This document shows positions 1 through 32,000 of a stretch of 32,000 nucleotides of DNA, piece by piece. Within the stretch, counting starts at the first letter, position 1; the number at the start of each line of letters is the position of its first letter. The notes below the pieces were generated by a model. That model made no database searches and had not been told where the DNA came from. It was given only the letters and a program-made list of their open reading frames with translations. The position numbers and the translations under genes are program-made. This stretch comes from Formosa sp. Hel1_33_131 (GTDB lineage: Bacteria > Bacteroidota > Bacteroidia > Flavobacteriales > Flavobacteriaceae): positions 1,620,001 through 1,652,000 of the forward strand of contig NZ_CP017260.1 in the NCBI RefSeq assembly GCF_001735745.1. Reading direction: 5' to 3'.

Positions 1-24
1 TTAACCTAAAAGTAAAGAAACAAA

Positions 25-504
25 ATGTCAAAATTTAAAAAGAAAACTGACGGAGGCATACCAGCGATTTCCACGGCTTCGCTTCCAGATATTGTATTTA
101 TGTTGCTGTTCTTTTTTATGGTAGCTACCGTGATGCGTGAAAATTCACTCAAAATTAAAAACGCACTTCCTGTTGCCAATCAAGTAGAGAAACTCGACAA
201 GAAAAACCCAGTGAGTTATATTTATATGGGCAAACCAAGTGACGGTTTCGAAAAATATGGCACAGAATCAAGAATTCAACTCAACGATCAATTTGCAGAA
301 CTTTCAGAAGTTGGCGCATTTATTGGAGCTGAAAGAGCCGCTTTAAGAGAGGAATTAATTCCATTTCTTACCGTTGCCCTTAAAGTCGATAAAGAAGCCA
401 ACATGGGAATTGTAGGCGATGTCAAGCAAGAACTTAGAAAAGTAAACGCACTCAAAATCAACTATACCACAGGGGTAGGTGATGCGATGAAAAATATGGA
501 ATAA
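25..504 (+). CDS. exbD: Biopolymer transport protein ExbD/TolR family
   Basis: 159-aa ORF. The N-terminal basic segment followed by a single TM helix (LPDIVFMLLFFFMVATV) is the typical ExbD/TolR signature, with a periplasmic C-domain. Followed by a strong intrinsic terminator. Confidence 0.85.
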   Translation: MSKFKKKTDGGIPAISTASLPDIVFMLLFFFMVATVMRENSLKIKNALPVANQVEKLDKKNPVSYIYMGKPSDGFEKYGTESRIQLNDQFAELSEVGAFIGAERAALREELIPFLTVALKVDKEANMGIVGDVKQELRKVNALKINYTTGVGDAMKNME

Positions 505-528
505 TAAACGATTCTGAAATATTTAAAA

Positions 529-557
529 AGGCATTCTACTCAGAATGCCTTTTTTTA
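529..557 (+). terminator. Rho-independent terminator after exbD
   Basis: 9-bp perfect stem AGGCATTCT/AGAATGCCT (529-537 / 542-550), 4-nt loop, then a T-run. Confidence 0.7.
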
Positions 558-590
558 TTTAATTTAGTACCATAAATAAGGACACCCTTT

Positions 591-1274
591 ATGAAACCTC
601 GTATATTTTTACTGCTATTTTTGACCTGTTTTGTGGATGCATTCGCGCAATCCAACAAAGCAACCGAATCGGATAGTTTATATAGAGAAGATCAAATTTA
701 CATTGGCGTGACCTATAATGCACTCATGAATTTACCCAATGGCGTCTCTCAAAGCAGTTTCTCCACGGGGTTTCATTTAGGCGTTATTAGAGATTTCCCT
801 ATTAACACACGCCGCAATCTAGCCATCGGTTTAGGGCTTGGTTATTCGATCAATACTTTTAATCAAAACATTAGAATTAGCACAACAACACCAACGACCT
901 ATACCATTTTAGAGGGGATAGATCATTCCAAAAACAATTTTTCGCAACACCTTTTAGAAGTTCCTTTAGAATTTCGCTGGCGAACATCTAATGCAGAGAC
1001 TTATAAGTTTTGGCGAATATATACAGGCGTAAAATTAGGCTATGTGTTGGTTTCTAAATCTGTTTACAAAGGAGAACCAGGGGATGAAACACACAGAGGC
1101 TTGAAAGGAATGAACCCATGGCAGTACGGATTAACCTTGAGTGTGGGTTATAACACTTGGAACGGTTATATCTATTATGGTTTGAACCCGATTTTTGATT
1201 CTGTTTCTTCGACAAATTTTCAATCTATAGACATGAATGCGTTGAAAATCGGCTTAATTTTCTATCTATTATAG
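591..1274 (+). CDS. Outer-membrane beta-barrel protein (porin/PorT-like family), secreted
   Basis: Signal peptide MKPRIFLLLFLTCFVDAFAQ. Alternating hydrophobic/aromatic beta-strand pattern with Gly/Tyr-rich strands (GLGLGYSIN, YTGVKLGYV, LTLSVGYN). Size of ~227 aa is typical of small 8-10-strand OM barrels. Confidence 0.6.
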   Translation: MKPRIFLLLFLTCFVDAFAQSNKATESDSLYREDQIYIGVTYNALMNLPNGVSQSSFSTGFHLGVIRDFPINTRRNLAIGLGLGYSINTFNQNIRISTTTPTTYTILEGIDHSKNNFSQHLLEVPLEFRWRTSNAETYKFWRIYTGVKLGYVLVSKSVYKGEPGDETHRGLKGMNPWQYGLTLSVGYNTWNGYIYYGLNPIFDSVSSTNFQSIDMNALKIGLIFYLL

Positions 1275-1877
1275 CCAGTGATTTAATAGCAGCAACTGAG
1301 GCACCACTCCAATAACAAGTCCTGCCACAAGTTCTTTGACGGTATGTGCATTTAAATGCAATCGAGAACTCGCCATCGCTCCCATTACAATGATAAAGAG
1401 TGCAAACGCATTGCTAAAAGAATACCCATAATGCAAATTAACTAGTACCATAAAAAAGAAAGCACCACCAGTACTCATCATGTGAATACTTGTTTTAAAC
1501 TTCAATAACGCCAACACCATTCCTGAAATCGCTGTCATCATAGCTCCTAAGAATAAATAATGCAATTCGACACAGATAGGTTCTGGTAAAACACCAAAAC
1601 TTAGGTATCCTAAAATTATACTATTTAATAGTAAGGGCCAAATGCGTTCTTTGGAGGTTTTCAGATCAATACTCTGGACGGTGTTTAATTTTTTCAAAAT
1701 AAAATACAAAACTAGAGGCACTACAAGACTCCAAAGAATAATTGAAAGCAACCAAAAACTGATTTTAATAGGATGGTATTGAAGTGGTGTTACTGTAAAA
1801 AAATACACAGCACCCATCCACGGCATTAGCAAGGGATGTAAAATATAAGAGATGCTTTTTAAAAAGGAAGTTAACAT
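1269..1877 (-). CDS. Polytopic membrane protein, PAP2-like with degenerate motifs
   Basis: 202 aa with ~6 predicted TM helices. The C-terminal SRLHLNAHTVKE resembles PAP2 motif 3 (SR-x5-H-x3-D/E). Motifs 1 and 2 are poorly conserved, so the functional call is tentative. Confidence 0.5.
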   Translation of the reverse strand: MLTSFLKSISYILHPLLMPWMGAVYFFTVTPLQYHPIKISFWLLSIILWSLVVPLVLYFILKKLNTVQSIDLKTSKERIWPLLLNSIILGYLSFGVLPEPICVELHYLFLGAMMTAISGMVLALLKFKTSIHMMSTGGAFFFMVLVNLHYGYSFSNAFALFIIVMGAMASSRLHLNAHTVKELVAGLVIGVVPQLLLLNHWL

Positions 1878-2018
1878 AGGTAGGATTCGTTCACGTAATA
1901 TTACTAAAAAAAAAGTATTTATGGGACCTGTAAGACGAAAAACAAACCTATAATTTTAAGAATCCTACCTAAACGCAAAATGACCTGCGTTATTCGGTGG
2001 CTTTTTGTTTAAATTTCT

Positions 2019-2026
2019 TAATTTTG
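2019..2026 (+). promoter_or_regulatory. Candidate Bacteroidota sigma-A -7 box (TAatTTTG) upstream of ileS
   Basis: Matches the TAnnTTTG consensus 22 nt upstream of the ileS ATG. No well-spaced -33 TTG was found, so support is weak. Confidence 0.25.
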
Positions 2027-2047
2027 CGACCTTAATAGCAATGAATA

Positions 2048-5000
2048 ATGAGCGCGACATTTCCTGAGTATAAAGGACTTAACTTACCAAACGTAGCAGA
2101 CGAGATGCTGAAGTTTTGGGAGGAACATGATATTTTTGACAAAAGCATTACCACTCGAGAAGGGAAACCTCCTTATGTTTTTTTTGAAGGCCCTCCATCC
2201 GCCAATGGATTGCCAGGGGTACATCATGTTTTGGCACGTGCTATAAAAGATATTTTTCCGCGTTATAAAACCATGAAAGGGTTTCAAGTAAAGCGTAAAG
2301 CCGGTTGGGACACGCACGGACTCCCTATCGAGTTGGGTGTTGAAAAAGAATTGGGAATTACCAAAGAAGACATCGGTAAAACCATCTCTGTAGAAGACTA
2401 TAACGCTGCCTGTAGAACCGCGGTGATGCGTTACACAGACATCTGGAATGACCTTACCCAAAAAATGGGTTACTGGGTCAATATGGACGACCCTTATGTT
2501 ACTTACGATCCAAAATACATGGAAAGTGTATGGTGGCTTCTAAAACAAATTTACAACAAGAACCTTATTTATAAAGGCTATACCATTCAACCCTATTCGC
2601 CAAAAGCGGGCACAGGTTTAAGCTCCCACGAGCTGAATCAACCAGGGACGTATCAAGATGTTACAGACACCACCATTGTAGCACAATTTAAAGCAAACGA
2701 AGCATCCCTCCCAGAATTCTTACAGAACGAAGGGCCTGTTTTATTTTTAGCATGGACCACAACTCCGTGGACCTTGCCGAGTAATACGGCTTTAACCGTA
2801 GGGCCAAAAATTGAATATGTACTCGTAAAGACCTATAATCAATACACCTTTGAAGCGACCAATGTGGTGGTCGCAAAAGCTTTGGTTGGGGAACAATTTA
2901 ATGGAAAGTTCAAAGAAGTAGAAAATGCAGAAGGTCTGGAAGGCTATCAGTCTTCAAGCAAAACCATCCCATTTTACATTGTAAAATCGTTTATAGGAAA
3001 AGACCTTGTAGGAATTTCTTATGAGCAATTGTTAGATTACGCATTACCAAACGACAACCCAGAAAATGCATTCCGAATTATTTCAGGTGATTTTGTAACC
3101 ACTGAAGATGGAACTGGAATTGTACATACTGCGCCTACATTTGGGGCTGATGATGCGATTGTTGCCAAGCAAGCAATTCCTGAAATCCCACCATTATTGG
3201 TAAAAGATGCGGACGGTAATTTAGTACCACTTGTAGATTTACAAGGACGTTTCAGACCTGAAGTTGCAGAATTTGCAGGACGTTTTGTGAAAAACGAATA
3301 CTATCCAGAAGGCGAAGCCCCCGAAAAATCGGTGGATGTCGAGCTGGCAATTAAGTTAAAAATTGAAAATAAAGCCTTTAAGGTTGAAAAATATAAGCAC
3401 AGTTATCCAAATTGTTGGAGAACCGATAAGCCTATTTTATATTACCCATTAGACTCTTGGTTTATAAAAGTAACCGACGTCAAGGATCGCATGTTTGATC
3501 TGAATCAAACGATCAATTGGAAGCCAAAAAGTACGGGCGAAGGTCGTTTTGGCAACTGGTTAGCAAATGCAAATGACTGGAATTTGTCACGCTCTCGCTA
3601 TTGGGGAATTCCCCTTCCAATATGGAGGACTGAAGACGGAAAAGAAGAAATATGTATTGGTTCTGTGGAAGAACTCAAAGCAGAAATGCAAAAAGCAGTG
3701 CAAGCAGGAGTTTTAGAAAATGACATTTTTGAAGATTTTGTAGTCGGCGATCAATCGCTTGAAAATTACTCCAAAATCGATTTGCATAAAAATATTGTGG
3801 ATGCCATTACCTTAGTGTCTCCTTCTGGAAAGCCAATGCACCGCGAAAGTGATTTGATTGATGTATGGTTTGACTCTGGAAGTATGCCGTATGCTCAATG
3901 GCATTATCCATTTGAAAACAAAGACCTTATTGATCAAAACAAAGCATTTCCAGCAGATTTTATTGCGGAAGGTGTCGATCAAACACGAGGTTGGTTTTAT
4001 ACGCTTCATGCGATCGCAACCATGGTTTTTGATTCTGTGGCTTATAAAAATGTGGTTTCTAACGGCTTAGTTTTAGACAAAAACGGACAGAAAATGTCCA
4101 AACGTTTGGGCAATGCAACCGATCCTTTTGAAACTTTATCCATTTACGGCGCAGATACAACACGCTGGTATATGATTAGCAATGCGAATCCGTGGGATAA
4201 TTTAAAATTTGATAGTGAAGGTATTGAAGAAGTGAAACGTAAGTTTTTCGGAACCTTATACAATACTTATACATTTTTCACTCTCTATGCAAATATTGAT
4301 AAATTCAGCTATGCGGAGGCGGACATTTCAACTGAAGACCGTCCAGAAATTGACCGCTGGATTTTATCAGAATTAAACTCATTAATTGAGAAAGTGGATG
4401 CCTATTATGCGGACTATGAGCCCACAAAAGCAGCCCGTGTTATTTCAGAATTTACACAAGAATATTTAAGCAACTGGTATGTCCGCCTCAGTAGAAGACG
4501 CTTCTGGAAAGGGGAGTATCAAACCGATAAAATATCCGCTTATCAAACCTTATACACCTGTATGTTAACCATTGCGAAGTTGGGAGCTCCTATCGCGCCT
4601 TTCTTTATGGATCGTTTGTATTTAGATTTGAATTCAGCAACACACAAAGAAACCTTTGAAAGTATCCATTTAGCAGATTTCCCATCGGCAGACACAACGC
4701 TCATCGATAAAAATTTAGAGCGTAAAATGGAGCAAGCACAAACAATTTCATCCTTAGTCTTGTCTTTACGCGCAAAAGAAAAAATCAAAGTTCGACAGCC
4801 TTTACAAAAAATCATGATTCCGGTGAATTCCACCATTCAAAAAGAAGATATTTTAGCGATTGCCGACTTGGTAAAACACGAAGTCAATGTGAAAGAAGTT
4901 GAATTGTTAGAAGATGCATCCGATATTTTGGTGAAACAAATCAAGCCAAATTTTAAAGCTTTGGGCCCACGATTTGGAAAGGACATGAAGTTAATTGCCA

Positions 5001-5455
5001 ATGCCATTCAAAACCTAAAACCCGAAGACATCAAGGAAATTGAAGAAAAAGGAGAGTTAGGTATTGAAATTAATGGAAAAAGTATTAATTTGGAGCGCAA
5101 TGATGTAGAGATTACCTCTCAAGATATCGAAGGATGGTTGGTAGCCAATCAAGGAGCCGTAACGGTCGCTTTGGATGTTACCATTTCGGAAGCTTTAAAA
5201 GAGGAAGGAATCGCGAGAGAATTGGTCAATAGAATTCAAAATTTAAGAAAAGATTCTGGATTTGAACTCACCGATCGAATTGAGGTTTATTTACAATCAG
5301 AAGTTGCTATCGATAACGCTGTAAAACAAAATTTAGAATATATTAAACTAGAAACATTAACGGAAGAGCTACACTTAGTAGCACAACTAGATAAGGGTGT
5401 TGACATTTCTTTTGATGCGATTAACACCAAGTTGTATATCCAAAAATCCATATAA
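2048..5455 (+). CDS. ileS: Isoleucine--tRNA ligase (type 2, long form)
   Basis: 1135 aa. Class I HIGH region (PPSANGLPGVHHVLAR), KMSKS motif (KMSKRLGN), CP1 editing-domain signature (WTTTPWTLPSN), and WFDSGSMPYAQ. The antisense ORFs inside it are shadows. Confidence 0.97.
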   Translation: MSATFPEYKGLNLPNVADEMLKFWEEHDIFDKSITTREGKPPYVFFEGPPSANGLPGVHHVLARAIKDIFPRYKTMKGFQVKRKAGWDTHGLPIELGVEKELGITKEDIGKTISVEDYNAACRTAVMRYTDIWNDLTQKMGYWVNMDDPYVTYDPKYMESVWWLLKQIYNKNLIYKGYTIQPYSPKAGTGLSSHELNQPGTYQDVTDTTIVAQFKANEASLPEFLQNEGPVLFLAWTTTPWTLPSNTALTVGPKIEYVLVKTYNQYTFEATNVVVAKALVGEQFNGKFKEVENAEGLEGYQSSSKTIPFYIVKSFIGKDLVGISYEQLLDYALPNDNPENAFRIISGDFVTTEDGTGIVHTAPTFGADDAIVAKQAIPEIPPLLVKDADGNLVPLVDLQGRFRPEVAEFAGRFVKNEYYPEGEAPEKSVDVELAIKLKIENKAFKVEKYKHSYPNCWRTDKPILYYPLDSWFIKVTDVKDRMFDLNQTINWKPKSTGEGRFGNWLANANDWNLSRSRYWGIPLPIWRTEDGKEEICIGSVEELKAEMQKAVQAGVLENDIFEDFVVGDQSLENYSKIDLHKNIVDAITLVSPSGKPMHRESDLIDVWFDSGSMPYAQWHYPFENKDLIDQNKAFPADFIAEGVDQTRGWFYTLHAIATMVFDSVAYKNVVSNGLVLDKNGQKMSKRLGNATDPFETLSIYGADTTRWYMISNANPWDNLKFDSEGIEEVKRKFFGTLYNTYTFFTLYANIDKFSYAEADISTEDRPEIDRWILSELNSLIEKVDAYYADYEPTKAARVISEFTQEYLSNWYVRLSRRRFWKGEYQTDKISAYQTLYTCMLTIAKLGAPIAPFFMDRLYLDLNSATHKETFESIHLADFPSADTTLIDKNLERKMEQAQTISSLVLSLRAKEKIKVRQPLQKIMIPVNSTIQKEDILAIADLVKHEVNVKEVELLEDASDILVKQIKPNFKALGPRFGKDMKLIANAIQNLKPEDIKEIEEKGELGIEINGKSINLERNDVEITSQDIEGWLVANQGAVTVALDVTISEALKEEGIARELVNRIQNLRKDSGFELTDRIEVYLQSEVAIDNAVKQNLEYIKLETLTEELHLVAQLDKGVDISFDAINTKLYIQKSI

Positions 5456-5457
5456 TT

Positions 5458-5838
5458 ATGTCCATTGAAAATACAAGTAGATATTCGGATAACGATTTAG
5501 AAGAATTCAAAATACTCATTCTTAAAAAAATCGAGAAGGCACAGCACGATTTAGACCTTATTAAAAGTGCTTATATGAATGATTTAAACAACGGCACTGA
5601 AGATACGTCGCCAACGTTTAAAGCTTTTGATGAAGGCAGTCAAGTGATGAGTAAAGAATCAAATTCGCAATTGGCCATCCGTCAAGAGAAGTTTATTAGA
5701 GACCTGAAAAACGCCTTGAACAGAATTGAAAACAAGACGTATGGTGTTTGTAGAGTGACTAAAAAACTCATCAACAAAAATCGTTTGTTGTTAGTTCCAC
5801 ACGCGACTTTAAGTATTGAAGCAAAGAATATGCAATAA
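5458..5838 (+). CDS. DksA/TraR-family protein (degenerate zinc finger)
   Basis: 126 aa, starting 2 nt after the ileS stop. Coiled-coil N-terminal region and C-terminal YGVCRVT...RL..VPHATLSIEA, which aligns to the DksA C4 finger but keeps only one Cys. Confidence 0.8.
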   Translation: MSIENTSRYSDNDLEEFKILILKKIEKAQHDLDLIKSAYMNDLNNGTEDTSPTFKAFDEGSQVMSKESNSQLAIRQEKFIRDLKNALNRIENKTYGVCRVTKKLINKNRLLLVPHATLSIEAKNMQ

Positions 5839-5842
5839 TAAA

Positions 5843-6469
5843 ATGTCTAAAAAACAGACACTTTTATTAGTCGCGGTGATTCTTTTTATAGATCAAGCCT
5901 CAAAAATATACATCAAAACCCACTTTGAGCTAGGGCAAGAACTGAGGGTTTTTGAAGGATTCAGAATATTTTTTATTGAAAATGAAGGCATGGCGTGGGG
6001 CGCCAAACTCAGTGATATTTCTTCTTATATATCCGATTCGAGTGCCAAATTATTTTTAACCATTTTTAGAATTTTTGCTGTTTGTGGCATTGGTTATTGG
6101 CTGAATCAAAGCCTCCAGAAAATGACTTCCAAAACTCTGACTGTGGCGTTAGCATTGGTTTTTTCGGGAGCGTTGGGAAATATTATCGACTCCGTTTTTT
6201 ACGGTATTATTTTCGATGGAAGTTTGGGACAAACGGCGACCTTATTTGCCTCGGAAGGCTATGGAGATCTATTTCATGGCAAAGTAGTGGACATGCTTTA
6301 TTTTCCTTTATTTAAAGGCTATTTCCCCGAATGGATTCCATTTGTCGGAGGGAATTACTTCTCCTTTTTTGACCCTGTTTTTAACGTTGCAGATATAGCG
6401 ATTAGTACGGGCGTTGGATTGCTTTTAGTGTTTAATAAAAAAGTATTCCCAAAGTCCTTAACGACTTAA
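5843..6469 (+). CDS. lspA: Lipoprotein signal peptidase (signal peptidase II)
   Basis: Motifs ENEGMAWG and FNVADIAISTG are characteristic of LspA, with 4 TM helices. The conserved ileS-lspA linkage is present. ATG at 5843 (MSKKQTLLL) is preferred over the track start 5816, which overlaps the upstream gene. Confidence 0.9.
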   Translation: MSKKQTLLLVAVILFIDQASKIYIKTHFELGQELRVFEGFRIFFIENEGMAWGAKLSDISSYISDSSAKLFLTIFRIFAVCGIGYWLNQSLQKMTSKTLTVALALVFSGALGNIIDSVFYGIIFDGSLGQTATLFASEGYGDLFHGKVVDMLYFPLFKGYFPEWIPFVGGNYFSFFDPVFNVADIAISTGVGLLLVFNKKVFPKSLTT

Positions 6470-7029
6470 AACGTATAAATTTTTTCTGGAGTCACACAAT
6501 AATCTAAAGGGATGTCATGCGGTTCAATTCCGTCTATGGCTGCCTCAGCTTCAAAAAATGAAAGTCCAATTTTTAAAGTATCTTTTGAACAGTTTTTTAA
6601 AAACTCATCATAAAACCCTTTTCCATACCCAATACGATTTCCTTTTACATCAAAAGCCACTAAAGGAATAAACACGACCTCTATTTGTTCATTACTAATA
6701 GGGATGCCATTTTCAGGTTCTGGTATGTTCCACGAATTTGGTTTAAGAATGGTATTGTCTTGTAATAACACATGCGACATGGTTCGGGTTTTAAAGTCGC
6801 TTTTAGACACCACAATGTGTTTGTCCTTCCCTGATAGAATCGATAAGATTGGTTCCGTGAGGACTTCTTTTAAAGATTCAATTGTTAAAAATACATGAAA
6901 AAATGAATATTTCCATATTGGAAGTTCAAGGACTGAGTTTGCGATTTGAAGACTCAAATCGTTCATCTGTTTGGAACTTAGTTTCTTTCGAAGTTTTTTG
7001 TAGTGTGTTCTTAATTCTGATTTTTTCAC
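6466..7029 (-). CDS. 5-formyltetrahydrofolate cyclo-ligase
   Basis: 187 aa with an N-terminal K/R-rich LRxxLRKKR-like segment and the GYGKGFYD motif typical of MTHFS. The start at 7029 is GTG, so the start coordinate is less certain. Confidence 0.8.
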   Translation of the reverse strand: MKKSELRTHYKKLRKKLSSKQMNDLSLQIANSVLELPIWKYSFFHVFLTIESLKEVLTEPILSILSGKDKHIVVSKSDFKTRTMSHVLLQDNTILKPNSWNIPEPENGIPISNEQIEVVFIPLVAFDVKGNRIGYGKGFYDEFLKNCSKDTLKIGLSFFEAEAAIDGIEPHDIPLDYCVTPEKIYTF

Positions 7030-7065
7030 TCTATAGTTTTTGTTGAAACATAAATAAGCACACCA

Positions 7066-7944
7066 CTATGAGTGTCTATTTCTTTCAATATAAGTTATAA
7101 TAGCTTGTGCGATATTTTTTTTCGATGCCCCTTCAATCCCTTCGAGCCCTGGGGTTGAATTGATTTCCATAATTAAAGGTCCACGGTTCGATTGTAAAAT
7201 ATCGACCCCACAAATGGGTAATTTCAATTTTTGAGCCGCTTTCAAAGCAAGCTTAATTTCTTCTTCGTTGAGTTTGTGATAGGTATAAGTTCCCCCTCTG
7301 TGAAGATTAGATCTAAATTCGCCCTCTTTTCCTTGGCGTTTCATACCGCCTACCACCTGATTATCTACAATCAAGGCACGTAAATCGCTGCCCTTAGCTT
7401 CTGCAATATACTCTTGTACAAGTGCTCTCGCTTCCAATCCGTTAAAAGCTTCTAGTACAGACTCAGCTGCGTTTTTGGTTTCTGCCAAAACCACACCAAT
7501 CCCTTGCGTACCTTCCAACAATTTGATGACCACAGGAGTTCCGCCGACATGAGAAATCACTTTTTCTACATCAAAAGAATAATTGGTAAATACAGTTTTA
7601 GGCATATCTACACCCGCTTTGGAAAGGTGTTGAAAACTCCTTAGTTTGTCTCTAGAACGGATAATAGCATCTGAGGAAACGGTCGAAAACACATTCATCA
7701 TTTCAAACTGTCGGACCACTGCACAACCATAATAGGTTACAGAAGCGCCAATGCGCGGAATGATCGCATCTACATAATCCAGATATTTATCGTTATGAGA
7801 AACCGTTGGTTTTTCTTTTTCAATAATCAAATCGCATTCCAAAGGGTCAATCACTTCTACTAGGTGATTCCGACGTTCTCCTTCCTCAACAAGTCTTTGA
7901 GTTGAGTATAGATCTTTATTACGCGATAATATTACAATATTCAT
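7066..7944 (-). CDS. rimK: RimK-family alpha-L-glutamate ligase (ATP-grasp)
   Basis: 292 aa. The N-terminus MNIVILSRNKDLYSTQRLVEEG closely resembles RimK. ATP-grasp motifs are present (VIKLLEGTQGIGV, GSDLRALIV, EINSTPGLEGIE). Confidence 0.85.
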   Translation of the reverse strand: MNIVILSRNKDLYSTQRLVEEGERRNHLVEVIDPLECDLIIEKEKPTVSHNDKYLDYVDAIIPRIGASVTYYGCAVVRQFEMMNVFSTVSSDAIIRSRDKLRSFQHLSKAGVDMPKTVFTNYSFDVEKVISHVGGTPVVIKLLEGTQGIGVVLAETKNAAESVLEAFNGLEARALVQEYIAEAKGSDLRALIVDNQVVGGMKRQGKEGEFRSNLHRGGTYTYHKLNEEEIKLALKAAQKLKLPICGVDILQSNRGPLIMEINSTPGLEGIEGASKKNIAQAIITYIERNRHS

Positions 7945-8029
7945 GATATCGGATGGTTATACCCTTGCAAGATACTAAAAATGCAAATTCAATTTTTACA
8001 ATCGTTGGAATTAATATATCTTTGAATTA

Positions 8030-9832
8030 ATGAGTAATTCCAACATAGAGCTTCAATTAAAAACCTTGCCCAACACGCCTGGCGTCTATCAATTTTATGA
8101 CGCTGCAGGCGTGGTCATCTATGTAGGTAAAGCAAAAAATTTAAAAAATCGGGTGCGCTCGTATTTTAATAAAGTGCATGACTACGGAAAAACAAATGTG
8201 CTTGTTAAAAAAATTGTTGAGATTAAGCACATTGTCGTAGAGACGGAAACGGATGCCTTATTGCTTGAAAATAATCTGATAAAAAAATACCAGCCTCGCT
8301 ATAATGTGCTCTTAAAAGATGATAAATCCTACCCTTGGATTTGCATTAAAAAAGAACCTTTTCCGAGAGTGTTTCAAACTCGACGTATGATTAAAGATGG
8401 GTCTGAATATTTTGGACCCTATACCAGTATCAAAACGGTATATACGCTTTTAGATCTGATAAAAGGTCTGTTTCCTCTTCGTACCTGTAAGTACGATTTA
8501 TCTAAAGAAAAAATTCACAATCAGAAATATAAAGTATGTTTGGAGTACCATTTAGGCAACTGTAAAGGGGCTTGTGAAGCCAGAGAAGCCGAAGCCTCCT
8601 ATTTAGAAAACATTGCTACGATTCGCGAAATCTTAAAAGGAAATTTTAAAAATTCAATCTCTGTTTTTAAATCTCAAATGAAAACATTTGCAGAAAATTT
8701 AGAGTTTGAAGCGGCACAATCCTTGAAAGAAAAATTACAAGTTCTTGAAAATTATCAAGCAAAATCAACCATTGTGAATCCTAAAATTAGCAATGTAGAT
8801 GTGTTTTCAATTGTGAGCGATGAAAGTTATGCCTATGTCAACTTTTTACAACTTTCTTATGGAGCGATCATTCGGTCGCATACCATGGAGCTGAAAAAGA
8901 AACTTCAAGAAAGCGATCAAGCGTTGTTAGAACTTGCCATTACAGAAATGCGTCAACGTTTTGCGCTCGAATCCAAAGATATTTATGTGCCTTTTGAAGT
9001 CAATTTAGGGCCAGATTTCAGGATCACTATTCCCAAAGTAGGGGATAAAAAACAGTTGATTGATCTGTCGCTACGGAATGCGAAGTACCAACGCCTGGAA
9101 CAATTAAAGCAGGTTAAAATAACAGATCCCGACCGTCATGTAGATCGGATCATGGCGCAGATGAAATCAGACTTGAGACTTTCAGAAGCACCAACCCATA
9201 TTGAATGTTTTGACAATTCAAATATTCAAGGAACACACCCCGTAGCCGCTTGTGTTGTTTTTAAAAACGGAAAACCGAGCAAAAAAGAATACCGTAATTT
9301 TAATATTAAAACAGTCGAAGGTCCTGATGATTATGCTTCTATGACCGAGGTGGTTTACCGACGCTATAAACGCTTGCTAGAGGAAAAACTGCCCTTGCCA
9401 CAGTTAATAATCATTGATGGAGGGAAAGGGCAATTATCTGCTGCTTTAAAGAGTTTGGACGATTTAGAGCTGCGTGGAAAAATTGCAATCATCGGAATTG
9501 CAAAACGTTTGGAAGAATTATTCTATCCAAATGATCCAATTCCCTTATATTTAGACAAAAAAAGCGAAACACTAAAAATTATACAGCAACTCCGGAATGA
9601 AGCGCATCGATTTGGAATTGAGCATCATCGAAACAAACGAAGTAAAACGGCCTTAAACTCGGAGTTGGAATCTATAGTTGGTATTGGAGACAAAACAATT
9701 TTAGAGTTATTAAAAAATTTCAAGTCTGCACAACGTGTTTCATTTGCAGCCTTAGATGAATTAGAGCAAGTTATTGGAGTGTCAAAAGCTCATATTATTT
9801 ATAATTACTATCAAAATAAACCCCATGCGTAA
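8030..9832 (+). CDS. uvrC: Excinuclease ABC subunit C
   Basis: 600 aa. GIY-YIG N-terminus (GVYQFYD...IYVGKAKNLKNRVRSY), a UVR domain (LEFEAAQSLKEKLQVLE), an endonuclease V-like domain (IECFDNSNIQG) and a C-terminal HhH. Confidence 0.95.
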   Translation: MSNSNIELQLKTLPNTPGVYQFYDAAGVVIYVGKAKNLKNRVRSYFNKVHDYGKTNVLVKKIVEIKHIVVETETDALLLENNLIKKYQPRYNVLLKDDKSYPWICIKKEPFPRVFQTRRMIKDGSEYFGPYTSIKTVYTLLDLIKGLFPLRTCKYDLSKEKIHNQKYKVCLEYHLGNCKGACEAREAEASYLENIATIREILKGNFKNSISVFKSQMKTFAENLEFEAAQSLKEKLQVLENYQAKSTIVNPKISNVDVFSIVSDESYAYVNFLQLSYGAIIRSHTMELKKKLQESDQALLELAITEMRQRFALESKDIYVPFEVNLGPDFRITIPKVGDKKQLIDLSLRNAKYQRLEQLKQVKITDPDRHVDRIMAQMKSDLRLSEAPTHIECFDNSNIQGTHPVAACVVFKNGKPSKKEYRNFNIKTVEGPDDYASMTEVVYRRYKRLLEEKLPLPQLIIIDGGKGQLSAALKSLDDLELRGKIAIIGIAKRLEELFYPNDPIPLYLDKKSETLKIIQQLRNEAHRFGIEHHRNKRSKTALNSELESIVGIGDKTILELLKNFKSAQRVSFAALDELEQVIGVSKAHIIYNYYQNKPHA

Positions 9833-12047
9833 CCTATTAATCTTATTTTTTCTATTCTTTTTTCATTGGAGTTTTTCTCAAGAATCTGAGCGAAAAAATC
9901 CAAGAGTTGGCTTAGTTCTTAGTGGTGGGGGCGCCAAAGGATTTGCACATATAGGAGTGCTAAAAACTTTGGACAGCTTAGGTGTTCGTGTCGATTACGT
10001 TGCGGGCACAAGTATGGGGGCTGTCATTGGAGGCTTGTATGCGGCTGGATATTCAGGAAAGCAATTGGATTCTATTATTAGTGCAGCCAATTTTGATCTT
10101 CTTATAACGGATGCAGTACCAAGAAAATCTAAGACGTTTTATGAACGAAAAAACGCAGAAAAATATGCGCTATCACTCCCTTTTAGCAACTTTAAGATTC
10201 ACTTGCCGTCTTCTATTTCGAGAGGGCAAAACGTATTCAATTTACTTTCAAAATTAACTTTAAATGTCAGTGGGGTTAAAGATTTTAGTAAACTTCCAGT
10301 TCCATTTTATTGTATTGCAACGGATATGCAAACGGGTCAAGAAGTTGTTTTAGACCATGGAAATTTAGCACAAGCAATTGCAGCGAGCAGCGCCTTGCCA
10401 ACCCTTTATCAGCCCGTAACATTGGATAATAAATTATTAATGGATGGAGGCATCGTGAATAATTATCCTATAATAGGGTTAGAATCAAAAGACTTAGACA
10501 TCATTATTGGAGTTGATGTGCAAGATGGTCTTCTTACAATTAATAAGTTGGAATCGGTATCTAATATTTTGATTCAAATTAGTAACTTTAGAGTAGCTGA
10601 AGAGATGGTAGGGAAGTCCAAATTAACTGATATATACATCAAACCCAAAGTGTCTGAATATTCGATTGTTTCTTTTAAAGACGGTGACGAAATTATTCGG
10701 AAAGGACAAACAGCAGTATCTCCACATCTAGAGGGATTAAAAACGATTGCTAAGGCACAAAATTTCACAAAAACAGAGGCGAGTATCCCCGAAATTCAAA
10801 AAATTAAAATTAATGACATTTCAATTTCTGGCCTAAATAAATATACCGCTGCGTACGTGAGAGGAAAATTGAGATTTAGAACTGGTGAAACAATTAGTTT
10901 TGACGACTTTAGTAAAGGGGTAAACAATTTAGTAGCCACAAATAATTTTGACAGTTTTTTATATAAATTTTCTCCTGCTGATCAAGGGTATAATTTCAGT
11001 GCGAAAGTTACAGAGGCAAAAAATACGGCCTTTATAAAGTTTGGAGTACACTACGATCCGTTGTATAAAAGCGCAGCACTACTCAACTTAACTAAAAAAC
11101 AATTGATTTTTAAAAATGATGTGGTATCGTTGGATTTTATTCTAGGAGATAACACCCGCTACAATTTTGACTATTATATTGATAAGGGTTTTTATTGGAG
11201 TGTGGGGATAAACTCTAAATATATAGGGTTTGATAATTTCACTAATCCAGCGGGACTCATTGACGAAGGTATGTATCCAGAAATCGATAAAATTCAGATG
11301 ACTTTCAGTGAGTTTACGCACCAAATTTTTGCAGAAACGTTGATTAAAAAAGACTTAGCACTAAAAATTGGAGTGGAGTTGAAGGATTTAAAAATCACCA
11401 CGAATGATAATGTGTTTTTATCCGTTTTTGACACCACAGAATATAGGATTGAGGATGGAGAATTCTATAGCCTTTTCGGGTCACTAAAGATTGATACCAT
11501 CGACAATAAATTTTTCCCCACAAGCGGGTTCCTTTTTGAAGGTAATTTTAAATTTTATTTTGCATCCTCAGACTTCAGGGATGATTTCAACGAATTAACA
11601 ACCTTTAAATCCCAAATATCAAAAGCATTTAAAATCGCAGACAAACTTTCTATGAATGTAAGCACTGAAGGCGGGTTTAAGGTTGGAAGTAGCGATACTA
11701 AGATACTTCATTTTGGACTTGGAGGCTATGGGTCTAATTATTTTAATAACTATTCTACGTTTTATGGATATGATTATTTTTCGCTTAATGGAAATAGTTT
11801 TGTAAAAATAGCTTCGACACTTGATTATGAGTTTATAAACAACCATCATTTTAATTTTTCAGCCAATTTCGCTAATATTGGTGATGATATTTTTTTAAAC
11901 AGCAAATGGTTTGAATCACCTTCTTATGGAGGGTATTCAGTTGGGTATGGATTAGAAACAATTTTTGGACCTATAGAGTTAAAATACAACTGGTCTGGAG
12001 GGTCAAACGAGTCGGGTTTTTATGTGAATGTCGGTTACTGGTTTTAA
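9825..12047 (+). CDS. Patatin-like phospholipase fused to a POTRA/Omp85-type beta-barrel (type Vd autotransporter-like)
   Basis: Signal peptide. Patatin motifs GGGAKGFAHIGVL (oxyanion), GTSMG (GxSxG nucleophile) and MDGG (Asp dyad). The C-terminal ~350 aa is beta-strand rich and ends in ...YVNVGYWF (aromatic OMP terminus). ATG 9825 (MRNLLILFF) is preferred over the track start 9774 and overlaps the uvrC stop by 8 nt. Confidence 0.85.
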   Translation: MRNLLILFFLFFFHWSFSQESERKNPRVGLVLSGGGAKGFAHIGVLKTLDSLGVRVDYVAGTSMGAVIGGLYAAGYSGKQLDSIISAANFDLLITDAVPRKSKTFYERKNAEKYALSLPFSNFKIHLPSSISRGQNVFNLLSKLTLNVSGVKDFSKLPVPFYCIATDMQTGQEVVLDHGNLAQAIAASSALPTLYQPVTLDNKLLMDGGIVNNYPIIGLESKDLDIIIGVDVQDGLLTINKLESVSNILIQISNFRVAEEMVGKSKLTDIYIKPKVSEYSIVSFKDGDEIIRKGQTAVSPHLEGLKTIAKAQNFTKTEASIPEIQKIKINDISISGLNKYTAAYVRGKLRFRTGETISFDDFSKGVNNLVATNNFDSFLYKFSPADQGYNFSAKVTEAKNTAFIKFGVHYDPLYKSAALLNLTKKQLIFKNDVVSLDFILGDNTRYNFDYYIDKGFYWSVGINSKYIGFDNFTNPAGLIDEGMYPEIDKIQMTFSEFTHQIFAETLIKKDLALKIGVELKDLKITTNDNVFLSVFDTTEYRIEDGEFYSLFGSLKIDTIDNKFFPTSGFLFEGNFKFYFASSDFRDDFNELTTFKSQISKAFKIADKLSMNVSTEGGFKVGSSDTKILHFGLGGYGSNYFNNYSTFYGYDYFSLNGNSFVKIASTLDYEFINNHHFNFSANFANIGDDIFLNSKWFESPSYGGYSVGYGLETIFGPIELKYNWSGGSNESGFYVNVGYWF

Positions 12048-12174
12048 GCTTTATAAGCCCCAACAAAAAAATATTATGGACTTAAGAGGCATTCATTTTA
12101 TAGTTTGGAATAATAATTGCAAATTTGTAACCACCATTATAATACGTTGAACTCATGATCTATCATATATTTTA

Positions 12175-12951
12175 ATGAAAAAATCAGTATTAATACTCCT
12201 TTTATTTATAAGCTTCCAGTTCTTAGGCGCTCAAGAGTCCTCTTCTTTTCAAGCAGGAGAATGGCTCCGATTTAAACTCAGCTATAGTGGGTGGATGAAA
12301 GCAGGCAACGCCACTCTCGAAGTAACTGAAAGTATTTACAAAAACATTCCTGTCTATAAAGTCGTTGGAAAAGGCTGGACAACAGGTCCTGTGAAGTGGG
12401 TTTTTAAAGTTGAAGACCATTACGAAAGTCATTTTGATAAAGTAACTGGTCAGCCTTATAAGTTTGTTAGAAATATTGACGAAGGTGGCTATACCAAAAA
12501 TAGAATTGTAGATTTTGATCATGTGCAAAATAAAGCACTGATAAATGATTTGAAAGACAACACACATTCAACGGTTGATATTGAGCAAAACATCCAAGAT
12601 TTAGTGTCGGCATATTATTATTTGAGAAATAATTACAATACAGATACCATCCAAGAAGGAGATGTCGTAGAGCTTAATATATTTTTTGACGGTGAAACGT
12701 TTTTATTTAAACTAAAATATTTGGGTCGAGAAACGATTGATACGGAGTTTGGAAAAATTAAGTGTATAAAATTCAGACCTTATGTCATGGCTGGACGCGT
12801 TTTTAAAGAAGAAGAAAGTTTAACATTATGGGTGAGCGCCGACAAAAATAAAGTGCCCATTAAAATAAAAGCAGATTTACAAGTTGGCTCATTAAGAGCC
12901 GATTTAGAAGCCTTAAAAGGACTTAAGCACCCCTTTGAAATCCAACTATAA
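12175..12951 (+). CDS. DUF3108-like secreted protein
   Basis: 258 aa with signal peptide MKKSVLILLLFISFQFLGAQ. The segment GEWLRFKLSYSGWMKAGNATLEV resembles the N-terminal signature of DUF3108 proteins. Family recalled from memory. Confidence 0.6.
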   Translation: MKKSVLILLLFISFQFLGAQESSSFQAGEWLRFKLSYSGWMKAGNATLEVTESIYKNIPVYKVVGKGWTTGPVKWVFKVEDHYESHFDKVTGQPYKFVRNIDEGGYTKNRIVDFDHVQNKALINDLKDNTHSTVDIEQNIQDLVSAYYYLRNNYNTDTIQEGDVVELNIFFDGETFLFKLKYLGRETIDTEFGKIKCIKFRPYVMAGRVFKEEESLTLWVSADKNKVPIKIKADLQVGSLRADLEALKGLKHPFEIQL

Positions 12952-12957
12952 AAAGCG

Positions 12958-13893
12958 ATGACAAAAAAACCGACTACTGAAGAATTATTAAATCTTCTTG
13001 ATGATAAATACAGTGCGATACATCAAGATCGTGAAGTGCATCTCGAAGGATTATTGCACAGTAACTCCATAACCTACTGGGACTATATACATACAGATGC
13101 GTTATTAGGCTTGCAAATTCAACGGACCAATCTTCCTGACGAAATGGTATTTATTGCTTACCATCAAATTAATGAATTGATTTTTAAAATGATTCTTTGG
13201 GAAATTAAACAAGTTTCCGATTCGTCTTCTTTAGAAGTCAATTTTTTTCAAGACAAACTCATGCGAATCAGTCGTTATTTTGATATGTTAACCACCTCTT
13301 TCAATATCATGAGAGAAGGGATGGATGTCGCTCAGTATAATAAATTCAGACATACACTAACCCCTGCGAGTGGGTTTCAAAGTGCACAATATCGTAAAAT
13401 TGAATTTGCTTCTACAGAACTTATTAATCTGATTGATGTGCGTTTTCGTGGCAATATTGATCGAGAGACTCCTTTTGAGCACGCCTTTGAACATTTGTAT
13501 TGGCAAGCTGCTGGGAAAGATTACAAAACAGGTCAGAAATCTACCTTATTATCCAACTTTGAAAATCGTTATAAAGAAGAATTTATCACCTTTATGAAGG
13601 TCTATAACACCAAAAATATTTGGACACGTTTCAAAGAATTACCCCTTGAAGCCCAACAAAAAAAGAGTCTTGTGGAGGCTATGAGGCATTATGATTATAC
13701 CGTTAACATCACATGGGTGATGGCGCACTATAACGCCGCTAAACACTATATTTTAGGAAAAGATGGCGATGGAGAAGCTACCGGCGGAAGCGATTGGCAA
13801 AAATATATGCATCCAAAATACCAAAAACGAATATTTTTTCCTGAACTTTGGAGCCAAGATGAAAAAGATAATTGGGGACATGACGTTGAGTAA
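12958..13893 (+). CDS. kynA: Tryptophan 2,3-dioxygenase family protein
   Basis: 311 aa. YWDYIHTDALLGLQ ... DEMVFIAYHQINELIFKMILWE matches the TDO helix-B signature (DE.LFI..HQ..EL.FK). Confidence 0.8.
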   Translation: MTKKPTTEELLNLLDDKYSAIHQDREVHLEGLLHSNSITYWDYIHTDALLGLQIQRTNLPDEMVFIAYHQINELIFKMILWEIKQVSDSSSLEVNFFQDKLMRISRYFDMLTTSFNIMREGMDVAQYNKFRHTLTPASGFQSAQYRKIEFASTELINLIDVRFRGNIDRETPFEHAFEHLYWQAAGKDYKTGQKSTLLSNFENRYKEEFITFMKVYNTKNIWTRFKELPLEAQQKKSLVEAMRHYDYTVNITWVMAHYNAAKHYILGKDGDGEATGGSDWQKYMHPKYQKRIFFPELWSQDEKDNWGHDVE

Positions 13894-15142
13894 GTATAAA
13901 AAGTATTTTAATGTAAAATTTTTCCTTTACGGATTTGTTGCAATCAGCCTTTACAGTATTTTTAAAAGTTGTTCGAAAGACACTTTGGTTGAAGAAGTAA
14001 TAGAGGAGGTAACGATTCAACCAGATAATTTTAAATTCGGTTACAACCTCAATAATTATCAGGTTATAAACGACACTGTGAGAAGTGGAGATAGTTTTGG
14101 CGTACTGCTCGAAAAACATCAGTTATTTTATCCGAAAATCCATCATATCTCAGAAAAAACAAAAGAGGTTTTTGATGTACGCCGCCTGAGAATTGGGAAA
14201 CCTTACACGGTTTTGTTTTCGAAAGAAGAGACTAAGGCCCCCTTGGTTTTCATATATCAGCCTAGTAAAATAGAATACCTAGTCGTTGAATTTTGTGATT
14301 CAATTATTGCGAGTATTGAAAGAAAGCCCGTTAAAATCATTGAAAAGGAATCCTTTGGTGTCATAGAAAGTACACTTTCTGAAACGATGGAAAATCAAGG
14401 ACTGCCTACCCAATTGATTTATGATATGTCTGATGATATTTATGCTTGGACCATCGATTTTTCGAGACTCCAAAAAGGCGATAATTTTAAAGTGATTTAT
14501 AACGAACGTTTTGTGGACGACTCTGTATATGCAGGGATTGAAAGTATCAAAGCAGCATATTTTGAACACAAAGGCGAGGCATTTTATGCCTTCAATTATA
14601 TGAATCAAGAGTCGAAAAACAACACCGATTATTTTGATGAAAACGCCAAAAGTCTTCGTAAAGCCTTTTTGAAAGCACCCTTACAATTCAGTCGCATTTC
14701 CTCTAGATACAATCTAAAAAGAAGAATTGCTTATTACGGAAACCGTGTAAAACCTCATAAAGGAACCGATTTTGCAGCCCCAATTGGCACACCTATTTTA
14801 GCAACCGCCAACGGAACCGTCATTGAATCGAGACGAAAAGGAGGCAATGGAAACTATGTAAAGATTAGACATAACGCTACCTTTAGCACTCAGTATCTGC
14901 ACATGAGCAGACGCTTGGTGAAGGTTGGGGACTACGTCAAACAAGGCGACGTAATTGGCAAAGTAGGCATGACTGGAAATACGGGCGGTCCCCATGTATG
15001 CTATCGTTTTTGGAAAAACGGAAAGCAAGTAGATCCCTTTCGTCAAAAATTACCAGATGCAAAAGCATTACCAGCACATTTAAAATCTAACTTTGAGGAA
15101 TTTATCGCGCCTTTAAGACAACAACTCGATTCAATAAACTAA
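13880..15142 (+). CDS. M23-family peptidoglycan metalloendopeptidase, membrane anchored
   Basis: N-terminal TM (FFLYGFVAISLYSIF). M23 motifs HKGTDF (HxxxD) and GNTGGPHVCYRF, which sits at the HxH position but reads H-V-C. Start is ambiguous: ATG 13880 or 13859. The track start 13763 lies deep inside the TDO gene. Confidence 0.85.
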   Translation: MTLSKYKKYFNVKFFLYGFVAISLYSIFKSCSKDTLVEEVIEEVTIQPDNFKFGYNLNNYQVINDTVRSGDSFGVLLEKHQLFYPKIHHISEKTKEVFDVRRLRIGKPYTVLFSKEETKAPLVFIYQPSKIEYLVVEFCDSIIASIERKPVKIIEKESFGVIESTLSETMENQGLPTQLIYDMSDDIYAWTIDFSRLQKGDNFKVIYNERFVDDSVYAGIESIKAAYFEHKGEAFYAFNYMNQESKNNTDYFDENAKSLRKAFLKAPLQFSRISSRYNLKRRIAYYGNRVKPHKGTDFAAPIGTPILATANGTVIESRRKGGNGNYVKIRHNATFSTQYLHMSRRLVKVGDYVKQGDVIGKVGMTGNTGGPHVCYRFWKNGKQVDPFRQKLPDAKALPAHLKSNFEEFIAPLRQQLDSIN

Positions 15143-15165
15143 TATTATATATTTAAAATTAACTG

Positions 15166-16785
15166 ATGGCATTACAATCAATAAATCCAACTGAAACAAA
15201 AACGTGGGCAAAATTAAAAGTTCACTTTGAAACAATCAAGGATCAGCACATGAAAACATGGTTTGCTGAAAACCCAGGCCGTGCAGATGAATTCACCATA
15301 CAATGGGACGATTTTTATGTTGATTTTTCAAAAAACAGAATCAATTCTGAAACCATGACACTTTTTAAAGAATTGGCTGAGGAACTTCAACTAAAAGATG
15401 CCATTTCAAAATATTTTGAAGGCGATGTGATCAATCACACTGAAGGCAGAGCTGTACTTCATACCGCACTGAGAGCGCCTGAAGACACTAATGTTTTAGT
15501 CGATGGCGAAAATGTGATGCCAGAAATATATAAGGCAAAAACTTTAATAAAAAACTTTTCGGAGGCCATTATCAATGGTACTAAAAAAGGATACACAAAT
15601 AAAGCATTTACCGATATTGTGAATATCGGAATAGGCGGTTCAGATTTAGGACCTGCTATGGTGGTGGATTCTTTGGCTTTTTACGGCAATCATCTCACAC
15701 CTCATTTTGTGAGTAATGTGGATGGCGATCACGTCAACGAAGTCTTAAAAACACTCAATCCAGAAACCACGCTTTTTGTAATTGTCTCTAAAACATTCAC
15801 CACTCAAGAAACACTATCAAATGCAAACACCATTAGAGAGTGGTTTTTAAACTATGCCACTCAAGACGATGTCGCCAAGCATTTTGTAGCAGTGTCCACC
15901 AATACTGCGAAGGTACAAGCCTTTGGCATTGAGCCTTCCAACATCTTTCCTATGTGGGATTGGGTAGGCGGTCGTTTTTCGCTTTGGAGTGCCGTCGGAT
16001 TAAGCATTAGTTTGTCTGTTGGATATGAGAACTTTGAGGCACTTTTAGAAGGAGCCCATAAAATGGATACCCATTTTAAAGAAGAAGAATTTGAAACAAA
16101 CATTCCAACCGTCTTGGCTTTTTTAAGCATTTGGTATAATAATTTTTTCAAAGCAGAAAGTGAAGCAGTCATCCCTTACACGCAATATTTGAATCAATTT
16201 GCCACTTACCTTCAGCAAGCCATTATGGAAAGTAATGGGAAAAGCATTGACCGATCTGGGAAGCAAGTGGACTACCAAACAGGGAATTTAGTTTGGGGAG
16301 AGCCTGGCACCAATTCGCAACATGCCTTTTTCCAATTAATCCACCAAGGAACAAAATTGATTCCTGCGGATTTTATTGGGTTTACAAAATCATTACACGG
16401 CAATAAAGACCACCAAGATAAACTGATTTCTAACTTTTTTGCACAAACAGAAGCACTGTTAAATGGTAAAACAGAAGCTGAGGTACAGACAGAAGGCACC
16501 TCCGCAGAAATTGTTCCTTTTAAAGTATTTGAAGGCAACAAACCAACCAATACCATTTTTATCAAACAACTCACTCCTGAAAGTTTAGGGAAATTAATTG
16601 CGATGTATGAACACAAAATATTTGTTCAAGGAGTGGTGTGGAATGTCTTTAGTTATGATCAATTTGGAGTCGAATTAGGTAAACAATTAGCGACCAAAAT
16701 TTTAGATGAAATTAACACGGGTTCTGTAACGAACCACGACGCTTCTACTATCAATCTTTTAAGGCACTACAAGAAGAACAGCTAA
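15166..16785 (+). CDS. pgi: Glucose-6-phosphate isomerase
   Basis: 539 aa with classic PGI signatures ([51 protein letters not shown]). Confidence 0.95.
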
Positions 16786-16840
16786 AAGAGCTATTAATTT
16801 TTTGTTAACAATCAAACTCATATTGTTAATAATAAGATAA

Positions 16841-16870
16841 TTGTAATCTGTTTAATAATCCTTACTTTTG
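16841..16870 (+). promoter_or_regulatory. Candidate Bacteroidota-type promoter (TTG-N19-TActTTTG) for the TonB-dependent receptor operon
   Basis: TTG at 16841-16843 and TAnnTTTG at 16863-16870 with 19-nt spacing, 40 nt upstream of the ATG at 16910. Confidence 0.35.
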
Positions 16871-16909
16871 TTTAATAAATTTAACCAATTATTAAACATA
16901 ATTAAAATT

Positions 16910-19459
16910 ATGAAAAAGATTACACAATTATTATCTTTCGCCTTGATGGTGTGTACGTTATCAGTTGCTGCTCAAAGCACTGTGACAGGTACAATCATTG
17001 ACGCTGGACAACAAGCGCCTTTACCAGGAGCTACTGTTGTAGAGAAAGGAACGTCAAATGGCGTATCTTCTGATTTCGATGGAAACTTTACGATTAACTC
17101 TTCAAGCTCAACTGGTGAGGTCGTAATTTCCTATGTTGGCTTTGTGTCTAAAACAATTTCTTTTACTGGGAATATGGACCTCGGATCCGTTTCACTAGAA
17201 GCAAGTGAATTCGGTTTAGAAGAAGTTCAAATTTTTGCTTCTGTTGCAGTGGACAGAAAAACACCCGTAGCAGTTTCAACAATCAGAGCGGCTGAAATTG
17301 AACTTAAATTAGGAACACAAGAATTTCCTGAAATTTTAAAATCAACTCCAGGTGTCTATGCGACAAAAGCTGGAGGTGGATATGGTGATGGTAGAATTAA
17401 CCTTAGAGGGTTTAACTCAGAAAATGTTGCCGTACTTATAAATGGTATTCCAGTCAATGACATGGAAAATGGTCGTGTATACTGGAGTAACTGGGCTGGA
17501 CTCGGAGATGTTACTTCTTCTATGCAGGTTCAAAGAGGTCTTGGAGCTTCTCGAGTAGCAGTACCTTCTATTGGAGGAACCATTAATATTATCACTAAAA
17601 CAACGGATGTTGAAACTGGGGGTAATGTGTTTTCGTCAATTGCAAATGATGGATATGAAAAACTAGGTGCAACTTACTCTACAGGGGTTATGGATAATGG
17701 TCTTGCCGCTACAGTTTCTGCAGCGAGAACAAGAGGAAATGGCTATGTTGATGGTACGGAATTTAATGGTGTATCTTATTTCTTAAACTTATCTAAAGAA
17801 ATCAATGACGCTCATAAAATATCATTCTCAGTGTTTGGAGCTAAACAACGTCATGGACAAAGACAAAACAGACAGTTAATTGAAACGTTCAAAAACTCAG
17901 AAAGAGGCAGAAAATTCAATTCAGATTGGGGTTACAAAAATGGAGAAGTTACTCATCAAGAGGATAACTTCTACAACAAACCACAAATGTCATTAAATCA
18001 CTACTGGACAATTAGTGAAAAGTCTAGTTTATCTACTGTATTGTATGCTTCTTTTGGCTCTGGTGGCGGAGGAGGAACTGCAGGTGAGAATAAATTTATT
18101 TTTGACGGTTCAGGTTACAGTGATTACAGAAATGGTTTATATGGAACTATAGATTTCGATCAAATTGTTGACGAAAACATCGCAAGAGGAGCACTCGGAT
18201 CAGAAACAGTTTTGAGAGCATCTCACAACGACCACAATTGGTTTGGAGCGTTATCGACTTTCAAAACAGATTTTTCAGACGATCTTGTTTTGTTAACTGG
18301 ATTAGATGTTAGAAGCTACACAGGTAAGCACTATCAAACAGTTACAGATCTTTTAGGAGGACAGTACTTCCTAGATAACAATAACGAAAACAATCCTAAT
18401 GCAGCATTGCAAGTAGGAGATAAAAGAAGTTATTATAATGACGGTAATGTAGGTTGGTTAGGAGCATTTGCTCAGTTAGAGTATGATGTGAATGAAAACT
18501 TCAACACATTTGTTTCTTTAGCATTATCAAATACATCGTACCAAAGAGTTGATTATTTCAATTACTTAGATTCTGATGCATTACAAACTACAGATACTTA
18601 CAATTTCGTAGGCTACAGTGCTAAAGGGGGTGCTAACTACAGAATTGATGCTAAAAACAATGTTTTTGTAAACATTGGATACTTTGAAAAAGCTGCAGGT
18701 TTTGATGCAGTATTCTTGAACTTCAATAATGAGACGATTAATGCAGATGCAGAAAATCAAAAAATTACTAGTTTTGAATTAGGGTACGGATACAGATCAG
18801 GTAAGTTGTCTGCGAATGTAAATGTATACTATACTGCATGGAGAGACAGAACAGAAACTCAAAGTTTCAGACAGCCAGACAATACGAATGCTGTTGCTAA
18901 TATTTTAGGTGTGGATGCTGTTCACCAAGGACTTGAATTAGATTTTGTTTACAGAGCTACAGAAAAATTAAAAATCACAGGAATGGCTTCATTTGGTGAT
19001 TGGAGATGGGATAGCGATGTAGAAAATGTTCAAATTGTAAATGAAGATCAAGAAGTTGTTGACAATGTAAACTTATTTATAAAAGATTTACATGTTGCTG
19101 ATGCAGCTCAAACAACAATGGCTTTAGGAATTAATTATAAATTAACTCCAAAAACAAAGTTTATTGTTGATTACAATTACTATGCTAATATTTATGCTGA
19201 TTTTGATCCAAGTGATAGAGGAACTCAAGGAGCTCCAGACGCATGGAAAATGCCTGATTACGGCTTGTTTGACACAGTAATCAGTCATACTTTCGACTTA
19301 GGACCTTTTGAAACGACTATGACGGCTCGCATGAACAATGCGTTTGACACGGAATATATTTCAGATGCTAGAGATGGATCTGGATCTGTATCTAGCACTG
19401 CTTTGGTGTATTATGGTTACGGAAGAACATTCAGCCTTGGCGCAAAACTTAATTTCTAA
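16910..19459 (+). CDS. TonB-dependent receptor with N-terminal carboxypeptidase-regulatory-like domain
   Basis: Signal peptide (MKKITQLLSFALMVCTLSVAAQ). CarboxypepD_reg-like segment (TVTGTIIDAGQQAPLPGATVVEKGT..SDFDGNFTI), a plug region (INLRGFNSENVAVLINGIPVND) and a long beta-barrel ending in ...GAKLNF. ATG 16910 is preferred over the TTG at 16868. Confidence 0.9.
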   Translation: MKKITQLLSFALMVCTLSVAAQSTVTGTIIDAGQQAPLPGATVVEKGTSNGVSSDFDGNFTINSSSSTGEVVISYVGFVSKTISFTGNMDLGSVSLEASEFGLEEVQIFASVAVDRKTPVAVSTIRAAEIELKLGTQEFPEILKSTPGVYATKAGGGYGDGRINLRGFNSENVAVLINGIPVNDMENGRVYWSNWAGLGDVTSSMQVQRGLGASRVAVPSIGGTINIITKTTDVETGGNVFSSIANDGYEKLGATYSTGVMDNGLAATVSAARTRGNGYVDGTEFNGVSYFLNLSKEINDAHKISFSVFGAKQRHGQRQNRQLIETFKNSERGRKFNSDWGYKNGEVTHQEDNFYNKPQMSLNHYWTISEKSSLSTVLYASFGSGGGGGTAGENKFIFDGSGYSDYRNGLYGTIDFDQIVDENIARGALGSETVLRASHNDHNWFGALSTFKTDFSDDLVLLTGLDVRSYTGKHYQTVTDLLGGQYFLDNNNENNPNAALQVGDKRSYYNDGNVGWLGAFAQLEYDVNENFNTFVSLALSNTSYQRVDYFNYLDSDALQTTDTYNFVGYSAKGGANYRIDAKNNVFVNIGYFEKAAGFDAVFLNFNNETINADAENQKITSFELGYGYRSGKLSANVNVYYTAWRDRTETQSFRQPDNTNAVANILGVDAVHQGLELDFVYRATEKLKITGMASFGDWRWDSDVENVQIVNEDQEVVDNVNLFIKDLHVADAAQTTMALGINYKLTPKTKFIVDYNYYANIYADFDPSDRGTQGAPDAWKMPDYGLFDTVISHTFDLGPFETTMTARMNNAFDTEYISDARDGSGSVSSTALVYYGYGRTFSLGAKLNF

Positions 19460-19470
19460 AAAAAAACAAA

Positions 19471-20580
19471 ATGAAAAAAATAATTTATTGTTTAGCAATT
19501 TTAGGAACAACAATGATGAGTTGTAACCCTAATGAAGACATCTATAACGAATTAGATGCACAAGCAAGTCCAATTGTTGGTGACGCCGTTTATACGCTCA
19601 CAGATGATGATTACGATGCTTTAAGTTTAAACTATGGCAATTTTAATTCAACAGAAGATGCCAAGGATATGATTCCAGCGTTATTGTCAGATATATTTCC
19701 TGTTTGGGGACTTGGTTCAAGTGCTTTAGTATCATTTAATATATACAATCCAATTTCTACATATGACGCTGAAGTTTATGAGCTTTCATCAGCAGAATGT
19801 AATGCAATCACAGGTCAATCATATGGAAACTTTTCAGACAGTGGACATGTATATGATTACTTAGATGCTACTTACCCTAGCCCAACTGAAGGTGATTTTG
19901 TTTCTTTAAGATATGATTACTATTCTGGAAGCGTAAGTACGCTCACAAATGGTTTTTCTTATGAAAACGGAAATTGGAAAAAGTTTACTGGATTTACAGA
20001 AGATCAGTACTCTGCAATGGGAGAAGGTTATCCTAACTTTTCAAGTTCAGATGAAGCAGACATTAAAATTCCTGTTGCTTTGTTAGACGTATATCAATTT
20101 GACCCAAGAAGTCCTGGCGATGTTGTGTTATCTATGTATGAATTATATATGGGCAGTGGAGTTACGAAAAGTTTTACGGCAGCATATATCTTTGACGGAG
20201 TAGCATTTCATCCCTATGAAAACGAAATTGTAGAAACAGTTCAGTTTGGTCATGATGGAGAAAGCTGGGTTCCAGACAATACAATCAAGTATGATCTAAC
20301 TTCAGATGATGTTGCTTTGATATCAAGTGCATTTATAGATCAATACCCTGGTCCTGCTGATAACGTCGGATATTTTGAAAGTTTTGACAGAAGAACTTCA
20401 AGCTCTAATTACTGGTCAGACAGTATGTTACTTGAAGCATTCAATGTATTATTAGATGATATGGATGCTTCTGCTGAGGAAGGACAAAAATATGTTCTTA
20501 AATTTGTTGTCTATACTGGTGCAACAGGAAACGAAATCATGAGTCTTATTAAAACGGACGGAATGTGGGTTGTTAACTAA
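19471..20580 (+). CDS. Lipoprotein with four internal repeat modules, partner of the upstream TonB-dependent receptor
   Basis: Lipobox ...TTMMSC (Cys18) followed by NPNEDIYNE. Starts 11 nt after the TBDR stop. Contains four degenerate ~50-75-aa modules. No family recognised. Confidence 0.7.
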   Translation: MKKIIYCLAILGTTMMSCNPNEDIYNELDAQASPIVGDAVYTLTDDDYDALSLNYGNFNSTEDAKDMIPALLSDIFPVWGLGSSALVSFNIYNPISTYDAEVYELSSAECNAITGQSYGNFSDSGHVYDYLDATYPSPTEGDFVSLRYDYYSGSVSTLTNGFSYENGNWKKFTGFTEDQYSAMGEGYPNFSSSDEADIKIPVALLDVYQFDPRSPGDVVLSMYELYMGSGVTKSFTAAYIFDGVAFHPYENEIVETVQFGHDGESWVPDNTIKYDLTSDDVALISSAFIDQYPGPADNVGYFESFDRRTSSSNYWSDSMLLEAFNVLLDDMDASAEEGQKYVLKFVVYTGATGNEIMSLIKTDGMWVVN

Positions 20581-20609
20581 TACCCCTATACATTTTTTTT
20601 AACATCACA

Positions 20610-20636
20610 AAAGCCATCTATTTTATAGATGGCTTT
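20610..20636 (+). terminator. Terminator-like hairpin between the lipoprotein and endonuclease I genes
   Basis: 11-bp perfect stem AAAGCCATCTA/TAGATGGCTTT with a 5-nt loop. The downstream T tract is interrupted (TTTATGTTTT). Confidence 0.5.
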
Positions 20637-20662
20637 ATGTTTTAATTTTAATATATTTGAGA

Positions 20663-22027
20663 ATGAAAAAAATTATACCAATTTTCCTTTTTACTAGTTT
20701 GTTTATTAATTGTAGTTCGGGAGATGATTCCGGATCAAGCAACCCAGATACAAACAATAATAATAATACAGGTCAGTCTATAGCAGTTGACGACTCCTTT
20801 GACGCCCTAGAAGACACCGACTTTATTATTGAAAACTTATTATCAAATGATACCGTTGAGGACAATGCGGTCATAACCTCCTTTGATGAAACCACAGTGG
20901 AAGGCGGAACCATAGTTGACAATAGAGATGATACGTATATCTATACTCCAGCCGTTAATTTTATTGGAGAAGATTCTTTTACTTATACACTCTGTGATAA
21001 CGACTCGCCAGCCGATTGCTCTACAGCAACAGTGACGATCATCGTTGCAGACCAAGGGAATCCAGTTGCGGAAGACGATGCTCATAATGTTTCTCAAAAC
21101 ACTTCTAAAATAATTACCAATCTATTAGAAAACGACACTGTCATTGATGAAGCGGTCCTTTCTTCAATAGATTCTTCCCAAACCTTGGGCGTTGTTGTGT
21201 TGAACTCTGATGGTTCAGTAGAATACACACCACCAACAAATTACTTGGGTACGGATAGTTTTATGTATAGTATTTGTGATGACGATACTCCAAACAATAC
21301 CTGTTCATCGGCTGTGGTATCAATTACAGTATTAGATTCCTTTTCTTTTAATATTCCAGGCGATTTAATCGGTTATTATACAGGAATTCAGTTTGTTGCA
21401 GACCCAGATTTAATGTATGCTGAATTAGCAAACCATACATCTGAGAACCATACCACAATATTATCGTACACACAACGTCATGACTATTTATATGATGCGG
21501 ATGCCGATTTAACAAATACAAATAATGTTGTTTTGATGTATACTGGAGAAACGCGCTATTGGCAAGAATATACTTCTGGTTCAAACTCCCATTCACCTCA
21601 GACATTTAATACGGAACACGTTTATCCACAATCTTTATTAGGCTCTAATATTGCTTTAACCGATTTACATCACCTAAGAGTGTGCGATGATGATGTTAAT
21701 TCAACACGGAGCAACAAAGCGTTTGCAGATGGAAGTGGAGGCAATTACTTGACATCATCTAACGGATGGTATCCTGGCGACGAATGGCGTGGCGATGTTG
21801 CACGTATGATCTTGTATTTAAATATACGATATGGGGAGAGTTTTGACTCGGTAGGGGATTTGGACCTCTTTATAACTTGGAACATTGAAGATCCAGTATC
21901 AGAATTTGAGAACCAAAGAAATACTGTTATATACTCTGCTCAAGGCAATAGAAACCCTTTTATAGACAACCCTTATTTGGCGACTCTGATTTGGGGTGGT
22001 GATGATGCAGAAAATAAATGGAATTAA
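20663..22027 (+). CDS. Lipoprotein: two cadherin-like (tandem-95-type) repeats fused to an endonuclease I (EndA/Vvn-family) domain
   Basis: Lipobox LFINC. Two ~90-95-aa repeats. C-terminal motifs are typical of periplasmic/extracellular endonuclease I: NTEHVYPQS, RSNKAF, RGDVARMILYLNIRY and QGNRNPFIDNPYLA. ATG 20663 is preferred over the TTG at 20657. Confidence 0.85.
   Translation: MKKIIPIFLFTSLFINCSSGDDSGSSNPDTNNNNNTGQSIAVDDSFDALEDTDFIIENLLSNDTVEDNAVITSFDETTVEGGTIVDNRDDTYIYTPAVNFIGEDSFTYTLCDNDSPADCSTATVTIIVADQGNPVAEDDAHNVSQNTSKIITNLLENDTVIDEAVLSSIDSSQTLGVVVLNSDGSVEYTPPTNYLGTDSFMYSICDDDTPNNTCSSAVVSITVLDSFSFNIPGDLIGYYTGIQFVADPDLMYAELANHTSENHTTILSYTQRHDYLYDADADLTNTNNVVLMYTGETRYWQEYTSGSNSHSPQTFNTEHVYPQSLLGSNIALTDLHHLRVCDDDVNSTRSNKAFADGSGGNYLTSSNGWYPGDEWRGDVARMILYLNIRYGESFDSVGDLDLFITWNIEDPVSEFENQRNTVIYSAQGNRNPFIDNPYLATLIWGGDDAENKWN
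20777..21331 (+). repeat. Two tandem in-frame ~95-aa cadherin-like/tandem-95-type repeats within the nuclease gene
   Basis: Repeat 1: SIAVDDSFDALEDT..LLSNDTVED..YIYTPAVNFIGEDSFTYTLCDNDSPADCSTATVTIIV. Repeat 2: PVAEDDAHNVSQNT..LLENDTVID..VEYTPPTNYLGTDSFMYSICDDDTPNNTCSSAVVSITV. The boundary is at nt 21061/21062. Confidence 0.65.
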
Positions 22028-22069
22028 ACAGGTATCTTTACATTTTAAAACTCATAAAACCAAAATCTC

Positions 22070-22501
22070 ATGATCAAAACAGTTCATTCCTATTGGGCCT
22101 ATTTAGTACTCGCAGTACTTATATTGGCAGTTTCTAAAGCCCTTATAGGCTACTTCGGAAAAAAAGACTACGATGCCAAAGCATTTCGAGTATCCCTATT
22201 TACCTTGATTGTTTCACACATTCAATTGCTTATTGGACTGCTGTTGTATTTCACCTCTGAGCGTTTTGGACAGTGGAGCAACTTAGGGGTTGGGGAAGTT
22301 ATGAAGAATGCAGACATACGCTTATACCTTGTAGAACATCCAATTATTAATATCTTAGCGGTTGCTTTGATAACGATTGGTTATTCTAAACACAAGAAAA
22401 AATTAATATCAGGGCCTAAATACAAAACCATCGCGATTTTTTATACCGTCGCCTTAATTTTGATTCTCTCTAGAATTCCATGGAATTCGTGGCCAGTGTA
22501 G
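22070..22501 (+). CDS. Small 4-TM integral membrane protein of unknown function; its 3' end is the duplicated target of the adjacent insertion
   Basis: 143 aa with four hydrophobic helices. The C-terminus ...IPWNSWPV-stop is encoded by the left direct repeat. Confidence 0.6.
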   Translation: MIKTVHSYWAYLVLAVLILAVSKALIGYFGKKDYDAKAFRVSLFTLIVSHIQLLIGLLLYFTSERFGQWSNLGVGEVMKNADIRLYLVEHPIINILAVALITIGYSKHKKKLISGPKYKTIAIFYTVALILILSRIPWNSWPV

Positions 22502-22512
22502 TACTTATAGAA
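22475..22512. repeat. Left 38-bp direct repeat (attL-like): ATTCCATGGAATTCGTGGCCAGTGTAGTACTTATAGAA
   Basis: 36/38 identical to 26197-26234. Encodes the last 8 codons plus stop of the 22070-22501 gene. Its left edge lies inside the 16-bp palindrome GAATTCCATGGAATTC (22473-22488). Confidence 0.85.
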
Positions 22513-22538
22513 AAAGCAGCCATTTGGCTGCTTTTTTT
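22512..22538. terminator. Bidirectional intrinsic terminator between convergent genes
   Basis: Stem AAAAGCAGCC/GGCTGCTTTT (22512-22521 / 22526-22535) with loop ATTT. It is flanked by an A-run and a T-run, so it could serve both the + strand membrane-protein gene and the - strand 153-aa gene. Confidence 0.7.
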
Positions 22539-22569
22539 ATTTAAAAGATGCTATTATTTTAAGCTAATT

Positions 22570-23031
22570 TCAGCGTTTATTTATCATGTACGGGTTTATA
22601 TTATCTTTATGTTTAATTAATCCAGTAAAAAAAGATAAAATTTTAGTATCATCACTAACGATAATTGAAGTAATTAACTTGTTTTTTTTAACAACGAAAA
22701 AGACATCCTCGCTTTTAGGGTAATTTATATTATATGAACTAAATTTTTCGTTATCAATAAAGTCTTTATAAGACATAATATCAAGCTGTTTCATATCTTT
22801 TATTTCACCTCTTAAGAAGTCAATATTAAAATTAAGAAATTTTAATAGTTCAGAATCTGGAATTAAAGAATCTTTTTCTAAATCCAAATATTCATTTATG
22901 TTATCAATATTATATGATTTATCTAAAATCACTTTTTCAATAAATTCTGAAATCAACTCTTTTTTTACATCTTCAGTTTTACAACTAAAAGTCACTATAG
23001 TCAATAATAATATTAGTTTCATCTTTTTCAT
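22570..23031 (-). CDS. Orphan small lipoprotein (153 aa), operonic with the upstream 606-aa lipoprotein; candidate cognate immunity/inhibitor protein
   Basis: Lipobox IVTFSC (Cys17) followed by KTEDVKKE. The ATG is 15 nt after the stop of the 606-aa gene. The gene is very AT-rich and no recognisable family motifs were seen. Confidence 0.6.
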   Translation of the reverse strand: MKKMKLILLLTIVTFSCKTEDVKKELISEFIEKVILDKSYNIDNINEYLDLEKDSLIPDSELLKFLNFNIDFLRGEIKDMKQLDIMSYKDFIDNEKFSSYNINYPKSEDVFFVVKKNKLITSIIVSDDTKILSFFTGLIKHKDNINPYMINKR

Positions 23032-23046
23032 TTTTGCTGTTTTAAA

Positions 23047-24867
23047 TTAACATCCTTTATGAGTAGCAGGTGCATTTCCTGCAGTCGTATTTGTTGTAAC
23101 CCCAGCTGGAGGGGTTAAATTTCTGATATATAATCCAAGTGCTCCAGGGTTAGAGCCACTGCCGCCCGGCCATGTGCCGTTTGCAGCTGGAAGACCAAGA
23201 CCGCCTAGATTTCCAATCTCTATACCAAAATCAGTACAGTTGTAGTTATTCAAATTATAAGTTGATGTAAAATTAATTGATGCATTAATTATTTGTTGAA
23301 GTTGAGCTCCTGTTATGCTAGTTGAAATACTAGCCGTAAAATTTTCATTCCCACTTCCGTCATTTCCTAAAACGGCTGTTCCAGATGTGTTTAATGGACT
23401 TATCCAGTCTGAAACCGGGTAATAACCAAAAACACTCGTATTAACTCCTTGAGAAATAGACACAAAAGAATGACCAACATAACTACCGTCGTTTGCATCT
23501 CCTGATCCCGGAATAGGCTCCTTGGCATAAACAGTAACTACAGCGTCTTGAGTGGCGTCAAAACATTCAAAAAAATCAGTTAAATCTGTAATAGGATTTT
23601 CGGGTCCATCAACAAGTACAATATCATTAAAACTATCAATGTCACTGGTTGTATCCATCATCGCCTCAATAGTGTTTTCAGCAAAGGTTTTAGCTTGAGT
23701 GTACTCATAAAAAGAACCGTTGTTTTTTTCGGCTAAAAAATAAAATATGTTTTCTGTCAATTCGTGATCAGATGACAAATAATAAAATTGTGTTCTATTT
23801 TGAGCATATAGGGTAAAAGTAAACTGGAAAAAATCATATATTATTTTTTGTTTTACGATATGGTCTACTAAAGTGGTTTGTGACGAAGTAACATAAGAAT
23901 TTATCTGTGACACATATACCTTTTCATAGTAATCTTTAATAACATTCTTTATTCCAGAAAAATAATAGGCATAATAATTATTAAATGGACTCGCAGAACT
24001 TGAAGGGTTATAGGCAGGTATTGTTAAGTCATTTGTTGAAAAGTACTGTACCGGAGTTGTATAGTTATGACCATATCCATATGGTGCGAAATTGTTATAA
24101 TTTATACCTACAAAAACCCCTGCCGCTTGCAAAGCAGCCATAACATTAGGTGGTAAGGAGTTTAAAGGAGGTAACGCATACCCTACTCCAGATGCTGAAG
24201 GACCTCCATAGCCACTATTATTAGAATATGGCACCCATATAACTGTAGCGGGACCGTCATCTTCACATGAACATGTATCTCCACTTCTTGCTGAAGTATT
24301 CTTTTTAGAATTAGAATCTATGTCTGTCGTTTCTAAATCAAGGTAGGATATTTTATCCCAAAAGCCATCAAAACTTTGATTATTAGTAGCAACCAGTAAC
24401 TCTTCGTTTGTTAGTTCATATTTTATTAATTGACTCTTCAATTGGTTGTTTTCGTCATAATAGGTGTGTAAATTAATAATTTCATGAAGATTAGTGTTAT
24501 CGGTAGGGAAATCTACTTCAAAAGTATATGAAACCTTACCATTTTCATTTTTTATACTATTATAAGCTTCTGTTTTTATTTGGATGTCTTCAAGGTTTAT
24601 AGGATCATTTTCAGTCCCTTTTCCACTAGATTTCCTCATGCTCTTTGGTGGTGCAATCTCAAATATTTGTTTAATTTTTGATAGGTTTTTCTCCACTTGA
24701 TTTTTTAAATCAACATTATTTATACTTTCTTTGATTTCAACTTTAATTTGTCCTTGTTTTTGAGTTGTTGAAATAGTCTCATCTTTACTACAGGAATTAA
24801 AAGAGAGAAGGGTTAATAAAAATACTAGACTGAAATTTGATAAATTGTTTTTTAGTGTTGTTTTCAT
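23047..24867 (-). CDS. 606-aa predicted surface lipoprotein with a C-terminal permuted papain-like (NlpC/P60-clan, PPPDE/LRAT-like) His...Cys domain
   Basis: Lipobox LLSFNSC (Cys26) followed by SKDE, a K-(D/E)2 surface-export-like signal. The C-terminal region at ~aa 440-565 reads VTVYAKEP..SYVGHSFVSISQG..SVFGYYP......YNLNNYNCTDFGIEIG. This has the order His466 (nt 23470-23472) then Cys544 (nt 23236-23238) within an NCxxF motif. Confidence 0.7.
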   Translation of the reverse strand: MKTTLKNNLSNFSLVFLLTLLSFNSCSKDETISTTQKQGQIKVEIKESINNVDLKNQVEKNLSKIKQIFEIAPPKSMRKSSGKGTENDPINLEDIQIKTEAYNSIKNENGKVSYTFEVDFPTDNTNLHEIINLHTYYDENNQLKSQLIKYELTNEELLVATNNQSFDGFWDKISYLDLETTDIDSNSKKNTSARSGDTCSCEDDGPATVIWVPYSNNSGYGGPSASGVGYALPPLNSLPPNVMAALQAAGVFVGINYNNFAPYGYGHNYTTPVQYFSTNDLTIPAYNPSSSASPFNNYYAYYFSGIKNVIKDYYEKVYVSQINSYVTSSQTTLVDHIVKQKIIYDFFQFTFTLYAQNRTQFYYLSSDHELTENIFYFLAEKNNGSFYEYTQAKTFAENTIEAMMDTTSDIDSFNDIVLVDGPENPITDLTDFFECFDATQDAVVTVYAKEPIPGSGDANDGSYVGHSFVSISQGVNTSVFGYYPVSDWISPLNTSGTAVLGNDGSGNENFTASISTSITGAQLQQIINASINFTSTYNLNNYNCTDFGIEIGNLGGLGLPAANGTWPGGSGSNPGALGLYIRNLTPPAGVTTNTTAGNAPATHKGC

Positions 24868-24947
24868 AATAATTTAGGGTTTTAAAAATTTATATGATTC
24901 AATATTATAAAAACAAAACAATCTTAAAGTCCAGAATTATTAACTTG

Positions 24948-26105
24948 TTAATGATTTTGGACTAATTTTTTATAGTTATTTGGAGTATGTCCTGTGATTT
25001 TTTTAAAAGCATTATAAAAACTTGTCTTTGTATTAAAACCAGATTCAAGTCCAATTGCAGTTATGGTGTATTTGAAATAATCATCATCTAATAATAATTT
25101 TATAGCATTTTCAACACGCATATTATTAATATATTCATTAAAGTTATTATCTGTATTAGAATTTATTATTTGAGATAAATACCCTTCGCTCAAGTTGGTC
25201 TGTTTAGAAATCATTTTAAGACTTAATTTTGGCTTAAGGTATAACCTACGCTTTAAAATGAGATTATTAATTTCCGAAAACTTATTGGGGTTGATATTTT
25301 CTGAGAGCTCATCAATTTCTAATAATTTATTTTGATTTTTTGAAGTGTCTTGATCTTTAGTGATTCTACTTTTTATAATTCTATTTCGGATTTCTCCACG
25401 CTCCTCATAAATACTATTTTGAAAAATTGAAGTATAAGCAATCCAATAAATAAGTACAGAAATACCAATCCATAAAGGATAGTATTGATAATATCCACTG
25501 GGAAAATAAGATTCAAAAACAGTAAGTGAAAGCAACCACAATATGCAAAGAAAAAAACCAAAGATTAGAATCCGTTTAAGCCAAGTAACTGTGATTGGAA
25601 TTTCATTAAAAGAGTCGTTCGCTACTTTCTTTTCATAATCTCTTATGTTTTTAAAAACTAAAAAGATGATTACTAATGAGAACAACAGAGAGCCATACTC
25701 AATCACAAGATTAAAAAACTCAATAACTTTTGAGTTAACCCTAGCTAAATCAGTCAGTATTTGATAGAAAATAGCAGAAGAAAATGGAACTAATAATAAA
25801 AATATATGATGTTTTTTGAAATCATTTTTTAAATAACTTTTCACAAATAAAAAAAACATCGGAACCATTAGGAACTCAAATGGAATAAATATTAGATTGT
25901 TGTTTTCATAACCTGGAGACAAGCCAACATCTAAAAGCCAATATTGTAGATTACTAAAACACAATGCTAGAATAGTAAGAGCTAAAAAAATATTTGTTTT
26001 AGACTTTAGTTTAGGGTTGAAAAATAATATGAAGCTAAAAATTATCCCATGCACTATACCTAGTACAATTAAAATATTGTAGAAATTGAGGTTAAGTGAA
26101 TTCAT
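24948..26105 (-). CDS. Membrane-embedded AraC/XylS-family transcriptional regulator (about 7 TM helices + C-terminal HTH)
   Basis: The C-terminal ~97 aa (nt ~24951-25241) carry the AraC double-HTH signature (LSLKMISKQTNLSEGYLSQIINS....AIGLESGFNTKTSFYNAFKKITGHTPNNYKK). The N-terminal ~235 aa contain about seven hydrophobic helices. ATG 26105 (MNSLNLNFYN) is preferred over the TTG at 26153. Confidence 0.85.
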   Translation of the reverse strand: MNSLNLNFYNILIVLGIVHGIIFSFILFFNPKLKSKTNIFLALTILALCFSNLQYWLLDVGLSPGYENNNLIFIPFEFLMVPMFFLFVKSYLKNDFKKHHIFLLLVPFSSAIFYQILTDLARVNSKVIEFFNLVIEYGSLLFSLVIIFLVFKNIRDYEKKVANDSFNEIPITVTWLKRILIFGFFLCILWLLSLTVFESYFPSGYYQYYPLWIGISVLIYWIAYTSIFQNSIYEERGEIRNRIIKSRITKDQDTSKNQNKLLEIDELSENINPNKFSEINNLILKRRLYLKPKLSLKMISKQTNLSEGYLSQIINSNTDNNFNEYINNMRVENAIKLLLDDDYFKYTITAIGLESGFNTKTSFYNAFKKITGHTPNNYKKLVQNH

Positions 26106-26196
26106 AAATAACTTATTACTGGTTAAAGTTGTGAAAAATAAACATACAATCAAAAATTTCGAGCGAGTTTTTTCCTTTACAAGAAGTTGTTTGTTT

Positions 26197-26234
26197 ATTC
26201 CATGGAATTCGTGGCCAGTATAGTACTTATAAAA
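26197..26234. repeat. Right 38-bp direct repeat (attR-like): ATTCCATGGAATTCGTGGCCAGTATAGTACTTATAAAA
   Basis: 36/38 identical to 22475-22512. It still reads IPWNSWPV-stop in frame, but an in-frame TAG at 26080-26082 and the unrelated upstream sequence show it is an orphan gene tail. Confidence 0.85.
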
Positions 26235-26371
26235 GAGGCTGTCTGAAAATCAAACAAATCTGTCATTCTGAACTTGTTTCAGAATCTCAGAATATTGGAA
26301 ATCAATTTGTTCTAGAATCTGAAACAAGTTCAGATTGACAAAACAAAGTCTTTTCAGACAGCCTCTTTTAT
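26229..26371. repeat. 143-bp nested inverted repeat (long hairpin/cruciform) between the right direct repeat and the 3' end of the EEP nuclease gene
   Basis: The outer arms ATAAAAGAGGCTGTCTGAAAA (26229-26249) and TTTTCAGACAGCCTCTTTTAT (26351-26371) are perfectly complementary over 21 bp. The inner arms GTCATTCTGAACTTGTTTCAGAATC (26262-26286) and GAATCTGAAACAAGTTCAGATTGAC (26315-26339) pair with two mismatches. Each inner arm is itself a TCTGAA-n5-TTCAGA mini-palindrome. Confidence 0.85.
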
Positions 26372-26389
26372 GAATATAGGTAAGTCGAA

Positions 26390-27448
26390 TTACTCCACTT
26401 CTTTAATAACGTGCACATACACAGGAAGGTGATCACTATAGCCCCCAATAAATCCACTATAGGTAAAGCTTCGAAAAGGATAGCCTTTGTATTTTCCTTT
26501 TTTATTAATTAAATAAGGTGCATTAAAGATGCCAGCTTTGTAGAACCTAAACGAACTATAATCGTCATCTAGCAGCGGTTTGCTCACCAAAATCTGATCA
26601 AATAGAAACCAAACCCCTTTGTACGCATTGGTTCCAATCCCTGTTTTATAGATCGCTTCCATTGGGTTGTAAATCCCCTTGAATCCTACGAGACTTTTAT
26701 CCCCTTCAGCTTCTAGGATTTTCTTTACACTATCATTATCAGGATTGTCATTAAGATCTCCCATCGTAAATATTTTGGCATAGGGATCGTTGGATTGAAG
26801 AGAATCAATCAAACGCTTATTAAGGGCTGCTGCTGCCACACGTTTGGAACGACTTTTGGCTTCTCCACCACTTCTAGAAGGCCAGTGGTTTACAATCACA
26901 TGGATCAAATCACCCTCTAAATACCCGCTGACCAGCAGTTGATCTCTTGTGTAATCTCTTTTGTCTTTGCTGTCATCCATGAGTATTAGCTCGTGAGTGC
27001 TTGAACTTAATGGTGTAAATAATGTTTTTTGATACATTAATGCGACATCAATTCCACGCTCGTCTGGAGAATCAAAATGTACAATCCCATAATCTTTTGA
27101 TAGTAAAGCAGGATCATTGGCTAAATCTTCTACAACAGACCTGTTTTCTACTTCCGATAGTCCAATGATTGCAGGCGAATTTTTAGACCCTTCACTTCCT
27201 ATTTGAGAAATAACCTTCGCCATATTTTGGACCTTCTTTTTATAAACTCCCTCCAAATTAGTTTTAAGCTTCATAATAGGGCTAGCCTCATCATATTTAT
27301 TGGGGTCATTGATCGTGTCAAAGAGGTTTTCAACATTATAAAACGCAACCGTATGAATTTTAAATTTTCTTTTTTCTTGCGCCTGGCCTATTGTAAGACA
27401 CAACAGGCTGAAAAACAGCAGTGTATTTGAAATAAATTTTTGAGTCAT
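26390..27448 (-). CDS. Secreted endonuclease/exonuclease/phosphatase (EEP)-family nuclease
   Basis: Signal peptide MTQKFISNTLLFFSLLCLTIGQAQ. EEP motifs are present: VAFYNVENLFD (N-terminal Asn/Glu), GLSEVEN, VIVNHWPSR, MGDLND and the C-terminal YSDHLPVYV. Confidence 0.85.
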   Translation of the reverse strand: MTQKFISNTLLFFSLLCLTIGQAQEKRKFKIHTVAFYNVENLFDTINDPNKYDEASPIMKLKTNLEGVYKKKVQNMAKVISQIGSEGSKNSPAIIGLSEVENRSVVEDLANDPALLSKDYGIVHFDSPDERGIDVALMYQKTLFTPLSSSTHELILMDDSKDKRDYTRDQLLVSGYLEGDLIHVIVNHWPSRSGGEAKSRSKRVAAAALNKRLIDSLQSNDPYAKIFTMGDLNDNPDNDSVKKILEAEGDKSLVGFKGIYNPMEAIYKTGIGTNAYKGVWFLFDQILVSKPLLDDDYSSFRFYKAGIFNAPYLINKKGKYKGYPFRSFTYSGFIGGYSDHLPVYVHVIKEVE

Positions 27449-27560
27449 AGTTTTAGTTTAAAGAAAATTGGTTTTTAAGTTGTTCACAAAAGTAAAGAAA
27501 TTAAAACAAGAAGTATATTTTTGTTTTAGACATATAATTTTTTAACCCAAATTTATTAAT

Positions 27561-30317
27561 ATGAACACACCCAATTTATGCGGTCTGTTTGTGTTTTTTA
27601 ATATTTTCTTTTCGTTCGCTCAGCAAACAATAGTGCAGGGGAGTATTAAAGATATGCTAACAGACCAACCCCTTGAAGGGGTATTAGTGCATTTTGAACA
27701 CACGCAACTTAATACGCTCACCGACGCATTAGGCGAATTTAAGTTTTCTTCAAATGTTCCTCTTGGAGAACAATTTCTTTCTCTAAAGAGAGTCGGCTAT
27801 CTAGTTGCACGCTATCCTATTATTGTCTCAGAAGGACAAATATTGGACATTCAAGACATGATGCTTGAAGTAGACAATTCAGATGACGATTTGTTTACGA
27901 TTACATTATCAGATGATGAGTTAAATTCTGATACGAGCGGTGCAGACAATATTACCGGATTGTTAGCCTCCTCTCAGGACATATTTCAACGCGCAGCAGC
28001 CTTTGAATTTAGTTCCTCCTTTTTTAGAGTTCGTGGACTCAATTCCGATAATGGAACTGTGTTGATGAACGGTATCGAAATGAATAAAATATACAATGGA
28101 AGACCACAATGGAGCAACTGGGGAGGTTTAAATGACATCCTTAGAAACCAAGAGTTAACCACAGGTCTAGCGCCTTCCTCTTATAATTTTGGAGGGATCT
28201 TAGGAACCACCAATATTAACCTAAGAGCATCTGAATACCAAAGTGGTTCTCGTGTCACCTATTCATCTTCTAACAGAAGTTACACCAACAGAGTCATGGC
28301 AACCCATGCTTCTGGGGTGGTGAAAGGGGACTGGTCTTATGCATTTTCTTTAGGAAGACGTTGGGGTAATGAAGGCTATCAAGATGGAACATTTTACAAT
28401 GCAAATTCATTTTTTGTAGCAGTTGAAAAGAAAGTAAACGATAAGCATAGCTTAAACTTTACAGGATTTTATACACCAAACAAGCGTGGAAAATCATCTC
28501 CAAATACGCAAGAAGTGTACGATCTAAAAAATATTAAGTACAACGAATATTGGGGTTACCAAGATGGTGAAAAACGCAACTCGCGTGTCAAACGGATTGC
28601 AGAGCCTGTTTTGATGTTGAACCATTACTGGGACTTCACAGATAAAACAAGTCTAAACACCAATATTGCTTACCAATTTGGAGAGCTCGGAAATAGCCGT
28701 TTGGATTATGCCGGTGGTGCCAATCCAAGTCCTTCTTATTACCAAGGCTTGCCAAGTTATTTTTTGGCAGACACGGACGGACCTGATTTAGCGGGTGCTT
28801 ATGACGCTTACCAAAATTTCACGGAAGAAGGTCAATTAGATTGGAACCGTCTTTACGACGCCAACGTCACCAACAATATTACAGGGGATAATGCGGCCTA
28901 TGTGTTGTATGAAGACCGTAGTGACGACACACAATTATCGGTGAATACCATCATTAACTCAGAAATCTCTGAACATGTAACCTTAAATGCAGCCATCAAC
29001 TACAAACGTCTAAAGTCGCATAATTTTGCAGAAATCATTGACATGTTAGGAAGTACTACAGGCTATTTAAATATAGATTCTTTTGACCAAGTTCAGTTTG
29101 ACTTGCAAAACCCAAACCAAATTGTTGGCGAAGGCGACACCTTTAGATATAACTACAACTTAGAGGCGAACATACTTAGCATGTTTGCACAAGCTCAGTT
29201 TACATACAATAAGGTAGACTTTTTCTTGGCGGTCAGCAATACTAAAACGAGTTACCAAAGAGAAGGCCTGTATCAAAGTGAAGTTTATGCAGACAACTCA
29301 CTAGGTAAAGGCGAAAAAGTAGAGTTTACAGGCATCGGTACTAAAGGTGGATTCACGTATAAATTTTCTGGAAAGCATTTATTAGTTGCCAATGTGGGTT
29401 ATTTAACAAAGGCACCAACCATTCGTAATACCTTTTCTAGTTCAAGAGATAACCATACCATTGTAGGAGACCAATCGGGCTTTGGTATTAACGAAGAAAA
29501 AATCAGCACGTTTGATCTGAACTATATTTATAAATCTCCGATTGTCAAAACAAGATTGACGGGGTATTTCACCAAGATGCAAGATGCGAATGAAGTTTCG
29601 TTTTATTATGCAGATGGAATTAGTGGAGTGGATTCAGGCACTGCTTTTGTACAAGAAGTTCTTGAAGGAATTGACAAAAGACATTTAGGAATCGAATTTG
29701 GGATTGAAGCGCAAGTGACGCCAACCATTAAATTAACAGGAGTTGCTTCTGTAGGTCAATATACCTATGACAACAATCCAAATTTATTATTAACTTCTAG
29801 TGACTTTATTGATGGATTAAATTTCGGGGAAGCGAACTTGGAAAATTATAAAATTGCAGGAGGCCCACAACGGGCTGCTTCTTTAGGTTTTGAATACCGC
29901 GACCCTAACTACTGGTGGTTTGGTACCACGGCAAACTTTATGTCCAATGCTTATGTTGATGTGTCTCCTTTAACGCGTACTGAGAATTTTTATCTGGATA
30001 CGGATGGGATTCCATTTCCAGACTACGATCCAACACTTGCAAAAGAGTTGCTAAGACAAGAAAAATTTGATTCTTATATGCTATGGAATGCCGTAGGAGG
30101 GAAGTCTTGGAAAGTGGGTAACAAGTACATCAGTCTGTTTGTAAGTTTAAACAACATTTTGAATACCCAATTTAAAACGGGTGGATTCGAGCAAGGGCGT
30201 AACGCTAATTTTCAATCTTTAAAAGAAGATACGAGTGCCCCAAAACGACGTTTTGGACCGAAATACTGGTTTGGTCGTGGGACCACTTACTTCATAAACC
30301 TTAATCTTAGATTCTAA
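27561..30317 (+). CDS. TonB-dependent receptor-like outer-membrane protein with N-terminal carboxypeptidase-regulatory-like domain
   Basis: 918 aa with signal peptide ...FFSFAQQ. CarboxypepD_reg-like segment (TIVQGSIKDMLTDQPLEGVLVHFEHT..TDALGEFKF), a plug-like segment (FRVRGLNSDNGTVLMNGIEMN) and a beta-barrel ending ...YFINLNLRF. Divergent from the EEP nuclease gene. Confidence 0.88.
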   Translation: MNTPNLCGLFVFFNIFFSFAQQTIVQGSIKDMLTDQPLEGVLVHFEHTQLNTLTDALGEFKFSSNVPLGEQFLSLKRVGYLVARYPIIVSEGQILDIQDMMLEVDNSDDDLFTITLSDDELNSDTSGADNITGLLASSQDIFQRAAAFEFSSSFFRVRGLNSDNGTVLMNGIEMNKIYNGRPQWSNWGGLNDILRNQELTTGLAPSSYNFGGILGTTNINLRASEYQSGSRVTYSSSNRSYTNRVMATHASGVVKGDWSYAFSLGRRWGNEGYQDGTFYNANSFFVAVEKKVNDKHSLNFTGFYTPNKRGKSSPNTQEVYDLKNIKYNEYWGYQDGEKRNSRVKRIAEPVLMLNHYWDFTDKTSLNTNIAYQFGELGNSRLDYAGGANPSPSYYQGLPSYFLADTDGPDLAGAYDAYQNFTEEGQLDWNRLYDANVTNNITGDNAAYVLYEDRSDDTQLSVNTIINSEISEHVTLNAAINYKRLKSHNFAEIIDMLGSTTGYLNIDSFDQVQFDLQNPNQIVGEGDTFRYNYNLEANILSMFAQAQFTYNKVDFFLAVSNTKTSYQREGLYQSEVYADNSLGKGEKVEFTGIGTKGGFTYKFSGKHLLVANVGYLTKAPTIRNTFSSSRDNHTIVGDQSGFGINEEKISTFDLNYIYKSPIVKTRLTGYFTKMQDANEVSFYYADGISGVDSGTAFVQEVLEGIDKRHLGIEFGIEAQVTPTIKLTGVASVGQYTYDNNPNLLLTSSDFIDGLNFGEANLENYKIAGGPQRAASLGFEYRDPNYWWFGTTANFMSNAYVDVSPLTRTENFYLDTDGIPFPDYDPTLAKELLRQEKFDSYMLWNAVGGKSWKVGNKYISLFVSLNNILNTQFKTGGFEQGRNANFQSLKEDTSAPKRRFGPKYWFGRGTTYFINLNLRF

Positions 30318-30338
30318 TAACACAAAAAATATAAACAC

Positions 30339-31754
30339 ATGAAAACAATTAATTTCAAAAACTATCTACGAGCACTCTTCGCGAGTGTTGCTATTGTGTC
30401 TTGTGTACAAGACGACGATTTTTCGGTCCCAGAAAGTTTAGGGGATGAAGAAAACAAAAATTTAAAGACTCTTTTAGAGCGCATTGAAACTGGACACGTC
30501 CAGTTAATTACAATCGAACAATTAAAAAGTCAGTTTTACTCAGGAGAAGATGCCACTTTAATTTCTTCAGAAATAGCCATTAAAGGCTTTGTTTCTTCAT
30601 CGGATTTAACAGGGAATTTTTATAAAGAATTTTTTATTCAAAATTCAACAGAAAATGCAACAGATGCAATTAAAATCTCATTAAATCAAGTCAATTCATA
30701 CAATCGGTTTAATAAGGGTAGAGAAATTTATATTTACTTAAAAGGATTGTTTTTAGGAGAGGTAAAAAGCGGAGATGGTGTATATACGATTGGAGGAAAT
30801 ACTAAGGACGGTGAAGTTGAGACCTTGACCTCAAACAGGTATCCATCTCATATTTTTAGATCTGCAAGTACAGAAATGATTATTCCAAAATCAGTGTCCA
30901 TACTTGAAAGCAAGGATATAGGGGTTTTCGTTACTTTCGACAAGGTCGAGTTTCCAATCAGCTCTGTAGGTCAGCCTTTTGTTGATCCAGCAGATGATTA
31001 TGACAGTCATAAAAACGTTCAACGTTGTTCAGGCTTTTCGTATTACAATTTTATATTAGAAACGAGTTCATTTGCAAGTTTTAAGAACGAAGTTATAACT
31101 GATGGAGGCGGCTCCATTTCTGGGATTGTGTCTAAAACCTACAACGGTTCAGAATTGGTTTTAGTTTTAAATACTACAGAGGATGTAGAATTAAATTCAT
31201 CTCGTTGTACTCTATCAGATTCGAATGAGTTTTCAGTTATTTTTGAAGATGATTTTGAGTCCTATCCAAATAATTCGTCAATAACGGGTGTTTGGAACAA
31301 TTTTATAGAAGCCGGAAGCAAAAAATGGAAAATTAAAACAACAACTGACAGTCAAAATCAAGGAAGTAAAATCGCTCAAATAGGAGCCTATAATTCTGGA
31401 GACCCTTCTAATATTGCTTGGTTAATTTCGCCACCTATTAACTTGGACTCACAATCAATAGAGTTTATCAACTTTCAATCATCCAACAGTTTTAGTGACA
31501 ATAGCAATTTGGAATTGCTAATTTCAACAGACTGGAATGCCACCAACTCAGGAGTTATTTCAGCGACATGGTCAGCCCTGCCAGGAATTATAGTTTCGGA
31601 TTCAGAATCTTATCAGAACTGGATTGACTCTAGCTATATAGATTTAAGTGCTTATTCTGGAACGGCCTTTATTGCTTTTAAATACACTGGTGGGGGGACC
31701 AATAACAGTGGTACTTTTGAAATTGACAACTTTCAAGTCATCACTCAGAATTAG
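30339..31754 (+). CDS. Surface lipoprotein: DUF5689-like N-terminal (OB-fold-like) region + C-terminal choice-of-anchor-J/MAM-like domain
   Basis: Lipobox AIVSC followed by VQDDDFS. Starts 21 nt after the TBDR stop. The N-terminal IAIKGFVSSSDLTGNFYKEFFIQNSTENATDAIKISL...REIYIYLKGLFLG pattern matches my recollection of DUF5689. The C-terminal FEDDFES..W......KW...........A.I.AY...D.SN.AWLISPPINL....FEIDNFQV resembles choice-of-anchor J. Families recalled from memory, not searched. Confidence 0.72.
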   Translation: MKTINFKNYLRALFASVAIVSCVQDDDFSVPESLGDEENKNLKTLLERIETGHVQLITIEQLKSQFYSGEDATLISSEIAIKGFVSSSDLTGNFYKEFFIQNSTENATDAIKISLNQVNSYNRFNKGREIYIYLKGLFLGEVKSGDGVYTIGGNTKDGEVETLTSNRYPSHIFRSASTEMIIPKSVSILESKDIGVFVTFDKVEFPISSVGQPFVDPADDYDSHKNVQRCSGFSYYNFILETSSFASFKNEVITDGGGSISGIVSKTYNGSELVLVLNTTEDVELNSSRCTLSDSNEFSVIFEDDFESYPNNSSITGVWNNFIEAGSKKWKIKTTTDSQNQGSKIAQIGAYNSGDPSNIAWLISPPINLDSQSIEFINFQSSNSFSDNSNLELLISTDWNATNSGVISATWSALPGIIVSDSESYQNWIDSSYIDLSAYSGTAFIAFKYTGGGTNNSGTFEIDNFQVITQN

Positions 31755-31812
31755 TATTTTATATCTCAAAATAAGGGTTGAAATCACAGGGTTTTTTCTA
31801 TATTGGCAACTA

Positions 31813-32000
31813 TGAATTTTTTCAATCAACTTTATCTGACCGTTTTTAACCGTTTTAAAGGCCGTTACAAACAAAAAGCGAATACGATAGCCTTGTTCTA
31901 TACTTCGGTGTTACAAATCGCGCTGTTGTTTCTAGGTGGCGTGTTCTTTATTAAGTTCTTAGAACAAATGAAAGTTGTGGTCATGTCCAGTTCCAATACA
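31813..32000 (+). CDS. Partial (5' end only) ORF for a probable membrane protein; runs off the window
   Basis: An ATG at 31813 opens a frame (MNFFNQLYLTVFNRFKGRYKQKANTIALFYTSVLQIALLFLGGVFFIKFL...) with no stop before 32000. It contains a hydrophobic helix. It is absent from the ORF track because it is open-ended. Confidence 0.35.

Follow-up and report, generated by a model that had tools for sequence, protein, structure and literature searches.

A three-gene insertion behind a Formosa membrane-protein gene, probably one of a family of recombinase-free cassettes at conserved gene ends

The three-gene block of about 3.8 kb that lies directly 3' of a membrane-protein gene in Formosa sp. Hel1_33_131 is an insertion relative to the near relatives of this strain, as confirmed by empty sites in their genomes. 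The window, that is, the whole stretch of DNA analysed, comprises 32,000 nucleotides (contig NZ_CP017260.1, positions 1,620,001 to 1,652,000). The same junctions are seen in three lineages, between which the cassette has a lower dS than its flanks; a near-identical pair of loci differs by a clean insertion/deletion of the block; and the repeat-flanked modules have three unrelated target genes, with tandem accretion at one of them. We consider it probable that the block belongs to a family of recombinase-free integrative cassettes of 3.5-3.75 kb, which sit at the 3' ends of conserved genes and are bracketed by copies of the gene tail; the duplicated segment would be the attachment site, and the enzyme would be supplied by the cell. 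The locus is composed of the following features:

22070..22501, plus strand: target gene, encoding a conserved 143-aa multi-TM membrane protein with the tail IPWNSWPV-stop (ORF; 6602 homologues)
22475..22541, plus strand: left repeat copy, made up of the last 9 codons with the stop, the short hairpin (putative terminator) and the T-run to TTTTAT; a close match to the empty site L016, including the ATTT loop
22505..22540, no strand assigned: short hairpin GCAGCC-attt-GGCTGC between an A-run and a T-run (folding)
22542..26196, minus strand: cassette body of 3655 bp, missing from the closest relatives (L016, L097, L099-L102) and found in the same arrangement in a second sample (L113)
22570..23031, minus strand: small 153-aa protein with a lipoprotein-type signal (…TFSC), the variable partner gene (ORF)
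23047..24867, minus strand: 606-aa lipoprotein, residues 1-410 conserved between lineages (ORF, dS, AF2 and fold match)
24948..26105, minus strand: 385-aa membrane-bound AraC-type regulator, with 7 TM segments (counted by eye) followed by HTH_18 (Pfam, E 8e-17)
26106..26196, minus strand: upstream region of the AraC gene, ending at the junction where …GTTTGTTT is followed by ATTCC
26197..26234, plus strand: right repeat copy, a cassette-borne orphan gene tail with an in-frame stop upstream (repeat search; linkage to AraC in L096)
26224..26376, no strand assigned: 145-nt nested hairpin that replaces the short putative terminator in the right copy (inverted repeats I3 and I4; folding)
26366..26371, plus strand: right junction TTTTAT, a 6-bp overlap where empty-site homology resumes (blastn end points 22540 and 26366 in six empty sites)
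26390..27448, minus strand: EEP-family nuclease gene of the right flank, convergent with the membrane gene in empty sites (Pfam PF19580, E 1e-111; synteny)

The core of the repeat is a 38-mer (22475-22512 and 26197-26234) whose two copies are 36/38 identical, or 91% identical when extended to 43 nt, and both encode IPWNSWPV-stop. Allowing up to three mismatches, it occurs exactly twice in the window and never in 100 shuffles, which bears out the claim of the initial annotation that 38-bp repeats bracket three minus-strand genes; the ORF list and Pfam identify these as the genes for the 153-aa protein, the 606-aa protein and the multi-TM AraC regulator. The left copy had been read as the true end of the 143-aa gene, and the ORF at 22070-22501 does end there; the right copy had been read as an orphan tail, in agreement with the unrelated sequence upstream of it and the in-frame stop at 26080. 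The full repeat is longer than 38 nt: on the left, gene tail, putative terminator and T-run together span about 67 nt (22475-22541), and on the right a 145-nt nested hairpin stands in place of the 16-nt stem-loop and is followed by the same TTTTAT. The initial annotation had also named a dispersed genomic repeat as the finding that would undo its reading, and this was not borne out. In a metagenome scan with a 30-mer query (7/7 matches) and in all fetched loci, the 38-mer matched only this gene tail or the orphan copy on the AraC side. The proposed drop in G+C is real (29.5% for 22541-26365 against 36.5% in the left flank and 37.1% in the right) but smaller than the earlier hand counts implied. 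The lowest value among 400-nt windows is 21%, and the GC3 of the cassette genes (0.20-0.23) covers a range that overlaps two flank genes.

The polarity of the insertion can be read from the empty sites. Six close relatives (L016, L097, L099-L102), one of them a Formosa MAG about 95% identical, have a single copy of the tail between flanks of 90-96% nucleotide identity, in the order tail, short hairpin, TTTTTTTAT, GAATATA, EEP gene; with a further empty site in L023, the earlier reading of the block as an insertion holds. Because the left copy and its short terminator match L016 and blastn homology to the six empty sites runs through 22540, these two parts are the host's own, and the right copy together with the 145-nt hairpin is the inserted part. 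This reverses the polarity first proposed, in which the element restores the end of the gene that it enters: the native tail and terminator were kept. An element-borne copy that rebuilds the gene end, with the exchange on the 5' edge of the identical block, does not fit the window; L108 is ambiguous on this point. The empty site foreseen from that polarity, with the 38-mer directly followed by the 26229-26371 hairpin, was not found either, and all empty sites carry the short hairpin. Alternative cargo had been expected at the same site, and no unrelated cargo was found among the loci compared. The sole candidate (L009-L011) was rejected: in L009, the loss of 5.7 kb has fused the tail with the 3' end of a downstream gene of 128 aa, the breakpoint lying at the microhomology TATAAAAA. 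At occupied sites, the variable portion is the 3' half of the cassette. Across many genera of Flavobacteriaceae, the membrane gene and the EEP nuclease gene are convergent in most of the 95 fetched loci, and in most of these EEP directly follows the membrane gene; three of the exceptions (L047, L087, L088) have housekeeping neighbours.

Both hairpins are likely terminators, to judge from folding and position. The short one folds with -20.2 kcal/mol on the plus strand (z -6.0) and -16.9 kcal/mol on the minus strand (z -4.7), and after the insertion it likely serves as a bidirectional terminator common to the membrane gene and the cassette operon. The long one has a folding energy of -74.7 kcal/mol (z -13) and is likely the terminator of the EEP nuclease gene, a position in which it would insulate the AraC promoter; nested hairpins of the same type are found in the same spacer of Mariniflexile and other genera, and the type is widespread. 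An Rfam search with the long hairpin returned no family at threshold, and its identity as a known RNA was rejected, as the sub-threshold matches are miRNA-like and typical of any long hairpin. A 16-bp perfect palindrome at the left edge of the repeat, GAATTCCATGGAATTC, was likewise rejected as a recombinase site, as it is missing in the L108 and L103 lineages, which have the same cassette.

The cassette lies at the same site in two other lineages (L103-L107 and L108-L112), and the left junction is common to all three. The repeats are lineage-specific, with 40 nt in L103 and 63-65 nt in L108. Between lineages, dS is 0.38-0.39 for the AraC gene and 0.33-0.53 for the N-terminal part of the lipoprotein, the C-terminal part being saturated; in the flanks it is 0.81-0.99 for PGI, 1.0-1.1 for the membrane gene, 2.0-2.7 for EEP and 1.3-1.4 for the TBDR gene. 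Because the dS of the cassette (0.33-0.53) is well below that of the flanks (0.8-2.7), the cassette has moved between lineages. The cleanest comparison is that of L108 (occupied) with L023 (empty), which are 98-100% identical up to both junctions and are distinguished by a precise indel at the repeat. The hairpin loop in the left copy of L108 is foreign, and that in its right copy is the loop of L023. The apparent crossover thus differs between lineages, lying at TTTTAT, 3' of the hairpin, in the window and 5' of the hairpin loop in L108; later gene conversion or allelic exchange may have blurred its position. One further contig (L096) links the same AraC gene, orphan tail and long hairpin, at 99.3% nucleotide identity, to a different lipoprotein pair. 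It was considered as a second insertion locus and rejected: the remaining genes on it (242 aa and 161 aa) are those of a different variable locus, its sequence stops 16 nt past the hairpin, and its RpoN looks by eye atypical for Flavobacteria.

Homologous modules, each composed of a 7TM-AraC regulator, a lipoprotein with a papain-like C-terminal domain and a small protein, were inspected at four independent loci in seven lineages or contig sets. In Kordia (L124), the module lies 3' of an ABC-transporter gene and is accompanied by a 68-nt tail repeat (66/68 identical). In L127/L128, it lies 3' of accD, and the 47-nt accD tail is present three times in tandem, with an orphan small gene between the last two copies. 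Two of the accD copies are 46/47 identical, and the internal one is 72% identical, its longest identical run with the others being at most 7 nt. The diverged copy keeps 9 of 13 residues at this nucleotide identity, which in so small a sample is no more than suggestive of purifying selection. The spacing from gene to repeat in the modules is only 13-94 nt, and a homologous module in Polaribacter (L118) has no flanking repeat. The three target tails have no motif in common, and the independent modules have no common end sequences. The suggestion in the initial annotation that the block is a cassette at a recombination hotspot or else a minimal island moved in trans gains strength from these two further loci, where homologous modules likewise come with duplicated gene tails.

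On the preferred reading, the duplicated tail segment would act as the attachment site of the cassette, with insertion arising from recombination between the cassette's copy and the single copy of an empty genome, and deletion from recombination between the two copies of an occupied one. The enzyme would come from the cell instead of the cassette, either as RecA in general homologous recombination (a Campbell-type insertion-duplication) or as an unlinked site-specific recombinase. The intermediate could be circular or linear; the junction of a circle, in window coordinates, would read …AAGTTGTTTGTTT + tail + hairpin + TTTTAT + TTAAAAGATGC…. Two module-only contigs (L125 and L130) end in the repeat on both sides, and such identical ends fit a circle or an assembly-graph loop alike; L113 ends just beyond both copies. 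No circular or excised form was seen. Campbell-type RecA insertion-duplication of circular DNA creates a direct duplication as long as the homology, needs no dedicated recombinase and is reversed by deletion between the repeats, and the homology of 38-68 nt here approaches the shortest that RecA uses. This process does not suit the accD copy of 72% identity, which offers no usable identical run; with runs of at most 7 nt, a RecA-type route is hard to picture there. A single trans-acting site-specific enzyme is also hard to picture, since there is no common motif or end sequence. More tentatively, the module of AraC regulator, papain-like lipoprotein and small partner might constitute a separate class of mobile cassette in marine Flavobacteriaceae, which uses the captured tail of its target as attachment site, integrates at gene ends and accumulates in tandem, by an unlinked recombinase or by an undescribed route for short, diverged repeats.

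A different explanation, which we regard as unlikely, is that the block is a presence/absence allele of a flexible-genome islet: one old duplication-insertion in the Formosa clade, followed by swaps of alleles through homologous recombination in the core genes on either side and by losses through repeat-to-repeat deletion, without any mobility of its own. The right junction, …GTTTGTTT followed by ATTCC, is identical in the window and L108 and is altered by decay yet recognisable in L103, suggesting one origin, and in the window as well as in L108 the repeats follow the allele of the host itself. Among close relatives, divergence peaks locally in the membrane gene (76-89% identity versus 95-97% in the flanks), a pattern also seen beside recombining islands. 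In addition, 6 of the 9 bases immediately right of the window junction differ from all close relatives, a small imported-looking tract that fits import of a whole occupied allele via flanking homology. Such exchange has been described in aquatic bacteria (PMC4033161). However, an islet allele leaves unexplained the orphan tail of L103, which is of the window's type and not L103's own, as well as the tail duplications of 47-68 nt at two unrelated loci in other genera, one of them a three-copy tandem.

The gene content of the cassette was compared with that of known element classes. Pfam detected no integrase, transposase or recombinase domain in any ORF of the 32-kb window, and terminal inverted repeats or shared end motifs did not rise above shuffled controls in four modules, so that the corresponding statement of the initial annotation holds throughout the window. 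No recombinase was present in the precomputed Pfam listings for genes within 6-10 kb in the L103-L112, L114, L118, L124 and L127 contexts, and no tRNA was found in the window. A phage or plasmid carrier was rejected, as the tail pattern and the AraC gene had no match in viral contigs, the cassette DNA had none in plasmids, and the AraC membrane domain had none in plasmids and phages. The locus shares 3'-end direct repeats and an empty site with tyrosine-recombinase islands, and an integrase gene in or near the element is absent; similarly, it is flanked by att-like repeats without recombination or conjugation modules, like a CIME, and no integrase-bearing ICE or IME was found at the same att site among the 95 fetched loci. 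An IMEX or Xer dif-like element does not fit three repeats that are the tails of three different genes without a common motif. A transposon or IS does not fit the lack of a transposase, inverted-repeat scores within those of shuffles and duplications of 38-68 nt. An integron cassette does not fit hairpins that are terminator-like with A- and T-runs, the hairpin-free repeats of L124 and L127 and the lack of intI.

These comparisons bear on a second alternative, which seems doubtful: that the block is a decayed integrase-bearing island or mobilisable element whose integrase was later deleted, and hence a CIME in the strict sense. In its favour, tyrosine-recombinase islands are recognised by direct repeats that copy a gene's 3' end, by empty sites, by low G+C and by tandem accretion (PMC5704250; bioRxiv 10.1101/2020.12.28.424599). 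Against this, decay would have had to spare precisely these three genes at three loci, independently each time and on two occasions at accD, leaving spacers of 13-94 nt; no integrase-bearing relative occurs at this site among about 95 genome loci, and neither the window ORFs nor the precomputed Pfam listings of the other contexts showed an integrase fragment. Much less probable still is a novel transposition-like process, with an unrecognised function of the cassette or the host, that duplicates 40-70 bp of target DNA. Unrelated targets without a common motif and a narrow range of repeat lengths (47 and 63-68 nt) would suit it, but the three proteins of the cassette all have the look of membrane or exported proteins, without resemblance to nucleases or recombinases, and the copies are non-identical even where the event looks recent (L108 versus L023). 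In the window the hairpin of the right copy is of another kind, and the internal accD copy shows 72% identity; a target-site duplication made at insertion is contradicted by such non-identical copies in the window, L108 and accD. The L103 and accD copies also suggest that the orphan tail is passed on from host to host, which speaks against this process. A chimeric assembly join at the short repeat has a negligible probability: metagenome contigs often break at these repeats, but an independent sample (L113, ERZ23499068) has the same arrangement across both copies at about 99% identity, and more than 30 contigs of two other lineages are also occupied.

The cargo that the proposed family carries combines a conserved regulator with diverging partners. 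The AraC homologues, which form more than 200 clusters, are 365-385 aa long and start at the equivalent of the ATG at 26105, a start that the mechanical ORF overruns to 26153. The last 200 or so residues of the lipoprotein (23047-23670) form a strongly diverged papain-like domain, and such a domain is at the C-terminus in all of the family's 1080 representatives. GH.F is invariant in a seven-row alignment and YNCTDF occurs in every full-length homologue. The AF2 model has a pLDDT of 79.5, and the best PDB fold match is CLN5 (6r99_A, E 0.011, probability 0.95); together with sub-threshold Pfam matches, this suggests a resemblance to CLN5-type papain-like enzymes at the level of the fold. The lipoprotein of L096 has an HExxH motif (by eye in the translation) and a weak match to Peptidase_M91. 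The two halves of the lipoprotein gene have different dS and dN values, and the small partner genes belong to at least three unrelated families; the 153-aa protein, for example, has no relation to the 158-aa gene that takes its place in L108. The gene layout, in which a conserved N-terminal part is joined to a variable C-terminal enzyme domain and a small gene that also varies lies downstream, is that of polymorphic toxin-immunity systems. It resembles in particular the SitA/SitI-type lipoprotein toxin-immunity pairs of myxobacteria (PMC5562445; survey PMC3482391), which also have a conserved front, a diverging or swapped enzyme-like C-terminal domain and a small unrelated variable partner gene, and the orphan partner gene in one array here adds to the likeness to polymorphic pairs. 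Unlike in those pairs, the C-terminal domain here is one family in most modules instead of many unrelated toxins, and the module has its own membrane-bound AraC regulator. A lipoprotein that is conserved at its front and diverges fast at its enzyme-like end, paired with a swapped partner, hints at strain-level recognition or antagonism under a membrane sensor-regulator.

Free-living marine flavobacteria have small genomes, few classical mobile elements and strain-variable gene content. The closest known counterparts of the cassette are the CIMEs and integrase-less integrative elements of streptococci, which have att-like repeats at 3' ends and no recombination or transfer genes, are thought to move with help in trans and undergo tandem accretion (PMC5704250; PMC7563491). 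The cassette shares with them the att-like gene-end repeats, the lack of recombination genes and the tandem accretion at one site. CIMEs derive from known ICEs or IMEs with the same att site and an integrase, in contrast to the three sites here, at which no integrase-bearing relative was seen, and the cargo here is one conserved three-gene module whose targets have no motif in common. The additive and replacement flexible genomic islands of aquatic bacteria are similar in their fixed position, presence or absence at the species level, diverged adjacent core gene and surface-exposed cargo; however, they are neither defined by a duplicated tail nor reported as one module at unrelated loci with its own repeats (PMC4033161). 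The tycheposons of Prochlorococcus (bioRxiv 10.1101/2020.12.28.424599) also occupy streamlined marine hosts, integrate at gene ends and use partial gene copies as repeats, and each new integration displaces older elements further inward, with degenerate repeats left behind, much as in the accD array. Unlike the cassette, which has no recombinase and protein-coding targets, tycheposons encode a tyrosine recombinase and have tRNA genes as their main targets. If the favoured reading is true, a compact, self-regulated surface-protein module that hops between genomes and gene ends without its own recombinase would be a vehicle for strain variation and could lead to the enzyme behind its movement. 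If that enzyme is simply the machinery of homologous recombination, the duplicated terminator and gene tail would keep both neighbouring genes properly terminated despite the insertion.

The insert in the window lies between two copies of a short sequence that form a direct repeat with 36/38 identity (extended match, 43 nt at 91%), and these are its sole copies in the window at ≤3 mismatches (0 in 100 shuffles). The features concerned are:

22070-22501: membrane-protein gene, 143 aa; its tail, IPWNSWPV-stop, is the left repeat copy
22475-22512: left repeat copy
22505-22540: short hairpin
22542-26196, minus strand: cassette body, including the 7TM-AraC regulator gene (24948-26105)
26197-26234: right repeat copy
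26224-26376: long hairpin
26390-27448: EEP-family nuclease gene, convergent with the membrane gene

The right copy has the same nine codons as the left, with unrelated upstream sequence and an in-frame stop at 26080. Between the copies, the minus strand encodes proteins of 153 and 606 aa and a multi-TM protein carrying an AraC-type HTH_18 domain; the first two start, as judged by eye, with lipoprotein-type signal peptides. G+C content is 29.5% within the insert versus 36.5% and 37.1% outside. No ORF of the 32-kb window has a recombinase or transposase domain, the window holds no tRNA, and the cassette has no terminal inverted repeat. Repeat identity, composition and the domain search of the ORFs thus bear out the initial annotation, which had described a repeat bracketing a GC-poor three-gene insert without a recombinase. 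The tail also contains a perfect 16-bp palindrome, GAATTCCATGGAATTC (22473-22488 and 26197-26210), which is cut by the left repeat edge; it is probably coincidental, because it is found only in NSWPV-type alleles.

In most of 95 loci from many Flavobacteriaceae genera, the membrane and nuclease genes lie next to each other in convergent orientation. In the closest genome, an uncultured Formosa MAG (L016), nucleotide identity is 95-96% on both sides and the three genes are absent, and five more metagenome contigs (90-96% identity) are likewise empty. The order at these empty sites is tail, short hairpin (GCAGCC-loop-GGCTGC), T-run ending in TAT, GAATATA and nuclease gene. Homology of the window to them reaches 22540 and restarts at 26366, with the six bases TTTTAT in common; therefore, the duplicated unit consists of tail, terminator and T-run, ~67 nt. 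The left copy is the host's own sequence, with the ATTT hairpin loop of L016; the right copy is the odd one, a 145-nt nested hairpin (-74.7 kcal/mol) standing in for its stem-loop. The earlier proposal of integration at the gene's 3' end, with the gene restored by the element, therefore holds in part: there is an insertion without a recombinase and empty sites exist, but the polarity is reversed, and the empty site with a long hairpin that it predicted was not found, all empty sites having the short one. Nor is the 38-mer a dispersed repeat, which had been named as grounds for abandoning the proposal, since a 30-mer tail pattern has only seven matches in the metagenome collection, all at the membrane-gene tail or the orphan copy beside AraC.

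Other variation surrounds this site. Long nested hairpins recur as an element type in Flavobacteriaceae (window 26224-26376; L073 10431-10570; the spacers of loci L034, L043 and L059), with an outer stem GAGGCTGTCTGAAAA…TTTTCAGACAGCCTC and an inner stem GTCATTCTGAAC… or GTCAGGTTGAGC…, and in several genera one takes the short terminator's place in the same convergent spacer. The stretch from PGI to the membrane gene is also lineage-variable (window 16868-22027; L001 3690-7906; L005 7490-8001): it encodes a TonB-type receptor, a 369-aa protein and a cadherin/endonuclease-I protein in the window and L016, carries 849-aa and 551-aa genes in the L001 type, and has just a 62-aa ORF in the L005 type. 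At locus L009 (934-1090; also L010, L011 and L098), a natural 5.7-kb deletion has taken out the EEP nuclease, 918-aa and DUF5689 genes together with most of a gene for 128 aa, whose 3' end is thereby joined to the membrane-gene tail at a TATAAAAA microhomology, at the foot of the terminator.

The same cassette occurs in two further lineages, where AraC homologues (91% and 87% identity) on >30 contigs (L103-L107, L108-L112) lie between the same two genes as in the window, followed by 630-aa and 158-aa genes. The left junction, …TTTTTTTAT/TTAAAAG…, is common to the window and both lineages; the window and L108 share the right junction, …GTTTGTTT/ATTCC…, which in L103 is altered yet recognisable. 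The repeat of L108 measures 63-65 nt, with a tail of L108's own type in both copies; that of L103 measures 40 nt and spans the hairpin, and its orphan tail is partly deleted and of the window type (CAGTGTAG), not L103's own. At synonymous sites, AraC has diverged by 0.38-0.39 between the window and these lineages and the lipoprotein's first 410 codons by 0.33-0.53, less than the 0.8-2.7 of the flanking genes; the cassette was therefore exchanged between lineages after their split. The occupied L108 matches the empty L023 at 98-100% identity as far as both junctions; this pair thus differs by a clean insertion or deletion. L108's left copy has CATG as a foreign hairpin loop and its right copy the ATTA loop of L023, as a single crossover inside the repeat, or a deletion between copies, would leave them. 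In a separate replacement hotspot ~2.3 kb from the cassette (L108, reverse complement, ~12600-15600), identity to L023 falls to 36-90% in these otherwise 98-100% identical genomes, over a DUF5689 gene and the C-terminal part of a 918-aa CarboxypepD_reg/Plug protein (936 aa in L108).

Modules homologous to the cassette also recur at unrelated gene ends. On a Kordia contig (L124), an AraC homologue (55% identity) is followed by 552-aa and 190-aa genes, and the module is flanked by a 68-nt repeat (66/68 identical) whose left copy forms the end of the ABC-transporter gene upstream. On contigs L127 and L128, an AraC homologue (46% identity) lies downstream of accD, and the 47-nt accD tail occurs three times: on accD itself; after the module, in a copy 72% identical that still reads as an accD tail (FYIDLITNQALRVL vs LYIDLIKNQPLRA-stop); and, 46/47 identical, after an extra 164-aa gene homologous to the small gene of the Kordia module. 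Given the three tails and the orphan gene, the array suggests that the same module family inserted twice in succession at one site and that the older insertion has decayed. Modules are 3.5-3.75 kb long, without terminal inverted repeats and without end motifs common to independent copies; the Polaribacter module has no flanking repeat. Precomputed listings contain no recombinase domain within 6-10 kb in any module context, and the cassette was not found in viral, phage and plasmid collections. On contigs L114-L117, an AraC homologue (72% identity) lies directly 3' of a murA-like gene, and all four contigs end ~140 nt past the AraC stop, which suggests strain-variable genes downstream.

The large proteins of all modules except that of contig L096 have only their C-terminal ~200 residues in common. 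Among solved structures, the modelled domain (pLDDT 79.5, pTM 0.80) best matches the papain-like human enzyme CLN5 (E 0.011, probability 0.95); it also has a sub-threshold Pfam match to the SidE deubiquitinase domain. In a 7-row alignment GH.F never varies, every full-length homologue contains YNCTDF, and in the family, with ~1080 representatives, the domain is always C-terminal. Between lineages the domain is saturated at synonymous sites (dN 0.56-0.58), and the front of the protein is conserved. The small downstream genes belong to at least three unrelated families, and L096 combines the same AraC (99.7% aa) with a different lipoprotein, in whose translation an HExxH motif is seen by eye, and another small gene. 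Judged from sequence, this cargo resembles polymorphic effector-partner pairs (PMC3482391, PMC5562445). In L096 (2941-3032) and L016 (17613-17704), at two different loci, unrelated small genes are preceded by a conserved intergenic segment of ~90 nt (86% identical), perhaps a promoter or leader that they share, or else a repeat causing chimeric assembly. Another variable locus (L119 3456-10486, L121, L123) has a conserved trio of 204-, 242- and 161-aa genes, then a Phd/YefM-type antitoxin gene, with different large genes upstream on each contig (705 aa; 363 + 311 aa; 332 + 297 aa).

These observations fit a recombinase-free integrative cassette whose attachment site would be a copy of the target gene's tail. 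What moves it may be homology-driven recombination (RecA, Campbell-type), which is favoured by the missing recombinase, targets without a common motif, repeats that match the host's allele in the window and L108, and an apparent crossover site that varies (for the window, 3' of the hairpin; for L108, 5' of the loop). An unlinked site-specific recombinase is favoured by three points: such elements typically have this overall architecture, tandem accretion included, the longest identical run of the internal accD copy is ≤7 nt, and only 6 bp of common sequence exist at the window junction. Ordinary allelic exchange via flanking homology also accounts for part of the Formosa pattern. Just right of the window junction, 6/9 bases differ from all close relatives. 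The membrane gene (21900-22500) is a divergence hotspot, with 76-89% identity vs 95-97% in the relatives' flanks, suggesting repeated allele replacement beside the insertion site. An assembly error is excluded because L113, from a second sample, spans both repeats in exactly the window's arrangement. Over 4 kb L113 and the window are ~100% identical, with one exception, a 300-nt patch (25141-25440, 79-95% identity) in the AraC gene linker, which is a small recombination tract within the regulator. After insertion, the nuclease gene faces the AraC promoter and the cassette operon faces the membrane gene, so two terminators would be needed, as far as gene orientations indicate. In the various lineages the orphan copy either retains its hairpin part or has another hairpin instead, and its coding part decays (L103).

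In summary, a conserved three-gene module without a recombinase is found repeatedly at the ends of unrelated genes, together with captured gene tails; this recurrence and the missing enzyme are its chief points of interest. Judged by their defining features, it qualifies neither as an integrase island, strict CIME or IMEX nor as a transposon or integron cassette. The known kinds nearest to it are integrase-less elements of the CIME type (PMC5704250), recombination-exchanged flexible islands (PMC4033161) and remnants of tycheposons (bioRxiv 10.1101/2020.12.28.424599).

Follow-up and report, generated by a model that had tools for sequence, protein, structure and literature searches.

A probable toxin-immunity pair with a lipoprotein carrier

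The 606-aa protein FORMB_15470 of Formosa sp. Hel1_33_131, encoded by the ORF at 23047-24867 on the minus strand, and the 153-aa lipoprotein encoded downstream probably constitute a toxin-immunity pair of a polymorphic-toxin system with a lipoprotein carrier, a reading to which we assign a probability of roughly 0.7. Comparison with homologs shows that a conserved ~405-aa N-terminal region bears interchangeable predicted toxin domains at its C-terminus, that this domain and the downstream gene are replaced jointly, as a single cassette, at a fixed junction, and that the family of the downstream gene tracks the predicted toxin domain across genera and unrelated carriers. By its architecture, the 606-aa protein is a candidate SitA-like modular lipoprotein toxin. 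The whole stretch of 32,000 nt that was analysed is hereafter called the window, and all coordinates refer to it. The two neighbours of the 606-aa gene are as follows.

22570..23031, minus strand: 153-aa lipoprotein gene, 15 nt downstream of the 606-aa gene in the same orientation; predicted cognate immunity protein
24948..26153, minus strand: membrane-anchored AraC-family regulator, immediately upstream of the toxin gene (HTH_18 at 8e-17)

The AraC-family regulator is probably 385 aa in length, with its start at an internal ATG, and possibly regulates the toxin operon. This upstream neighbour is kept in the related loci L002-L004, L008 and L010, and is missing from L005. A sigma-70 promoter scan gave results near shuffle expectation, the sigma-70 model being uninformative for Bacteroidota. 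The neighbours of the toxin locus in the window include nutrient-uptake genes, among them TonB-dependent receptors and secreted nucleases, and LspA is encoded within the window as well.

A conserved carrier bears unrelated C-terminal domains

The region in front of the C-terminal domain, and behind the signal peptide, can be divided into three parts.

24328..24750, minus strand: N-terminal β-rich carrier domain, aa ~40-180 (AF2 model, block pLDDT 55-79, moderate confidence)
23968..24321, minus strand: Gly/Tyr/Pro-rich linker, aa ~183-300, largely disordered (pLDDT <50 over most of it)
23650..23871, minus strand: helical pre-toxin bundle, aa ~333-406 (four helices, pLDDT 84-93)

The carrier domain has neither a Pfam match nor a fold match and is conserved only within about 47 protein clusters; the AF2 model of the N-terminal region is mediocre, with a pLDDT of 63. 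The linker is 86% conserved against the syntenic homolog despite its predicted disorder, and holds a conserved CxC at aa 199/201. Searches of Pfam, NCBIfam and PDB sequences with the whole 606-aa protein gave nothing at threshold for any part, in agreement with the claim of a preliminary description of this DNA that nothing known resembles the N-terminal ~410 residues. A literature search, in which not every journal was covered, found no account of the carrier, of DUF6973 or of the C-terminal domain as a toxin.

The pre-toxin bundle ends in the junction motif QAK-x-FA-x3-I-x-A, past which the homologs diverge, and the BLASTP breakpoints between homologs fall at aa 404-406. Residues 1 to ~405 are common to 45 homologs, the closest of which are 77-92% identical, and the bundle region is also found in P0045, a protein whose N-terminus otherwise differs. 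On the same carrier, the alternative C-termini are Tae4, Tox-MPTase3, a SprT-like zincin, DUF6973, DUF4056 and an AHH nuclease. The family thus displays the combination of a conserved N-terminal region and unrelated C-terminal toxin domains by which polymorphic toxins are recognized. Orphan cassettes, another mark of these systems, occur in related loci: L005 contains an orphan Tox-MPTase3 cassette with its partner, which starts at the post-junction sequence, and several related loci possess extra immunity copies. No orphan toxin-immunity cassette was found within the window. The AHH nuclease borne by one family member would need to enter the cytoplasm, which counts against an envelope-only picture and weakens the proposal that the carrier delivers periplasm-acting toxins only.

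The C-terminal domain and the downstream gene are exchanged together

The exchanged segment was delimited against the syntenic locus L008.

22584..23632, minus strand: exchangeable cassette comprising the toxin domain and the immunity gene (blastn against L008)

The two loci are 86% identical down to 23633, show no identity across the cassette, and are 82.5% identical again from 22583. At the protein level, the flanking proteins are 75-90% identical and the C-terminal domains 43%, whereas the immunity proteins are not alignable. As the C-terminal domains remain 43% identical but the downstream proteins show no detectable relationship, the pairing holds by subclade rather than for the whole family. 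The locus had initially been described as a horizontally acquired cassette; as a whole it is not freshly acquired, being syntenic in the relative, and the replacement is confined to the C-terminal domain and the immunity gene. A recent genomic island covering the whole locus was rejected on account of these syntenic flanks, and the low G+C also spans the conserved AraC gene.

Homologs of the 153-aa protein are encoded downstream of P0049 and of P0045 (E 2e-30), the latter with its different N-terminus; in Ichthyenterobacterium, a homolog (E 4e-25) immediately follows the same C-terminal domain. Across Bacteroidota, the 153-aa family accounts for 46 of 75 genes downstream of the C-terminal domain. 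As a control, the HMM of this family recovered same-strand ORFs only, 47 of 56 adjoining a toxin stop. The nearest neighbour by C-terminal domain shares the immunity family in 56 of 68 cases; the expectation is 28, and none of 500 shuffles exceeded 39. More generally, the downstream proteins vary with the type of the C-terminal domain, giving the co-varying immunity gene typical of polymorphic toxins; the partner carries a signal peptide and is tightly linked in most loci, lipoprotein-type partners being the rule. The 153-aa family has no Pfam or NCBIfam model. The gene at 22570-23031, initially taken for a tiny orphan lipoprotein, is present but belongs to a phylum-wide family and is not an orphan. 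Altogether, the domain swapping, the exact cassette breakpoint and the co-travelling immunity homologs strongly support the effector-immunity arrangement that had been suggested at the outset.

The same data bear on a peaceful function, in which the 606-aa protein would be a housekeeping or nutritional surface hydrolase acting on algal or bacterial debris, accompanied by an inhibitor against self-damage during export. Such a role would suit the genome of an algal-bloom specialist and a locus lying among TonB-dependent receptors and secreted nucleases, and surface lipoproteins with the lipoprotein export signal (LES) typically serve nutrient acquisition (PMC5080379). We nevertheless consider it unlikely, as the same carrier bears at least six unrelated domains, including the known toxin modules Tae4, Tox-MPTase3 and AHH, the C-terminal domain and its partner are swapped as a cassette between close relatives, and orphan cassettes and extra immunity copies occur; polymorphism of this kind marks conflict systems (PMC3482391), not metabolic enzymes. 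The alternative entertained in the preliminary description, a surface amidase or lipase with a dedicated inhibitor, is now unlikely too.

The N-terminus carries a lipobox and a surface export signal

Two overlapping elements were recognized at the N-terminus of the 606-aa protein.

24790..24867, minus strand: signal peptide with lipobox, aa 1-26, MKTTLKNNLSNFSLVFLLTLLSFNS followed by Cys (read from the sequence; lipobox by pattern only)
24775..24792, minus strand: LES, C26-S-K-D-E-T31, matching C-X-K-(D/E)2-X

The motif LSFNSC occupies aa 21-26 and CSKDE aa 26-30, and Cys26 is the predicted lipidation site, with which the mature protein would begin. The lipobox, F-N-S-C, was recognized by pattern alone and departs from the canonical form under E. 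coli rules; the N-terminus is retained in homologs. The optimal LES, C-X-K-(D/E)2-X, was defined experimentally in Capnocytophaga (Lauber et al. 2016, PMC5080379), and C-S-K-D-E-T corresponds to this consensus exactly, which supports the original assignment of a lipoprotein with a K-(D/E)2 export signal. Acidic residues are also common among the relatives: 79 of 88 lipobox-bearing proteins with the same C-terminal domain have at least two of them at positions +2 to +7.

These features make it very unlikely that the protein is cargo of a type VI or type IX secretion system (T6SS or T9SS) with a merely incidental N-terminal hydrophobic segment. Although Tae4 and related domains are classically T6SS effectors, as the Pfam name indicates, and one related locus lies near the T9SS-type genes CHU_C and PorP/SprF, the signal peptide, the Cys and the exact LES are conserved across the family, whereas T6SS effectors lack Sec signals. 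Neither T6SS nor T9SS genes were found in the window, where Hcp, VgrG, PAAR and adaptor genes are likewise absent, nor does the 32,000-nt window encode any other secretion or exchange machinery. A T6SS effector was rejected for the lipobox signal peptide and the missing Hcp/VgrG/PAAR/adaptor genes in the window, and a T9SS cargo for want of any Pfam match to Por_Secre_tail or a type B CTD in the 606-aa protein. Its extreme C-terminus is instead the toxin domain itself, which across the family ends 0-2 residues from a conserved Cys.

The C-terminal domain resembles permuted papain-like enzymes

The predicted toxin domain and its putative catalytic residues are located as follows.

23047..23637, minus strand: predicted toxin domain at the C-terminus (aa ~411-606 and stop codon); putative cysteine hydrolase of the permuted papain-like type (PPPDE/CLN5/LRAT-like)
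23470..23472, minus strand: codon of His466, predicted general base; invariant, starting a β-strand (E66-73 of the model)
23236..23259, minus strand: codons of Tyr537-Asn-Leu-Asn-Asn-Tyr-Asn543-Cys544; Cys544 is the predicted nucleophile

Along the domain, VTVYAKEP is found at 444-451, YVGHSFVSISQG at 463-474, VFGYYP at 479-484, ITGAQLQQIINAS at 518-530 and YNLNNYNCTDFGIEIG at 537-552. All motifs of the preliminary description were recovered in place, with nt 23173-23550 corresponding to aa 440-565, but two spacers had been miscounted (11 and 6 residues, not 13 and 7), and the extent of aa ~440-565 given for the structured domain was too small, the domain spanning about aa 411 to 606. It contains the pattern His466...Tyr537-x-L-x3-Asn543-Cys544-x-x-Phe, in which His466 and Cys544 are separated by 78 residues, compared to 70 in 3ebq and 90 in 4fa0. 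In addition, it has a GGxGSNPGxLG loop at aa 568-578 that does not vary, and it ends in Cys606, which is conserved as a pair with Cys435.

The motif exceeds chance expectation: among 30 diverse homologs from an unbiased HMM search, and in all 81 genomic copies of a set partly ascertained by pattern, residues His466, Tyr537, Leu539, Asn543 and Cys544 do not vary. The AF2 model of the domain (pLDDT 91.7, pTM 0.88) consists of five strands followed by a helix (H144-154) that begins at Cys544. The domain family comprises 2,156 representative clusters at 50% identity, distributed Bacteroidota-wide in all major classes, and most often forms part of lipoproteins whose export signal is acidic; it has no Pfam or NCBIfam model.

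Structural similarity search using Foldseek gave as top PDB match the structure of CLN5 (6r99), a weak hit with an E of 0.039, a probability of 0.77 and a TM of 0.37. The other weak matches are likewise papain-like enzymes, and the best viral fold match is a picornavirus polyprotein entry (probability 0.85). Of the Pfam models, PF05903 (Peptidase_C97, PPPDE) weakly matches the Cys motif in 8 of 30 members, at profile positions 81-119 only; with a best score of 16.2 bits (E 0.0096) among the 30 members against a gathering cutoff of 29.2 bits, the domain would be a distant relative of PF05903, not a member. One family member weakly matches LRAT. Profile alignment by hhalign to PPPDE (3ebq) scored 27.6, compared to 12.8 ± 2.6 (maximum 22) in 60 shuffles (P 0.0012, z~5.7, probability 19%). 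Alignment to PLAAT3 was marginal and weaker than to PPPDE, with a score of 18, and that to E. coli YiiX, of the YaeF/YiiX permuted branch, gave nothing. In a PDB profile search with the C-terminal alignment, the sole match was a fragment of an acetyltransferase, judged spurious.

The spacing of the nucleophile motif, Y-x-L-x3-N-C-x-x-F, is identical in PPPDE 3ebq (Y101...N107-C108) and PLAAT3 4fa0 (Y106...N112-C113). The order His before Cys, both invariant, is that of the permuted NlpC/P60 branch, and in the pLDDT-92 model the Cys stands at a helix start after a five-stranded sheet; the PPPDE/CLN5 core is described as five strands and two helices (PMC9012467). We therefore favour a permuted papain-like enzyme, nearest to PPPDE/CLN5 and LRAT, an assignment supported by the aligned sequences and the model though below every formal threshold. 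Of the initial proposal, a permuted NlpC/P60 domain with a His...NCxxF signature to be sought by profile search, structure prediction and Foldseek, the invariant residues, the strand and helix order and the motif spacing are borne out, with PPPDE, CLN5 and LRAT as best matches, but all matches and the fold membership itself stay sub-threshold.

Given these sub-threshold matches, and a conserved Cys pair that suggests structural roles for cysteines, the domain might be a binding module or a pseudoenzyme in which the His/Cys motif is structural. This is highly improbable, because His466, Tyr537, Asn543 and Cys544 are invariant although family members are just 30-60% identical overall, their spacing reproduces the catalytic motif of two characterised enzyme families (PMC9012467), and Cys544 caps a helix in the model, as papain-like nucleophiles do.

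PPPDE and CLN5 are eukaryotic enzymes, cytosolic and lysosomal, respectively. Their reported activities are those of depalmitoylases and weak deSUMOylases or deubiquitinases (PMC9012467). The resemblance raises the question of an effector against eukaryotes such as algae or protists, namely a surface PPPDE-like deubiquitinase/deSUMOylase or depalmitoylase comparable to Amoebophilus APD1/APD2. In its favour, the substrates of PPPDE/CLN5 relatives are eukaryotic ubiquitin-like modifiers or S-acyl groups (PMC9012467), polymorphic effectors that are anchored through a lipobox and directed at a eukaryotic host are on record for Bacteroidetes (PMC3482391), and the organism lives with microalgae. A weak SidE_DUB match was rejected, since just one of the 30 members shows it and the aligned stretch stops short of Cys544. 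The linked, co-varying and signal-peptide-bearing partner of most loci is to be expected where an antibacterial envelope toxin calls for self-protection, and effectors against eukaryotes generally have no such partner. Moreover, one of the sister C-terminal domains, Tae4, is a peptidoglycan amidase; a eukaryotic target is accordingly quite unlikely.

A proposed mode of action

The sequence and the model suggest how an antibacterial toxin-immunity pair might work. We propose that the 606-aa protein leaves the cytoplasm via Sec, receives its lipid anchor at Cys26, is then flipped onto the cell surface and probably enters outer-membrane vesicles as well, a placement predicted from the C-X-K-(D/E)2 export signal. 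Residues ~411-606 would act as a permuted papain-like enzyme whose centre is made up of His466, Tyr537 and Cys544, with Asn543 beside the nucleophile, most likely cleaving an amide, ester or thioester bond in the envelope of the target cell. An envelope target is predicted because the partner is a secreted lipoprotein and the Cys435/Cys606 pair suggests an extracytoplasmic disulfide. The 153-aa lipoprotein would bind and block the toxin in the producer and its kin. More speculatively, the N-terminal domain and the linker may mediate receptor binding or release at the target cell, and the adjacent AraC-type regulator may control toxin expression. We know of no mechanism by which a surface-exposed lipoprotein delivers an enzyme into the periplasm of a neighbour.

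We tentatively extend this picture to a phylum-wide form of antagonism in Bacteroidota that does without dedicated secretion systems: lipidated enzymatic toxins on many different small carriers would be brought via the LES to the cell surface or into vesicles and from there reach the envelopes of neighbours. Its commonest warhead, a PPPDE/CLN5-like enzyme blocked by a family of lipoprotein immunity proteins, would attack acylated envelope components (lipoproteins or phospholipids), not peptidoglycan. This extension is possible, yet the odds are against it.

Significance

Marine Flavobacteriia of the Formosa type dominate the bacterial succession after algal blooms, in which the exclusion of strains by one another is little understood. 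The present locus provides a concrete and testable candidate pair of weapon and immunity that differs between otherwise near-identical genomes. It also defines an unannotated family of predicted toxin domains (>2,000 clusters at 50% identity) together with its main immunity family; as both families lack Pfam and NCBIfam models, annotation could be extended to thousands of "hypothetical proteins". The LES pathway, linked so far to nutrient acquisition and the pore-forming BSAPs, may also display modular enzymatic toxins. A Bacteroidota counterpart of the myxobacterial SitA toxins is thereby suggested, which raises the question of target-cell entry. Finally, the domain offers an easily expressed bacterial relative of PPPDE/CLN5, whose human substrates remain debated.

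Comparison with known systems

In architecture, and in architecture only, the 606-aa protein resembles SitA (Vassallo et al. 2017, PMC5562445; 2021, PMC8546572), which combines a lipobox, a conserved N-terminal "escort domain" of ~375-380 aa, polymorphic modular C-terminal toxins and a neighbouring cognate immunity gene, and which is disordered in a segment behind or close to the lipid anchor. By contrast, SitA resides on the inner leaflet of the outer membrane and is moved by myxobacterial TraAB outer-membrane exchange, and the SitA toxins are nucleases that act in the cytoplasm, where their immunity proteins are found as well. Compared to SitA, the Formosa system has a Bacteroidota surface-export signal, mostly envelope-hydrolase domains and a lipoprotein immunity protein.

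With the polymorphic toxins CdiA, Rhs and MafB (Zhang et al. 2012, PMC3482391), it shares a layout in which a constant N-terminal part for trafficking is joined at a fixed junction to a variable C-terminal toxin, with the immunity gene downstream and orphan cassettes, and has Tae4, Tox-MPTase3 and AHH in common; also counted in this group are APD1/APD2 of Amoebophilus, effectors anchored through a lipobox, and the Bacteroidetes TANFOR toxins (PMC7073777). However, the Formosa protein is small (about 600 aa) and lacks RHS or filamentous-haemagglutinin repeats, PAAR/VgrG, TANFOR and a releasing peptidase. A single lipoprotein immunity family, Imm65, was known to Zhang et al. (PMC3482391), whose papain-like toxin domains all have Cys before His, whereas the Formosa domain is permuted.

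PPPDE/DeSI (PF05903, PDB 3ebq/2wp7) and CLN5 (6r99) have the same order of His, Tyr and Cys, the identical Y-x-L-x3-N-C-x-x-F, and five strands followed by two helices, the second opened by the Cys. Nevertheless, the sequence similarity is limited to ~50 residues around and after the Cys, below the Pfam cutoff. The bacterial domain adds a segment at its N-terminus in which a Cys is conserved, the loop GGxGSNPGxLG and a C-terminal tail whose last residue is Cys; it is predicted to lie outside the cytoplasm, and it occurs on toxin carriers with predicted immunity proteins as partners. The LRAT/H-rev107 (PLAAT) phospholipase-acyltransferases and the picornavirus 2A H-box/NC proteins are similar as permuted NlpC/P60 domains with His first and NC-x-x-F, but no conserved residue of the Formosa domain corresponds to the second His of the LRAT triad.

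The BSAP/CDCL toxins of Bacteroidales (PMC12853789, PMC11169675) are likewise antibacterial, LES-directed and surface-exposed lipoproteins. They are, however, pore-formers (MACPF/CDC-like) that act on the target surface, and possess neither an exchangeable enzymatic domain nor an adjacent cognate immunity protein of the kind found in Formosa.

Modular architecture of the predicted 606-aa lipoprotein

The 606-aa protein and the 153-aa lipoprotein encoded downstream probably form a polymorphic lipoprotein toxin system, in which the predicted toxin domain and its predicted immunity partner represent new families, both of phylum-wide distribution. The two genes are as follows.

23047-24867, minus strand: 606-aa predicted lipoprotein and toxin
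22570-23031, minus strand: 153-aa lipoprotein, predicted immunity protein

The 606-aa product is identical to FORMB_15470, annotated as a hypothetical protein in Formosa sp. Hel1_33_131, a marine flavobacterium. Re-reading of the ORF placed every motif quoted in the preliminary description at its residues (the lipobox LSFNSC, aa 21-26; CSKDE, aa 26-30; His466; Y537-NLNNY-N543-C544-TDF) and confirmed the 78-residue separation of His466 and Cys544; two spacers were corrected from 13 and 7 to 11 and 6 residues. The whole protein had no above-threshold match in Pfam, NCBIfam or PDB-sequence searches, and the N-terminal ~410 residues, previously called unrecognizable, remained so in all three.

A search of 5.8 billion proteins retrieved 45 relatives, only four of which (P0002-P0004 and P0016, which is truncated at its N-terminus) remain similar to the query as far as the C-terminus. 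Another, P0045, has only aa 337-606 in common with it. The remaining relatives align over aa 1-~405, with an identity of 77-92% in the closest set and 40-58% in the others, and are unrelated beyond this point. At the same position, these homologs carry the peptidoglycan amidase effector Tae4, Tox-MPTase3, a SprT-like zincin, DUF6973, DUF4056 or an AHH nuclease as alternative C-terminal domain. Alignment revealed a sharp junction directly past a conserved helical motif, QAK-x-FA-x3-I-x-A (aa ~392-405).

The N-terminal region, or carrier, was modelled with moderate confidence (pLDDT 63) and consists of a small β-rich domain, a Gly/Tyr/Pro-rich linker that is disordered in the model yet conserved, and a confidently modelled four-helix bundle directly ahead of the junction. 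Fold search with this model gave no match. The carrier is narrowly distributed, as a profile of this region alone matched only 47 clusters.

A related contig, L005, has a stand-alone 170-aa Tox-MPTase3 ORF, accompanied by a partner of its own, after a DUF6973-type gene and the small partner of that gene. The start of this ORF is exactly the post-junction sequence of the full-length Tox-MPTase3 homolog, an arrangement seen in the orphan cassettes of CDI and Rhs loci (PMC3482391). Two related features were recorded.

L005:8183-9361: orphan Tox-MPTase3 cassette (170 aa, without carrier) and its own 221-aa lipoprotein partner, placed after a complete DUF6973-type toxin/immunity pair
L007:2807-3469: 68%-identical copy of this 221-aa partner in another locus, without its toxin and hence a predicted orphan immunity gene

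Joint exchange of the C-terminal domain and the downstream gene

The syntenic genome L008 has the same gene order as the window: Exo_endo_phos_3, AraC-type regulator, toxin, small lipoprotein and a 143-aa membrane protein.

Table. Protein identity between the window and L008
Flanking genes: 75-90%
Toxin, aa 1-405: 75-86%
Toxin, aa 406-606: 43%
Downstream protein (158 aa in L008): not alignable

At the DNA level, an identity of 86% extends down to position 23633 (codon ~411-412) and is then lost, returning at 82.5% from position 22583, in the last codons of the 153-aa gene. This gap defines the exchanged unit as ~22584-23632, comprising the C-terminal domain and the small gene. The idea of an acquired cassette holds for this unit, which was exchanged as a whole relative to L008. 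The entire locus, syntenic with L008, is not a recent island. Low G+C extends across the toxin locus, including the conserved regulator gene. The 153-aa gene is the most AT-rich of the region, with a G+C of 0.219 vs 0.358 for the whole window.

A lipoprotein partner family linked to the C-terminal domain

The 153-aa ORF, which has a lipoprotein-type signal peptide, lies 15 nt downstream of the toxin gene on the same strand. Clear homologs of it directly follow two proteins that have the C-terminal domain in other contexts: P0049 of Ichthyenterobacterium magnum, consisting of this domain only (E 4e-25), and P0045, whose N-terminal part is wholly different (E 2e-30). When one genome per species was scanned, the domain turned up in 169 copies, and 79 of their loci were retrieved. 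These loci belong to Flavobacteriia, Cytophagia, Sphingobacteriia, Chitinophagia, Saprospiria and Marinilabiliales, in addition to two MAG contigs labelled Micavibrio and Janthinobacterium. These two, L026 and L055, respectively, bear the only non-Bacteroidota labels, and each is a short or MAG contig. Over its first 40 residues, the L026 downstream protein is identical to its counterpart in L025, a Polaribacter locus, which makes mis-binning of L026 more probable than transfer between phyla.

Most loci have a signal-peptide ORF of about 120-190 aa that begins within about 40 nt of the toxin stop. Using an iterative HMM built after trimming off the signal peptides, we assigned 46 of 75 downstream ORFs to the family of the 153-aa protein; others form smaller families of 9, 5, 3, 2, 2 and 2. 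In a control search of these loci with this HMM, 56 of the complete set of 1,240 six-frame ORF segments matched, every one on the toxin strand; 47 begin at the toxin stop, and the remainder are extra copies close by. Moreover, a toxin domain and its nearest neighbour agree in partner family in 56 of 68 cases, compared to 28 expected and a maximum of 39 in 500 label shuffles. By these sequence comparisons, the predicted immunity family tracks the toxin subclade.

Extra copies of the 153-aa type occur in seven loci (L016, L028, L030, L034, L042, L064 and L083), which suggests immunity-gene arrays; they are found 0.4-1.6 kb downstream of the toxin gene, except for one at 4.6 kb upstream.

Altogether, the comparative data establish, at the sequence level, modularity, cassette exchange and toxin/partner linkage, the pattern of a polymorphic toxin/immunity system with predicted toxin and immunity roles. 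The effector/immunity arrangement suspected earlier gains strong comparative evidence from the modular C-termini, the exchanged cassette and the co-travelling partner family, and the pair very probably constitutes a toxin/immunity module.

Fold of the C-terminal domain

In a full HMMER scan, 1.84 billion representatives yielded 2,156 clusters of the C-terminal domain family at E <= 1e-3, including 660 at E <= 1e-30. Among the members retrieved here, the domain ends 0-2 residues from the protein C-terminus in about 160 of 180 hits. Cys435, Gly465-His466, Tyr483-Pro484, Tyr537, Leu539, Asn543-Cys544 and Asp546 are invariant or nearly so, as are the loop W-x-x-G-x-G-S-N-P-G-x-L-G and the last Cys.

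The AlphaFold2 model is confident (pLDDT 91.7, pTM 0.88). Its five β-strands, the second of which starts at His466, lead into a helix; next come a short strand (YNL) and another helix, which starts at Cys544. This is the five-strand plus two-helix core that, with a His-Tyr-Cys centre, has been described for PPPDE and CLN5 (PMC9012467). Structural similarity search against the PDB using Foldseek gave CLN5 as the top match (E 0.039, probability 0.77, TM 0.37), with other papain-like cysteine enzymes among the weak matches. Against viral models, the top match was a picornavirus polyprotein (probability 0.85), known at the polyprotein level only; some picornavirus 2A proteins are members of the H-rev107/LRAT group.

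Sub-threshold Pfam matches to PPPDE in 8 of 30 family members, and to LRAT in one, all span the helix plus the Y-x-L-x3-N-C-x-x-F segment. Human PPPDE/DeSI-1 and PLAAT3, taken as the sequences identical to PDB 3ebq and 4fa0 in a PDB search, have exactly the Tyr-to-Cys spacing of the domain as well as N-C-x-x-F. Alignment of the family profile to 3ebq by hhalign covered 51 columns and superimposed Y537, N543 and C544 onto Y101, N107 and C108, with a score of 27.6 (P 0.0012); 60 shuffled targets scored 12.8 +/- 2.6 (max 22.0). With a single sequence as template, the HH probability was only 19%. PLAAT3 scored below 3ebq, and hhalign against E. coli YiiX found nothing. The invariant residues, the model, the CLN5 match, the sub-threshold PPPDE/LRAT matches and the hhalign result are convergent lines, each weak on its own, that support the proposed permuted papain-like His...Cys domain with its NCxxF motif; we consider this assignment likely.

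Export and anchoring

The mature N-terminus C-S-K-D-E-T exactly matches the optimal lipoprotein export signal C-X-K-(D/E)2-X, in agreement with the K-(D/E)2 type previously proposed; in Capnocytophaga, also of the Flavobacteriaceae, this signal is sufficient to bring a periplasm-facing lipoprotein to the cell surface (PMC5080379). Such signals are reported to route Bacteroides lipoproteins into outer-membrane vesicles as well (PMC6222051, PMC10319031). A simple heuristic found a lipobox in 88 of 126 full-length proteins with the same C-terminal domain, and 79 of these 88 have at least two acidic residues at +2 to +7, so the domain habitually resides on export-signal lipoproteins, which have many different N-terminal regions. 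Neither T6SS, T9SS or other delivery machinery in the window nor a T9SS sorting domain at the C-terminus was found. On balance, surface display of the 606-aa protein is somewhat favoured.

5816-6469, plus strand: gene for lipoprotein signal peptidase II (LspA), with the IleRS gene on one side and an opposite-strand 187-aa ORF on the other

This gene is ordinary but confirms the presence of a processing enzyme for the predicted lipoproteins. The predicted mature 153-aa protein begins with C-K-T-E-D, in which Lys and then two acidic residues lie within +2 to +5 of the lipidated Cys, and might therefore be exposed at the surface as well; homologs of it with C-Q-S-Q-D-K and C-N-S-Q-E-N fit the export signal more poorly.

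Neighbourhood of the locus

24948-26153, minus strand: upstream AraC/HTH_18 regulator with a multi-pass membrane N-terminal half
24928-24963: long AT-rich inverted repeat with a 16-bp stem and 4-nt loop
16868-22027 and 26390-31754: TonB-dependent-receptor-like protein plus secreted nucleases, one grouping on either side of the toxin locus
9774-12047, plus strand: 757-aa fusion of a patatin-like phospholipase and an Omp85-superfamily barrel

The mechanical ORF of the regulator starts at TTG (401 aa), and relatives start from an internal ATG (385 aa). It is a conserved upstream neighbour of the toxin locus in three different genomes, not in all. The inverted repeat, which could be a terminator or operator, overlaps the regulator stop and the spacer of 80 nt that precedes the toxin start codon. 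One flanking grouping comprises a TBDR, a 369-aa lipoprotein and a cadherin/Big_9-Endonuclease I lipoprotein; the other comprises Exo_endo_phos_3, a CarboxypepD_reg receptor-like protein and DUF5689. Both may serve extracellular nucleic-acid scavenging.

Proposed mechanism and comparison with known systems

We propose, from sequence and model, that the 606-aa protein would be exported by Sec, lipidated and displayed on the surface or on vesicles, with its C-terminal domain acting as a Cys544/His466/Tyr537 hydrolase or acyl-transferase. Three features point to the cell envelope as the probable site of action: its partner, too, is a predicted secreted lipoprotein; several of its sister domains (Tae4, zincins) hydrolyse envelope components; and the conserved Cys435/Cys606 pair suggests an extracytoplasmic disulfide. 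The AHH variant would instead have to reach the cytoplasm of a neighbouring cell. Canonical NlpC/P60 toxins cleave peptidoglycan. Characterised permuted-branch members act on acyl esters and thioesters, CLN5 and PPPDE being depalmitoylases (PMC9012467) and PLAAT3 bearing the PDB name phospholipase A/acyltransferase. Peptidoglycan is therefore no more likely a target than a lipid or a lipoprotein. Overall, we give the explanation as a toxin/immunity pair on a lipoprotein carrier a probability of about 0.72.

In the part of the literature covered, we found no published description of the carrier or the C-terminal domain. Three Bacteroidota systems show a partial relationship: the APD1/APD2 effectors of Amoebophilus, which are anchored by a lipobox (PMC3482391), the TANFOR toxins (PMC7073777) and the BSAP pore-forming toxins with an LES (PMC12853789, PMC11169675). 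In none of the three does a lipoprotein carrier with an export signal occur together with both exchangeable enzymatic domains and lipoprotein immunity. Architecturally, the nearest parallel is the SitA family of myxobacteria (PMC5562445, PMC8546572), which has a lipobox, an escort domain of ~375 aa, a modular C-terminal toxin and an adjacent immunity gene. SitA proteins, however, reside in the inner leaflet, are moved by TraAB outer-membrane exchange and carry nucleases.
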